Shown here: positions 1 to 64,000 of the stretch, piece by piece
Position numbering within the stretch: position 1 is the stretch's first letter
Layout of the letters: each line of letters opens with the position of its first letter
NCBI GenBank assembly: GCA_963845755.1
Contig: CAWJTV010000025.1
Coordinates: 256,001 to 320,000, forward strand
Length of the DNA: 64,000 nucleotides
DNA from: an uncultured Planctomycetota bacterium
GTDB taxonomy: Bacteria > Planctomycetota > Planctomycetia > Isosphaerales > Isosphaeraceae
Reading direction: 5' to 3'
The notes under the pieces: generated by a model
What the model was told of the DNA's origin: nothing
What the model saw: the letters and a program-made list of their open reading frames with translations, nothing else
Databases searched by the model: none
Program-made: the position numbers and the translations under genes

Positions 1-3000
1 CGGCCGTTGGTCGCTCAGATCAACGAACTCGAGCCGAGCATGACCGCTCTCTCGGAAGAGGAGCTCCGTGCCAGGACCGACGAGCTGCGCCGGCGTCGCG
101 CGGCAGGGGAGTCGCTCGATGACCTGCTACCGGAGGCGTTCGCGGCGTGTCGCGAGTCGGGGCGGCGTTATCTGAACATGCGCCATTTCGACGTGCAGTT
201 GATGGGCGGCATGGTGCTGCACGGCGGCAGTATCGCCGAGATGGTCACCGGCGAAGGGAAGACGCTGGTCGCGACCCTGGCCGCGTATCTCAACGCGCTG
301 GAGGGCCGGGGCGTGCACGTGGTGACCGTCAACGACTACCTGGCGCGTCGCGACGCGGAATGGATGAGCCCGCTGTTCCACGGGCTGGGCATGACCGTCG
401 GGGCCATCCAATCGGAGATGGACCCCGAGGAGCGGCAGGCGATCTACGCCTGCGACATCACCTACGGTACCAACAATGAGTTCGGCTTCGACTATCTCCG
501 CGACAACATGAAGCCGATCAAGGAGATGCAGTGCCAGAAAGAGCTGTTCTACGCCATCATTGACGAGGTCGACAGCATCTTGATCGATGAGGCGCGGACG
601 CCGCTGATCATCTCGGGCCCCGCCTTCGACGACGTACGCAAGTACGCCGAGGCCGATCGGATCGCCCGCGCGCTGAAGCGTGACCTCCACTTCGAGGTCA
701 AGGAGAAGGAGCGGACCTGCCACCTGACCGACGACGGCGTCCGCGAGGCGGAGCAAATCGCCGGGCTCGAGAGCTTCTACACGCCCGGCAACATGGAGTG
801 GCCGCACCTCATCGACAACTCATTGAAGGCGCACCATCTCTACAAGCGCGACCGCGACTACGTGGTCCAGCCCAACGGCGAGGTGGTGATCGTCGACGAG
901 TTCACCGGCCGCCTGATGATCGGCCGCCAGTGGTCCGACGGCCTTCACCAGGCCGTGGAGGCCAAGGAGCGGGTGAAGATCAAGGAGGAGAACCAGACGC
1001 TGGCCACCATCACCCTCCAGAACTTCTTCAAGCTCTACAAGAAGCTGGGGGGGATGACCGGCACGGCGATGACCGAGGCGACCGAGTTCTACAAGGTCTA
1101 CACCCTGGACGTGGTCGCCATCCCCACCAACTGCGCCGCTGGTGCGCGTGAACTACCCCGACGTGATCTTCCGGTACGAGCGGGAGAAGTCGCAGGCGAT
1201 CCTGGACGAGATCAAGGAGGTCAACGCGAGCGGGCGTCCGGTCCTGGTCGGGACGACCTCGATCGAGAAGTCCGAGGAGCTCGCGGACATGCTCAAGATG
1301 TACGGCATCGAGCATCAGGTCCTCAATGCCAAGTATCACGAGCGCGAGGCGGAGATCGTGGCCCAGGCCGGCCGTCGCCGGGCCGTCACGATCGCGACCA
1401 ACATGGCCGGCCGCGGCACCGACATCATCCTCGGGGGCAATCCCGAGTTCATGGCCTGGGCCGACCTGAAGCGGGAGTTCGACGAGGATGGCCGGCCGCG
1501 GTACCAGACCCGGCTCGACGTTTCCAAGGAGGTCTGGGACGGGGCGGTCGGCCGCTACGAGCCCGAGATGAAGGCCGAGGGCCGCGAGGTCGCCGCCGTG
1601 GGCGGCCTGCATATCATCGGCACCGAGCGGCATGAGAGCCGCCGGATCGATAATCAGCTTCGCGGACGGGCCGGACGCCAGGGCGATCCCGGGTCCTCGC
1701 GGTTCTTCCTCTCGCTCGAAGACGACCTCATGCGCAAGTTCGCCGGGGAATGGGTCGCCAACGTGCTGACCCGGCTCGGCATGCAAGAGGGCGAGGCGAT
1801 CGAGAGCCTGATGGTCAGCCGACGGATCGAGGGGGCCCAGAAGAAGGTCGAAGAGCGGAACTTCGACATGCGCAAGAACCTGCTCGAATATGACGAGGTC
1901 ATGGACGAACAGCGCAAGCGCGTCTATTCGTTCCGACAGGGCCTGCTCGAGGGGGCCTCGCCCAAGGAGATGGTCCTGGACATGATCGACGGCCAGATCC
2001 AGGACGCGGCCGGCCGGTTCCTCGCCGAAGATTACGGGGCCGCGACCTTTGCCGAGTGGGCCGGCCAACGCATGGGCGCCGAGATCACCGCCCGCGACTT
2101 GAAAGGTACGACCTTCGAGGATGCCGAGGAGATCGTTCGGGCCAAGGGGGAGCGACAGCTCAACGAGGTGATTCGCCAGGCCATGGAGGAGAATCTCCCC
2201 ACCGACGCCGACCCCTCGGAATGGACCTGGCAGGTGCTGGCCCGCTGGGCCAACGAGCGGTTCGATCTCAATCTCAAGGAGCGGGACCTCAAGAAATACG
2301 GCCAGACCGACGCGGACTCCTTCCGATCCGGCCGGGACGACCTGGAAGAACTGCTGAACGAGAAGGCCGCGGAGTCGCTCCAGAAAATCGACCTCGCGCC
2401 GGCTCGCGAATTCCTGATGCCCGACTGGGGCCGCCGGTCGCTCAGTGGCTGGGTTCATCACAAGTTCGCCATGGCGATCGACCCGGCCGCCTGGGCTGGG
2501 ATCGACCGCGCCGAGATCATCCGCCGCATCCAGGGCGAGGCCCGGCGGCTCTATGCCTTGAAAGAGTCCGAGCTCCCCGTCCGGATCGCCCTGATGCGCT
2601 ACCTCTCCGACCGGGACCACCTCCAGACGCCACGTTACGACCGTGACGGCCTGTCCGATTGGTTCTCCCACCGCTACCCCGTCGTCCTTCCCGCCGACGA
2701 GCTCCGCCCGTTGCTTCGTTCCGAGATCGAGGCCCACCTCATCGGCCTGGCCCATCAGCACTACCAGGGCGCCCGCGTCGCCGATGAGCTCGAGTCCCGA
2801 CTCGCCGCGGCTGGACTGTCCAGGCCACACGACGACAAGGACGTCCCGCCCCCCGATCCCGCGGCCCTGACCGACCTCGGGGACTGGGCCCGGCAGTCGC
2901 TCAACGTCGACCTCCCCGCCGAGGAATGGACCTCGCTCGCCCCCGCCGAGATCCGCGCGCGGCTCCACGCCGCACTCGACGCCAAGTTCCGCCCCGAGAT

Positions 3001-3505
3001 GCGCGAGATGGAGAAGGCGGTCCTGCTCCAGATCCTCGACTCGAGCTGGATGGAACACCTCCGCGCCATGGACCATCTCCGGAGCTCGATCGGCCTCCAG
3101 GGCTATGCCCAGATCGATCCCAAGGTCGAGTACAAGCGCGAAGGCATGCGGATCTTCGCCGAGATGTGGAACGGGATCGGCGACCGGGTCACCGATCTGA
3201 TCTTCCGTGTCGAGCAATTCGACCCCGATTTCCTGGACTACCTGGGATCGCGCTACAACAAACTCGACCGGGCCCAGACGATTCATCAGGAGGCGGAATC
3301 GCAACTGGCGGCGGCGCCCTCGGGGAGCGTCCGTCAGCAGCAAGACGCCGCCATCGCCGGCAGTCAACAGTTGACGGAAAAGAAGAAAGAGCCGGTCCGC
3401 AAGGTTGGAAAAAAGGTCGGCCGGAACGACCCGTGTCCCTGTGGGTCCGGTAAAAAATTCAAAGCGTGCTGCATGCGGAAGCACGCCGATGCCGACCCGT
3501 TCTGA
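1..3505 (+). CDS. secA: Preprotein translocase ATPase SecA (5'-truncated by window; one frameshift at ~1132)
   Basis: ORFs 7..1635 and 1142..3505 join at ...VAIPTN/[10 protein letters not shown]. Motifs: MVTGEGKT (Walker A), [59 protein letters not shown]-terminal [22 protein letters not shown]. Confidence 0.98.
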
Positions 3506-3750
3506 CCGGGTGCGCTCCGGACCGCGCGGTTCGTCGGGATCCTCGGCTCGTGGTATCGACGGCGCCCGGCGGGCCCGGGGGCGAGCCGACGACTCCGGGT
3601 GAACGTCATCTCTCGGCCCGCGTTCGACTTGGGGCGGGCGGCCGATGCCGCCCCCGGCCGGATCCCCGAGGATCCCCGACGGGCCAGTCCGCGTCCTCAT
3701 CTGCCGCGCGAGGGCGGCAGCGTCGCCGGCCTCAGTACCGGCACGCCAAT

Positions 3751-3759
3751 TGCTAGAAT
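3751..3759 (+). promoter_or_regulatory. Putative extended -10 promoter for waaA
   Basis: TGcTAGAAT (TGn + -10-like hexamer) ~57 nt upstream of the ATG at 3816. Motif match only. Confidence 0.3.
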
Positions 3760-3815
3760 CGGGACGATCCCTCCAGCGACAACAGGCGCACAATTCCGGG
3801 AAAGGATTCCCCGAG

Positions 3816-5273
3816 ATGCCGTGGGTTTTGAATGCGATCTATGCCGCGGTCCTGCTCTTCATGGCCCCCATGCTTGTCTATCGAAGGTTGCGGCGTGGGA
3901 AGTATCGCGACGGTTGGGATGAGAAATTGTGGGGCCAGGCCCCGTGGCGGATCGGCGACGATCCTTGCCTCTGGTTCCACGCGGTGAGCGTGGGCGAGGT
4001 CAAGCTGCTGCAACCGCTGGTCGGCGAATTGTCGCGGCGGCGGCCGCACTGGCAGATCGTGATCTCCACCACCACCGCCACGGGACTGGCGATGGCCCGG
4101 CAGACCTTTCCCGACCTCGTGACGTTCTATGCCCCCCTGGACTTCAGTTGGTCCACGCGCGCGGCCATGGAGCGGGTCCGACCCTCGGTCTTCGCGCTGG
4201 TGGAGCTGGAGCTCTGGCCCAACCTGATCCGAGCGGCGAAGGGGACCGGCGCACGGGTGGCGATCATCAACGCCCGGCTGAGCGCACGGAGTCATCGAGG
4301 CTACCGCCTGCTGCGCCTGCCGCTCCGATCGACCTTGCGCCGGCTCGATGCCGTGGCCGCACAGAATGCCGAGTACGCGATGCGATTCGTCGACCTGGGT
4401 ATCCCGGCGAATCGCGTCAGCGTGACAGGCTCGGTGAAGTTTGACGGCCTCGAGGGCGACCGAAACAATGCGAGGACCCGCGACTTGCGGAGGCTGCTGG
4501 GCCTGTCCTCCACCGAGCTGATCTTTGTGGCCGGCAGCACGATGGAAGGGGAAGAAGCGGCGGCCCTGGCGGCGTATCACGCCGCGCGGCGCCGGCATCC
4601 GGGGTTGCGTTTGATCGTGGCTCCCCGTCATCCCGAACGGTTCGAGGAGGTGGCGCGACGGCTGGAACAGCAGGGTGATCCGGTGCTTCGGCGCAGCCGG
4701 CTCGAGGGTCCCGCGGAACGAAGGGCCGATGGCCGGCCTGCCGTCATCCTGATCGATACTCTGGGCGAACTGGCCGCGGTGTGGGGACTGGCGGATGTGG
4801 CCTTCGTGGGCGGGAGCCTCCGGCCCGGGCGCAACGGCCAGAACATGATGGAGCCGGCCGCCTACGGGGCCGCGGTCATGTTTGGCCGCTATACGTCCAA
4901 CTTCCGCGAAACGGTCGAAGAACTGCTCCGACGCCGGGCGGCGCGGCAAGTCGCCGACGCCGAAGAGTTGACCCGCGTGCTCCTCGAGGACCTCGACGAC
5001 CGCGAGGCCGCCGCGGCACGCGGCGCCGCCGCTCGCCAATTCGTCCTGACCAAGAACGGCGCCGTGGGCCGAACCCTGGCCGAGCTCGACCGGCTCGTCG
5101 AATCGTCGCCCGACGTTCGCCGCTTGACCACTGCCTTGCCTTTTCCCCGGCAACTCGCTGAAATAGGATCTTCCCGGCTCTCGGGCCAGGAGCGGCTTGA
5201 AACGATTGAAACGATCCAAACTCCCGTGCTACCGAGTGCCGCACCGTTATCGAAATCGGGGAAAATGAGATGA
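3816..5273 (+). CDS. waaA: 3-deoxy-D-manno-octulosonic acid (Kdo) transferase
   Basis: N-terminal TM (MPWVLNAIYAAVLLF...), then WFHAVSVGEV, YAPLD, ELELWPNL, NARLS, TGSVKFD, APRHPERF, DTLGEL, AFVGGSL, GQNMMEPAA. Start placed at ATG 3816 rather than the track's 3645. Confidence 0.95.
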   Translation: MPWVLNAIYAAVLLFMAPMLVYRRLRRGKYRDGWDEKLWGQAPWRIGDDPCLWFHAVSVGEVKLLQPLVGELSRRRPHWQIVISTTTATGLAMARQTFPDLVTFYAPLDFSWSTRAAMERVRPSVFALVELELWPNLIRAAKGTGARVAIINARLSARSHRGYRLLRLPLRSTLRRLDAVAAQNAEYAMRFVDLGIPANRVSVTGSVKFDGLEGDRNNARTRDLRRLLGLSSTELIFVAGSTMEGEEAAALAAYHAARRRHPGLRLIVAPRHPERFEEVARRLEQQGDPVLRRSRLEGPAERRADGRPAVILIDTLGELAAVWGLADVAFVGGSLRPGRNGQNMMEPAAYGAAVMFGRYTSNFRETVEELLRRRAARQVADAEELTRVLLEDLDDREAAAARGAAARQFVLTKNGAVGRTLAELDRLVESSPDVRRLTTALPFPRQLAEIGSSRLSGQERLETIETIQTPVLPSAAPLSKSGKMR

Positions 5274-5656
5274 ACGAGAGAGAAGAAGGACAACCTACCT
5301 TGAACCCCCAGCAGAGTCCGCAAGCTCCGGCCACCGAAGTCGTCGTCAACGATTCCAACACGCTACCGTCCTATTCCAATTTCTGCCGGGTCACGGCAAC
5401 TCCCGAGGAAGTCATCCTCGACTTCGGCCTTAATCCTCAACCCTTCGCAACAGGCCGCCAGGACGTCAAAGCCAATCAGCGGATCGTCATGAACTTCTAC
5501 ACGGCCAAGCGCCTACTGACGGCCCTGAGCATGACCATCCAGCGCCATGAAGGGACCTTCGGTGCCATCGAGCTCGACGTCCGACGGCGCGCCACCGGGG
5601 CTGCCCAGACTTACCCGCAGCCCGGCCGGGTCGGTCCGCAGGGGATCGTCGAATAA
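5270..5656 (+). CDS. DUF3467-family protein
   Basis: YSNFCRVTATPEEVILDFG...QRIVMNFYTAKRLLTAL...HEGTFGAI matches the family pattern. ATGA overlap with the waaA stop. Confidence 0.8.
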   Translation: MNEREEGQPTLNPQQSPQAPATEVVVNDSNTLPSYSNFCRVTATPEEVILDFGLNPQPFATGRQDVKANQRIVMNFYTAKRLLTALSMTIQRHEGTFGAIELDVRRRATGAAQTYPQPGRVGPQGIVE

Positions 5657-6298
5657 GGAAGGACGGCCATTTTCGACGGGTCTCGAGCCAAACGGCGTCG
5701 TAGGCCACCCCAAGAATCGGTGCAAGCGTCTCGGGCCCGACGTCCATCCGCTCGTCGAGTCCGACCGCCTGCAGCCGAATCCAATTCCTCCTCTCACCAC
5801 TCCTGCCCCCGAGTCTCCCGCCGCACCCTTCCTGCCTCATCCCTCGTTCTGCTCAGGGTCGCCGCCGGCTTGCCCATCCCGGAACCGGGCGCCCGTGAAA
5901 TCGCCGTAAGTTTGGAGCAATCAAGGACTTGATTTGCTCGTTCCCGCGTGCGGTGCGTGGGCGAGGATCTCGCAAGTCGCGTCCTCGCTCGAAGTTAACG
6001 CGTTTTCCATGGTTCGTGAGGAGGAACCTGGGAAGGGACTTCGGCCTGCGGAAGGGCGGCAAATGACCGTGTTGACGATTTTCCGGACTTGAATGCGCCT
6101 TTGGCTGATCGTCGGTGCGGGTTTTATCCGATTTTCAGGGTGTGACGTACTGCTCCGCGCACGCGGATCTCGTCGATAGGAGCGGTCCCGTCGAGGGTTT
6201 CGACTCATCTTGGTGCGCCGGTGGCGCCGATATTGTGAATAGCCGGGCATCTCGGCCTCGGTCCAGGACGGACGAGTCTAGCGTTAGGAGATAATGGA

Positions 6299-9200
6299 AT
6301 GTCTCAGCCATCCCGAACCCGGGCGCGCGGCCCAGCAGAGCGTCGTCGTCGTGATCTGAAGATCGAGCCGCCGACCCCCTTGGAGGACCGTCGCCTGCCT
6401 GCGCCGGTCGTCTCCTTGTTTCCCCTGGGGGTGTCGTTCGTACCCGCACCGACACCGACGAACGCGGACCTGGGCACCGTGGTGGTGACGGAGAACACCG
6501 CGGCGACGATCGCCGACTCGCAAGCACCGATCACGTCGGTGTCTGAGCTGACATCGAACGCTTCGTTCGGTAACGACATCGTCAACATCCAGCCGGGCCC
6601 GGGGGGCGTCTTCGGGGAAGACGTCTACGCGATCTCCCGAGGCGCCGGCGGCAACCCCGACGCGATCAACCGTCCGGGCGTGATCTATCGCGTTGATCCG
6701 GCCACCGGCAAGGCGAGCGTCTTCTTCGATCTCAACACGGTCCTCAGCCAGATCGACCCGACCAATAGCACGCCCGCGACCCCGGCGGCCAACTCGCTGG
6801 GCAACTCGACGGGGCTGGTGAACTGGTACAGTATGAGCTTCGACCCCGAGGGGAACTTCGACGGCACTCCGTCCTTGTTCGTCAGCAGCGTCAACCGCTC
6901 CGATCCGAACAAGAACATCATCTTCCAGATCGCCCCCAACGGCACGCTGATCGGCGTCTTCGTCCAGATGACCGACGGGCTCTCGGCCCAGAAGTTCAAC
7001 CTGAACCCCACGGCGATCCTGATCCCGCCGGTGCAGCAGCAGCAGTTCCTCAGCGGGATGATCGCCGGTAGCGGGATCAGCACGACGTCGGGCACGTTCG
7101 CGGCGCTCTACTTCAACCAGAACAGCTACTCTCCGGGCCAGGTCATCAGCAATTCCGTCCTGCCGACGGGCGTAAGCCAGACCAACCTGGGCCTGCCGGT
7201 GATCACCCAGGTGCTCACGAATTTCAATTCGGTCACGACGACCTCGGTCGCCACCGGACCGATCGTCGGCCTGACCTCGTCGAACAGCTACTATGGCAAC
7301 CAGACATTCTCGATCTTCACGGACTTCGGGACGTCGGCGGCCCCCGGGATCCCGGCCGCGCCGGGCTATAGCGGCGTCCAGGGGAGCGACGGCGAGCTGT
7401 TGATCGGTAATGCCACGACCCTCGCACTCAGCGCGACCGGGGACACCGACATCCAGCCCGCCGCGTCAACGTTGTTCCGGCGATTCTACGGCATCGCTTT
7501 CGACCAGTACGGCTACTTCTCCCAGGGTATGGCGATCGGGGCCAGCAGCACCGTGGGCAGCGGTACGAGCACAACGTTGACCGTCACCGATCCCCCGAGT
7601 TATGCCGGCAGCGTGTTCGTCAGCGACCTGTCGTCCGGGCTGTATATCAGCATCACGCCCCAGGCTCCGTTGCCCACCACGTCCATCCTGATCCCCGTCG
7701 AGGGGACGGGAGTCGTGAGCGTCACCTCGGATTCGAATGGAAACGTGATCCCGATCATCAGCTATGTCCCGAACCCGGACGGGTCGGTTGGCTTCGGCGG
7801 CCGTGTCGTCCGGATCACGCCGGCGGGCCTGGTGAACGAGTTCGCCTATGGGTTCAACGTGTCGCCGGACACGGGGTCCGACAGTTTCATCGATTCCACC
7901 CTGAGCATCGGGTTCTCGGGGGATGGGACGATCTTCTACGCCGCCGACAATACCGGGATCTGGCAGTTCAAGACGACCGCCGACCTGGCCGACTCGACCA
8001 GCGGAAGTCTGATCGGCCTGAACGACCTCCGCGCCCTGGGCGTCCCGTACGACGGCGAGAACAGCGCCGTGGCGGTGGTGGACACCGGCGTGGACGCCAG
8101 TGCGCCCTCGTTCCGCGGCCGGGTTGCCACCGGCACAAATATCATCACGGGCGGTGTCGGCAACCAGGATCTGGCCCCCGCCAGCACCGCGAGTACGACG
8201 ACGGGGGGGACCGGCGGAGGCGGCGGCGGCGGGGGAGTCGGCGGTCGCGGCGGTGGCGGTGGGGGTGGAGGTGGCGGTGGGGGCGGCGGCGGTGGGGGTG
8301 CCGGCGGCGGCGGTGGTGCGGGCCTAGGCATCACTGCAGGCGCCAGTGCCACTCAACGCGGCGGTGTTTCCGCGGGCGATCCCACGTTCCTCAACCAAAC
8401 CCCGGCCGGACACGGCACGCCGGTCGCGGGTGTCATCGCCCAGTTCGTCCCTCAAGCCACGATCGACCCCATCGATATCTTCAGCCCATTCTCCCCGTCC
8501 GCGAGCTTGATATCCAGCTCGACCACGGCGGGCGGCACCGGCGGCACCGGCGGCGGTGGTGGCGGCACCGGGACCGGGGGCGCGCTGAGCGAAACGACCA
8601 ACGACGATGGGGCCACATCCCAGACGCTCTACAACGGGCTTCAGTACCTGGTCGCGCACCCGTACGTCAACGATCCGCTCCGAGCGGGGCAAGTGGATCG
8701 CATCATCGCGGCCGTATACGCCTTCGGAACTTCCAATACGTTCGCCACCGAGGCGGGTGCATACAAGCAGTTCCCGCAAGTCGTCATCGCCCTGAAGAAT
8801 GAGTACCATAAGCTGCGCAAGGAGGGAATCGCCAACATCGCGGCGACCGGTCAGTTCGGCGCACCCCTGGGGGCATCGACCTCGTCTTCGACCACCACCA
8901 CCGGGACGGGCAGCTCGGGCGTCAATCTCGAGGCGAACAACAACGCCCAGAACGGGAGTGTGGGCGACAACGGCGGCATCTCGCTTCCCGCCATCATCAA
9001 CGAGGTGGTCTCCGTCACCGGCGTGTACTCCTTCCCCTTCACGGACACGCCTGGGACCTCGCCCATCGATACGCCGACCGGGGTCATTACCACGGGCGGC
9101 GCCTCCGAACCGGGCCCCGTCCTCCTCTTCGGATCGGACGCGACGATCGGCGGGACCGCAACGATCGGGTCCAGCAGCAGTGGGACAACCGGCGGCACCA

Positions 9201-11083
9201 CAGCGACCGGATTCAACGAGAACGCCCAGTTGCTCGCGGGGGCGGATTTCGCGATCTGGGCCGACCGCGTCCCCGGTGCCGCCAATCGCAATCCGACGAC
9301 GGACTTCGCCGCGCCGGCATTCAACGTGCCGACGTTCGCACGGAACGTCCAGATCGTGACCTCGAGCACCACGACCACGGGTACGGGCACCAACGGCACC
9401 AGCCCCTCCGGGATCATCAACCCCCTGACATTCACCCAGGTTGGCACTTCGATGTCCTCGGCGATCGTCACGGGTTCCTACGCCCTGGTGTCCTCCGCCC
9501 TCGACTACTGGATCGCGCTGGCCCAGTCCAATGGCTACACGGCCGACGCCTATCTGAACACGCCGGTCGGGACGGACTCCTTGAACTTCGGCAAGCACGC
9601 CTTCAAGAACCTCACCGCCTGGAACACCCCCGACGGTATCAACGGCATCCTCGCCTGGACCTCCGTGCCGGCCACCGACGTCAACGACGGGAATACCGCC
9701 TCCACGCCGTCCCAACTGCCCGATAGCACCGCATTCCCGTCCTACGCACGGATCTCCGTGGGCAACGCCATCGCCTCGGTCGAAGGTTATGTCGCCATCA
9801 ACTACCTGGAGAAGCATCATGACTTCCCGCTCATCGACACCAACCACGATGGCCTGATCACGGCCCAGGAGCTCACGAACTTCGTCAATGACGCCAACGC
9901 CATGGGCCTGCCCGAGGCGGGTGCCATGGCGAACCTCCTCGGCGGAACGGCGACCTACGGACCGGTCGAGGCGGGCGTCAACAACGAGATCTTCAACGAG
10001 AATCCCGACCAGCCGGCCGCCGAGCAGCGCCGGTTCAATTACTTCGATTTCGCGGCCGACGGCCAGCTCAACGGCTCGATCTCGACCCGAGAGCTTAAGA
10101 TGCTGGGCCGCACCCTGTTGCCGTCCCCCGACGCCTACACCATCGTCGATCGGCAACGCGCCTCGGCCAACGGCTTCTTGCTGGCGCCGGATACACCGCG
10201 CAACCTCGTCGCCTTGCAGCATCTCGCGCCCAAATTCCTGTGGGTTCCCAAGTCGGCGGTCGCCAAGTACCGCAACATCTCGCCCGCCCAGTTCAAGGTC
10301 GGTGCCGGCGAGTACCCGGGTCTCTACCTCCCGTTATTGACCCTGTTCGATTCTCCGCCGAACGCTTCCTCGGGTGGGACCCCCTCGACCCAGGATCAAG
10401 TCATCTCGATGACCAGGTCCGCAGTCGTCTCGGGTAAGAAGGTCACAGTCGACTACTTCGCGACCGTGACGCCAACCAGTACTCCCACCAGCACGACCAC
10501 GACGACGACACCGACACCGACCAGCTCGACACCGACACCGACACCGACCAGCCCCACGTCCACAAGCGCGGCTTCGACGGGCGTCACCGGCACGACAACG
10601 CAGGCAACGCCGACCTCCACATCGACGCAGGCGACCCTGGCCGAGACGATACTCGGCATCAACGATAGCAGTTCGTCGAGTACGTCGGGCTCCTCGGGCG
10701 GGACCAACTCGATCACCTCCTCGACCTCCCTGAACCCGACAGGGCTCACGATCTCCCAGTTATCCGTGGGACCCCTCTCGACCGCGGGGACCCTCAGCCC
10801 ATCTCCGACACCGACGCCCACACCGACACCGACGCCCACACCGACGCCCACACCGACGCCCACACCGACGCCCACACCGACGCCGAGCAGCACGGTCGCT
10901 CAGGTGCCGCTCGCGTACTCCTCGACGATTGCCACGGCCACGGCTACGGCCGCGGCGCAGGCCCAGGTCCCCTCCCACGCCGAGAAGCGCGTGTTGGTAA
11001 GGAAGGCGGCGGTGAAACCGAAAAAGAAGGCTACGAACGTGTTCGACCAGATGTGGAATAGCATCAAGAAGTCGTTCTCGTGA
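6299..11083 (+). CDS. Large extracellular S8 (subtilase) family protein with poly-Gly inserts, EF-hand-like loops and Pro/Thr-rich tail
   Basis: AGGAG RBS upstream. N-terminal RRRR...LEDRRLPA planctomycete extracellular motif. Triad motifs AVVDTGVD, GHGTPVAGVIA, GTSMSSAIVTG. EF-hand-like DTNHDGLITAQEL. (PT)n linker. Confidence 0.85.
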   Translation: MSQPSRTRARGPAERRRRDLKIEPPTPLEDRRLPAPVVSLFPLGVSFVPAPTPTNADLGTVVVTENTAATIADSQAPITSVSELTSNASFGNDIVNIQPGPGGVFGEDVYAISRGAGGNPDAINRPGVIYRVDPATGKASVFFDLNTVLSQIDPTNSTPATPAANSLGNSTGLVNWYSMSFDPEGNFDGTPSLFVSSVNRSDPNKNIIFQIAPNGTLIGVFVQMTDGLSAQKFNLNPTAILIPPVQQQQFLSGMIAGSGISTTSGTFAALYFNQNSYSPGQVISNSVLPTGVSQTNLGLPVITQVLTNFNSVTTTSVATGPIVGLTSSNSYYGNQTFSIFTDFGTSAAPGIPAAPGYSGVQGSDGELLIGNATTLALSATGDTDIQPAASTLFRRFYGIAFDQYGYFSQGMAIGASSTVGSGTSTTLTVTDPPSYAGSVFVSDLSSGLYISITPQAPLPTTSILIPVEGTGVVSVTSDSNGNVIPIISYVPNPDGSVGFGGRVVRITPAGLVNEFAYGFNVSPDTGSDSFIDSTLSIGFSGDGTIFYAADNTGIWQFKTTADLADSTSGSLIGLNDLRALGVPYDGENSAVAVVDTGVDASAPSFRGRVATGTNIITGGVGNQDLAPASTASTTTGGTGGGGGGGGVGGRGGGGGGGGGGGGGGGGGAGGGGGAGLGITAGASATQRGGVSAGDPTFLNQTPAGHGTPVAGVIAQFVPQATIDPIDIFSPFSPSASLISSSTTAGGTGGTGGGGGGTGTGGALSETTNDDGATSQTLYNGLQYLVAHPYVNDPLRAGQVDRIIAAVYAFGTSNTFATEAGAYKQFPQVVIALKNEYHKLRKEGIANIAATGQFGAPLGASTSSSTTTTGTGSSGVNLEANNNAQNGSVGDNGGISLPAIINEVVSVTGVYSFPFTDTPGTSPIDTPTGVITTGGASEPGPVLLFGSDATIGGTATIGSSSSGTTGGTTATGFNENAQLLAGADFAIWADRVPGAANRNPTTDFAAPAFNVPTFARNVQIVTSSTTTTGTGTNGTSPSGIINPLTFTQVGTSMSSAIVTGSYALVSSALDYWIALAQSNGYTADAYLNTPVGTDSLNFGKHAFKNLTAWNTPDGINGILAWTSVPATDVNDGNTASTPSQLPDSTAFPSYARISVGNAIASVEGYVAINYLEKHHDFPLIDTNHDGLITAQELTNFVNDANAMGLPEAGAMANLLGGTATYGPVEAGVNNEIFNENPDQPAAEQRRFNYFDFAADGQLNGSISTRELKMLGRTLLPSPDAYTIVDRQRASANGFLLAPDTPRNLVALQHLAPKFLWVPKSAVAKYRNISPAQFKVGAGEYPGLYLPLLTLFDSPPNASSGGTPSTQDQVISMTRSAVVSGKKVTVDYFATVTPTSTPTSTTTTTTPTPTSSTPTPTPTSPTSTSAASTGVTGTTTQATPTSTSTQATLAETILGINDSSSSSTSGSSGGTNSITSSTSLNPTGLTISQLSVGPLSTAGTLSPSPTPTPTPTPTPTPTPTPTPTPTPTPTPSSTVAQVPLAYSSTIATATATAAAQAQVPSHAEKRVLVRKAAVKPKKKATNVFDQMWNSIKKSFS
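10806..10884 (+). repeat. Coding tandem repeat (CCGACGCCCACA-type) encoding ~13 Pro-Thr units
   Basis: Read directly: ccgacaccgacgcccaca x2, then ccgacgcccaca x3. Confidence 0.9.
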
Positions 11084-11344
11084 ACGAGGACAAGTTCTTC
11101 ACGACGCAGACCGTAACTCAAGCCGGCCGGCCCTGAACTCTCGGGGTCGGCCGGTTCGCTTTGCGCGATGGCGGAACCCGACCGTTCCGGCATCGTTCGG
11201 AGGCACCGGTCAGGGAGGTCGTGCGGGCAGCAGGGCGGGAATCACGGATGCTCTGGGCGTCCGCGTGGGCCGGCCAGAAGTCGGTGCCGTACCTCCGGGC
11301 CGTCGGGATCCTCTGGAAGGTGAGTTGTCCGGGCCGTATGTTGT

Positions 11345-11539
11345 TAGAGCGCCTCGCAGTTGGATTGCGCACGCCCCAGTGACGATGCGAATCCACCCCC
11401 CTGTATCCCCCTTTCGTAAGGGGGGAAAAGACAGGGGGCCGTTCCGCCCCAATATCTCCCCCCTTAACGAAGGGGGGATACAGGGGGGTTCTTCGGGAGC
11501 GGACTTCGAGCGTGCGCCATCCAACGGTTAAGCGCTCTA
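11345..11539. mobile_element. MITE-like element 1 (~195 bp): 30-bp imperfect terminal inverted repeats enclosing a CCCCC-TTcgtAA-GGGGG double palindrome
   Basis: Left end TAGAGCGCCTCGCAGTTGGATTGCGCACGC; right end reverse-complemented TAGAGCGCTTAACCGTTGGATGGCGCACGC. Inner arms ccccctgtatccccctttcgtaagggggg and cccccttaacgaaggggggatacagggggg. Homologous inverted copy at 28804..28993. Confidence 0.75.
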
Positions 11540-11595
11540 GCAATCCATGCGCTTTGTCTCCCGACCTTCAACGGATCCGACCAGGAGAGAGCACC

Positions 11596-12489
11596 ATGAC
11601 CCCGATCGCGCGAAGAGCCTTCCTCAGCACGGCGGGCGCGACGCTCGCCGCCGCGGCGGTCTTGCCGGCGGCGGAAACAACGCCCGCGCCCGATGACGAG
11701 CCGGCCAAGAACCACTGGAAGAAAGCCTTCATGCTGGGCGGCGTGACCAAGGGTTCTCCCTTGCCCGCATTCCAGCTCTTGAAAGCCGCAGGATTCGAGG
11801 GGGTCGAGCTCATCAGCCCCAATCAGCTCGATCGCCGCGAGGTCTTGAGCGCACGCGACGAAACGGGCCTGGTCATTCATGGCGTCAGCGGGGCGCGTCA
11901 CTGGCAGGACCCGCTCTCCGACCCCGATCCTCGGGTCGTCGAGCGCGGGATGGCCGCCATCCGCCAGGAATTCGAAGATTGCAAGGCCTACGGCGGGACC
12001 ACCGTGCTGGTCGTCCCGGCCGTCGTGAACAAGAAAGTTGGCTACCGCGACGCCTACAAGCGGTCCCAGGAAAACATCCGCAAGCTGATCCCCGACGCCG
12101 AGAAACATGGGGTCAAGATCGCCATCGAGGAGGTCTGGAACAAGTTCCTGCTCAGCCCGATCGAGTTCGCCCGTTACATCGATGAATTCGAGAGTCCGTG
12201 GGTCGGAGCGTACTTCGATGTGGGCAACGTGGTCGAGTTCGCCTATCCGGAAGAGTGGATTCGCGAGCTGGGCAAGCGGATCCTCAAGATCCACATCAAG
12301 GAGTACGCCAAACGCAATCGGTTCAACTACCGACTGGGTGAAGGGAGGGAGATCGACTGGGCGGCCGTCCGCAATGCCCTGATCGCCGTTGGCTACGATG
12401 GCTGGATCACCGCCGAAGTCCCTTTCGGCGATCTTGAGGCCATGAAAGACGTGGTCGTTCGCATGAACCGGTTGCTGGAATTGGGCTAG
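11596..12489 (+). CDS. Tat-exported sugar-phosphate isomerase/epimerase (xylose-isomerase-like TIM barrel)
   Basis: AGGAG RBS. Twin-arginine signal ARRAFL. Motifs AGFEGVEL, IAIEEVWNKFLLSP, YFDVGN, IHIKEY, GYDGWITAE. Confidence 0.88.
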   Translation: MTPIARRAFLSTAGATLAAAAVLPAAETTPAPDDEPAKNHWKKAFMLGGVTKGSPLPAFQLLKAAGFEGVELISPNQLDRREVLSARDETGLVIHGVSGARHWQDPLSDPDPRVVERGMAAIRQEFEDCKAYGGTTVLVVPAVVNKKVGYRDAYKRSQENIRKLIPDAEKHGVKIAIEEVWNKFLLSPIEFARYIDEFESPWVGAYFDVGNVVEFAYPEEWIRELGKRILKIHIKEYAKRNRFNYRLGEGREIDWAAVRNALIAVGYDGWITAEVPFGDLEAMKDVVVRMNRLLELG

Positions 12490-12597
12490 TGCAATCAATC
12501 CGGGTAGATCGTCGAAGAATCTTGCATTTGGCGCGGCCCTTTTCCACCATGATGAAATAGAGAAGAGCCAAAGAACCCTGGGAATCGGGCTGACCCA

Positions 12598-13605
12598 ATG
12601 CTCGAATGCGCGAATGACGCGATCTTGCTGGAACGCTTTGCCCGAGGCCGAGAAGAGGCCGCGTTCGTGGCGTTGGTCCAGCGCCATGGGCCCATGGTCC
12701 AGCGAATCTGCCGTCGCATCCTCCGCAATGAACAGGATGTCGAGGATGTCTTTCAGGCAACCTTCCTGATCCTGGCCCGGAAGGCGGCGGGGATCGCCTG
12801 GCAGGACTCGGCGAGTGGATGGCTGAGTGCGGTCGCCCGTCGATTGGCGATGAATGTCCGATCAGGAGCCGCTCGGCAACGCAGGCAGGAAACCTCGATC
12901 ACGGCCTTGGCGGGCGGTCCGGCGAACGGCCACGGGCACTTGCCGGAGAAGTTCCATCCCGTCGTCGATGCGTCCGCCGAGTTGGAGCGGCGCGATCTGC
13001 GGCGGATCCTGGACGACGAATTGCGGCACCTGCCCGAAAAATACCGGGTACCGGTGATCCTGTGCTACCTGGAAGGCCGGACACACGAGGAGGCCGCACG
13101 GCAACTCGGCTGGCCGGCCGGCTCGATGTCGCGGAGACTGGATCGGGCGCGGCAGATGCTGCGTCGGCGACTGGCTCATCGCGGTCTGGCCATCGCGGCC
13201 ATTGGCCTGGTCTCGGCCGCGTTCTTCGCGGTCAGCATCGGACGAGTACCCGACCCATCGTCCGGCGCCGCGGTGGTCCAGAAGGCGATGGCGCCGTTCC
13301 GGGCGACTTCAGAAGGAGGCCAGGGCTTCGGTTCCCTGCTCTCCGTACTCGCCCAATCCGCAAACGCGCCGCGCGAACCTGGGCCTATCCTGCGGCTCGC
13401 GCGTCAGGCCGCCCAGACGGCCCAGGTTATCAAGGAACACGATCCGGGGGCCCTGAGCGCCGCGTGGCAGCAGTATGCGACCGAGATGGAACGCTCGGCC
13501 ACGGACCTGCACCAGGCTGCTCAGGATGGAGACCGACTCTTACTCGTCGCCGCCGCACGCCGGCTCGACGCGAGTTGCCTCCATTGCCATGAGGTTTTCC
13601 GATAA
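12598..13605 (+). CDS. ECF sigma factor fused to a TM helix and a C-terminal class II (c'/c556-like) cytochrome c domain
   Basis: Sigma region 2 (AFVALVQRHGPMV...EDVFQATFLILARKA) and region 4 (LPEKYRVPVILCYLEGRTHEEAARQLGW). Hydrophobic LAIAAIGLVSAAFFAVSIG. Helical domain ending ...AAARRLDASCLHCHEVFR*. Confidence 0.9.
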   Translation: MLECANDAILLERFARGREEAAFVALVQRHGPMVQRICRRILRNEQDVEDVFQATFLILARKAAGIAWQDSASGWLSAVARRLAMNVRSGAARQRRQETSITALAGGPANGHGHLPEKFHPVVDASAELERRDLRRILDDELRHLPEKYRVPVILCYLEGRTHEEAARQLGWPAGSMSRRLDRARQMLRRRLAHRGLAIAAIGLVSAAFFAVSIGRVPDPSSGAAVVQKAMAPFRATSEGGQGFGSLLSVLAQSANAPREPGPILRLARQAAQTAQVIKEHDPGALSAAWQQYATEMERSATDLHQAAQDGDRLLLVAAARRLDASCLHCHEVFR

Positions 13606-13663
13606 TTCATGAAACCATGGCTGAAGGAATCGCGCCGCCCACCCAACCGACAACATGGTTCGC

Positions 13664-14094
13664 TCGAGCGCTAAACCGTTCAGTCGAGCATCCCCCAGGG
13701 CGACGCGAAGACCCTGCTAAACACCAGGCTGAAAATAATTTGGGATTTTTTATCTGCCGCTGGGGCTGAGAGTTGGGGCGGCTCCCGGCCGAAATCCCCG
13801 CTAGGTGCATTCACGGTTTTCTAAAGTTGCGGCATCCTGAGAGTATGGCCCACGTGCGATCACTGCCGAGACGGACGCCCGGACTGCGCCTCCCGGTCCA
13901 GGTTGTCGTCGTAACCGAATATCTGCCAAGGAGATCGGGGAGGGCGATCCGGGAAAAAGATGTCCCATTGTGCCACGTGATGACACCCGCATCGGTCGGT
14001 GAGTCCCGGAGGGGACCTGCGGTCGGCCGGGTGGCCAGGTCGGGAGACCGTGCCCCAGCGCGGGGCGCGGGCCATTCAAGTGTGAGGCGCTCTC
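13664..14094. mobile_element. MITE-like element 2 (~430 bp, degenerate) with the same end family, containing a GGTCGGGAGACC-type REP-like hairpin
   Basis: Left tcgagcgctaaaccgtt...; right reverse-complemented gagagcgcctcacacttgaatggcccgcgc. Internal gacctgcggtc...gtggccaggtcgggagaccgtgcccc at ~14015-14057. Confidence 0.5.
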
Positions 14095-14321
14095 GTCGGC
14101 ATCGAACTTCGGGTTCGAACGATTGCGTGGTGCGAATCGTAAGATGGACGGGGGCGCTTTGCGCCTGGACGTCGGGGAGGTTGGGGACCACGAAGAGTCT
14201 GGTCCGCGGACTAGCGTACGACTAGAATGGTTGAGATGACCGACTCGACGCGACGTGGATCGAATCTCCCCGCCCCCGGTCCCTCCCTCGAAACCCTCAC
14301 CTCCGGGCAGGTGCGAACGAT

Positions 14322-16512
14322 ATGGCGACGGCCACCAAGAAGTTTCCTCCGGCATCGACTCCTCCACCGCAGCGTGCGGCGCGTACGCCGAAGCCGTCCC
14401 TGGTGGACCGATTCGTCAATGGGGTTGATGCGGTCTATCGGTTTCTCGCGTCGCTGAAACTGGCGGTGATCTCGCTGGGGACCCTGGCCGCGACGCTGGC
14501 CTACGCGACATTCTTCGACTCGTGGTACGGGACCGCGGCCGTGCGGGAGTATATCTACCGCGCACCCGGCTTTGCGATCTTGCTGGCGTTCCTGGGGATG
14601 AACATCCTGTGCGCGGCCCTGATCCGGTACCCGTGGAAGAAGCGGCAGACCGGTTTTGTGGTGACGCACGCCGGGCTCCTCATCATGCTGGCCGGCTCGT
14701 ACTACAGCGTCCGGACCGCCGACGAAGGACAGGTGGGCATGCTCGAAGGAGACCGCAAGGGCGAGCTGGTCCGCACCGACTATCCCGTGATCCGGGTCTG
14801 GGAGGTCAACCCGCACACCCAGCGTTACACGCGCGAGATCGACCTGCCGTTCCTGCCCGGCTCGTTCGCATGGGGGCCGGGCAAACCCCAGTCCCAAGGC
14901 GTCTTCGACCGGCTGGGCTCGACGCTCACCCTCGGTCTGGCCGGAACAACCCCGGTCACCGAGGAGGTCTTGAGCAAGCCGGGCGATCCGTTCCGGTTCG
15001 TGGTCAGGGAGCACCTGCCGTCATCGGCCCCCTCGAAGGAGCACGTCGCGGACCCTGACGGCGCACCCATGGCCCGCATCCGCGTCCTGTTCAAGCCACC
15101 CGGGGGCGCCCAGGAGATGGACGCATTCCCCTCCGACGGCGCCCAATGGTTCGCGACCGAGAAGAAGTTCTACCGGGTCACACGCGCGCCCATGGCCGGT
15201 GCTCCCGCCTTGATCACGTTCTCGGCCGTGGATCGGCCCGAGCTGGTCGCGGACTTCCTCAAACCTCCGGCGACGACCGGCAAGGAAGGGGTCGCACGCT
15301 TCCGCTACCCCGATCAATCCGGCCGCACCCGCGTCTTCGACTGGGCGCTGGATGGGCAGCAAGGCAAGTCGGTCAGCCTGCCGGAGAGCGATCTCAATGT
15401 CACGATGACCGAGCTCCTCGCGCTCCAACCCCAGGAATTCCGGCTGAATCGCTACCTGGGCGAGGATCCGCTCCCGATCGCCAAGTTCGAGGTTCGGCAC
15501 GGCGGCGGCGAGTTCGACCACCCACATGGCGATGGCGAACTTGCCGATGGTTCCTCCCGTCCTTCCCTCGCACGATCAGTCCGGTGCGGCCCCGAAGCCG
15601 CCGCTCGCGACGATCCATTACATGGTCAACCCGGTCATCGATCCCCAAACCAATGGCCGCTTCGGGCAGATCGACGTCCTGGCGGGTCCCGACGATTCGC
15701 TCTCATACCGCGTCTTCGGCCGGGGCAAGGACGGCCAGGGCGAGCTCCGTGCCGCCGGCGCGGTCACCAAGGGGACGCCGATCGTCGCCTTCGGTGGCAA
15801 TCCCAACATGCCGATGACGATTCGCTTCGAGGTCGACGAGTACCTGCCCGCGGGGATCGCCAGGGACATCTTTGTCCCCGTCGAGCTCCCGAAGGGGAAA
15901 AAGGATGAAGGGATCGGCGCCTGCCGGGTCGAGATGACCGTGGGCAACGAGACCAAGGAGCTCTGGCTCGAACGTTCGCTCAACCTCGAACCGCCGTCGC
16001 CGCAGATCGTCACGTTTCGCGATGCGGCCTACGCGATCGCCTACGATTGCGACCGCAAGCCACTTGGTTTCGAGCTGAAGCTCGACGATTTCGACGTCGG
16101 CTTCGAGCCGGGCACCGAGCAGCCGACCAAGTTCGTCAGCCATGTCCGGCTCACCGACAAGGCGGACGAGATCAAGGACGAGTCGCACACGATCTCGATG
16201 AACCATCCACTTTACCACAACGGATACACCTTCTACCAATCGCGATACGTTCCGGACCTGGACGAACACAAACAACCCAATGGGCGCTTCCAGTCGATCT
16301 TCCAGGTGGCCATCAACCCCGGCCGCCCGATCATCTATGCCGGCTGCATGATGGTGGTCCTGGGCGCCTTCCTCCAGTTCTACATGAGGGCGGGGATCTT
16401 CACGGATGGCGGCAAGCGGGAACGCGAACGCGCCGCCGCCAAGGCGAGTGCCAATGCGACCAAGGCCAAGGGGAAGTTGCTCCAGCAAGCCGAACAGACC
16501 GAGCGCCTTTAG
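14322..16512 (+). CDS. ccsB: Cytochrome c biogenesis system II protein, ResB/CcsB-like (frameshift at ~15515)
   Basis: N-terminal TMs (SLKLAVISL..., ...VVTHAGLLIMLAG with the conserved His) and a large periplasmic domain. C-terminal ISMNHPLYHNGYTFYQS...NPGRPIIYAG+TM. Joins ORFs 14322..15908 and 15526..16512. Confidence 0.85.
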
Positions 16513-16567
16513 GTCAGGCTTTCCAGCCTGATGACCAAGACCTGTCAGGCCGGAAAGCCTGACCTAC
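16510..16567. repeat. GTAG-type REP doublet (TAGGTCAGGCTTTCCAGCCTGA...TCAGGCCGGAAAGCCTGACCTAC)
   Basis: Long inverted repeat overlapping the ccsB TAG stop. Second copy of the same family at 61104..61164. Confidence 0.85.
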
Positions 16568-16593
16568 CCGAGCGAGCCGCCGGAGACTTGAAC

Positions 16594-19333
16594 ATGAGAC
16601 GTATTGCCAAACGACTCGCCGGTTTGATCCTGGCCGGCACGATGGTTGGTGGGCTTCCCGCGCGGGGCGACGAGGCTGTCAAACCGATGGGGGTCGGGAA
16701 CAGCTACGACCAGATCGGCAAGGTCGCGGTCATGCACCAGGGGCGGGTCAAGCCGCTCGACACCGTGGCCCGCGAGGAAGTCAAGCAGGTCTACAGCCGT
16801 GAGACGATCTCGCTTCGCGACCCCCGCGAGGAGGTCGAGAAGCTGCTCGATCCCGAGTCCTTCCACAAGCCGGGGGGCACGCAGTGGACGGTCGAGAAAT
16901 GGGGGCCGGTTGGCTCCTTCCTCGGCTGGACCGTGCGGCCCGAGTTCTGGGACGATCAGCCGTTCATCCTCGTCGATTACCTGCCGTTGCGGCGCCTGAT
17001 CGTGGCCGGACCACTCGAGGCACGGCTCAAGGCGATCGCCGAGAAGCCGACGACCTCCGCCGAGGATAAGGCGGTGTTGCTGAAGCTCGCGGCCGATCGC
17101 GAGCCGACGGCCACCACCCTGATCGAGTTCGCCCGCGGTTCCAAGCTGCCGGTCGAGGATCGCCGCTTCATCGCCGAGCTCGCGGTCAAGCTGACCGAAG
17201 AGCACAAGTGGCTCACTCCGCGCGAGCTGGAAGAAGCGACGATCACCGTCAAGGGCGAGCCCCAGCCGTTTCGGAGCTGGGTCATGGCCATGAGCGAGCA
17301 GCAGCGGAAGTTCCACAACGATCCGACCTCCGTCGAGCGTCCCACCGAGATCGAGCGCCGCGCGGTCGAAGCGGCCCAACGGTTGATGACCTATCAGGCT
17401 TACAGCGAGGACCAGTTCCGGACCAACGGACTGATCCTGATCGTGCCCCGTCCGTCCGATGCGAAGTACCTGGCCTACACGGCCAGGACGGTCACCGAGG
17501 CGCGCAAGCCCGATGCGCACGTTCGACGATCTGCCGTTGATGAAGCTCGACGCCCTCAAGGCGATCGCCACCTACTGGAACTTCATCCCGCGCGAGGAGC
17601 ACAAGACGCCGACGGAAGACAAGGAGGCCGACGAGAAATTCACGGCCTGGTTGCGGGAAAGCTCGACCTGGGTCCCACTCAAGGTACTCTTGAAGTCGAA
17701 GCCTGAAGAGCTGGTCGAGGCGGGCTACTCCGAGGGGCTGGTCCGATCGTTCCTGACCGCGTATCGCGATCTGGAGCAGGCCGAGACCCGCGCTCCCGGC
17801 CAGGTCTCCGAGGCGGTGGCGACCAGCTTCTTGACGGCCTCCCGATCCCTGGGCGAGGCGGCCTCGACGGCCTATCCCACCATCCCGACGATCGAGCGCG
17901 AGACTTATTTCAACGCCACCAACCCGTTCTGGACGGCGCCGTTCGCCTATGGTGCCGCGGTGATGCTGCTGGTGGTGGGCCTGGCGTTCGCGTCCACGAC
18001 ATCCAAGGGATCGCTGGGCGGTCGCGTGGGCCTCGGCATTTATGGCCTGGGAATGCTCGGCCTGTTGAGCGGGATCGCCCTGGAGATCTGGGGCTTTTAT
18101 TTCCGGGTGCGGATCACGGGCTGGGCACCGGTGACGAACATGTATGAGACGGTCATCTGGGTCGCCCTGGTGGCCGCGGTCCTGTCGGTGGTCTTCGAGG
18201 CGATCTTCCGCCGAGTGTACTTCGCGCTGGCCGGCTCGGCCGTCGCGCTGCTGGGCACGCTCACGGCGGCGAACGTCCCGCTCCTGGACCCGAGCATCAA
18301 GAGCCTCCAGCCGGTGCTACGGAGCAACCTCTGGCTGACGATCCACGTGCTGACCGAGGTCTCGAGCTACGCGGCGTTCGGGCTGGCCTGGATGCTGGGC
18401 CTGATCGCCACCGCCTTCTACTTGACGGCCACCTACCGACGGTCGCCGCGATTCGGCGAGCTGGCGCTGTTGCTGATCCCCGGCCTGCCGCTGGCGATCG
18501 TGGGCGGGGTTGGCGTCGCGGCCTCCTACGGGCTCTTCGGCCCGCAATGGGTGGTCCCCGACCTCCTGTTCTATGTCTTCGCGGTCATGGGTCTGCTGGG
18601 AGGCATGATCTCGCTGGCCGCCGTGTTGGCGCTGCTCGGTGAAGTCGTCGCCCGGCTCATGTTCCGCGACGAGGTCAACCGGACGGACGACACGGAGCCA
18701 CCCGCCTGGGAGCCCGAGGACTTCGCGGGCGAGCCTTCGGCGCTCGGATCTTCCGACCATGAAGGCGGCGTGGCCACGATGGTCAAGCCGACGCTCGCCG
18801 CACTCCGGGCGCGGGCCACCACGACCAAGGTCCAGCTCGACGCGCGCGGGCTGGCCATGCAGCGCACGGCGGCGACGGTCAAGCCGCTGTCCAACTTCAT
18901 TTACCGGACGATGCAGGTCGGGGTGCTCTTGATCGCGGCCGGGACGATCCTGGGCGGCGTCTGGGCAGACTATTCCTGGGGCCGGTTCTGGGGGTGGGAT
19001 GCCAAGGAAGTCTGGGCGCTGATCACCCTGCTCGTCTACCTGATCCCGCTCCACGGCCGCTTCGCCGGCTGGGTCAATACCTTCGGTCTCGTATTCGCTT
19101 CGGTCTTCTGCTACCTCTCCGTGGTCATGGCCTGGTACGGCGTCAACTTCGTCCTGGGCGTGGGCTTGCACAGCTATGGCTTCGTCGAAGGCGGCTCGCA
19201 GGGTGCCATGAGCGTGATCCTCGCGGGCATCCTGGCATTCCCCGTCGGCGCCGCCTGGCGACGCCGGTTGGGATATCGCCCGATGTTCACGGAGCCCTCA
19301 ACCGGCTCCGGCGAGCCTGAGACCCTGGGCTGA
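16594..19333 (+). CDS. ccsA: Cytochrome c biogenesis heme exporter/lyase CcsA/ResC with large N-terminal periplasmic domain (frameshift at ~17515)
   Basis: Signal peptide, HQGRVKPLDT, GWAPVTNMYE, LQPVLRSNLWLTIHV, WWD domain WADYSWGRFWGWDAKEVWAL, GLHSYG. Joins ORFs 16531..17706 and 17459..19333. Confidence 0.93.
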
Positions 19334-19853
19334 ATCGACCGAACTTTCTCGATGAGCGATCTCCGTCCGACCCCTGGTTTGTGCACGCATCTTGAGGCAA
19401 TCCGAGCGCGAAATCGCCCGGAGTCGTCCACCTGATAACCGGTGGGGCGGCCGAACCTTCAATTCATCGGCGTCAAGATTATGCATATGAGATGTCAATA
19501 TTATTATTTATTTTATTAAAAATATAAAAATCAGTAGACAGATCTCGGCTGGAGGCGGGACGCCGAGATCCGGGCGGACGTTCCCCCTTGGGGTTTGTCA
19601 CGGACGACAGACGTGGGGGGAATATCCACCGCGAGCGAGAAGTCGCTCGACTTTGATCCACCTGGACACCATTAACCTACTCCGTTACGCCCGGACCACG
19701 GACTCGAACTTCAACCTTCCCTCCCTTGAGCACCTCGACGAGCTTCTGATAGCGAGATGAGCGTGCAACCGGCCCGTCTCCTGGACTCGTCTACCAGGCG
19801 TCTATGAACATCTGAAAGGTTAGTTGAACCGACCGTCATTGGTGAGGTCGTAC

Positions 19854-20015
19854 GTTAACTTTCGGGCAGGTCAGGAAGAAGGCCGTCATGGCAAAGGGTT
19901 TGGAACGGTCGTAGCCTTTGGCGAATTCGTCCTGGAGTCGCCGGGAGAGCTCCTCGATGACGCGCTTGCCGTGTTCGGATCGTTCCTGCCCGGCCTGTTC
20001 TTCCTCAACGATGAT
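19854..20015 (-). pseudogene. Remnant of a DUF1016/YhcG-family N-terminal domain
   Basis: Translates IIVEEEQAGQERSEHGKRVIEELSRRLQDEFAKGYDRS...AFFLTCPK, resembling the family motif IVEEEQxGxxRAxYGxxLIxxLSxxLxxEFGKGF. No start or C-terminal nuclease domain present. Confidence 0.65.
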
Positions 20016-20138
20016 TTTGACCCGGGGTCCAACTTGACCTGGGGTCCAACTTGGGTTTTCCTGTCCAGAATCGGCGTCGGAGCGCAGTCTAATCCCTAGA
20101 TCGATTCGAACGGCGCAGTTTGCCTTTCGGGGGATGGC

Positions 20139-20765
20139 ATGGATCAGGGTCGGGTTGAGGAAACCGGGACCGATCGCGTCCAATGGGGCCAGTTCCTCTC
20201 GGCCCATCGCGACCGCCTTCGGCGGATGGTGGCTCTGCGGCTGGATCAGCGTTTGCGCGGTCGGATCGACCCCTCGGACGTGATCCAGGAGGCGTTCGTG
20301 GAGGCTATCGAGCGACAGTCCGAGTATGAGCGCCAGCCGGATGCCATGCCGCCGTTCTTATGGCTGAGATTCCTGACGCTCCAGCGGTTGCAGCTCTTGC
20401 ATCGCCGACAGCTCGGGACTCAGGCCCGGGACGCCAGCCGCGAGGTGTCGATCCACGGCGGAGCCTTCCCGGCGGCGAGTTCGGCCGCACTGGCGGCGCG
20501 GCTGCTGGGCCACGACACCCGCCCCAGCGAGGCGGCCATCCGCGTCGAGCGCACTCAGCGGCTCCAGAAGGCCCTCGATGAGATGGACGCGATCGACCGG
20601 GAGGTGCTAGTGCTGCGGCACTTCGAGCAGCTCGGCAACGGCGAGTGCGCGCGGGTGCTAGAATTGAGCGAGTCGGCGGCGAACAAGCGCTACATCAGGG
20701 CCTTGAGACGGCTCAAGGCGATGCTCGCGGCCCTGCCGGGCGGAGAGAAGGAGGTCTGGCCATGA
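20139..20765 (+). CDS. ECF sigma factor, planctomycete kinase-associated type
   Basis: HRDRLRRMVALRLDQRLRGRIDPSDVIQE; DREVLVLRHFEQLGNGECARVL...RYIRAL. Stop overlaps the kinase start (ATGA). Confidence 0.92.
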   Translation: MDQGRVEETGTDRVQWGQFLSAHRDRLRRMVALRLDQRLRGRIDPSDVIQEAFVEAIERQSEYERQPDAMPPFLWLRFLTLQRLQLLHRRQLGTQARDASREVSIHGGAFPAASSAALAARLLGHDTRPSEAAIRVERTQRLQKALDEMDAIDREVLVLRHFEQLGNGECARVLELSESAANKRYIRALRRLKAMLAALPGGEKEVWP

Positions 20766-23700
20766 GCGACGGATCGGCGCCGGCGCCGGAAGACGATCTC
20801 CTGGGGCCAATTCTCGAGTCATTCGTGCATCGGTTCCGTCGCGGCGAGCGGCCGTCGCTGACCGAGCTCATCACTCGACACCCCGAGCTGGCCGCGCAGA
20901 TCCGCGAGCTGGTCCCGGCGCTGGTTGATCTGGAGCAACTCGCGGGCTCGTCCCACGGCCCGGTTGGGTCCGCAAGGCCTCGGCCAGCCTCGGCCATCAC
21001 CCGGGATGAGGGCCCTACGCCCGAGCAGTTGGGCGACTATCGCATCCTCCGCCGGATCGGCGGCGGCGGGATGGGCGTGGTTTATGAGGCCGAGCACGAG
21101 GCGCTCGAGCGCAGTGTGGCGCTGAAGGTCATGCTCCCGCGTTTGCGGGACGATCCGAGATACTTGCGGCGGTTCCACACCGAGGCCAGCCTGACGGCGG
21201 GGCTGCACCACACGAACATCGTCGGTGTCTTCGACTACGGCGAGCAGGACGGTGTCTGCTATTACGCGATGCAGTTGATCCAGGGGCAACCCCTGGACTG
21301 CGTCCTGGCCGACATCCGTCTCCTGCGCGAGAGCCAGAGGCAAGGCGATCATCAGAGCGGCTCCGATCGGCTTCCGAACATCCCGGCGGCGGACGCATCG
21401 ATCGCCGGCTCGGCCGCCGCTCGAGGGCTCTTGAGCGGCCGCTTCGACGTGGCCATGACGAGCGACGAGGCCGTGGCCGTCACGCTCCCGATCGGAGTCG
21501 GCGACCCGGACGGTCCGGGATCCTCGGGAACGGGTGCGGAGGCGACTGCGGACGTGCCGGCGGATCGGCCGTCGTCGCTCGGTTCGTCGACGCTGGGCCC
21601 CTCTGGTGAGCTGCGCTACTACCGCGAGGTCGCGCGGATTGGTGCCCAGGTCGCCGACGCCCTGGAATACGCCCACCGACGCCGTATCATCCATCGCGAC
21701 ATCAAGCCGTCGAACCTGCTGCTCGACGCCCAGGGCAACGTGTGGGTGACCGACTTCGGCCTGTCGCGGCTGACGGATAACGCCGACCTGACCCAGTCGC
21801 GCGAGTTGGTCGGGACGCTCCGCTACATGGCGCCGAGCGGCTCCGTGGGAAGTCGGACCGCCGCAGCGACGTGTATTCCCTGGGGGCGACCCTGTACGAG
21901 ATGGTGGCCTTGCGTCCACCTTTCGAAGAAGCCGACGAGATCCGGCTGATGGAGCGCATCCGGAACGACGCGCCGATGACGCCGCGCCAGTTCGACCAGA
22001 AGCTCCCGCGCGACCTGGAGACCATCCTCTTCAAGACACTGGCCAAGGACCCGAAGGACCGATTCAGCTCGGCAGCGGCCCTGGCCGACGAGCTGCGGCG
22101 GTTCATCGACGGGCGGCCAATCCGGTCGCGGCCGGTGTCGGTTCCCGAGCAGTTCTGGCGCTGGTGCAAGCGCGACCCCTGGCTGGCTGGTGCGAGCATT
22201 TCCGCCGCGGCGGTGACGATCATTCTGGCCGTCGTATCGATGGCCGCGGCGATCATCTATCGCGACCAGGCCGAGGCGCTACGGGTGGAGCGGAACCGCT
22301 CGGACGTGGCCCTGCTGGATGCCAGCCGACGGGCCGTCGATGCCTACACGGCGCAGGCGCGAGGCGGCCGGCTCAGCCACCGCCCCGGGCAGCGCTTCGA
22401 GACCCTCGAGGCGGTGAAGCAGGCCGCCAGGCTGCTCGACGGCCTTCCGCTCGGGCCGGATACTGCCTCCCGGCGCGACGAGCTTCGCGAGCTGGCGATT
22501 GCCGCGATGGCCTTGCCCGACCTCCAGCCGACCGGCCGGGTCATCGCGCGGCCATCGGGCGTGATCGCGACGGCGTTCGATTCCGGGATGTCCCGCTACG
22601 CGCTGCGGTTCCGCGATGGGCGGATCTTGGTCCGACGCGTGGCCGATGACCAGGAGATCGCCTCGTTCCAGGCCCGGGGCGATCGCGACGTCTGGATCTT
22701 CGGTTTCAACCCCGACGGCCGCTATCTGGCGACCAACCATCCCCCCGACGGGGCGCTGACGGTCTGGGATGTCAACCGGCGCGTCGCCGTTGTGGACGAC
22801 CCGGGCCCCATCAGCCTGGCGGCGCGATTCAGCCCGGACGGTCGTTCGCTCGCGGTGGCCCGACGTGGAGAGCTTGTTGTTTACGACCTGGCGACCGGCC
22901 GGCCCAGCCGGCGCTGGCCCGGAAATGTCGACTGCCTGGCCTTCCGTCCGGACGGGACCCAGATCGCGGTCATCGACGACGTGGCAAAGCCCCCGACCTG
23001 GCGGATCCTGGACGCCAACTCGGGCCGGGAGGTCCGGGCGTTCCCCTTGCGGGTCTTCGCCGACGATGTCGTCTGGAACCCCGCAGGCACCATGCTGGCC
23101 ACGACGACGCGCATTCAGGAGCACAAGATCGACCTGTGGGATGTCGTGACCGGAAACCGCAGGGCCACTCTGGGAGGTCATACGAATCTCGGCTTGCGCG
23201 CGTCCTTTCACCCGGCTGGTACGCTGCTGGCCAGCAATGGCTTTGAAGGTCGTCTCCGGCTGTGGGATCCGATCCTGGGCCGGCCCCTGCTCGACGTGAC
23301 GAGCGGATCCGGGCCCGAGTTCAGTGCGGACGGAAGGATCGTCGTCTCGAACGACGACAAGCTGATTATCCATGAAGTCGACCCCGCCCGGGAGTATCGG
23401 ACATTCGCCTATCCCCTCGCGAAGCGAACCGGTTATGCCGACCCGTCCGTCCGATCTGACGGCCGGCTGCTCGCGGTCGGGACCGATGCCGGCGTGTTAC
23501 TCTGGGACCTGGCCCGCGGCACCGAACTCGCCTGGATGCCGATCCAGGTCGCCTGGCACGTGATGTTCGAGGAGTCGGGCGACCTGATCACGAGCGGCCC
23601 GCTGGGTGTGAATCGCTGGCCGATCCAGCTCGACGCCGGCCGCGGCGAGGTCCGCATCGGCCCGCCGCGTCAGCTCCCGCTGCCGGGGTTGAATTGCGGC

Positions 23701-25180
23701 ATAGGCGAGGACCGGTCGGGTCGGATCGTGGCCAAGTCCGACCATGATTATGCTTACGTGACCACTCCTGAGGGGACGAAGCGTTTGAGTTCTCTGAACG
23801 ACTGCCGTTCTGTCGCCGTCAGCCCGGACGGGCAATGGCTGGCGACCGGGACTCACATCGCGAGTCACGGGGCCCAGGTTTGGCGCATCGCTGACCTCAC
23901 CAAAGTCGCCGACCTGCCCATCGATTACGGTACGGTGGTCTACTTCAGCCCCGATGGCAAATCGCTGATGACCACGGCTTCTCCCTGCCGGCTCTGGGAC
24001 GTTGGCACCTGGCGCGAGGTGAGACGAATCGGTGACACTGCCGGCTGCTTCTCCCCCGACGGCCGGCTGGTGGTTGTCCAGGAAGCGAACAAAATGATCC
24101 GCCTGGTGGAAACGGAGACCGGTCGCACGCTGGCGCGGCTCGAGAGCCCCGACCTCTGCCCCATCCAGCCGACCTTCAGCCCGGACGGATCACGGCTGGT
24201 GGCGATCACGAACGACGGCCCGGCCGTGCACGTGTGGGACCTGCGGGCCATCCGGAAGCAACTGGCCGGGATGGGCCTCGATTGGGACGCGCCCGCCTAT
24301 TCCGGCGACGACCCGTCCGACCCATCGGCACGGCCGTTAACCTCGGTGCAAGTTCGCTATGAGGGAGACGGGATCGCCGAGGGAGACGCCCTGGCCCGCG
24401 AGGGTCGATGGAACGAGGCAGCCGCCGCCTATGCCCGGGCCTTCGACGAGGGGGTCCTGGACCAGGCGGAGGCGCTGGTCCGAACAGGCGTTCCTTCGCC
24501 TGGCGGTGGGCGACGCCGCGGGATATGGTCGGAGCTGCCGGCGTATCCTCGATCGGTTCAGGATCCTGAAGAGATTTGAACCGGCCGGGCACGAGGATCC
24601 GGCTTACGTGATCAACTGGCATTGCTACACGGCATACACGCTAGCCGTGGCCCCAGGTAGCCCGGCCGACGCGGCGCAGGTCTTGCGAATCGCCAAGGGG
24701 TGGGTCGAAGTCTCGCACTCGGCTTGGTCCGAGCAGGTGTTCGGGCTGGCCCTCTACCGTGCCGGACGGTTCGCCGAGGCTGAGACGTGGCTTCGGAGCT
24801 TCCTCGACCGTCATCCCTTACGGGATTACCACGTCTTCGACTGGCTGGTCCTGGCCATGGCCGATCAGCGGCTGGGGCGACCGGACGAAGCCCGACGCTG
24901 GCTGGAGCAAGCCGAGACCTGGGCCGCATCTCGACGGCGCGGCCGGCCCGGAGGTTCCGATCGGGCAACCCCCGAAAACTGGCACTGGACCGACGGAGTG
25001 TTGTTACACCTGCTGCTCCGCGAAGCCCGCGCCCTGGTCGGTACGGAGCTGCCAGTGCTGCCCGGGGACGTCTTCGCGCCCGCGCCTCGAGCGCCTGTTC
25101 CGAAAGCCCGAAGGGACGACAGAAACCCTGGGGATCCGAGAGATTTTGTCGCCCTTCCGGGGCTCGCAGGACGGTCGTGA
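20762..25180 (+). CDS. Ser/Thr protein kinase with TM helix, WD40 beta-propellers and C-terminal TPR-like region (frameshifts at ~21835 and ~24470)
   Basis: IGGGGMGVVY, VALK, HRDIKPSNLL, DFGL, GTLRYMAP/E, PRDLETI. Many FSPDG/LWD repeats. Joins ORFs 20645..21949, 21871..24579 and 24359..25180. The 3' end runs into the repeat at 25087. Confidence 0.9.
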
Positions 25181-25289
25181 CGGCCTCGGCCGAGATCCTG
25201 GGGCTCACGCCCCAGGCCACGTCCTGACGCCCTTCCAGGGCTGTCCGGATAGCCTCTGGTTGTGCACAACTCAACCGTGACGCGCTCTA
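25087..25289. mobile_element. MITE-like element 3 (~200 bp) carrying AGCCCG...CGGGGCT and CCTGGGGCTCACGCCCCAGG hairpins
   Basis: Right end reverse-complemented TAGAGCGCGTCACGGTTGAGTTGTGCACA; left end only tcgagcgcct. Internal palindromes agcccgaagggacgacaga...ttgtcgcccttccggggct and cctggggctcacgccccagg. Confidence 0.6.
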
Positions 25290-25329
25290 GCGAGATCGAG
25301 ACCACCATCTGAAGATGAGCCAGGACCGA

Positions 25330-26450
25330 TCAGGGCCGCTCCTGGGCGGTGGACGTGGAAGCGCCCCGCAGGTTCTTGATCCGCCAGGCATGGGGGCCCT
25401 GGAGCACCGAAGCGGCTTCGGCCGGCGGTGAGGGTGCGGCGGGTTCGCCATCCCATCGGTGGCTTTCGAGGCTCCGGAGGACCTGGTCGGCCAGGCGCAT
25501 GGCGCGGAGGGCATCGTCACCGCTGACGCGCGGGAGAGCCTGGCGCCGGGCCGCGGCGACGAAGTTCTCCAGTTCCAGGGTTAGCTGGTCGGCCGAATCG
25601 GACGGGACCTGATCGACGCGGAGGATCTTGCCGAAGAGGTGATCCTTGATCGCGGACGGCTGGCTCAGGTCGACGCCGTCGAGGTCGATGCGGCCGTCCC
25701 GCAGTTGTTCGGAGGGACGGACGAGCGTCGCCTGTTTCGCGGCGAAGTCGAGCGAGGCGTATCCTTCCGCGCCCAGATCCGCATCTTCCGCATGGCCGCG
25801 TAGCTGGCCCGGCTGGCCGTCAGGTTGGCCACGCTGCCATCCTCGAACTCGATCCGCGCGTTGGCCACGTCCTCGCGCTCGCCGAAGAGGCTCAGGCCCA
25901 CCGCCGCGACCGACCGCACCGGCGCGGCGATCATCGACAGCAGCAAGTCGAGATCGTGGATCATCAGGTCCAGGACGACGCCGATATCCGTCGAGCGGAA
26001 CGTGTAGGTCGAGAGCCGTTCGGCGGCAATGTATTTGGGACGGATCGGCATCTGGTCCAGGGCGCGGAGGGCCGGGTTGAAGCGTTCGATGTGGCCCACT
26101 TGCAGCACGGCGCCCCGGGCTCGTGCCAGGGTCGTGAGCTGCTCCGCCTCGGCCAGGCTGCCGGCGATCGGCTTCTCGATCAGCGTGGCGATCCCCCGCG
26201 CCAGGAAAACGCCGGCCACCTCGCGATGCATGACCGTCGGCACGGCGACGGTGACTGCGTCGACGATGTCCAGGAGTCGCCGGTAGTCGTGCAGGGCCGT
26301 CGTGGCGCACCTCGCGGCCACTTCGGCCGCTCGATCGCCATCCGCGTCCGCCACACCGATCAGCTCGACGCCGGGGAGCTTGGCGAGGATCCGGGCGTGA
26401 TGCTGGCCCAGGTGACCCACGCCCACGACGCCCACTCGCAACCGCGTCAT
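25330..26450 (-). CDS. Gfo/Idh/MocA oxidoreductase, probable UDP-GlcNAc 3-dehydrogenase (GnnA-like); frameshift at ~25770
   Basis: GVVGVGHLG, LIEKPIA, QVGHIERFNP, DIGVVLDLMIHDLD, TASRAS. Start overlaps the lpxA stop. Confidence 0.85.
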
Positions 26451-27254
26451 GCCGCCCTCCAGCGTTCCCGTGCCCGGCCATGCTGGCCGTGGTGCTGGGC
26501 CTCGATGAAATCCAGGAGACTCTTCACCTCCTCAAAAAGATGATCGCGAGACTCGAGGAGCTCCCGGGCGTGAACGGACGTCATCTTGGATCGGTAGATC
26601 AGGCGATGGGCCTCGTGCAGCGCCGAGATCGCTTCGGCCGAGAGGCCATGGCGCTTCAGGCCGACTACGTTGATGCAGCGGACCTTCGAGGGATTGCCGT
26701 CCACGATCATGAAGCGGGGCACATCATGATAGATCCGCGAGAGGCCGCCCACATAGCAGTAGGCGCCGATCGTCACGAAGGGATGAACGCCCACCCCGCC
26801 CGAGATCGTGACATACGACTCGACGTGGGAGTGTCCGCCCAGGATCGTGTTGTTGGCGATGATGACGCGGTCGCCGATCAGGCAGTCGTGGGCCACGTGG
26901 ACATTGACCATCAGGAGGTTGTTCGAGCCGATCTGCGTGATGCCTTGTTCTTTCTCGCTGCCGCGGTGGATGGTGACCGCCTCGCGGATCACGTTGCGGT
27001 CGCCGATCTCGACGCGGGTCGAGGTGCCGCGGTAGGAGACGTCCTGGGGCTCGCCGCCGATGACGGCGAAGGGATGGATCACGTTCTCCTCGCCGAGCGT
27101 GGTCTGGCCGTCGATACAGGCATGGGCGATCAGGCGGGTCCCTCGGCCGATCGTCACGTCCGGGCCGATCACACAATAGGGCCCGACCTCCACGTCATCG
27201 CCGAGCTCGGCGCGAGGGTCGAACGCAAGCCGTATCGGCAATCAAGGTGGCCAT
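26447..27254 (-). CDS. lpxA: Acyl-ACP--UDP-N-acetylglucosamine O-acyltransferase (frameshift at ~27225)
   Basis: GGAGG RBS then ATG at 27254 (MATLIADTA/..DPRAELG). Hexapeptide repeats, GGEPQD, IREAVTIHRG, HVAHDC, LGGH, INVVGLKRHG. Confidence 0.96.
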
Positions 27255-27279
27255 GATCGCAGGTTCCTCCGGATCAGAC

Positions 27280-27334
27280 TTTGGGATTTGGGATTTGGGA
27301 CTTGGGATCTGGGATTGGTCAATCCTCAATCGAA
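27280..27334. repeat. Heptamer tandem repeat (TTGGGAT)x~5 with a partial inverted arm
   Basis: ttgggatttgggatttgggacttgggatctgggatt followed by caatcctcaatc; intergenic between lpxC/fabZ and lpxA. Confidence 0.8.
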
Positions 27335-27373
27335 GGTCCGGGAAGCGGACACGGCTCCCGCACCACGGGACGG

Positions 27374-28747
27374 CTACGCGCTGACGGCGGCCTGTCGGGC
27401 CATCCCGCCGGGCATCCGTCCGTCCTCAATCATGACAAATCGCACGCGAGCCTCGGCGGCCAGGGTGTCGCCGACCCTGGCCCGCCCCACGACCACGGCG
27501 GCGGTCTCCTTGATCCGTTGCACGAGGATCTCCAGCCGAAGCTGATCGCCGGGGACGACGGGCCGGCGGAACTTCACCCCGTCGATCGAGGCGATCAAGG
27601 CGAGGCGACCGGCCCGAGGGACACTCGCGGCGATCAGGACCCCGGCCGCCTGGGCCAGGGCCTCGATCATCAGCACTCCTGGCATGATCGGCATTCCCGG
27701 CCAGTGACCGTGAAAGAACGGTTCGTTGATGCTCACGTTCTTGATGCCGACCAACCGTCGTCCGGGGATGAGGTCGAGCACGCGATCGATCAGCAAGAAG
27801 GGGTAGCGGTGGGGCAGCAAGCTCATGATCCCCGCGATGTCGATCGTGCCATCCTCCTTCAGGGGCAGCGGCTCGACCTCGGCGGTTCCCGTACGAGCGG
27901 CCCACTGAAGCAGCCGGCGCACCAGGGAGGCGTTGGTCTGATGCCCCGAGCGGTACGCCACCACGAACCCGTGGAGGTCGAGGCCGATGAGAGCCAGGTC
28001 CCCGACCAGATCCAGGACCTTGTGCCGCGCGCACTCGTCGGGGTATCGCAGCGCGTTGCCGACGACGCCGTCGCGGCCGAAGAGCAACAGGTCCGCCTCG
28101 GTGGTCCGGACCCCGATGCCGGCGGCGCGGAGCGCGTGGGCCTCGGTCTCCAGGAGGAAGGTCCGGCTTGTCGCCAGTTCGGAGCGGAAGGAGTCGGGCG
28201 AGAGCCCCACGCAGAAGCTCTGGGCGGGGATCGGCGCCTCGCGGCCATAGTCGAGGTGGTAAGAGAGCGTCAGGCCGTCGGACGGGCCCGGGGGATGGAT
28301 CGCGAGCACGGCATCCCCCTCGCGGATGCTGATCGGCTCCTCGACCCGGAGCATCGGCCGCTCCTGGTCCTGCTCGACGATCCCAGCCCGGTCCAGCGCC
28401 TCGACGAAGGCACGACTCGAGCCGTCGCAGCCGGGGCACTCACCGGCATCGATCTCGACGATCGCATTGTCGATCTGGAGGCCGGCGAGCGCGGCCATCA
28501 CATGCTCGATCATCTCCACGCTCGCGGCGCCGCGCCGGATCGTGGTACGCCGCTGCGATGGGACGACCGCGCCGACGTGCGCGGGGATCGTGGGCCGGCC
28601 GGGCAGGTCGGCGCGACGGAACACGATCCCGGTGTCGCACTCCGCCGGCAGGAAGCGGAGCGTAACGTTAACGCCATGGAAGAATCCGACTCCACACACC
28701 TCGGCAGCGCGGACGATCGTGCGCTGCCGGCGGGTACCTCTGAGCAT
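27374..28747 (-). CDS. lpxC: Bifunctional LpxC (UDP-3-O-acyl-GlcNAc deacetylase) / FabZ (3-hydroxyacyl-ACP dehydratase)
   Basis: RQRTI, GIVFRR, IEHVMAAL, DGSS, SRTF, RHKVLDLVGDL, then LLPHRYPFLLIDRV, FFHGHWPGMPIMPGVLMIEALAQ, KFRRPVVPGD. Start placed at ATG 28747 because the upstream in-frame part is the MITE. Confidence 0.96.
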   Translation of the reverse strand: MLRGTRRQRTIVRAAEVCGVGFFHGVNVTLRFLPAECDTGIVFRRADLPGRPTIPAHVGAVVPSQRRTTIRRGAASVEMIEHVMAALAGLQIDNAIVEIDAGECPGCDGSSRAFVEALDRAGIVEQDQERPMLRVEEPISIREGDAVLAIHPPGPSDGLTLSYHLDYGREAPIPAQSFCVGLSPDSFRSELATSRTFLLETEAHALRAAGIGVRTTEADLLLFGRDGVVGNALRYPDECARHKVLDLVGDLALIGLDLHGFVVAYRSGHQTNASLVRRLLQWAARTGTAEVEPLPLKEDGTIDIAGIMSLLPHRYPFLLIDRVLDLIPGRRLVGIKNVSINEPFFHGHWPGMPIMPGVLMIEALAQAAGVLIAASVPRAGRLALIASIDGVKFRRPVVPGDQLRLEILVQRIKETAAVVVGRARVGDTLAAEARVRFVMIEDGRMPGGMARQAAVSA

Positions 28748-28803
28748 TCCCTGCCCCTTCAACTCGCCCTCGAACGATCCCGGGCCGGCGGCGCCCGATG
28801 GGC

Positions 28804-28993
28804 TCGAGCGCTTAACGGTTGGCTTGCACACGCTCAGAGTCCTCGACCGAAGCCCCCCCCTAACCCCCCCTTCGTAAGGGGGGAAAGGAAACGGGCCATT
28901 CCGCCTCAATTTCCCCCCTTACGAAGGGGGGGTTAGGGGGGTGGATTTGCATCGGCCCCGTGGCGTGCGCGACGCAAGCGCTCGGCGGCTCTA
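28804..28993. mobile_element. MITE-like element 4 (~190 bp), inverted homolog of 11345..11539
   Basis: Left tcgagcgcttaacggttggcttgcacacgc. Inner cccccctaacccccccttcgtaagggggg...cccccttacgaagggggggttagggggg. Right ...gcgtgcgcgacgcaagcgctcggcggctcta. Confidence 0.75.
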
Positions 28994-29151
28994 GACGGCC
29001 TGGCGCCGACTACCGGCCCAGGCCCAGCCCCGACGCGCCAGCCCGACGTTACGGTAGAATGCGCCCCTCCCGCTCGGTCCCGGTCTCCATACCGTGGACG
29101 GACCGGCGGGAGGAGACTTCGATCTCCGAGTCTTCGCCGTATGAGGCGGGA

Positions 29152-29895
29152 TCAATTCTGTCCGGGCTGGACCGCGCCGGCCGACGAAGGACGAGGAGTC
29201 GCGGACTTCGCCGCCGGATCGGGATTCTTCGTGGCCTTGTACCATTGATTGAGGTACATCAACACATCTTTGGTGATGTCGTTGCGGGCATCGGAGTAGA
29301 GCACCGGCTCGGCGAGCGACATCATGACGGAATTGGGTTCGGTTCCCGAGGGCGATTTCGTCGAGACTTTCAGGACATAGTTGAGCTTTCGCCACCGGGC
29401 GACTCGCGCCACCATGCCCTGGACTTCCTTGTACGCCGTGGCGAAGATCTCGGCCTGCCGCAACGTGAATTCGCGCTCCGCTTGCTCGCGACCCGCTTCC
29501 ATCTTCGCCTTCAGCTCGGTCATGCTATCTTCGATCTTCTTGAAGTCGGTGGACCCGGGCGTGAACTTCTGGAGCATCACCCCTTTATCGCGGAACTCGG
29601 ACTCGTATTTCATCAATTCGCCCTGCCGCACCTTGACCGCGGCGCGCAGCTCCTGCTGCTGGTCTTTCATCTTGTCGTAGCTGTTCAGCACCGTTTCGAG
29701 GTCGATCGTCCCGACAACCGGCGGGATCGGGGCCGGCGGTCCCGTGGTCGCGGTGCCGTTCCCATTCGATGCCGCCCGGACTCCGGTGTCGGCTTTCTGC
29801 GGTTGCTGCGCCTGGATGCGCGACGGCATGACGAAGTAGGCGATTCCCGCCAGGCTCAGCCCGATGGCCAAGATCCCACGAGGCGAAAGACCCAT
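29152..29895 (-). CDS. skp: OmpH/Skp periplasmic chaperone
   Basis: Signal/TM, VGTIDLETVL, coiled-coil body, C-terminal LNYVL...VLYS..NDITKDVL. AAGGAG RBS. Upstream of lpxC. Confidence 0.85.
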   Translation of the reverse strand: MGLSPRGILAIGLSLAGIAYFVMPSRIQAQQPQKADTGVRAASNGNGTATTGPPAPIPPVVGTIDLETVLNSYDKMKDQQQELRAAVKVRQGELMKYESEFRDKGVMLQKFTPGSTDFKKIEDSMTELKAKMEAGREQAEREFTLRQAEIFATAYKEVQGMVARVARWRKLNYVLKVSTKSPSGTEPNSVMMSLAEPVLYSDARNDITKDVLMYLNQWYKATKNPDPAAKSATPRPSSAGAVQPGQN

Positions 29896-30126
29896 CGGTA
29901 CAACTCCTTTTCTACCGTGGTGATGCGTTTCGAGGCGACGCCGTCCCTGGGCAATCCCTCCGGTCCCTTGACCAGCGTGTCCCTGGCCGGACGGAAACTC
30001 GCGGCATTCTGCGCGGAAGCCGAATCGGGGTCAAGCCGAACCCCGCGAGTTTGCACGTCGATCGCGTCCATCCCTCCCGCTGCTGGGTCCGACCACGGGC
30101 GGTACTGGACATAAGAGCCCTGTGGA

Positions 30127-31207
30127 TCACAGATAGGGCTCGTGCCCGGCGTCCGTCAACGCCTCGACCAGGGCCTTCAGCTTGTCGAGCTGATCCTTCC
30201 TCGCCACGAGCGTCGCCCTCCCCGAATGGACGACGACCAGATCGTTGACGCCGAGGGTCGCCACCAGGCCGCCGTCCTCCGAGATGATGATCGAATTGGT
30301 CGTGTCGCGGGCCACGACATGCCCCTGGATGGCGTTGCCGGCGGCGTCTCGCTCGAGGAGCGTGGCCAGCGCGCGCGAGTCGCCGACGTCATTCCAGCGA
30401 TACGGGACCTCGAGCACGCGGACGTTGGGCGGCGTGCTCCATGACGGCTTTGTCGATCGGGACGCGCTCCAGGCGGTGGAAATGCTGGGCCAGGGCGTGC
30501 GCCTCGTCGGGTGTGCCCAGGGCATCCAGGATCGGCTCGAGGGCTGCGGCGAGTCTCGGTCGGTGGGCCTGGAGCTCATGCAAGATGGTCCGTGCTCGCC
30601 AGACGAAGATCCCCGAATTCCAGAGGAACGTACCGGCGGCCAGGAACTGTTCGGCGGTGGCTCGGTCGGGCTTTTCGCGGAACTGGATCACGCGGTAGAT
30701 GGGGATACCGTGGCAATGCTTGAGCAGCGGTCCGCGCTCGATGTAGCCGTAGCCGGTCTCGGGATGGGTGGGCGAGATGCCGAAGGTCACCAGGACGCTG
30801 GGATCCTCGTCGATGACCGAGACCGCGGCGTGCAGGGTGGTCCGGAAGGCATCGACGGGCTCGATGACGTGGTCGGCCGGCATGACGATCATGGTGCCAT
30901 CGGGATCCCGGCTGGCCACAATCCCCGCCGCCAGTCCCACGCACGGGGCCGTATCGCGAGGGCAGGGCTCGGCGACCACATTCCCGGCCGGCAGGTCGGG
31001 GAGCTGGGCCCGCGTGGCCTCGGCCTGGTCCGCGCCGGTGATGACCACGACGCGTTCCGGAGGAACCAGGTGCTCGACCCGGGCCACCGTCTGCTGGAGC
31101 ATCGTCGACTCGCCCGCCAGGCGGAGCAATTGCTTCGGCCGGTCGCGCCGGCTCTTCGGCCAGAACCGGGTCCCGCTGCCACCGGCCATGATGATCGCGT
31201 GTAACAT
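30127..31207 (-). CDS. manC: Mannose-1-phosphate guanylyltransferase (frameshift at ~30428)
   Basis: AIIMAGGSGTRFWPKSR..PKQLL, EPCPRDTAP, PADH, ETGYGYI, FREKP, WNSGIF, IDKAVME / WNDVG. Confidence 0.93.
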
Positions 31208-31223
31208 CGAGCTCCTCGCAATG

Positions 31224-31290
31224 GAAGGATGAAGGATGAAGGATGAAGGATGAGTCAGACCGGATTGGTTGAGCCTTCAACCTTCCAGCC
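31224..31290. repeat. Heptamer tandem repeat (GAAGGAT)x4 with a partial inverted arm
   Basis: gaaggat x4 at 31224-31251, then ccttcaaccttcc at ~31274. A related inverted pair lies at 58891-58958. Confidence 0.8.
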
Positions 31291-31341
31291 GCCATCCGGT
31301 CTTCGTCCAGCCTCCCCCACAAGGTGGGAAGGGAGAGCGGT

Positions 31342-32766
31342 TCAGCGGAGGTAGAGCGGGCGCTCGACCACGAGGCCGGGCTCGATCTTCGACTTCAATT
31401 CCGACGCATCGAGGGCGAACAGGGGGCTGATCTCGATGCCGAAGGGGACCGAGCCGTCCGGCCGACGGGGGACGATCGCGCCGGCCTGCTCGAGCCAACT
31501 GCCGAACTGGTCGCTGATCCGCTGGTGTACCGTGGCCGGCGAGTCGGGCCCGACCGCGTTCTTGAGTGGCTCGAACTCACCGGACCGGTCGGTCTCGACG
31601 ATGGCCCATCGGCCGGCCATCGGCAGCGCGTCGAAGATGAACTGCTCGAACTTGACCGCGTTCGGCTCCTTCGGCTTGACCGGTTGCCCCGCGTCGTCGA
31701 GGTACGGGACTTTCTTGACGGCCCGGTGGAACGGGAGATGATGCTCGCCCACCAAGCGCTCGATGAACGACCGCTCGAGGATATGGACGGCGATGCTGCC
31801 GGCCCAGAGCTCCAGCCGACCCTCGGGCTCGCGCCGGCCGGCCAGCTCCGCGGGGAGGTCGGTATACTCGATCACCTGGGGACGGCCGTCGACACTCACG
31901 ATGACGCCGAGCTTCTCGTCGGGCGATTGACGCTCGACGACCTTGAACGACATCTCGGCGTCGGCGTCGCGGTGCAAGCCGACGAAGGTGGGGTCGGCGA
32001 CGCGAACCAGCGGGTTGTCGACCTGGAAGTAGAAGAGGGTCCGGACGCCGCGACTCCGCATCTCGTCGAGGCAACTCGGCATCCCGTCGGGGCCGGGCGC
32101 CGCCAGTGCCGCGAGCGTGCCGCCGTGGCCGTCGGGCGACAGCGCGACATGGTCCTTGTCCGCGAGCAACACCCTCCCGGTCGCCCGGTCCACCGCCGGC
32201 ATCTGCCCCTGGACGAAGAACCGGACGTGGTCCAGGCCGAATTGATCGTGGTCCCCGAAGAAGTCGACGGTCGCCCTGTGATTCTCCGGACTGGTCATGA
32301 TGTACAGGGGGATGGACCGGCCGAACCGACGCCCCAGCGCCACGATCTTCTCGGCGTGGATCTGGAACAGGCTGGCCGACGAGACGGGCCCGATGGGGAA
32401 CGTCCCCTTCGGCCCTTCGAATCCCAGGCGCGTGCCCGAACCGCCGGCCACGATGATCACGCCGACCTCACCGGCCGCCAGCGCGTCGGCGCCGATCCCG
32501 GCGGCGCGGCGCTGGGCGACTCGCTCGCCATCGGTCTGGGGGAGCCGCTCCACCGCGATCGGCCGGACGCGATCGGCCGAGGCGACCGCCTCACCCTCGC
32601 CATGCACCAGCTCGCCGATCAGGCGATCGAGCCGATCGAAATCGATCCCGGCCACCTCCGATGCCAGCCGAGTTCGCTGGTCCTCGTCCAGCTCCGCCCA
32701 CCATCGCAAGAGATGGCTCTGTCCGTAACGATCCAGTCGTTCCACCAACCACGGTTCGGGAGACAT
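31342..32766 (-). CDS. UDPGP type 1 family nucleotidyltransferase (UDP-GlcNAc pyrophosphorylase-like)
   Basis: AGGSGTRLGFEGPKG, YIMTS, SPDGHGG, FQVDNPL, EKLG, VIEY, KFEQFIFD, EFEPLKNA. Confidence 0.92.
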   Translation of the reverse strand: MSPEPWLVERLDRYGQSHLLRWWAELDEDQRTRLASEVAGIDFDRLDRLIGELVHGEGEAVASADRVRPIAVERLPQTDGERVAQRRAAGIGADALAAGEVGVIIVAGGSGTRLGFEGPKGTFPIGPVSSASLFQIHAEKIVALGRRFGRSIPLYIMTSPENHRATVDFFGDHDQFGLDHVRFFVQGQMPAVDRATGRVLLADKDHVALSPDGHGGTLAALAAPGPDGMPSCLDEMRSRGVRTLFYFQVDNPLVRVADPTFVGLHRDADAEMSFKVVERQSPDEKLGVIVSVDGRPQVIEYTDLPAELAGRREPEGRLELWAGSIAVHILERSFIERLVGEHHLPFHRAVKKVPYLDDAGQPVKPKEPNAVKFEQFIFDALPMAGRWAIVETDRSGEFEPLKNAVGPDSPATVHQRISDQFGSWLEQAGAIVPRRPDGSVPFGIEISPLFALDASELKSKIEPGLVVERPLYLR

Positions 32767-32833
32767 CGGGCAATCGACTCCACACCAACGGGGACCCTTC
32801 CGACACCAGAGCGGTGGTCTCCGTTCATCTCCA

Positions 32834-33634
32834 TCAGAATTCCAAGGTCAATCCGTCGTAGGCCAGTGCCACGCGCGTCGGCAGCTTGGCCTGGACCGGT
32901 CCATGATCAAAGGTATGAGAAAGGTGCGTCAAGAACGTCTGCCGGGGGTTCAACGCCTCGACCACCTCCAGCGCCTCACTTAACGAGAAGTGAGTGGGAT
33001 GCGAGTCGAATCGCAGGGCGTCGAGGATCAGGATGTCCAGGCCCTCCAGCATCGCCCGGCTCGCATCCGGAATATGACTGACATCCGTGCAGTATGCCAG
33101 GGAGTCGATCCGGAAACCCAGCACGGGGGAGGTCCCATGATCCAGGCGGATGGGCAGGATGCGCTGGCCCAGGACTTCAAACGCGACACCCGGCTCGGTC
33201 TGGACGAAATCCAGCTTGGGCACGAACCCGGGGGGCCATTTCTCGGTCCCGGGCCGGAAGGCGTACGAGAACACGCGGCGGATGCAGTCCTCCGTCGCCT
33301 GCTCGCAGTAAACCGGCACGGGACCGCCGAGGCCCCGCGAGAACAGCCGCGCGTCGTCGAGCCCGAAGAGATGATCGGCATGATGGTGCGTGAAGGCAAT
33401 CGCGTGTACGTGGCGGATCCGTTCTCGCAGCAACTGGATCCGCATTTCGGGCGTCGTATCGATCAGGAGGTTGCCCCGAGGGAACGCGAACAGGACGCTG
33501 GGCCGGGTCCGCTGGTTCCGGGGGTCGCTCGAGGTACAGACCGAGCACTCGCATCCGATCATGGGGACACCCGTCGAGGTCCCGGTCCCGAGGAACACCA
33601 GGCGGCGCGTCGGTGTCTCCGCGGAGTCGCTCAA
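32834..33634 (-). CDS. Metallo-beta-lactamase-fold hydrolase, PhnP-like
   Basis: FLGTGTSTGVPMIGCECSVC, LIDT, THHHADHLFG, AYCTD, HPTH, THLSH, AYDGL. TTG start. Confidence 0.92.
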   Translation of the reverse strand: MSDSAETPTRRLVFLGTGTSTGVPMIGCECSVCTSSDPRNQRTRPSVLFAFPRGNLLIDTTPEMRIQLLRERIRHVHAIAFTHHHADHLFGLDDARLFSRGLGGPVPVYCEQATEDCIRRVFSYAFRPGTEKWPPGFVPKLDFVQTEPGVAFEVLGQRILPIRLDHGTSPVLGFRIDSLAYCTDVSHIPDASRAMLEGLDILILDALRFDSHPTHFSLSEALEVVEALNPRQTFLTHLSHTFDHGPVQAKLPTRVALAYDGLTLEF

Positions 33635-33758
33635 TCGTCAGACCCTCCCCGTGTCGTCCCCTCAGAACGTCCCATCGACAACTTTCCCCCTTCATCTTAC
33701 GATAATCGCCCCCAGTTCGCGACCACCTTCCTTCCCGATGGAGGTCAACCAAACAAGC

Positions 33759-35861
33759 ATGGTTACCCGAACCTTACAAGACGAGATGGCCAGTGGTCTT
33801 CGGCTGCATCGAGACGGACGACTGGACGAAGCGGCGGGCATTTACGAAGCAGCCCTGGCGCGGGATCCGGCGAATGCCGATGCCTGCTGCCTGCTCGGGG
33901 TGGTGCGGAACCAGCAGGGGCAACCGGCGACGGCCGTCGAGTTGATCGGACGGGCCGTGGCGATGCGACCGGGCGTCGCGGGGTTCCATGCAAATCTCGG
34001 CCTGGCCTGGCAAGCGATGGGTCGTCTGGCCGAGTCGGCCGACGAGTTCGGCACGGCGCTCTCGCTGTATCCGGACGACCCGGCCGCCCATGTCAATCGC
34101 GGGGTGGTGGTTCACGCGTTGGGAGATAAGCACCAGGCCCTGGAGCATTTCCGGCGCGCGACCGAGCTCAACCCTCATCTGGCTCAGGCCCGGACGAATC
34201 TCGGCGAGGTGCTTCTGGAGCTGGATCGGCCCCAGGAAGCCCTGGCGCATTGCCAGACCGCCCTCGCGCTCGAGCCCGAGCTGGTGGAAGCCCATATCAA
34301 TCTGGGCAATGTCCTTCGCGTGCTCGGCCGGCTCGACGAGGCGAGAAAGTCCTATCTCGAGGCCATGCGGTTGGATCCGTTCCGCGGCCATGCGGCCGCG
34401 GGACTGGGACTGACCGCCCTCCGCCGGGAAGCCTGGGATGAGGCGCTGGATTGGCTCCGCCGTGCCGTCGAGGTCGAACCGAGGTCCGTCGAGCTGCTCC
34501 GATACCAGGCCGAGGCCGCGGCCCTCTGCAAGCTGTACCCCGAGGTCCAGGAATGCTGCCGGCGGATCCTGGAGATCGATCCCCAATATGCACTGGCCCA
34601 CAACGTGCTGGGCTACATCCACCACGAGGAGAGCCAGCTCGAGGAGGCCCGGCAGCGGTATGAGACGGCGCTTCGACTGGATCCCCACCTGGCCCTCGCC
34701 CATCACAATCTCGGCGTGCTCCACGCGGAGATGGGCAACCTCGCCGAAGCCGAGACCCATCTTCGGACGACCCTGCAATACGAGCCCAATCACACGATGA
34801 CCCTGGCCCGCCTCGCGTCGCTGCTGGGAGGCGCCTTGCCGGACGCCGACCTCGCGGCGGTCCATCGATGCCTGGCGGATCCCGATCTCGACGGCGGCAA
34901 CCGGGCACACCTCCTGTTCGGACTCGCCCAGATCCAGGACGCACGGCAGGAGTTCGCCGAGGCCGCGGCGAGTCTGGAGCAGGCCAACAGCCTGGCCCTG
35001 GCCGAGCAGAGACGGCGCGGTTCGGTCTACGATCCGGCCGACCATCGACGATTCGTCGATGCGATCCTCGCCGCCTTCCAACCGGCCCTGTTCCAACGGC
35101 TGGCCGGCGCGGGACTCGATGGGCCCCGACCGATCTTCATCATCGGGCTCCCGCGATCCGGCACGACCTTGATCGAGCAGGTCCTCGCCAGCCATCCCCA
35201 GGTCCACGGAGCCGGCGAGATCCCCCTGGCCCGGCGCAGCCTCGATGAGATCCCCGAGGTCCTGGGACGCACCGATCCGCCGCTGGATTGCGTGGCGGAT
35301 TGGAATGCCGAGATGGTCAACGAACTGGCCAGGCGTCACGACCGATGGCTGCGAGAGCTCGACGGCGGCTGCTCCGAGCGGATCGTTTCCAAGATGCATG
35401 AGAACTACTACTATCTGGGACTGATCTTGCTCATGTTCCCCCGCGCCGTGGTGATCCACTGCCGCCGCGACCCGCGCGATGTGGCCTTCTCCTGCTGGCT
35501 CACGAACTTCAGACAGGTCCCCTGGGCCAACCATTTCGACCACATTGCCACTCGCTTCGAGGAATATCGTCGATTCATGGCCCACTGGCGTTCGGTCTTG
35601 CCGGCGACGATCCACGACCTGGACTACGAGGAGACCGTGGCCGACCTCGAAGGGGTCGCTCGACGTCTCCTGTCTGCTTGCGGATTGGACTGGCATCCGG
35701 CCTGCCTGGAATTCCATCGCACCCGCCGGCCCATCCGGACCGCCAGCATGACCCAGGTCCGACAACCCATTTACCGGCGCTCGGTCGGCCGATGGAAGTC
35801 CTACGAGCGCGAGCTCGCCGGCCTCTTCGATCGGGTCGCTTCAGGCGGGGATCCGCAATGA
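33759..35861 (+). CDS. TPR-repeat sulfotransferase
   Basis: About 10 TPR-like repeats, then PAPS-binding PIFIIGLPRSGTTLIEQVLASH, RDPRD, YEETV, IRTAS..QVRQPIY..SVGRW. Alternative start at 33738. Confidence 0.92.
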   Translation: MVTRTLQDEMASGLRLHRDGRLDEAAGIYEAALARDPANADACCLLGVVRNQQGQPATAVELIGRAVAMRPGVAGFHANLGLAWQAMGRLAESADEFGTALSLYPDDPAAHVNRGVVVHALGDKHQALEHFRRATELNPHLAQARTNLGEVLLELDRPQEALAHCQTALALEPELVEAHINLGNVLRVLGRLDEARKSYLEAMRLDPFRGHAAAGLGLTALRREAWDEALDWLRRAVEVEPRSVELLRYQAEAAALCKLYPEVQECCRRILEIDPQYALAHNVLGYIHHEESQLEEARQRYETALRLDPHLALAHHNLGVLHAEMGNLAEAETHLRTTLQYEPNHTMTLARLASLLGGALPDADLAAVHRCLADPDLDGGNRAHLLFGLAQIQDARQEFAEAAASLEQANSLALAEQRRRGSVYDPADHRRFVDAILAAFQPALFQRLAGAGLDGPRPIFIIGLPRSGTTLIEQVLASHPQVHGAGEIPLARRSLDEIPEVLGRTDPPLDCVADWNAEMVNELARRHDRWLRELDGGCSERIVSKMHENYYYLGLILLMFPRAVVIHCRRDPRDVAFSCWLTNFRQVPWANHFDHIATRFEEYRRFMAHWRSVLPATIHDLDYEETVADLEGVARRLLSACGLDWHPACLEFHRTRRPIRTASMTQVRQPIYRRSVGRWKSYERELAGLFDRVASGGDPQ

Positions 35862-36566
35862 TCGGCAGGTTGCCGTGTAGCTTCCCTCCAGCGGCAACGA
35901 GACGCACAGCTCGAGGGTGAGCCACAGTGGCATTATGGGAAGCATCTGTCCCAACGTCAGCGGCTCCGGCCAGGCTTCGACCCGCGGGCGCTTCCGGAGA
36001 GTCACAGCCCTGTACGCCACGGCGTAAAGCCCAGTGGCCGATTCCCAGACGGCGCGACGGTTCTTGACATCGAGGACCTCGAATAACTCGCGGTGCAAGT
36101 TCGCCGATCGCGCCGTTACGACGTCCACGATGACCACGCTGACGCCGTGCCTCAGGTATCCGGCGCACCCGGCGGCGAACGTCCGGCGACTCCCCGGACG
36201 ATCCTTGTTCGCGGGGCTGACCAGCTCGACGGTCGCGCGCAGCTCGGCACCTCCGAGATCCTGATACACGCGAACCTCGTAGGAATCGAGCTGGGCGAAA
36301 TCGACCGGGGCAACGATCTTCGGCCGCGGCGGTGCCCAGACGGCCGTATCGACCGGGCTGTCCGGCGCAATGGCCCCGCCCGACTCCATCGTCGCCACAT
36401 CGATCTCCAGAGTGGGTCCGAGGCTAATCTCCGGTTCGGCGTAATAGCCGGGGGGCAAAGTCTCCAGGTTGAGCTGCTGCGCGATCGTGGTCGCCCAGGT
36501 ATGGTGAAAACCCTCCCAGCGGCGCGGGCCATGCAACGGAGGATGGAAATGGTCGAGCAGTGGCAT
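35841..36566 (-). CDS. DUF4058-family protein (PD-(D/E)XK-like)
   Basis: MPLLDHFHPP...WEGFHHTW, ATVELVSPANKDR, YLRHGVSVVIVD, LPIMPLWL. Overlaps the convergent sulfotransferase by 21 nt. Confidence 0.8.
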   Translation of the reverse strand: MPLLDHFHPPLHGPRRWEGFHHTWATTIAQQLNLETLPPGYYAEPEISLGPTLEIDVATMESGGAIAPDSPVDTAVWAPPRPKIVAPVDFAQLDSYEVRVYQDLGGAELRATVELVSPANKDRPGSRRTFAAGCAGYLRHGVSVVIVDVVTARSANLHRELFEVLDVKNRRAVWESATGLYAVAYRAVTLRKRPRVEAWPEPLTLGQMLPIMPLWLTLELCVSLPLEGSYTATCRSLRIPA

Positions 36567-36596
36567 TCCGTGAGGCTCCGGCGAGAGAAGCTGATC

Positions 36597-37190
36597 TCAA
36601 GTCCTGGCCGGTCGCACGGGCGGGAACTCGACCTTTGCATAAATATCGCGCAGCGAGACCTCGCAGTCGATCGAATCCAGCCTCAGCGATTCGTCGAGAC
36701 CGCAGAACTCCTTGAGGAGCCACTCATCGCCCTGTCGCGTATAACGCTCCACGCGCACCTTGTCCTGCGCGATGAGCACGTACTCCCGCAATGAAGCAAG
36801 CCGGCGGAACTGTGCAAACTTGTCGCCACGGTCGTAGGCTTCCGTCGTCGGCGACAAGACCTCGACGATCATCGTTGGGTTGAGCAGGGTGTCGACTTTG
36901 TCGTCCTCAAACTCGGCTTCTCCACATACGGCGACGACGTCGGGGTAGGTGTAGAGCCCGGTCGGGCTGACGCGAACGCGTATCTCGCTGATATAGACCG
37001 TGCAAGGGCGGTCCTCGATCTGGTTGCCGATCTTACGGTAGACGTTGCCGGTAACCTGGTTGTGCTCTTTACTTGTCCCCGCCATCGCGATGATGTAACC
37101 GTTGCAATACTCGCTCTTGAAGTCCGCTTTCCGTTCCAGAGTGAGATACTGCTCCGGGGTAAAGCGAGGGATTTCCGTGGCTGATGCCAT
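36597..37190 (-). CDS. Uma2-family endonuclease (copy 1)
   Basis: YLxLER...SEY..G.I.AMAG..EHN, YTYPDV, IVEVLSPTTEAYDRGDKF, LREYVLIAQD. GGAGG RBS. Confidence 0.93.
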   Translation of the reverse strand: MASATEIPRFTPEQYLTLERKADFKSEYCNGYIIAMAGTSKEHNQVTGNVYRKIGNQIEDRPCTVYISEIRVRVSPTGLYTYPDVVAVCGEAEFEDDKVDTLLNPTMIVEVLSPTTEAYDRGDKFAQFRRLASLREYVLIAQDKVRVERYTRQGDEWLLKEFCGLDESLRLDSIDCEVSLRDIYAKVEFPPVRPART

Positions 37191-37294
37191 GACATCCTCC
37201 TCTCGGGTGGTCGTGAAGCGATCCTCCCATTCTACGAGATCGTACCATGGTCCGCGACGGCGGGCTGGGCGAAGGGACCGCTCACCGTCCCCGA

Positions 37295-37342
37295 GAGACG
37301 AGGGACAGGCCCCCAGGCCGCGCTGAACCTGTCCCTGTTCTC
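37295..37342. repeat. AGGGACAGG...CCTGTCCCT inverted repeat (REP-like)
   Basis: gagacgagggacagg / cctgtccctgttctc. Resembles the GGACTGG...CCAGTCC pair at 40664-40846. Confidence 0.6.
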
Positions 37343-37372
37343 AACCGGGTGTGTCCGCTTCGCCGGGCGGGA

Positions 37373-40300
37373 TCACCGTTTCACTGCCGTCCGAGCCTCC
37401 AGCCCGGCAACCAGCACATCGACCGCCTGGTCGAGCGCTTTACCCTCGAAGTCCTTCGCCCGGATGACGCCATCGGCATCGATGACGTAGACGGCGGGGA
37501 TCACGATCGGCTGCCACCGGCGAAAGTTTGGGCCGACCAGGCCACCGTCCCACCAGCATCGCCAGGTGATCTCGCCCGATGCGAGCGCTTTTTGCAGCGT
37601 CGCCTTGTCGTCATCGCTGCTGACGCTCAACAAGACGAACGGCCGCCCTCTCATCCGCTGGACAAGTGCTCGTTGGTGAGGGTTGTCGCGGCAGGAGCTG
37701 CCGGCGAACGTCAGGACGACGACCTTGCCGCGAAAGCCGCTCAGCCGGAAGGGCTTGCCGTCCGCGTCCGATCCTTCGACCTCCAGAGCGGGCTTTCCTA
37801 CGGCGAGCACGCGGAGTTGGAGCAAGGCCTGGGCGGCCGGTTCGCCCAACTTGCCGTACTTCCCCGCGATATCCGCATATTGCTTGACTACGCGGTTGAA
37901 GTATTGCTCCGCCTCCCGGTTCAATGAGTCCGGGTCTTCGTCGGATCGTTTGACCGGCCCTCGACCACCGGACCGCGCCAACTCCTCGAGCCTCAGGAAC
38001 GGATCGGGCTCGGGCCCCCGCAACTTGCGGAGGGAGTAGGCCCTGTTCCTGAGCAGTTCTGCGAGCTTCAGGCAGGCCAGGCCGCGCGCGGCCGGCGTTG
38101 GACCGTGCTCCGCGGCGGCGCGGAGGAGCTGCTCGGCGGCCGACGACGGGGCCGGGAACATGGTGGGAATCAGTTGTTGATAGATCGCGATCAGCTTATT
38201 GCTCTTGAGGTGGTCGCGGATGAGGATATCGGCGGCCTCGTCCGCCTCGGGCGGCGTGAATCGGCTGGCCACAAGACCGCCCAGGGCATCGATCGCGATG
38301 GGGTCACCCGGATACTTGCGGGCGAGGGCCAGGAATCGAGGGGCATAGGACCAGTCCAGCCGGCCCAGGCCCAGGAATGCCGCGCGCGCCTCTTGCTCCG
38401 TCTTCGCCTCGTGGGATGCCTGGTCGTCGGCGCGCTTCGCCGACTCATACTCATCGAGCAATGAGCTGTACTCCTGCTTGGCGGCGAGAGACTTCGCATC
38501 ACCGGGGGATGCGGAGCCTGTGGCTTGCGGTACCGGAGTTCCCGATTCGGCCGCCAGGCCGGTCTTTTCCCCCTCCTTCTGGTAGAGCTCCATCTCCTGC
38601 ACGGACTTGGGGACCGGCCCCTCGCCGGACCGCGCCAGCCGCACCACGCCCCCGGATCGGACCAGGTTCCGCCAAGGATCATACCGTTTGTCGATCCCGC
38701 GGGTTCCCTCGGGAACGCTCAGGGCGCTCAGGGTGAAAGCCGACTCCGGCACTTTCGCCGCGCCATTGGCCCGCAGGTTTCGGACGGTCAGGTCGATCTC
38801 CCTGACGGGTCTGTGGTCGCTCCCGTAATAGGCGGTCTTGACGTAATGGGCCGGATACCAGACGCCAGAAAGCTTCTGCCAATCACTGCTCATGCCCACG
38901 ACGACCATCCACTTGCCGTCTTGCATCGGTCCTGCGCGGAGAAGTACCGGAAGCCAGTCCGTAGCCTCGTCGCACGTGACTTCCACGCGCCCGCCATTGT
39001 CGGCGTGGAGGAATCGCAGGAGGACCTTGCCGTCGCGCCTCCTCGGACTCGATCGTGCGGCAGTTTTCCCAGAATCCCTGCAACTTGCCACTGTTGGTGC
39101 AGAAAGGCTCGGCGTAGTGCAACCAGGGGTCGAGATACCGAAGCGGGACGAAGGGGGTCTGGTATTCCCATTCTTCAGCCGACCTGGGCGGCTTCATGAC
39201 CGTGAGGAGGAACCCGTACAGCATATCTTCTCCGCTGTAGGCGAGCATGTCCCGAGATCGAACCACGCTGTACACCTTCGGTTTCTTGAACAGGAACTCC
39301 AGACCGCTCGGGACGACCTTCATTTGGGGATAGATCCCCTCGAGGTCATATCGCACGGATCCGTCTCTCCAGTACAGCGTCCCGTGATATCGTGCGGAGA
39401 TCACGTTTGTCGTCTTGCGGGACTGCTCGACGTGACCATGCTCGGCCTCAAGGTCGTAGTCGAAGATGAGCCGATGAAGCGATCCAAAATTCGCCGTGGC
39501 GGAGCGGGCGCAGCTGCTTGAGCCGCTCCTTGGTGGCCGCGTCGGCGTTCGTGAGCTTGTCCACCCAGGCCCAATCGCCATCGGCCGCACGGCCGGAGGC
39601 GAAGACCGCCGGGCCGGATGGTGGGCCGGCCAGGAGTTGAGCATAGGTGACGACGCCCACCCCGGCCGCTCCGACGGAGAGAGACAGGATCGTCGCGACG
39701 AGGATCCCCTTGGAGGTCAGCTTGGCGATCAGCATGGTCTTGAGCACCCCCTGCGTGATGGTGGCGAGGTACGCGGGAACCGTTCCGGCCAGGCTCCCTT
39801 CGAGTGCGAATCGGGCCGCGGCCCTGGCCGTGCTGGCGACGAGAGCGGGCGGGACTGCGGCCGGGCTCGCGGTGCGCCATGATTCGACAGCCAGCCCTAC
39901 GGACGGGAGGGCCAGCCCGCGGCGGGTCAGCCTCCGGCGCAATTGGTCCCGGCCTCGGGATAACCGGCTCGACAGCGTGCCGACGGGGATTCCCAGGAGT
40001 GCGGCCGCTTCCCTCTGCGTCTTTCCTTCCAGATCACAGAACACGACCAGTGCGCGGAACGACTCGGGGATCCGGCTCAGCTCGTCGTCGATCGCGAACC
40101 GCAGCTCGTCGATGTCGGCCTGCTCCGGCGGTGTTTCGGCGCGTACCCTGTCGTCCATCTGACCCTCCCGGACCCGCCGGCGCGCGCGCTCTTCCTGACC
40201 TCCTTCGCGGTGCGGACGGCGACACCATAGAGCCAGTTGGCGAGCCGCTCGCGCCGGGCGATCGCGCGCGCCTTCCGCGCCAACACGAGGAACGTCACCT

Positions 40301-40523
40301 GAAAGGCATCGTCGGCGTCGTTGGGGTCTGTCAGGATCCGCCGGCAGACCCGAAGCACCATCGGACCGTGGCGCTCGACCACCGCCGCGAAGGCGTCCTC
40401 GGCCTCCTCACCGCGCCGCGACAAGAACGCCTCGAGGAGCTGGGCGTCGCTGAGCCTCCCGACCGCCCCGAGACGGAACAGGGTCCGCATCTCCCGGAAC
40501 ACGGCTTTCGAATCGCTCGCCAT
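37373..40523 (-). CDS. ECF sigma factor with TM anchor, large extracytoplasmic region and C-terminal TlpA/redoxin-like domain (frameshifts at ~40185, ~39500, ~39040)
   Basis: LSDAQLLEAF...AFAAVVERHGPMVLRVCRRIL, region 4 CDLEGKTQREAA..GTLSSRLSRGR, AVPPALVAST, TM ILVATILSLSVGAAGVGVV, final AVGKPALEVEGSDADGKPFRLSGFRGKVVVLTF...PAVYVIDADGVIR. Joins four consecutive ORFs; the single-gene interpretation is inferred. Confidence 0.75.
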
Positions 40524-40663
40524 GAATCAATCCCTTCGCGGTCCTCGATACGCCGCTTCTCCGCTCCGCGGATCGCCTCGCAGTTCGTCCCCGTCGTGCG
40601 TCCTCCGCAATGTACTGGGCAAATCGCGGCGGATCCATCCCGGTTTTCCTCGGATTCACCAAG

Positions 40664-40846
40664 AAACGAGGACTGGCTCCGCGAAAGCTCGGGTTGCGCA
40701 CGGATCCGGAGTCCGTAGGGTGCTCTGTGAGCACCGGAAAGGGCGAGACACGGGGATTGGTGCTTACAGAGCACCCTACGGCTCGTGGGCAACCCAACCG
40801 TGAAGCGCTCGAGCCCGCGAAAGCTCGGGGCCAGTCCCTGGTATTT
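40664..40846. mobile_element. Nested repeat: outer GGACTGG/CCAGTCC palindrome, 15-bp direct repeat, MITE-like element 5 and inner GTAG REP doublet
   Basis: CCGCGAAAGCTCGGG at 40679-40693 and 40815-40829. GTAGGGTGCTCTGTGAGCACC...GGTGCTTACAGAGCACCCTAC at 40715-40779. End motif (reverse complement) tcgagcgcttcacggttgggttgcccacg at 40784-40812. Confidence 0.7.
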
Positions 40847-40873
40847 GGGCTCTCTGCCGGCGGATTACCGATC

Positions 40874-41467
40874 TCAAGACCTCGCCGCTTTTTCGGCAGG
40901 GAACTCGATCAGGGCATAGATCTCCCGCAAGGCGACCTCGCAGCCGATCGAGGGGAGCGGAAGGGCATCGTCCAGGCTCTTGAACTCCGTCAGAAGCCAC
41001 TGGTCGCCCTGGCGCGTGTATCGCTCAACCAGCACCTTGTCCTGGGCGATGAGGACGTACTCCCGCAACGATGACAATTGGCGATACTTCGCGAACTTGT
41101 CTCCGCGATCGTAGGCTTCCGTCGTCGGGGACAGGACCTCGGCGATCATCGTCGGGTTAAGCAATGTATCCACTTCATCGTCCAGGAACCGAGGTTCGCC
41201 GCAAACCGCCATGACGTCAGGATAAGTGTAGAGCCCGGTCGAGCTGACGCGGAGCCGCATATCGCTCGTGTACACCTCGCAAGGACGGCCCTTGAGCTGA
41301 GAGCGGATCTCACCGTGTAGGTTGCCCGCGATCAGATTGTGTTCGCGAGTAGCACCAGCCATCGCCCAGATGAAACCGTTGTTATACTCACTCTTGGAAT
41401 CCGCCTTGCGCTCCAAGGCGAGATACTGCTCCGGTGTGAAGCGGGGGACTTCTGTAGCCGATGCCAT
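40874..41467 (-). CDS. Uma2-family endonuclease (copy 2)
   Basis: Same motifs and length (197 aa) as 36597..37190, with long identical stretches. Confidence 0.93.
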   Translation of the reverse strand: MASATEVPRFTPEQYLALERKADSKSEYNNGFIWAMAGATREHNLIAGNLHGEIRSQLKGRPCEVYTSDMRLRVSSTGLYTYPDVMAVCGEPRFLDDEVDTLLNPTMIAEVLSPTTEAYDRGDKFAKYRQLSSLREYVLIAQDKVLVERYTRQGDQWLLTEFKSLDDALPLPSIGCEVALREIYALIEFPAEKAARS

Positions 41468-41547
41468 GGAATCCTCCTTTCGGTTGGTTCTCGATCCATG
41501 CTCTTCATTCTATGAGATCGAGCAATAGTCAGCGACCGCGCTCACGA

Positions 41548-44500
41548 TCACGGCGTTTTCTGCCCCAACTCACCGGTCGGCAGCGCGACCTGCGCCGGGC
41601 TGACCAGGTAGGAGACGAGAGAACGGACCTCGTGCTCCGAGAGCGGCGTCCAGAGGTCTTCTGGCATCATCGACTGATCGCTCTGCCGGCGCTCCTCGAC
41701 ATCACTCTTGGGCAAGGTGACCGTCTCGTTCGCCGTGACCAGGGTGATCGTGTCCTTGTCCTCGGCGCGGATGATACCCGTGAGGATCCGGCCGTCGGAC
41801 GTGGCGACGACATGGGCCAGGTAGTCCTTGCCGATCAGGGCACCCGGGTCGAGGACGTTGGAGAGCACGTAGTCGAGGTCCCTTCGGTTGGAGCCGGTCA
41901 GATCGGGCCCGACCTGACCGCCCACGCCGAAGAGGGTGTGGCACTGCTGGCAGGTCCTCGCGAAGACGGCGCGGCCCAGTGATGGGTCGGGCGTTCGAGC
42001 GGGTTTCGACGTCAGCATGCTCTTGTACCGGGCGATTGTCCGGGCGCGATCCGCGGTCGTCTCGCGGACGGTCCCCCAGACCCGCACGATCTGGGAGTCG
42101 ATGTCGGCGTCCTTGAAGTTGCGGACCTGTCTCACGAGGTCGGCCGTCAGATCCGCTCGCGGCAGCTTGCCGGACTCGACAGCCGCGAGCAAGGCACGAG
42201 CCCATCCCTTGCGGGCCGCGAGCGTATTCAGGACGTCGCGACGCTCGGATTGCCCGAGGCTCGAGTAGGCCCCGAGCAGGACCTCGGGCGTCGCCGGATC
42301 GTCGTAAGCCGACAGCCCTCGCACCGCCGGACCACCCAGATCGGGATCCGGGAGCAGGGTGGCCAATGCCGCCGGCAGCGACGGGTCCTTCACCTTGAGC
42401 AGGGCCGCCATCGCCTCGCGCCTCAGATCGAGCCTGGCCCTGGAATCGGACAGGACGCCGCGTAGGGTTTCACGAGCCGATGGATCGCCGAACGTCAAGG
42501 CCAGCGCCACGGCCCGCGAGCGAACGCGCACATCGGCATCGGTGGCCAGCATCGCGAAAACCTTGGGCCACTCCGCGGGCATCGCCACTTGCCGCCGACC
42601 GCGCAGGCCCTCCTCGATGCCGAGCAAGAGCGTCTCACGACCGGCGGATGAGGGAGCACGACCCAGCTCCTCGACCAGGATCGCCAGCGACTCCGGCGTA
42701 CCCATCGAACCGATCCGGCGCGCCATGAACTCCTGGATGCGGGGGATCCGCGACGAGGCCGCCAGCCGCGCGGCACGGCGCATGTCGACCGCGGCCAGTG
42801 GTTCGGCGGCATACCAATACATGAACGGGAGATTTGGATCGGCCGCGTCCTCGGAATGGCCGATCAGCCCGGCGACGATCTCCCAGCGCTGCTCCAGCGG
42901 CAGACGTTGCAAGGCCGAGGCCAGGTAGAGACGGACCACCGGTGAGGGATCGCGGCGCACCTGCTCGGCGAACCTGGCGAGGCGGTAGCTCGGCAGCATA
43001 CCGTGCTCGGTCGTCAGTTGAATCGTCCAGGCCCGGATCATCGGGTCGGGGTCGTCCGGAGTCTCGTGGAGCGGCTTGACATCAATGTCTCCGCGCTCCC
43101 GCAGTCCACCGACGGCATGCCGCGCCCAGAGGATCCGGAGCTGGACTTCGGGATGGCCCGGGTTCGCCCGGCTCAAGGCTCGGAGCCTCTCATCAACCTC
43201 GTCGCTCGGACCCCGCTCCTGGAGGATCCGACGCGCATGACGGGCATACCACTCGTTGGGGTGTGCCTGCAACCGGACCAACGCCGGATTGTCCAGGCTG
43301 CGGAGGTCTTGCTGATCGGGCTTCGGCCCACCGTAGCGGACCTTGAAGATCCGACCGTTCGTCCGGTCGTGGAGATTGACCTCATTGTGGTGGCACTGGT
43401 TCTTGTCGTACCAGTCGATCATGTAGACGCTGCCATCGGGCCCGTACTCGAGGTGGACGATCTGCGACCACAAATCATTGGCCAGAAGGAAGTCGGGGGC
43501 ATGCGAGCCGGTGAAGCCGGACCCGTTCGGCTTGAGGATGTCGCGGTTGATCCGCGCCCCGTGGATGTTGTTCATGAACAGGGATCCGCGATACTCGGCC
43601 GGCCAGGAATCGCCGAGGTAGATCATCGCCCCGGAGTGGGCATGGCCGCCGCCCGCGGAATCGGATCGCCCGTTGCCGGCGTGCGGGTTGAAGCCGAGGT
43701 AATGGCGATGATCGGCCATCGTCTTGATGTCGTCATACGTATAAGGATTGAAGTGCTGGCCGGCCTGGCGTTCGTACCGGCCTCCCTGGGCGATGTGGTA
43801 GAGGTGCGGGATGACGCATGCCGTGATGATCATTTGGCCGCGGGCGTCGAAATCGATGCCCCAGGGGTTGCTGGTCCCCTGGGCGAAGACCTCGAACACG
43901 TGTCGGGTCGGGTGATAGCGCCAGATTCCCGCGTTGATCGGGGTGCGTTGCGTCGGGCGGCGTTCCGGGCTTGCCGACCCGGGAATGGGTGAAGACCCCA
44001 TGGCAGCCGTAGAGCCAGCCGTCCGGGCCCCAGGTGAAGGTATTGAGCGTCTCGTGAGTATCCTGCTGTCCCCAGCCGTCGAGCAAGACCTGCGGCGGCC
44101 CGTCGGGGCGGTCGTCGCCGTCCGGGTCGGGGATGAACAGCAGTTGAGGAGCGGCACCGACCCAGACGCCGCCGAATCCGACGGCCAGTCCGCTGACGAG
44201 GTTGAGGTGATCGGCGAAGACCGTGCGTTTGTTGAACCGGCCGTCGTTATCGGTGTCTTCGAAGATGAGGATGCGGTCTCTGGCCTGGGCGTCTGGCACC
44301 CGGCGCGGGTAGGAATACGCCTCGGCGACCCAGACCCGGCCCCGGTCGTCGATTGCCATCGCGATCGGCTGAACGACGTCGGGCTCGCCGGCAAAGAGGG
44401 TCACCTTGAAGCCGGGTGGGACGGTCATCGCCCGCGCGGCCTCCTCGGGACCGAGCCCGGCGTGTTCGTAGACGTCGAGCGCCGCGGGCCGTCGCCGTGG

Positions 44501-45096
44501 CGGGACGACCGGCCTCGACTCGTGCAGCCGGAAGTCGTCGAAGTTGATGTGGCCCCAACCCACCGTCTCCTCGTCCACCAGCCGGATCACGATCTCCCGG
44601 CCGAGGTGGTCCGTCAGATCGGCGACGACGCGTTCCATGTCCTCATCATCGTCTCCCGAGGCACGAAAGACGACCTTTCCCGTGTCCTTGCGAACGAGCT
44701 CCACGCAGGTCCGGGCGTGTGACCCGGCCCCGATCAGGAAGCTGGCGAACGGCCTGGTGACCCGGAAGGGGACCGAGGTCAAGGTGCCCTTCGGCCGATC
44801 GCCGCCGACCTCAAAGGTCCCGACCCAGAACCGTCCGGCATGCCGGCTAGACATGTCGCCGCGTCGCCGGTGCACCGTGTCGCCCTCGATGGGCTGACCA
44901 CGGAAGGCATCGCCTTCGGCCGTCCAATCCACCAGGGTGCCGGTTTCGAAGTCCAGGTTCAGCGGACGGCCCCCGGCATCGGTCGGGAGTGTTCCCGCCT
45001 CGACCGGCGCCCTTTGGGCGTATCGGCCGAGATGTCCGACGAACCGAGCAACAGGACAAGGCCGACGACCGTGTAGAATGAGAGCGAACGTGCCAT
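41548..45096 (-). CDS. PVC-type membrane-bound dehydrogenase-domain / heme c (CxxCH) protein (frameshifts at ~45010 and ~43955)
   Basis: Signal peptide MARSLSFYTVVGLVLLLG; VPPGFKVTLFAGEPDVVQPIAMAIDDRGRVWVAE; WGPDGWLYG; GTSNPWG; GPDGSVY..DWYD; HEAT-like repeats; GRAVF..CQQCH..GPDLT..SMMPE. Confidence 0.9.
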
Positions 45097-45387
45097 GGTT
45101 TGATCCAGGGTCCTTGTAGAGGGCAGGGGGGTGATCTGGTCCGAATGCGTCAAACCGATCCCGGATCGACCGATTCGCGATCCGGTCCACTCCAGGATAC
45201 GACGATGTGGAGGTCCTGGGGAGTCGGCAACGGTGACAACACCTCCTGGCCTCCCGTCGGTCTCTCGGCGAAAAGTGTTGGCGGCCGTTGCCATTGCGGA
45301 TTAGCCTGGGGAAGTTCGGCTCCCGTCGCGACGGAGTCTTTCTGGATGACATGATGGGATCCCTCTCTCGCTCATGACGGAGACCTG

Positions 45388-46698
45388 ATGCGCCCGTTCG
45401 AGTTGATCGCCATCTTGATCGTGCTGACCGCCCTGTTCAGCTATATCAATGTCCGCCTGCTGAGGCTCCCACCCACGATCGGCCTGATGGCGCTCAGCCT
45501 GCTCTTTGCGATCGCACTCGTCGCGATCGAGGCATTCGTGCCGACGGTCGCGGAGCAGGCCCGCGCGGTGGCCAGACAGTTCGAGCTGGACCAGACGCTG
45601 TTACACGGCATGCTCGGTTTCCTCCTGTTCGCGGGGGCGTTCCACGTCAACCTGGGCGACCTGCTGGATCACAAGTGGCCGATCGCGGTCCTGGCGACCC
45701 TCGGCGTCCTGATCTCGACGGTCATCGTCGGCGGCGTGACCTGGGGCGTGCTTCGCCTGTTCGGCCTGCATCTCCGTCCGATCGACTGCCTACTCTTCGG
45801 TGCATTGATCTCGCCGACCGACCCCATCGCGGTGCTCGCCTTGCTCAAGGGGACCGGCGCCCCGAAGCGGCTGGAGATCCAGATCGCGGGCGAGTCGCTA
45901 TTCAATGACGGCGTCGGCGTCGTGGTCTTCCTGGGCTTGCTGGAAATCGCCGCGGGCCACGAGCAACTGCGACCCGGGTTCCTCGTCGAGCTATTCGTCC
46001 GCGAGGCCATCGGCGGGGCCCTCTTCGGCCTCTTGATCGGCCTGGTCGTTTATGGGCTCCTCAAATCGGTGGACCACTACCGCCTGGAGATCTTGCTCTC
46101 GCTGGCGTTGGTCGCCGGCGGCTATGCTCTGGCCGAAAACCTGGGTGTTTCCGCTCCCATCGCCATGGTCGTGGCCGGCCTCCTGATCGGCAATCACGGC
46201 CGGAGCTTCGCCATGTCGCCAACCACCACGGAGCACATCGATCGATTCTGGGGCCTGCTCGACGAACTCCTCAACGCCGTCCTGTTCGTGATGATCGGGA
46301 TGGAAGTCCTGGTGTTGAACTTCACCACCCGCTACTTCCTGGCGGGAGTCACGATGGTGGCCGTCGTCCTGATGGCCCGGCTTATCTCGGTCGGTGTGCC
46401 GATCTGGCTCCTCAGGCGCTGGGAGCGGTTCGAAGCCTCCATGATCCCGATCCTGACCTGGGGCGGATTGCGCGGCGGTATCTCGGTCGCCCTGGCACTG
46501 TCCTTACCCGAGCCCATCGATGGTGCCGAGAGGCTCACCCGGGAGGTGATCCTCGCGATCACCTACGTGGTCGTCGTCTTCTCGATCCTCGTCCAGGGAT
46601 TGACGATCGGACCGTTGACTCGCTCGTGGCTGACGCCGGATGGCGCGACGACCCATTCCGCACGCCCGGCCCAGGACGGGGCGACCTCGGGTCGTTGA
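45388..46698 (+). CDS. nhaP: Na+/H+ antiporter, CPA1/NhaP family
   Basis: About 12 TMs; [41 protein letters not shown]. Confidence 0.93.
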
Positions 46699-46960
46699 CA
46701 GCGTGAATTCGTAAGGGGCGCACCGGCAAATCGCCCATTCGCGCGATTTCGCGATTTCGCGGACGACGCGATTTCCATCGCGTTGACGACGGATTATACT
46801 AGGAACCCGGATTCCCGACCCTATTCGCATTCACGACCGGCGGGAACCCGAGCAACTCCCCAGGGGACCTGCCTGGTCATCGCCGGATTGGTACGATCGC
46901 ATCACGGTAAGTCTCAACAATTCCTGACCTGAAACATCACCGATTTCGCGAGTCATAATC

Positions 46961-47829
46961 ATGCGATGGCAAGACTTACGCCGAAGCGAGAACGTCGAGG
47001 ATCGGCGGCGGGTCACTCCCGCTGGGATCGCCGTGGGCGGAGGAGTCGGGACCCTGCTCTTCGTGGTCGTCGCACTCTTCCTGCGGCGCCGATCCGCAGA
47101 AGATCCTCAGTCTGCTCCAGAATAACCCGGCGGCCGTCCAGCAGCAGCCGGGTGGACCCGGGATTCCCCAAGGCGAGGACAAGGACGCCGAGCAGGTCAA
47201 CTTCGTTAAGGCTGTGCTCGGCGACACCGAGGACGTCTGGAAGGAGCTTTTCGGCCGGATGAACAAAGATTACAAAGAACCGCACCTGGAACTCTTCACC
47301 GGTCAGACCAGGTCGGGATGCGGCTTTGCCAGCGCGGCCATGGGGCCGTTCTACTGTCCGGCGAATGAGATGGTCTACATCGACCTCGGCTTCTACCGGG
47401 AGCTGGCGGAGCGGTTCAAGGCTCCGGGTGATTTCGCCCGAGCCTACGTCCTGCGCCCATGAGGTCGGACATCACGTCCAAAACCAGCTCGGGATCAGCG
47501 GAAAGGTGCACGCCCGACAGGAGCGAGCGAGCAAGACCGAGGCCAATGAGCTCTCGGTTCGGCTCGAGCTCCAGGCCGATTTCCTGGCCGGGGTCTGGGC
47601 GCACCACGCCGAGCGGTCCAAGAAGATTCTCGAGAAAGGGGACGTCGAGTCTGCGCTCAGAGCGGCGACGGCGATCGGCGACGACCGCCTCCAGAAGCAG
47701 AGCCAGGGTTATGTCGTCCCCGACTCATTCACCCACGGCACGTCGGAACAGCGCGTCCGCTGGTTCCGCCGCGGTCTCGAGACCGGCGACATCAACCAGG
47801 GCGATACGTTCTCCGCGCAATCGTTATGA
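46961..47829 (+). CDS. Neutral zinc metallopeptidase, YpfJ-like (frameshifts at ~47084 and ~47454)
   Basis: [16 protein letters not shown] (read from 46961), [43 protein letters not shown]. Confidence 0.92.
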
Positions 47830-47939
47830 TCGATCGTCACCCAGGAATCGCGACTGGCCGGCAGGAGAAAGTCCTCTGGATCGACGAAGCTCCGGTACGG
47901 TACTGGGCCTGATGTTTCAACCACTCACGAGGTCGTGCG

Positions 47940-48344
47940 ATGAGCAGCATCATTGAGGTGGAAGGAATTGGAGAGGTCTACGCCAGGAAGCTCAAAGACG
48001 CGGGAATCTCCACCAGCGAAGGTCTGCTCGAAAAGGGCGCGACTCCCGCCGGTCGCGAGAAAATCGCGAAGGACACGGGCATCAGCCATATCCGGATCCT
48101 CCGGTGGGTCAATCATGTCAACCTGTTCCGGATCAAGGGCATCGAGACCCAGTACGCCGAGCTGCTCGAGGCGGCCGGGGTCGATACGGTCCCCGAGCTG
48201 GCCCAGAGGAACCCGGCCCATCTGCTGAAAGCGCTGTCCGAGGTCAAGGAGAACAAACACCTGGTTCGCAAGCTTCCGTCGCAGGATCAGGTCGCCGACT
48301 GGATCAAACAGGCGAAGAAGCTGCCCCGGGTCGTCACGTATTGA
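47940..48344 (+). CDS. DUF4332-family helix-hairpin-helix protein
   Basis: IIEVEGIG..YARKL, LFRIKGI..QYAELLEAAGVDTVPELAQRNP. GAGG RBS. Confidence 0.85.
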   Translation: MSSIIEVEGIGEVYARKLKDAGISTSEGLLEKGATPAGREKIAKDTGISHIRILRWVNHVNLFRIKGIETQYAELLEAAGVDTVPELAQRNPAHLLKALSEVKENKHLVRKLPSQDQVADWIKQAKKLPRVVTY

Positions 48345-48459
48345 GTCGCGACCGAGTCGTTCTTGGATCCTCCGGCAGGTTCGACAAACGGGGTGATCCG
48401 TGGAAAGTCCGCGTACCAAACGGCCTGCATTCGTCTCGAGTCGAAAGAAGCATCTCGCT

Positions 48460-49419
48460 ATGAAACGACCATGGGCGGCTTTGCTCGGGACGGGGATGGC
48501 AATCGTGGCACTCTGTGCGGCGGACGGCCCTCAGAAAGAGGGCTCCCGGCCGCCAGTACCGGGCGGCGCACCGACTGCCGATTCCGCGGGGCGATCCGAG
48601 GACGAGAACGCGATCCGCACCGGTGTCGCGTCGTTCGCTCGGGCTTTCCGGGACAGGGATGCCAGGGCGATCGCGCGGATGTTCGCCGAGGACGGCGAAG
48701 CCGTTGACTCCGAAGGTGGCACCATCCAGGGCCGTGCGGCAATCGAGGCGCACTACACAACTCGCTTCGCGGACGAGCCGGGTGACACGCTCGAAACCAC
48801 GATCGAGTCCATCAAGTTCCTCGCGCCGGGTATCGCGCGGGAAACCGGCCGCACGCGGGTCCTGCCCTCCGATGGCGGGACGCCCACCGAGGGCCGATTC
48901 GCGGCAATCCATGTGAAACGAGACGGCCAATGGCTCATCGCCAGCGTCCGCGAGATCGCGGAAACGGGAATCAGCCATCACGAGCGCCTCAAGGAGATCG
49001 CGTGGCTGGTGGGCGACTGGGTCGAGGAGACGCCGGACGCGGTGGTCACGACATCCGTCGCCTGGAGCGACAACGACAATTTCCTGCTCCGCTCGTTCCA
49101 GGTTCGCGTCACGGGCAAGCCCGCCCTGAGCGGAACCCAGCGGATTGGCTGGGACCCGCTCACCAAGCAGATCAAGTCCTGGGTCTTCGACTCTCAGGGA
49201 GGTTATGGCGAGGGCTTGTGGACCCGGTCCGGAAACGAGTGGGTCATCAAGGCCACCGGCGTGCGCCCGGACGGTCGCGTCGCCACGGCCACTCAGGTGC
49301 TCACTTACGTGAATAAAGACACCCTGCGCTGGAAGTCGATCGACCGGACCCTCGGGGAGGAGCTCATGCCTCAGATCGGCGAGATTGTGATGGTCCGCAA
49401 ACCTCCCCAACCGAGATGA
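48460..49419 (+). CDS. Secreted NTF2-like (SgcJ/DUF4440) domain protein with second beta-barrel domain
   Basis: Signal peptide; AIR..FARAF..DARAIA.F.EDG..GRAAI; HVKRDGQWLI; WLVGDW; QRIGWDP..IKSWVFDS.GG. Confidence 0.82.
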   Translation: MKRPWAALLGTGMAIVALCAADGPQKEGSRPPVPGGAPTADSAGRSEDENAIRTGVASFARAFRDRDARAIARMFAEDGEAVDSEGGTIQGRAAIEAHYTTRFADEPGDTLETTIESIKFLAPGIARETGRTRVLPSDGGTPTEGRFAAIHVKRDGQWLIASVREIAETGISHHERLKEIAWLVGDWVEETPDAVVTTSVAWSDNDNFLLRSFQVRVTGKPALSGTQRIGWDPLTKQIKSWVFDSQGGYGEGLWTRSGNEWVIKATGVRPDGRVATATQVLTYVNKDTLRWKSIDRTLGEELMPQIGEIVMVRKPPQPR

Positions 49420-49471
49420 CGCAGCAGGACCGGGAACCGAACTCGGAATCGACGGAGCGCTCGAGGAATTC

Positions 49472-51478
49472 ATGATAAACCCCATACGGACGGCACTCGC
49501 GGGAATCATCGTCCTGGCGGTCGGCACCGGCATCGCCGAGGCGCAGCACAACCGGCGCGGCGGGATGGTCGGCAATCGAGGTGGCGCGGCCCGGCCCGGC
49601 ATGAGCGGTGCGCCCTCGTTCAGTCCGCCTGCGTCCCGACCCGGTGCGGGCGGAGTGAATCGTCCGCCGAACCTCAATCCTGGAAATCAGGCTCGGCCCG
49701 GGCCGCCGCAGGCCGGCGGGTCGAATCGACCGAATCCGGGGGGGACACCCGGCCCGGCGAATCGACCGCGCCCGGTGGTATCCCCGGTAACCGACCTGGA
49801 GCCGGAAATCGACCCGCGGGAGGAGGGCCGCCGGGCAGCGGCAATCCTGGACCTGCTCAACGTCCTCCCGGCGCAGGAATCGGCGGCAATCGGCCTGGCG
49901 CAGGAATCGGCGACAATCGGCCCGGTGGCAATCGGCCCGGCGCAGGAATCGGCGACAATCGGCCCGGTGGCAATCGGCCCGGTGGCGGATTCGTCGGCAA
50001 CCGTCCGGGATCCGGACAGGATCGTCCTGGTTCGGGGGACCACCTTGGCGTCGTCAACCGGCCCAACAGCGGCAATACCGTCGTCAACCGGCCCAACAGC
50101 GGCAACACCGTTGTCAATCGGCCCAACAGCGGCAACACCGTTGTCAATCGGCCGACCAATATCAACACGAACATCACGAACAACAATGTCACAAACGTCT
50201 CTTCGAATCGCGTGACCAACGTCACGAACGTCAACCGGGCCGGCTATGGCGGCGGGTACCGGCCCGGGGGATGGGGTGGCGCAGTACCGGCCGAACCCTT
50301 ACGCCGCTTATCACCAGGGTTGGGTCAACGGCTACTGGAACGGCAATTATTCGTCGGGGTGGGGTTTGAACAACGTTGGCAATAGCGCTCTGGGGCGGGG
50401 TGTCGGCGTTGGGATGGCGGCCTGGGGAGTGGGCTCCCTGTTCAATAACTGGGGCTATTCGCGGTACTCCAATCCTTACTACGGTTCGACCGTCGGGGTC
50501 GTCCAGCAGCCGGGAGTCGTCCAGCAGCCGGTCGCATATGACTATTCGCGACCGATCGACCTGGCTAGTCAGCCCCCTTCGCAACCGGTCATGGATGAGG
50601 CGGTCGCGACCTTCGACGCGGCGAGAGCCTCGTTCCAGGCGGGCGACTATGCCCAGGCCCTCAAGCTCGCCGATCAAGCGCTCGGAAAGACGCCGAACGA
50701 TCCCATGATCCACGAGTTCCGCGCGATCTGTCTCTTCGCCCTTGGGCGTTATGATGAAGCGGCCGTGCCGATGTACACGGTGCTCTCGACCGGTCCCGGC
50801 TGGGACTGGACGACTCTTGCTGGTCTGTATCCGAGCGTCAACACCTACACGCAGCAACTCCGTGCGCTGGAAAACTACTGCGTCGCGACGCCCAATGCCG
50901 CGGCGGCTCGGTTCTTACTTGCCTCCCTCTACATGACTCAAGGCAGCATGGACAACGCCGCGGAGATCCTCAAGCAGGTCGTCGCCATCCAGCCACAAGA
51001 TCGACTCTCGGCCCAGCTCCTCGAGAACTTGACTCCCAAGACGGCACAAGCAGAGTCGCAGCCATCCACCGATCAGCCGACAGTTGCTGCCACACCGAAC
51101 GACCCTGCCCAGCCGCCGGCTGGCGCGAACCCGACTCCTCCCGAGTCGCCGAGTGCTCCGGAGCCTCCACCGGGTCCATCGATGCCTACGGGTGCTCTCC
51201 CGAGCAAGCTCGTCGGCTCCTGGAACGCCAACCCGGCGAAGGATGTCACGATTAACCTGTCCCTGGACAAGGCAAACGGCTTTACGTGGAAAGTCATCGA
51301 GCGAGGCCAGGTGCGTGAGTTTCGGGGTTCGGCGGCGTTCGACGACGACATCCTGTCACTGACACCGCCAGACCAGCCTGCCATGGTCGGGAAAGTCAAC
51401 TGGAAGGATGACAAGCATTTCCAGTTTCGAGCGCTCGGCGCACCGGCGGACGATCCGGGTGTCCTGTTCGGGGGATGA
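49472..51478 (+). CDS. Secreted protein with G/N/P/R low-complexity N-terminus, aromatic/Gly segment, TPR domain and C-terminal beta domain (frameshifts at ~49770 and ~50280)
   Basis: Signal peptide. The middle frame reads GNRPG repeats and VVNRPNSGNT x3. Then YHQGWVNGYW..., FQAGDYAQAL..HEFRAICLFALGRY. Joined from ORFs 49472 and 50246 plus an unlisted middle frame. Confidence 0.75.
49868..50152 (+). repeat. Coding tandem repeats: 42-nt (GGNRPGAGIGDNRP) and 30-nt (VVNRPNSGNT) units
   Basis: ggcgcaggaatcggcgacaatcggcccggtggcaatcggccc x2; gtcaa(c/t)cggcccaacagcggcaa(t/c)accgt x3. Confidence 0.9.
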
Positions 51479-51549
51479 CGTGCTCGACACGCGTCAAGAG
51501 TGCCTCGCCGGCGAACGAGGATGCCCGGACCGTTCTGGGTCTCCGCATC

Positions 51550-52311
51550 TTAGGCAGCCGACTTGGTCCTGGTAACCGGCGTGCGCTCGACATGAACCTC
51601 CCTGACTTTACGACCACCGGCCTCCACGTAGATCGTCACGGGCGCACCCACTTTCAACGCCGGGTCCTTCACTCCCACTTTGCTCGCCGTTCCCCTGACG
51701 ACGACTTTCAGATCGTTCGCGAGAAACCACGAACGGCTCTTGCCGTTCAGGAGCGTCACCACCAGATGATGGCGTTCCGGGTCGTAGGATTTCACCTTGC
51801 CGGGGATCTCATCGTCCTCATCTTCCGGCTCCTCCTCAGCCGCAACCTTCGTCGCGACCTTGCCGGCTGCGGGGGGTGCTGGCTTGGTCGCTTTTGTCGT
51901 TTGCTGCTTCTTCGAGGAAACACGCTTGCCCGGTGTGCGGGTGCCCGCCTCGGAACCGTCGGGATTCCGGCGATTGTATCCCAGGTGAACCTCCTTGGCG
52001 GCGGTGCCCTGCGCCACGATCGTGACCTCCAGGCCCTCGTGGAACCGATGGTCCTTCAACCGATGCCGGACCTTTCCCCCTCGAGGACCGAGCATCGTGG
52101 TGTCGTCCGTGATCGTGAAGGTTCGCTCGGTACCCGAACTTGTCTTGATCGAGAGCGTCTGCTTGTCGATATCCACACTCTTCACGTGACCCTCGATCCC
52201 CCCGGGAATCTCGGCCTTCTCTCCCTTCTTCGGTTCCTGAGAGGTGGCTGAGGGGATGCCGATAACAGCGAGTGTGAATCCGGCGATGAGAACCGTCGTC
52301 AATCGCAGCAT
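51550..52311 (-). CDS. Secreted hypothetical protein with two internal OB-fold-like repeats
   Basis: Signal peptide. Repeats EIPGGIEGHVKSVD..TLSIK and EIPGKVKSYD..LVVTL, each ending in ..EVH(L/V). GGAGG RBS. Confidence 0.7.
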   Translation of the reverse strand: MLRLTTVLIAGFTLAVIGIPSATSQEPKKGEKAEIPGGIEGHVKSVDIDKQTLSIKTSSGTERTFTITDDTTMLGPRGGKVRHRLKDHRFHEGLEVTIVAQGTAAKEVHLGYNRRNPDGSEAGTRTPGKRVSSKKQQTTKATKPAPPAAGKVATKVAAEEEPEDEDDEIPGKVKSYDPERHHLVVTLLNGKSRSWFLANDLKVVVRGTASKVGVKDPALKVGAPVTIYVEAGGRKVREVHVERTPVTRTKSAA

Positions 52312-52952
52312 GGTACATTGCCTCCGAGTAGATGGTTCGATGAGAGAAATGTTGAACCTTCAGTAGTCGATCCATTCAACGCGCCACGGGGCGAGCAGAC
52401 CGTTCGACATAGGATGGGCGTCACTCTGAGCGGGGGCCCGGAGACCGATCGTTGGAGGAACGGAGATTTGTGGAGGTCGATCCTCCCGGTTCCATCCGCT
52501 CGGCTATCGCGACCGCGAATCTCGGATTGACCTTCGACCGCCCCGAGACTGCGAGTCGGCCCCTCGTGGATCTGCAGAGCTCCCAGATCGTGTGCTGGAA
52601 CATGCGAACTTATACATCGACTTGGGTTTTGTTCAAGGGGGAAGTGCCATTCGATTCACGAATGGTAGATTCAAGCACATGGAAGTCTCGCTCTGATCCG
52701 GCCCGACGAGATCCGATCATAAGAACGGTCAACGACGACCGTCGATCGCCCGCGCTGATCGGACGAGCAGCAGCATCGGGCCGCCGGGTCGCGATTCCGG
52801 GATTCGGCGGGATCGACCCCTAGACGCCTCGGTGGGCCGTGTATATAAGCGACAGGGTTCCGATCGACCTCTCGAGCTACATCCGCGCGAACCGCGGGCC
52901 GCTCGTTGATCATCAAGACGCACGCAACTCAACTTTCCGTGGAGAGCACGAC

Positions 52953-53390
52953 ATGTCCGAAGTCGCCAATCAACTCGCGTCCGAGACGGGAGTTTCGAGC
53001 GATCTCGTCCTCAAAGGCCTCGGCGCCATCCTGAACTTTATCAAGGAGAAAGTGGGTACCGAGACGTTCGCCCAGTTCGAGGCGGCCATACCTGGCGCCT
53101 CGGACTACATCCAGAAATTCGGGTCGTCAACGGAATCTCCCCAGGGCGGACTGGTGGGGTTATTCACGGGCCTCGCCAGTAAATTCCTGGGCGGCCGCGC
53201 CGAGGAAGCTGTCAAGCTACTGGAGTCGTTTTCCAAGATTGGCTTCAAGCCCGAGCAGGTCGAAGCCTTCCTGCCGAAGGCTCTCGAGTGGATCAAGTCC
53301 CACCTGTCTCCGGATCTCCTCGAGAAGCTGCTGGCCACCCTGCCGGCACTCGGGAAGATGGCTGGTGCTCAAGCCGAATCGGGAGCCTGA
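52953..53390 (+). CDS. Small helical protein, DUF2780-like
   Basis: GGAG RBS. QLASETGV...GLGAILNFIKEKV..F..AIPGA..GGL.GL..LLESFSKIG pattern. Confidence 0.6.
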   Translation: MSEVANQLASETGVSSDLVLKGLGAILNFIKEKVGTETFAQFEAAIPGASDYIQKFGSSTESPQGGLVGLFTGLASKFLGGRAEEAVKLLESFSKIGFKPEQVEAFLPKALEWIKSHLSPDLLEKLLATLPALGKMAGAQAESGA

Positions 53391-53506
53391 ATCGAGCAAC
53401 GTGCTCCTCGTGGAGGCTGCGGGGATCCTCACATTGCACACGATTTTTCTTACGATTGTAAGAATTGACTGGTGAGAGTCTGTTCCAGGAGCCCGATTTC
53501 CTGGCG

Positions 53507-53719
53507 GTGGGGCAGGTGCAACCCACGGACGGAAGTCCCGGGAATTCGGTTGGCTGCATCCACCCTACGAAATCGATTTTTGGCCTCATGGAACAGATCC
53601 ACAGTCCGCGCATGGACGGAATCGAGGGCTCATGCGCCCAGATTGGTTAAGACTGTCGGCGTAAGGTGGGTGGAACCCACCGTAACCCCGAGCTGGATGG
53701 TGGGTTATACCCACGCTAC
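53507..53719. repeat. Two degenerate GTAG-type REP doublets (GTAGGGTGGGTGCAACCCACC consensus)
   Basis: gtggggcaggtgcaacccac...ggttggctgcatccaccctac (53507-53568) and gtaaggtgggtggaacccacc...ggtgggttatacccacgctac (53661-53719), between convergent genes. Confidence 0.7.
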
Positions 53720-53879
53720 ATATCCGCTGGCGGGAATCCTTACCCGGTTCGACCCATGAGCCGGATCGAGAATTCGCCAGACGCGTGCGGTGTTGGGACC
53801 ACAGGGAGGAAGACGCGAGTGAATTGAGTCGGGGATGACACTTTCCGTCGGACTTCCGAACCTTGCGACGGAAGTCTTG

Positions 53880-53911
53880 AAAAAAAAACCGCCGGAGGGG
53901 CTCCGGCGGTT
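53880..53911 (-). terminator. Rho-independent terminator downstream of dksA
   Basis: Minus strand: ccgccggag-ccc-ctccggcgg stem-loop followed by 9 T, ~30 nt after the stop. Confidence 0.88.
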
Positions 53912-53941
53912 CACGAGGTCGAGTTGCAATGATCGGGACGA

Positions 53942-54424
53942 TCAACGAGACTCGCTGAAATCCATCTCGAAGTCGCTGAGATTGATCTGGGACTCGCTCT
54001 CGCCTTCCTCGGAAGGCTTTTCATAAACCTTGGCCCACCGCTTCGAGTCCGGCTCCAAGGCTCTCGACTGACCGGCCCGTTCATTCTCGCGCTGGCAGTC
54101 GATGCAGCTATTGGTATAGGGCAGGGCGTTGAGCCGCGCTTCGGAGATCTTGCCACCGCAGAACTCGCAGCGACCATAGACCCCAGCCGCGATTCGCTGC
54201 AGGGCATGTTCGATCTGGCCGAGCTCTCGGCTCTCGATTTCCACAAGTTGTGAGCAAATCTCGTCGTTGGCTGAATCGACAGCCGCATCGACGTTATCGC
54301 CGACGACGCTCAGCTCCGAGAACTTCCGGAAGCTGTCCAGGTCGCCATTGAGGGCCTTCCGCAGCGCATCGCGCCGCGCGATGAGCCGGCTGGTCAGTCT
54401 AAGTAAGGCGTCTTTGCGGGCCAT
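53942..54424 (-). CDS. dksA: DksA/TraR-family C4 zinc-finger transcription factor
   Basis: AGGAGG RBS and ATG at 54424. Coiled-coil tip DNVDAA (DxxDxA); YGRCEFCG..I...RLNALPY..CIDCQ. Confidence 0.9.
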   Translation of the reverse strand: MARKDALLRLTSRLIARRDALRKALNGDLDSFRKFSELSVVGDNVDAAVDSANDEICSQLVEIESRELGQIEHALQRIAAGVYGRCEFCGGKISEARLNALPYTNSCIDCQRENERAGQSRALEPDSKRWAKVYEKPSEEGESESQINLSDFEMDFSESR

Positions 54425-55070
54425 TAAACACCTCCTGGTGTGGATCGATCGTATAAAAAAGAGTCGAAATCGGGCTGACAGACCCGCATTACGTTTGAAC
54501 TCATCGTTGCCGGAACTCAACGAACAATCCCATGACACGAATCACAGGCGGTCGGAATGGAATCGCGTGAGAGTCTTTCTGCGGAAAATCCCCGCTCCCT
54601 GCGCGTCTCTGAGGAATTCTCGATTCAACATTCAATATTTCCGATGGACACGATTCCGGAATCTTGAATCTTTGACTCTCGAATCCCAATTTAGTTGCAG
54701 CCAAAGGCCGCAATAGGATTGTTCTTGTCATGGCGAAGGCTAGCCAGCGGTCCGGCTACGCCCTCACTTGCATATTATGCGCCATGGGCAAGGGACGACG
54801 TCCGGTTCCGGCCGTCCCCAGAAATAATACGCCGTGATCCGCCAAGGGGTTGCCAAAAACTCGAAAAAATTTTTCGTCCTCGGCGACCCTGGAGTTCAGG
54901 ACAGTACGAGGGAATTCGGTTAGAGTCGGCACCGCAGCCGAGCGATCGTGCGTGGAAACTCAATCGCGGGTTCGAATTCGGCGGGTGTACGGAGGGTGGG
55001 AATGCATTCGGTCGTGCGTTGCATGGATTGCAGGCCCGAGAGCAGCGTATGCGAGGATCGGGTGGACGAG

Positions 55071-56692
55071 TCATCGGGCCGAGCCGAAGCCTCCCTTCGG
55101 GGTGATTCTGGGCAAGGTGTAGTCGGCAACCACCCGAGCTTTCAATGTATCGGGTGCGTGGAGAAGGTTTACATAACGGGCGGAATTGTTGTCAAGATGA
55201 TAGATCCACTGCTCAATCAGTTGGCCCCGTGAGGCCGAGTAGTTCACGCGAGACGGTCTACCGTTCATTTTGTGCCGGACCTCGTCGGCCGTGAGGCCGA
55301 GAAGGCCCTGGCTGGTCGCCGTCAACGCCTGGGAGGGCTTTGGCTTGTCGGATCCGGAGTCGGCCTCGGCGCCGGGTAGGATTTCGACCCACTCGCCTTT
55401 CAATTTACGGAAACCTCTAAGGCGAAATGCTTCCTCGGTCTCCTTGGAGGTTGGGTCGATTCTCCAGGCTTTACGGAGCAGCTCGACGGCCGTGACACGA
55501 TCCTGGAGAAGTTCTTCGTAGAGGCCCGCCAGCGACACGGGCCCATAGGCATCGGTCTCGCTGAGCCGCACCCGCTTGATCTCGAGCCAGTCGCGCACGA
55601 CCTTCAGGGCCTCGTCCGGCTGCCTGAGCTTCTCGCGATAAACCTGGGCCAGGGCCTTCACCTCCTGGAGCCGCAATGAGGCCAGGTCCTTCCTGTACTT
55701 GCCGACGGTCTTGTTCATCAAGCGGGTCGGAAGATCCGGCTTCTCGGGCAAGAGGGTCGCCGCCTGCTCGGCGAGGGCGACGCCAACCGCGAGTTCAGGG
55801 ATCGGTTGGCGATCCAGCAGGCGTCTCGCGCATCGGCCCACAGTCGACGATCGAGTGCCTTGCGGACCTCATCGGGAGTGGCGCGGTCGTTATAGGCCGC
55901 CTCGGGGTCGTTGGCATACGGGGCCTCCCACGGCGTCAGGTTGACGCGGGCGGCATTCTGATCGTTCGCGGCGTTCGGGAAGAATGCCGTGATCTCGCGG
56001 ATCACGTCCTCGAGGCGGCCCCGGTCCGTGGCGGTCTCCAGCTTGGCCCGCAGCGCACGGTGGGCCATCGCGGAAGGTCCCGGCTCCGGAACCTTCCGCC
56101 GGCGTGCGTCCTGGGCCATGGCTAGCCACGCCTGGGGCGCGTCGACGGCCCCGCGCTTCAGCTCCCCCTCCAGGCGCAGAACCTCGGCCTCCAGGTCCTG
56201 GGCACGCTTCATCAACGGACCATGTTCCTCGCCGAACTCAGTTGCACGGCGCTCGGCCCAACGCGCCCAGGCCTTGCGTGTGGCGGAGTCCCGCGGTGCC
56301 AGGCCGGCCAGCCCGCGCTCCAGCCGTTCCAGGTCGTCGGGGACGATCTGGAGGCCAGTCACCTCGCAAACCAGCCGCCCCTCGTTCCGTTTCAGGATCC
56401 CATGGACGACCACGGTCCTCATCCGGGAATGGGCCGGTGGGCGGAGCCGCTGCGGGACCCGGAACGGGACCGAGGTCCGCTTCAACTCGAGCTGGTCATC
56501 CTCCGAGCCCTTGCGTGTGACATAGAACCTCACGCGGTCGTCGACGACCACCTTGCGGCCGATCAGGTCCTCCCGGCACTCCAGGTCCGACGGCTCAACC
56601 CGGTGATCGGACTCTTGCCGCCCGATCGCACTACCAGCCAGTCCGAGAAAGAGAAGCCCGTACGCTCCCCAGGTCCAGGCTTGCCGTTTCAT
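55071..56692 (-). CDS. Exported hypothetical protein, helical, with C-terminal SmpA/BamE-like motif (frameshift at ~55828)
   Basis: Joins ORFs 55718..56692 and 55071..55841. Signal peptide. C-terminal LGLTADEVR..GRP.......EQWIY. Confidence 0.65.
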
Positions 56693-58095
56693 GGCGGGCC
56701 CTCCACGTCCGGCGGCGGATCGAGCACCGCGGTCGCCGGCTTGCCAAGTGCCTCCAACGCCCGGGGGTGCGTCAGGAATACGCCGCTTCCGGGCTTCAGT
56801 TTCACCACATAGTAATTCTTGTCGAAGTCGAATTCGAAGGCGGCGAGCTCCGCCCCAAACTTGACGGAATTGCCGACGTCGGGCGGGGCCAGCTCGAAGA
56901 GTTCGAAGCCGGTCAGGTCGATGTGGGCGAACGAATCCGGTCGCGACACGCCGCCCCCACCGAAGCGGCCCGTCTCTCCCGGCGGACAGACCAGGTAGTC
57001 GATCTCATAAGTCCCCGTGGTCCCGTCCCGGGGCACGGCCGTGATCGTCACGTCGAAGACATAGGCTCGGCCCTTGTAGACCATGTCGAACTTCGACTTC
57101 CACGAATCCCGATCGGTGCGTCGCGCCTCGGTGAGCATGTCCTCCAGGCTGATATCGCACAGGTTGACGTAGATGGCGGCCTCGTCGGCCGCGTGGCGGA
57201 TCTCCTCGGCCTCCTCCACGGCGCCACCCAGGGCATCGACGGCCTTCTTACCCGCGGCGAGGAGCTGGTGCGCCCTGTCGAAATCACCCGCATCCAGGGC
57301 CGGGATGCCCTCGAGCCGCGCCCGTTTGGCGATCTGGGGAAACTCTTGACGGCGGTCTTTCCAGTATCGCCAGCCCACCGCCGCGATGATCAGCAAGGGG
57401 ACCAGCGCGAAGATCCATCCATGCCGGCTGCGCCGTCGCGGCTCGTTCCGGGCCTCCAGGACGGCCGGGGCGGTCGGTTGGGGAACCGGGCGGGGACGGG
57501 CCGCAGGCCGCCGGGACGAACCGGCACGGCCGGGACGGGAGGGCTCAGTCGCCCGGGCCGCGTTGCGGTCGGATTCCGCTCTAGGCGTCCGGACCGGGGT
57601 CCCCTCGGCCGGCTTGCTCCGGCCTCGCCGGGGCGTGGCGGGGTTGGCCGTCCGTGTCGGGATGTCGGTCGCTTCGGCGGAATCCCCCTCCACCGCGCCG
57701 GCGGATCCTCGTTCCACGGCGGGTTCGGCCGGCTCATCCTCCCAGATGATGTCCGCTTCCACTCGATCTGGGCGTCGATCGGCCAGCTCGACCCCCGCAT
57801 GGGTGGGATCCGTCAATTCGACCGGACCCTCCGCTACGAACGCTCCGTCCGGCCGCCTCGCCGCGGCCCTCGAACCGGCCGACCGGGCCGGGGCAGCCGG
57901 CTCCGGCAACGGGCTCCGCGGCAAGACAAAGACGCCCTCCCCGCAAGCCGGGCAGCGGAGGGCTTGGTAGCCCTCCGTTCGCTCGCCTCGAACCCGATGA
58001 CCTGAGGAGCACGCCACGTTGAAATACTGGACCTTCGCGAGCGGCTCGGTCCCGAGATCCCGCAGGAATTTCTTCGCCCGGCCGAGAAACTTCAA
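56689..58095 (-). CDS. Hypothetical membrane protein with N-terminal zinc ribbon, disordered linker, one TM and periplasmic domain
   Basis: CSSGH...CPACG; Pro/Arg-rich linker; WIFALVPLLIIAAVGW. TTG start with GAGGT RBS. 4-nt overlap with the downstream gene. Confidence 0.7.
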   Translation of the reverse strand: MKFLGRAKKFLRDLGTEPLAKVQYFNVACSSGHRVRGERTEGYQALRCPACGEGVFVLPRSPLPEPAAPARSAGSRAAARRPDGAFVAEGPVELTDPTHAGVELADRRPDRVEADIIWEDEPAEPAVERGSAGAVEGDSAEATDIPTRTANPATPRRGRSKPAEGTPVRTPRAESDRNAARATEPSRPGRAGSSRRPAARPRPVPQPTAPAVLEARNEPRRRSRHGWIFALVPLLIIAAVGWRYWKDRRQEFPQIAKRARLEGIPALDAGDFDRAHQLLAAGKKAVDALGGAVEEAEEIRHAADEAAIYVNLCDISLEDMLTEARRTDRDSWKSKFDMVYKGRAYVFDVTITAVPRDGTTGTYEIDYLVCPPGETGRFGGGGVSRPDSFAHIDLTGFELFELAPPDVGNSVKFGAELAAFEFDFDKNYYVVKLKPGSGVFLTHPRALEALGKPATAVLDPPPDVEGPP

Positions 58096-58329
58096 CGAAT
58101 CACCTCTGTTCGACCGCCTGCTCTATCCGAAGCTCCGTGCGATCCGGATCGATCGATCCCCCGGCTCCGTCGTCGCCCTACGAACCGAATCGGGGAATTA
58201 TTGGAGACCTTTCGCCCGGGGTCAACGCAGGGCATCCCCGACTTCCCCACGTCGTTGCATCCCTCCTAACCCCGAGGGGAATCCCACCCGGTGGCCGAGC
58301 AACGATCGAGAATCGCGGACGAGAAGCCC

Positions 58330-58689
58330 CTAATGGAACGAATCGACCGAGGCGCGCTGATCCCGGTCGATGCTGAAGAGCCGATCGAGATTCGAAGTGC
58401 GGAAGACCTGCTGAATCACCGACGACATCTCGCAGAGGCGGAGCTTACCCCCGGAGTTCGCGACCCGGCGCTGGAGCAGGATCAGCTTGCTCAGCAGGGT
58501 GCTGGAGATCAGGTTGACGTCGGAGAAATCGAGAATGAGCCGGATCGGGGAGTTATCGTTGGGCAGGGCCGCAAGGATCTGATCGGCGACCTCGCGCACG
58601 GTCCGCTCGTCGAAAAGTTGACGGTCCTGGAAGCGAATTACCGTGATTCCATTCATCTCATTCACATGTATCCTGGGAGTAACGGCCAT
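58330..58689 (-). CDS. STAS-domain anti-sigma-factor antagonist
   Basis: LILDFSDVNLISSTLLSKLI..GGKLRLC..IQQVFRTSNLDRLF. Own ATG at 58689. Confidence 0.88.
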   Translation of the reverse strand: MAVTPRIHVNEMNGITVIRFQDRQLFDERTVREVADQILAALPNDNSPIRLILDFSDVNLISSTLLSKLILLQRRVANSGGKLRLCEMSSVIQQVFRTSNLDRLFSIDRDQRASVDSFH

Positions 58690-58870
58690 CGTCCAAACCC
58701 CTGCAAGAAATCCGCGTGTGATACCCTTGCTGCTCCCGTCCGCCCGGCTCAGCATGATCCTCGCACCAGGGGTCCCAATCAAGGAGGGACTTCCGCGAAC
58801 CGAGGCGCTTTTCCCCGATTCCCGGATCGCGGGCCGTCCGATGGGCTGGTCGCCTCCATCGATGCCGCCG

Positions 58871-58876
58871 ATTATA
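58871..58876 (-). promoter_or_regulatory. Putative -10 box (TATAAT) for the second STAS gene
   Basis: Perfect TATAAT on the minus strand ~180 nt upstream of 58689; rare in GC-rich DNA. Confidence 0.35.
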
Positions 58877-58949
58877 CACGGCTTCTTCGGAAGGCTGAAG
58901 GAGGAAGGCCGGCGGATGAGTCGGAACTGGCCCGGTCTTTGTTCCACCT

Positions 58950-59424
58950 TCAGCCTTCGGACTTCCCCCGGCGCCGCAGGCGGCTCAGCCCGCCGAGTGG
59001 CGAGTTCTCGGCGCGGGTGGCGTCTTTTTCGGCCGGCTTGTGACCCTCCCCCAGGTGATTCCCCGGATGTTCGCTGATCGCGCAGGAGGGCCGCGGCGCG
59101 ATCGGCGACGAACTCGAATAACGATTCCAGTTTGCTCGCCCGGAACACTTCGGCGACCGTTGGATCCACATCCGAGAAGATGATCCGGCCCCCGTTTTGC
59201 CGGACCAAGCGGTGCAGCGCCACGAAGTTCCCCAGGGCCGCGGATCCCGCGAAGCCCACCCCGCTGAGCTCGATGACCAGCTCGGGGCGCCCCCCCTTCT
59301 GAACATGAGCCTCATAGTGCTTGCGCAGGTCCTGCACCGGCGCGGGATCCAGTCGCAGGCAATCCCAGAACTCCGCGACCAGGATCCCGTCCACGTTGTG
59401 GGTCTGAACCGAGGGCTTCAACAT
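58950..59424 (-). CDS. STAS-domain anti-sigma-factor antagonist (probable frameshift at ~59082)
   Basis: LVIELSGVGFAGSAALGNFV..GGRIIF..VAEVFRASKLESLF. Tail inferred to continue in the frame ending at 58950. Confidence 0.8.
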
Positions 59425-59943
59425 CGATCACCTGTCCGGTGGCTAAACGATGGTATTCAAACATGGCGGAACCGGCCGGCACACAACCGGGAGCGAGTCA
59501 ATGAGTGTCCGTGCGACGGGATCTGCCCATCACGTCGCGGTTCGGTTACCCAACTCCCAGCGAGACAACGGCTTGCAAACTTGCGTTCCCCGAGCAACCC
59601 CGCGGAGGTTCGTCATCGCGCCAACCCGACAACCCGTCGCAGGTTGCGAATCAGGCCTGCCTTGCGACGACGTCCGATGAATGCCAGGAGGCCCAAACAC
59701 TCTCGATCCCGGTCCCTCGATATCGTACCAAAGTCGGAGGTCGCGCAACCAGTCGATGGCCGGAATCTGCCCGAGAGCGGGCCTGGGTCCCGGAACAATC
59801 CTTGCGACCGGCTTGACGAAGGCCGGGAAAATCCGAACCGACATCTCCGCATGGTCTCCCAGGGCCGATTCTGAGATAAAGGGAACGAAGGGGATGGCCC
59901 CACGTGCCGGATGTCCCACCGGATTGGCTTGGAGTGGAACGCT

Positions 59944-60953
59944 ATGCGTCGGTTCTTGCTCTTCTGGATTCTCGTCTTCCTGATCGCTGCCGGCCCGGCG
60001 CGTGCGGCGGACCCCGATTGGCTGGCTGGCGTTTTCCCCGAACGAGGCTATGACTTCGGTACCGTCGCCCGCGGCTCGCAGATCCGCCACACCTTCCTGG
60101 TGGTCAATCGGACCAATTCCGACATCCGGATCGCCGATTGGCGGCCCAAGTGCGGCTGCACCGAAGTACGCGTCGGCGCCAGGTGATCCCCCCCGGCACG
60201 CAGACCACCATCGAGGCCACGATCAACACGACCAACTTCCAGGGCTACAAGCCGTCGGGGCTGACCTTGACCCTCGATCGTCCGAGCTGGGCCGTGGTCG
60301 ATTTGAACCTGACCTGCTTCATCCGCAGCGACATCAACCTGAACCCCGGTCAGCTCGACTTCGGCATCGTCCGCCGATCGGCCAAGCTCCCCTCCTCCTC
60401 GCTGACGCTGACCTACGCCGGCGGCCGCTCCGACTGGAGCATCCTCCAGATGAAGACCCAGACCGCCAAGGTCAAGGCCGAGGCCAAGGAGATCGGTCGA
60501 ACGGCCGACGGCCAGATCAACTGGCTGATCACCGCCACGCTCCAGCCGGCGGTCACCACCGGGTCCTTCAAGGACGAGCTGACTTTGATCACCAACGACA
60601 CTCCCGCGCTCTCCATCCCGATCTCTGTCGCCGCCAACATCCAGACCGCAATCTCGGTCACCCCGTCGATCATCAACCTCGGCCGGGTCCGCCCCGGCCA
60701 GACGCTCTCGAAGTCCAATCTCCACGTCCGATCGTCGGCCCCCTTTGCCCTCACCAAGGTCACCGCCACCCGCTCGGAACTCACGCTCGCCGAGCCCAAG
60801 CCCGGCTCGATTGCCGATCACCTCGTGAATCTGACCTTCAAAGCCCCAGAGACGCCCGGCCCTTATCACGCGATCGTCAAGATCGAGACGGACCTCAAGG
60901 GAGAGCCACCCTCTCAGGTCAAGGTCTTCGCGACCGTGACCCCCTCCCCCTGA
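59944..60953 (+). CDS. DUF1573 (Ig-like) domain secreted protein (frameshift at ~60180)
   Basis: Signal peptide; YDFGTV..HTF..N...KCGCT../IPPG; repeated P..LDFG / PS.INLG Ig-like modules. Confidence 0.85.
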
Positions 60954-61103
60954 TCGGTAATTCCCGTGCCGAGGTGCGCACTTTCCCCTTGCCGCAAGCG
61001 GTCCGCCGAGCTACCCTATGCCCCTTCGTTGCCAACCGGCGTCACGTCTCAAGCGGATGTCGAGCAGGTCCGTTCTTGTCGCCTGTAGCGCGGGTGCCGA
61101 TTC

Positions 61104-61164
61104 GTAGGTCAGGCTTTCCAGCCGGACAATCCGCTGTCGCGTCGGGCGGGAAAGCCTGACCTAC
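61104..61164. repeat. GTAG-type REP doublet, same family as 16510..16567
   Basis: GTAGGTCAGGCTTTCCAGCCGGAC...GTCGGGCGGGAAAGCCTGACCTAC. Confidence 0.85.
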
Positions 61165-61207
61165 GGGACACCCCCGCAACGACTCTGCCGGGAAGGAGCC
61201 CGCGCCG

Positions 61208-63062
61208 ATGTCGAGAGTCCGAAATCAGGTCCTCATGGCGGCGCTGGTCGTCCTGTTCGGGGCGACGCGCGGGCTTGGATGGCAGGGCGAGCCTGCATCC
61301 CAGCCACAAACAACGCCAGAAACTCCGGATCCATCGACGATCGCCAAAGTGCCCCGGGCGGCGGGGCCGACCGAGACCGAGTCCGCGGTCGTGCGACGCC
61401 AGACGGACGAGCAGCTCAAGGGCGTTGATCCCGCTTCCATCGCCACGACGTCCACCCCGGCGACGCCCGGCGTCGCCGTTCGCTCCGATCCGCCGCCGGC
61501 ATCCGGCTCGGCGTTGGAGCCCCCATCGAGCACCGACAAGCAACTCCGCGAGGTCCTTCAAGACCGCTTACGATTGCTGGATGAGTTTGACAAGGCGTCC
61601 ATGGCCCTTCAGAAGGCGACCCATCCGGAGCCGAGTCTGGAGAAACAATTGGCCGAGGCCAAGGACGACCTCGGTCACCTCCAGGCGATATTGGCCCAGG
61701 CCGTGGCGCGGCCGGAGGCCGTGCTACCCCAGACGGACCGGGGACTCCTGTCCGGCGATTCGCCGACCTCGAGTGCCGAGATCAAAGCCGCACTGGAGGC
61801 GACGACCAACGAGTTGAAGGAGTGGAAGTCGAAACTGGAGACCTTGCGGACCGAGGTCGTGAACTCGGAGAACCAGCAAGCCGCCCGACGGACCCAGCGG
61901 GACAATCTGTTCCAGCGGGTCACCCTGAAGGCCCGTGGGCCGGAGCGCGAGGCCCTCGCCGGCGCCGCGACGGCCCGGGCACGCCGACTGGCCAAGGAGC
62001 GGCTGCTCAACGTCGAATGGGAGTCGCGTGTCGAGACCCTGCGCCTCCAGGTCATCGAGGCCGAGCTCGCGCTCGAACCGAAGCTGGCGGGCGTCCGTGA
62101 GTTGAGGTTGCGGGAGTGCCAGGCACGGATCCAGATCCTCCAGCGGACCTTTACGTTGATGCAAACGCGCGTATCGAGCGGTCGCCGAACGGCAGGAGCG
62201 CGAACTGAAGGAAAAGGCAGCCCGCGAAGAGAATACGGCGCTCCGCTCGCAGGATCCCCTGGAACGGTTTCGCGCCAACCAGTTGGCCGAGCTGCTGAAG
62301 CTCGAGGTCCAGGTCGTCAAGGACGAGCAGGTCGAGGCCACCAATCCTCCGCCGTCGCTGGACGAGCAGCGCAACCTGGCCGACCACACCGAGAAGGATT
62401 TCGCACGCCTCAAGGAGCTGGTCAACGACGGTCAGGTCAGCCGGCTGGACGCCGTCCGTCTCAACAATGAGTTCCGACGGATCGGCCCCGAGCGCGATCG
62501 CCTGCTCCGCAACGAGATGGCGATCATCGAGGCACGCCTCCAGTTCTATGAAGGGGCCCTGACCGATGCCGAGATCGAGCTGCTCCAGGACTCGTTGACC
62601 GATCGATCGGCGCACGATCTGCTGAGGGAACGGCTGCCGCAGTCGCGTTGGAGCGAGGGTGAGTCGCTGCTGGCGGAGGTGGAGCAGAAGCACCGGGCGC
62701 TGCTGGTGCGGCGCCGTGCGGCGCTGGAGCGCCTGACCCACTGCGCCGCCCAGACACTCGACCAGATCGCGCGGCGGTTGAGCATCCTCGACGAAGAGTA
62801 CGGGTTCATCCGCACACACATCTTCTGGGTTCGCGATCAGGAGCCGATCGGACTGGGGACCCTGGGTCGGGGCGTCCGCGAGGTTCGGCAGGTCGTCACC
62901 GCCGTACTGGGGCTGGCGCAGGAAGCCGTCGTGCCCAGGAACTGGCGCACCGCGTCCGCCGAATTCGTGACAGCGGCCCTGGCCGTGCTGGTCCTGCCGT
63001 TCGGGCTGATCCGCCTGCGCCGGAGCCTCCGCGCCCAGATCGAACGGGATCTCCAGTCTTGA
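61208..63062 (+). CDS. Periplasmic coiled-coil protein with C-terminal TM, resembling the N-terminal half of MscK-like channels (frameshift at ~62170)
   Basis: Signal peptide, long heptad-rich helices, HIFWVRDQEPI motif before the TM. Joins ORFs 61208..62470 and 62283..63062. Confidence 0.6.
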
Positions 63063-63096
63063 ACGGTGTACGAGACGGTGGTGGGGTCGGCATAGC

Positions 63097-63140
63097 GTAG
63101 GATGGGTCGGGCTGCGATTCCTCGCGGCGAGGCCCACCGA
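63097..63140. repeat. Single degenerate GTAG-type REP-like hairpin
   Basis: gtaggatgggtc-gggctgcgattcctcgcggc-gaggcccacc. Confidence 0.45.
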
Positions 63141-63163
63141 ATGCGCCTTTAAGGTCGAAAGCG

Positions 63164-64000
63164 ATGCTAATGCGAGGCTTGCGAACTCTGGCGCGTAGGG
63201 ACGGTCGCGGCGTCGATCTGGCCGTCGTACCTGGTGTTGCTGGCCTACCTGGCACGGCAGGCCCCATGGCCGCGGAGCCTGGGAATCCTGGTGTCGGCGA
63301 CCCTGGCCGGGCTGGCGCTGGCGGTCCTGGTGCTCGGCCTGCTGAGATGGTTGGCGCGGCCGTCGGGATGGGCCGAGCACTACCTGGAGGTCCCCGCACC
63401 GGTGGCGCGGCAACTGGCGCGAGCCGGCCGATTCGTGGTGGCCGCGGCCGCAGGGCTTCTCCTGCCGGTCTATCTGCTCGACCAAGGGTTGATCGCTCCG
63501 GTAGGTCGCCCGCTGAACGCCCCGGTCTTGGGCCGGTTCCTGATCCTGGCATTCGAGCTGGTGGTCTGGGGGACATGGATCCGTTTGTTGAGGGGGCGCT
63601 CGCCGCTGCTGACGTGGTTTGCGATCGAGTCCTCGGACGAGCGGGATCTCGGGCCGGCGGACGCTCCATCGGCGAACTCTTCGGCCTCGCGACACGTCGA
63701 ATCGCCGGCGCCTCCCAGCAGTTCGAGGATCCACGCCGGATTGGTCTGGTTGAGCCGGCATCGCCGCGCGGCCGCCGGATTCCTGCTGGCGGCCATGGCC
63801 ACCGTGATCGTACTGGACGTGCGCGGCTACAGCTTCTCCGCCCGCCGGCTCGCCATCGCCGCATCCGAGACCGCGGCTATGATCGCCCTGAGTGCCGCGG
63901 CGTATCGCGTCCTGGTGCGAACGATCGATCAGCACGTGGTGCGATGGTCGCGGCTGCGTCGGCGGTCCTGGGCGCTCGCCTTGACCTCGGCCGTCGGGTT
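63164..64000 (+). CDS. Polytopic membrane protein, probably the TM half of an MscK/MscS-like channel (3'-truncated; frameshift at ~63192)
   Basis: Not in the ORF track. The frame from 63195 reads VGTVAASIWPSYLVLLAYLARQAPWPRSLGILV...GWAEHYLEVP...IVLDVRGYSFSARRL, with multiple TMs and no stop before the window end. Confidence 0.55.
   Translation, partial: MLMRGLRTLARRDGRGVDLAVVPGVAGLPGTAGPMAAEPGNPGVGDPGRAGAGGPGARPAEMVGAAVGMGRALPGGPRTGGAATGASRPIRGGRGRRASPAGLSARPRVDRSGRSPAERPGLGPVPDPGIRAGGLGDMDPFVEGALAAADVVCDRVLGRAGSRAGGRSIGELFGLATRRIAGASQQFEDPRRIGLVEPASPRGRRIPAGGHGHRDRTGRARLQLLRPPARHRRIRDRGYDRPECRGVSRPGANDRSARGAMVAAASAVLGARLDLGRRV

Follow-up and report, generated by a model that had tools for sequence, protein, structure and literature searches.

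A sigma factor fused to a cytochrome c domain lies ahead of ccsB and ccsA

The window analysed here, a 64,000-nt stretch from an uncultured planctomycete of the Isosphaeraceae, carries a gene in which an ECF sigma factor, a transmembrane (TM) helix and a class II cytochrome c domain are joined in one open reading frame, followed on the same strand by ccsB and ccsA (Table 1). The fusion is genuine, and its layout is that of the initial annotation: a 335-aa ORF with sigma regions 2 and 4, one hydrophobic helix and a terminal CxxCH (CLHCH, aa 327-331). Profile searches recognised the ECF sigma core: Sigma70_r2 (PF04542) reached 42.5 bits over aa 26-87 and Sigma70_r4_2 (PF08281) 51.1 bits over aa 136-188, each above cut-off, and TIGR02937 scored 81 bits. 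The TM helix is the best 19-residue hydropathy window of the protein (mean KD 2.29), with six K/R before it and two after; this hydropathy and charge suggest that the C-terminal domain is probably periplasmic, as had been assumed. In the structure model the TM helix runs on from the last sigma-4 helix (model helix 176-215). The alignments showed no conserved AxA after the TM helix such as would mark a cleavable internal signal peptide, and a homodimer prediction with haem (score 0.02) bears neither way. No separate anti-sigma gene adjoins the fusion gene, again as proposed.

Table 1. Coordinates of the genes, protein domains and promoter-like elements at the locus (positions within the window).
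Feature	Position	Strand	Remarks
Bipartite promoter-like motif, candidate autoregulated ECF promoter	12518..12555	+	A/T-rich, TGCATTTG 12523-12530, N15, CCATGAT 12547-12553
ECF sigma-TM-class II cytochrome c fusion gene (P0001)	12598..13605	+	335 aa, intact ORF
Cytoplasmic ECF sigma domain (regions 2 and 4)	12598..13182	+	ECF57-type cysteine pair C38 + C156
Single predicted TM helix, aa 197-215	13186..13242	+	Hydropathy; N-in/C-out by positive-inside rule
Class II cytochrome c four-helix domain	13255..13602	+	Met231 (13288-13290), W290, CxxCH (13576-13590)
SigmaA-like promoter of ccsB	14199..14228	+	CTGGTC-N18-TAGAAT
ccsB (ResB/Ccs1-like)	14322..16512	+	PF05140, 70 bits; split near 15514
ccsA (ResC-like, WWD domain)	16531..19333	+	PF01578, 89 bits; split near 17509

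The profile matches confirm the two downstream genes as ccsB- and ccsA-like. A WWD-type WGRFWGWDAKEVW is visible in the ccsA sequence, with a TIGR03144 match below its cut-off, and the locus thus has both the ResB/CcsB-like and the WWD-bearing CcsA-like gene of a System II maturation locus; CcmE was not found in the source genome (88% complete). Comparison with a related locus (L034) located a one-base insertion in each of the two genes, whose counterparts at another (L022) are unbroken, at 725 aa for ccsB and 869 aa for ccsA. Since five of 17 test genes of the source assembly also matched in more than one frame, the frame breaks are probably sequencing or assembly errors. The description of the fusion gene as lying directly before ccsB holds in that no gene separates them, but there is a gap of 716 nt, the longest among 47 orthologous loci (78-716 nt).

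The C-terminal domain resembles class II cytochromes

Several comparisons support the class II cytochrome fold. Cytochrom_C_2 (PF01322) scored 26.8 bits on the isolated domain (cut-off 26.5) and 25.0 on the whole protein, and 27.5 and 27.6 in two homologs (L216 and P0054). The domain is modelled as a four-helix bundle (pLDDT 92, pTM 0.85), and all 49 Foldseek matches listed are c' or b562-type (TM 0.53-0.72), with E-values of only 2e-3 or weaker. The best structural match was 6R6M/O (Z 13.2, rmsd 2.1-2.5 over 100-102 residues), compared with Z 11-12 for unrelated bundles. By sequence, the closest relatives of the domain are stand-alone planctomycete proteins (about 250 aa) with signal peptides; a single-sequence search of the genome contigs matched only a distant free-standing cytochrome.

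Loss of the CxxCH in orthologs had been named as a possible refutation. Instead the motif is invariant, being present in all 51 sigma-fused database homologs (300-480 aa; the frameshifted P0011 and P0012 excluded) and in 47/47 genomic orthologs that are in frame past the TM helix (four of the 51 orthologs are frameshifted after that helix and fall outside the count), and its presence in the fusion is therefore not due to chance. W290 is likewise conserved in 51/51 homologs, and both features persist in two families at about 30% domain identity.

The methionine of the segment VQKAM had been placed at the distal haem position, favouring a His/Met redox sensor, and the positional part of this claim stands. 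Met231 lies on helix A, aligned with residue 32 of Kusta0087/0088, 7 of b562, 12 of c556 and 16 of c', which we take to be the distal haem ligand position; this register was read from the range ends of structural alignments, assuming a gapless helix A, on a model without haem. Entry titles, as far as these go, record mutation of residue 32 in Kusta0087/0088 (C32M/C32G) and of L16 in c'. His/Met redox sensing as a shared function is less well supported: Met231 is retained in 33/47 intact orthologs and 42/51 database homologs but lost in about 14/47. Some orthologs have helix A shortened by up to 30 residues with the CxxCH still present, and in three genomes (G004, G122 and G123) the domain has 81-88 residues compared with about 111 usually, helix A and the methionine being lost and the CxxCH kept. 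Met231 is thus not essential, whereas CxxCH is never lost, and what the orthologs have in common is then more likely the sensing of haem attachment than a redox response through His/Met.

Perhaps the cytochrome is always haem-loaded and its His/Met or five-coordinate haem senses periplasmic redox or NO/CO, a conformational change releasing the sigma and raising sigma-ccsBA transcription, for example under micro-oxic or nitrosative conditions. We consider this rather unlikely. The position of Met231 (if helix A aligns without gaps), its retention in most homologs and also in the free-standing exported relatives, and the conservation of the full fold including W290 all speak for it, yet several lineages without the methionine and much of helix A have kept the CxxCH, the promoter-like motif and the ccsB linkage described below. 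Moreover, a methionine in the distal position is no proof of ligation, as in R. molischianum c', where Met16 is present but non-ligating.

Affiliation with ECF57

Judged by its sequence, the fusion is an ECF57-like planctomycete sigma factor. A conserved cysteine in each of sigma2 and sigma4 belongs to the definition of ECF57 (PMC7826278); C38 is found in 46/51 homologs (four gaps) and C156 in 50/51. The C-terminal extension has one TM helix, below the group average of about two, and the planctomycete origin agrees as well, with an ortholog in Aquisphaera giovannonii (P0126) and the closest Atlas clusters from Planctomycetota, although the ESM Atlas search returned nothing but generic sigma clusters, below 0.9.

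Like ECF57 proteins, the fusion combines sigma2 and sigma4, conserved cysteines and a membrane helix in the C-terminal extension, and lacks an anti-sigma; it differs from them as described in having a cytochrome c domain behind one helix rather than a WD40-like or homeodomain-like extension with about two, a sharply conserved promoter-like motif where group promoters are termed not conserved, and a conserved ccs neighbourhood (PMC7826278, PMC8999054). The source genome encodes about 65 similar sigma paralogs with widely differing extensions, most with an Ala-rich linker where the TM helix of the fusion follows straight after sigma4. Release from the membrane has long been proposed for ECF57, and PMC7826278 (supplement) and PMC8999054 report no experimentally tested activation mechanism.

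Distribution and linkage to ccsB

The fusion gene was found in 53/121 genomes of the main family, with ccsB immediately downstream in 40/43 informative loci, so that the predicted synteny with ccsBA is conserved. No linked locus has a gene inserted before ccsB, while insertions upstream are common; the upstream TIM-barrel gene, unlike ccsB, has been parted from the fusion gene or is lacking at roughly one locus in three. In three genomes of one genus (g21) the fusion gene lies elsewhere, before a Gfo/Idh/MocA gene, and ccsB is without the motif. Within this main family (f1) the adjacency falls in one clade of the CcsB tree and so traces to a single inherited event, in which the fusion gene took the place of a DUF3754 gene.

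In one genome of a second family (G505, family f5) the fusion gene, with the same motif, stands ahead of another ccs operon, a lipoprotein-ResB one native to that family, and the protein tree places its fusion protein on a branch of its own. This second context comes from a single fragmented genome, the 20 other f5 ccs loci all being without the sigma; searching f5 with the full-length protein at 1e-62 gave no match, which tells nothing either way.

The fusion gene is dispensable: it has been cleanly deleted in G017, has lost internal segments in G064 and G088, and is degenerating in genus g30. Such losses, together with the varied extensions of the many paralogs, could reflect near-neutral ECF57 domain shuffling, with the cytochrome domain a passive anchor or decaying and control of the sigma left to its cysteine pair or to a different motif-binding factor. 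We regard this as very improbable given that CxxCH and W290 are invariant across two families in so divergent a domain, and that gene, motif and neighbourhood are retained together.

Promoter-like elements

A bipartite motif with the consensus TGCATT(T/C)G-N15-GGCATAAT precedes 48/50 orthologs of the fusion gene (shuffle mean 0.6). With a PWM trained without the window, it is the top and sole strong site of the 14.3-Mb source genome (28.8, next 20.5), with weaker sites at 14-20.5. Five near-complete genomes have one or two motif sites each, always including that of the fusion gene, and none of six genomes examined has a second strong site. A motif common to all ECF57-like paralogs was ruled out, as it precedes at most one (0 or 1) of 65 sigma paralogs above 80 bits (best 13.2); de novo EM over 50 paralogs scored barely higher than shuffles (11.5 vs 9.8), and the result was not used. 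From its position and specificity we infer that the motif is read by the fusion's own sigma. Since it is nearly unique in these genomes, the only evident output besides the sigma gene would be whatever lies downstream.

The initial annotation had put forward the stretch between 13606 and 14321 for testing as a promoter of this sigma. That location is ruled out: the motif occurs there in 2/47 loci, at chance level, and the specific motif precedes the sigma gene itself. The region has instead a sigmaA-like promoter of ccsB, predicted in 45/47 linked and 20/28 unlinked loci (shuffle means 0.26 and 0.12), which on this pattern is independent of the ECF gene. As it is present with or without the sigma, the sigma does not appear to be needed for ccsBA expression, and any control of ccsBA from the motif would be by read-through. 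A terminator-like hairpin was found in only 1/47 sigma-ccsB intergenic regions, but the background is also low (3/32 after ccsA, 4/37 after the TIM gene, 20/300 random long ORFs), so this count says nothing on read-through. A generic sigma70 scan found no promoter, and an Rfam search of 11000-20200 gave no match.

These observations could also fit a haem-bearing, autoregulated sensor without meaningful control of ccsBA, its targets lying elsewhere behind degenerate promoters, and the adjacency arising from clustering of cytochrome and maturation genes or from one inherited rearrangement. The independent ccsB promoter, the unlinked g21 copies, the single origin in f1 at the expense of a DUF3754 gene and the weaker PWM sites would all be expected here. 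We nevertheless think it improbable, considering the lack of a second strong site in the six genomes, the second family, where the fusion gene likewise stands ahead of a ccs operon, though not the same one, and the linked loci free of intervening genes where upstream insertions are common.

A possible reporter of haem attachment

The reading we tentatively favour, at somewhat less than even confidence, is that the fusion reports haem attachment and is freed by proteolysis when unhaemed. It would be a one-component, membrane-tethered ECF57-like sigma that signals how much capacity the cell has for cytochrome c maturation by System II. The CxxCH proteins to which CcsBA attaches haem are exported and have yet to fold (PMC10663686), and every new fusion molecule would be such a substrate. 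With haem attached, the bundle would fold and the sigma stay tethered and silent; under a shortage of haem, thiol reduction or CcsBA, the apo domain would be degraded and a site-2 protease would cut the helix. M50 proteases are encoded in the source genome. The freed sigma would fire its own promoter, the transcript continuing into ccsBA on top of basal expression until new fusion copies mature again, and in most lineages a His/Met haem could supply additional redox or gas input.

For this attachment reading speak the CxxCH kept where helix A and Met are lost, and the specificity of the motif with the position of ccsB, including the second ccs context. Against it count the sigma-independent promoter of ccsB, the unlinked g21 genes, the deletions and the single origin in f1; the frequency of Met231 also exceeds what a pure attachment reporter needs. 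The full loop, in which the sigma transcribes the operon of the very enzyme that has it as a covalent substrate, failed haem-loading frees the sigma and a single promoter reads through ccsBA, we put forward more doubtfully.

Comparison with known systems and significance

IutY of Pseudomonas putida (ECF243) and SCO4117 (ECF52) are likewise single membrane-spanning polypeptides with an outer domain. They are sigma/anti-sigma fusions activated by proteolysis, and IutY, in which the sigma is freed from a membrane-bound C-terminal part by Prc and RseP, offers a model for release of the fusion. In contrast to the fusion, which shows no evident anti-sigma domain, both include an anti-sigma part (FecR-like or ZAS), answer siderophore or other cues and have no haem domain (PMC8999054, cited portions). 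The outer domain itself resembles Kusta0087/0088 (NaxLS, PDB 6R6M/N/O), c', c556 and b562 in its four-helix bundle, C-terminal CxxCH and distal helix-A residue, but those proteins are soluble and carry electrons or bind gases, whereas here the domain forms the outer end of a transcription factor. HasR/HasS/HasI, HrrS/ChrS and HssRS tie envelope haem status to transcription, as proposed for the fusion, but by non-covalent haem binding or a receptor with a separate anti-sigma, and in the consulted part of PMC11442138 none of them is described as receiving haem covalently from a cytochrome c synthase under its own control. Literature searches, at the level of titles or abstracts, found no description of a sigma-cytochrome c fusion.

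To our knowledge, the matching of cytochrome c maturation to demand is little described in bacteria. Within ECF57, this subfamily would be the first whose input could be read out, through a coloured and mutable haem site, and for which a promoter and a target are predicted; with an ortholog in a cultured organism (Aquisphaera giovannonii WP_246196462.1), the proposal of membrane release thus becomes directly testable. If our reading is true, it would represent a new sensing logic and supply a ready-made genetic reporter for haem attachment, potentially usable in vivo for System II activity or periplasmic redox/NO. For the planctomycetes themselves, it would mean a one-polypeptide quality-control loop for cytochrome c maturation, twice recruited to ccs operons.

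Domain architecture of the fusion protein

As the initial annotation had proposed, the fusion gene is intact and encodes sigma regions 2 and 4 (Sigma70_r2 and Sigma70_r4, both above the Pfam cut-offs), a single hydrophobic helix by hydropathy and a CxxCH motif, here CLHCH at residues 327–331. The helix (residues 197–215) is a hydrophobic 19-mer (KD 2.29), and since six K/R precede it and two follow, the sigma domain is predicted to be cytoplasmic and the cytochrome domain to lie outside. The full-length model makes the final sigma-4 helix continuous with the membrane helix (176–215) and leaves domain orientation unfixed (pTM 0.41).

The proposed class II cytochrome fold of the C-terminal domain is supported by several lines of evidence. 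Scored alone, the domain matches Cytochrom_C_2 with 26.8 bits (cut-off 26.5), and modelling of residues 215–335 from 48 sequences gave a four-helix bundle with high confidence (pLDDT 92, pTM 0.85). All 49 Foldseek matches listed belong either to the cytochromes c' or to b562 derivatives of 106 residues (TM 0.53–0.72, E 2e-3 or weaker), a few of them identified by length and recall instead of title. The top structural match, Kusta0087/0088 (6R6M/O; Z 13.2, rmsd 2.1–2.5 over 100–102 residues), also ranks first among natural proteins in profile searches; unrelated helical bundles score Z 11–12, so the fold by itself is no proof.

Table. Features of the fusion locus and its surroundings in the window
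Feature	Position	Strand	Remarks
Subtilase-like gene	6299-11083		1594-aa low-complexity protein; "subtilase-like" is our reading, Pfam giving weak EF-hand matches only
Inverted repeat	11341-11543		long, imperfect, intergenic, REP/MITE-like; 20-nt palindromic CCCCCTT...AAGGGGGG units
TIM-barrel sugar isomerase gene	11596-12489		
Promoter-like motif	12518-12555		top PWM site of the 14.3-Mb genome, score 28.8; next 20.5
Fusion gene	12598-13605	+	intact ORF, 335 aa
SigmaA-like ccsB promoter	14199-14228		pattern match
ECF sigma gene, then Ser/Thr kinase-WD40 gene	20139-24579		kinase-WD40 gene likewise frameshifted in this assembly; similar pairs at loci L024 and L029

The closest non-sigma relatives of the domain are free-standing exported proteins of ~250 aa, and neither a sigma nor a ccs gene was found near them at 20 loci in other families. 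They form a widespread planctomycete family (L136–L155, P0076, P0096, P0130) with a haem-less helical N-domain and a class II cytochrome domain that has the helix-A Met; tandem copies occur in genomes G390 and G505, and multi-haem and HEAT-repeat fusions in proteins P0105, P0119 and P0125. Another fusion type, the 685-aa database protein P0108, joins a related sigma to a C-terminal two-domain exported-type cytochrome c' through a middle domain and the Ala-rich linker usual in ECF57, and is possibly an intermediate or an independently arisen fusion.

Conservation of the predicted haem ligands

Read from range ends and assuming a gap-free helix A, Met231 aligns with residue 32 of 6R6N/O, 7 of b562, 12 of c556 and 16 of c', which we take to be distal ligand positions; residue 32 is the one mutated according to the PDB entry titles. 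CxxCH and W290 are invariant in 51 of 51 sigma-fused database homologs, which have Met231 in 42 (the profile that found them contained this Met). Of the cysteines, C156 is present in 50 and C38 in 46, a further 4 having a gap there. Four of 51 genomic orthologs are frameshifted past the helix; the 47 in frame all keep CxxCH, as the initial annotation had expected, and 33 have a Met 91–101 residues upstream of it (one probably out of register). In the G505 ortholog the helix-A Met lies closer to the CxxCH, and in G004, G122 and G123 the outer domain is only 81–88 residues, helix A being gone and the CxxCH terminus kept. By these alignments, therefore, the invariant feature is the predicted haem attachment site, not the distal ligand. 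The Met of VQKAM, on which His/Met redox sensing had been proposed, would thus sit in the distal register but is not general, and we regard a redox or gas sensor acting through its holo-haem as rather unlikely.

Linkage to ccs genes

Profile matches bear out that the next genes on the same strand are ResB/CcsB-like and then CcsA-like. Compared with locus L034, each has a single extra base that breaks the frame (near 15514 and 17509). Since relatives have the genes intact (725 and 869 aa) and, of 17 test genes in this assembly, 5 match in more than one frame, the splits are probably assembly errors. The genome, which is 88% complete, has a second, weaker Cytochrom_C_asm gene elsewhere; a search of it for CcmE found none.

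The domain profile (1e-8) matched 48 of the 121 genomes of the main family, f1. Sigma and cytochrome were joined in 44 of 47 loci examined (43 genomes), with ccsB directly 3' in 40 and not in three, all of genus g21; the remaining contig ends too early, still with the ccsB promoter 128 nt past the fusion stop. CcsB was found in 114 of the 121 genomes, mostly at a single locus. Looking upstream of it in 40 of the ~74 remaining genomes gave nine more, divergent orthologs together with one internally deleted copy, all linked by construction, for a total of 53 of 121 genomes with the fusion gene or a remnant. The fusion gene is cleanly deleted upstream of ccsB in G017, and a DUF3754 gene is found there instead in 20 of those 40 genomes. 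This DUF3754 gene is the usual neighbour upstream of ccsB in deeper-branching members (L156–L195), and tblastn did not find it in the window's own genome. The subtilase-like and TIM-barrel genes are often conserved upstream, the latter separated or absent in about a third of loci, so that the ccsB link is tighter.

The proposed linkage thus holds at 40 loci but not in g21, and because a midpoint-rooted tree of CcsB (78 rows, built in quick mode) puts the linked state in one clade with a few losses, outside which the DUF3754 loci fall, synteny in f1 is, by this tree, a single inherited event. Near-neutral domain shuffling seems to us very improbable beside the invariant CxxCH. In family f5, one of 252 genomes (the fragmented G505) has the fusion gene, directly upstream of a lipoprotein–ResB operon native to f5; this ResB type is in 53 of 61 f5 genomes, and at each of 20 loci a lipoprotein gene comes before it, a sigma gene at none. 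The G505 protein falls outside the f1 orthologs, on a separate branch that it shares with 12 database proteins. This one genome points to a functional tie under either reading, independent recruitment to ccs operons on two occasions or an ancient linkage that has often been lost. The uncharacterised ~350-aa lipoprotein-like gene (L216:2156-3280, P0171; L217–L236) possibly encodes a ccs accessory factor.

Promoters of the fusion gene and of ccsB

Of 50 orthologs, 48, the unlinked g21 copies and G505 among them, have an A/T-rich motif, TGCATT(T/C)G-N15-GGCATAAT, which ends ~42–47 nt before the fusion-gene start; shuffled sequences gave a mean of 0.6. With a PWM built from 37 sites, the window left out, just one of 65 paralogs above 80 bits attained a score of 12 (13.2); the strict pattern occurs once or twice in each of five near-complete genomes, always including the fusion gene. 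We read the motif as a candidate ECF promoter under autoregulation, serving a very small regulon, though another factor may bind it. Many of the ~65 ECF57-like paralogs of this genome have an A/T-rich AAAnnTGGAA-like element 130–145 nt before the aligned start (weak against shuffles), suggesting that each may have its own promoter variant; one paralog (C1:168790-171303) has two CxxCH motifs.

Upstream of ccsB the motif is at chance level (2/47 linked, 1/28 unlinked), but a sigmaA-like CTGG(T/C)-N-TA(G/C/A)AAT promoter occurs there at 45 of the 47 linked loci and at 20 of the 28 unlinked ones. The region 13606–14321 was accordingly not borne out as a promoter of the fusion sigma; ccsBA would have basal expression without it, and any sigma control would be by read-through, on which terminators, too rare in the clade, do not inform. 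The g21 arrangement, with a Gfo/Idh/MocA gene 3' of the fusion gene and no motif found at ccsB, is the clearest result against the model discussed below. A haem sensor with no part in ccsBA control would fit g21, with the tight ccsB link elsewhere on the other side; we consider it unlikely, and it is compatible with a holo-haem sensor in Met-keeping lineages.

Discussion

The fusion resembles ECF57 in its sigma core, cysteine pair, membrane extension and planctomycete orthologs. In the parts consulted, ECF57 is described with WD40-like and homeodomain-like extensions and non-conserved promoters, no cytochrome being listed (PMC7826278, PMC8999054), and those of PMC8999054 make no mention of "cytochrome" or "heme". 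C38 and C156 may together provide a further input on the cytoplasmic side, as has been proposed for ECF57.

Our best reading, held tentatively, is that the fusion protein reports on cytochrome c maturation; beyond the anatomy we infer every step, including the sign. Apocytochromes are described as unfolded until haem attachment, and CcsBA as acting outside the membrane (PMC10663686, in part); IutY, a membrane-fused sigma, can be released by Prc and RseP according to the relevant part of PMC8999054, and M50 proteases are present in this genome. An un-haemed sensor would be degraded, freeing the sigma domain to fire its own promoter, with the transcript reading through ccsBA, and haem-matured copies would stay silent.

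Automatic annotation marks PF01322 on 3 of 14 homologs, and databases call homologs plain sigma factors. Our literature searches found no description of a sigma–cytochrome fusion. Wiegand 2020 reportedly classified ~6000 planctomycetal ECFs, and its supplements could mention this group. The fusion protein has a real chance of representing a new regulatory logic.
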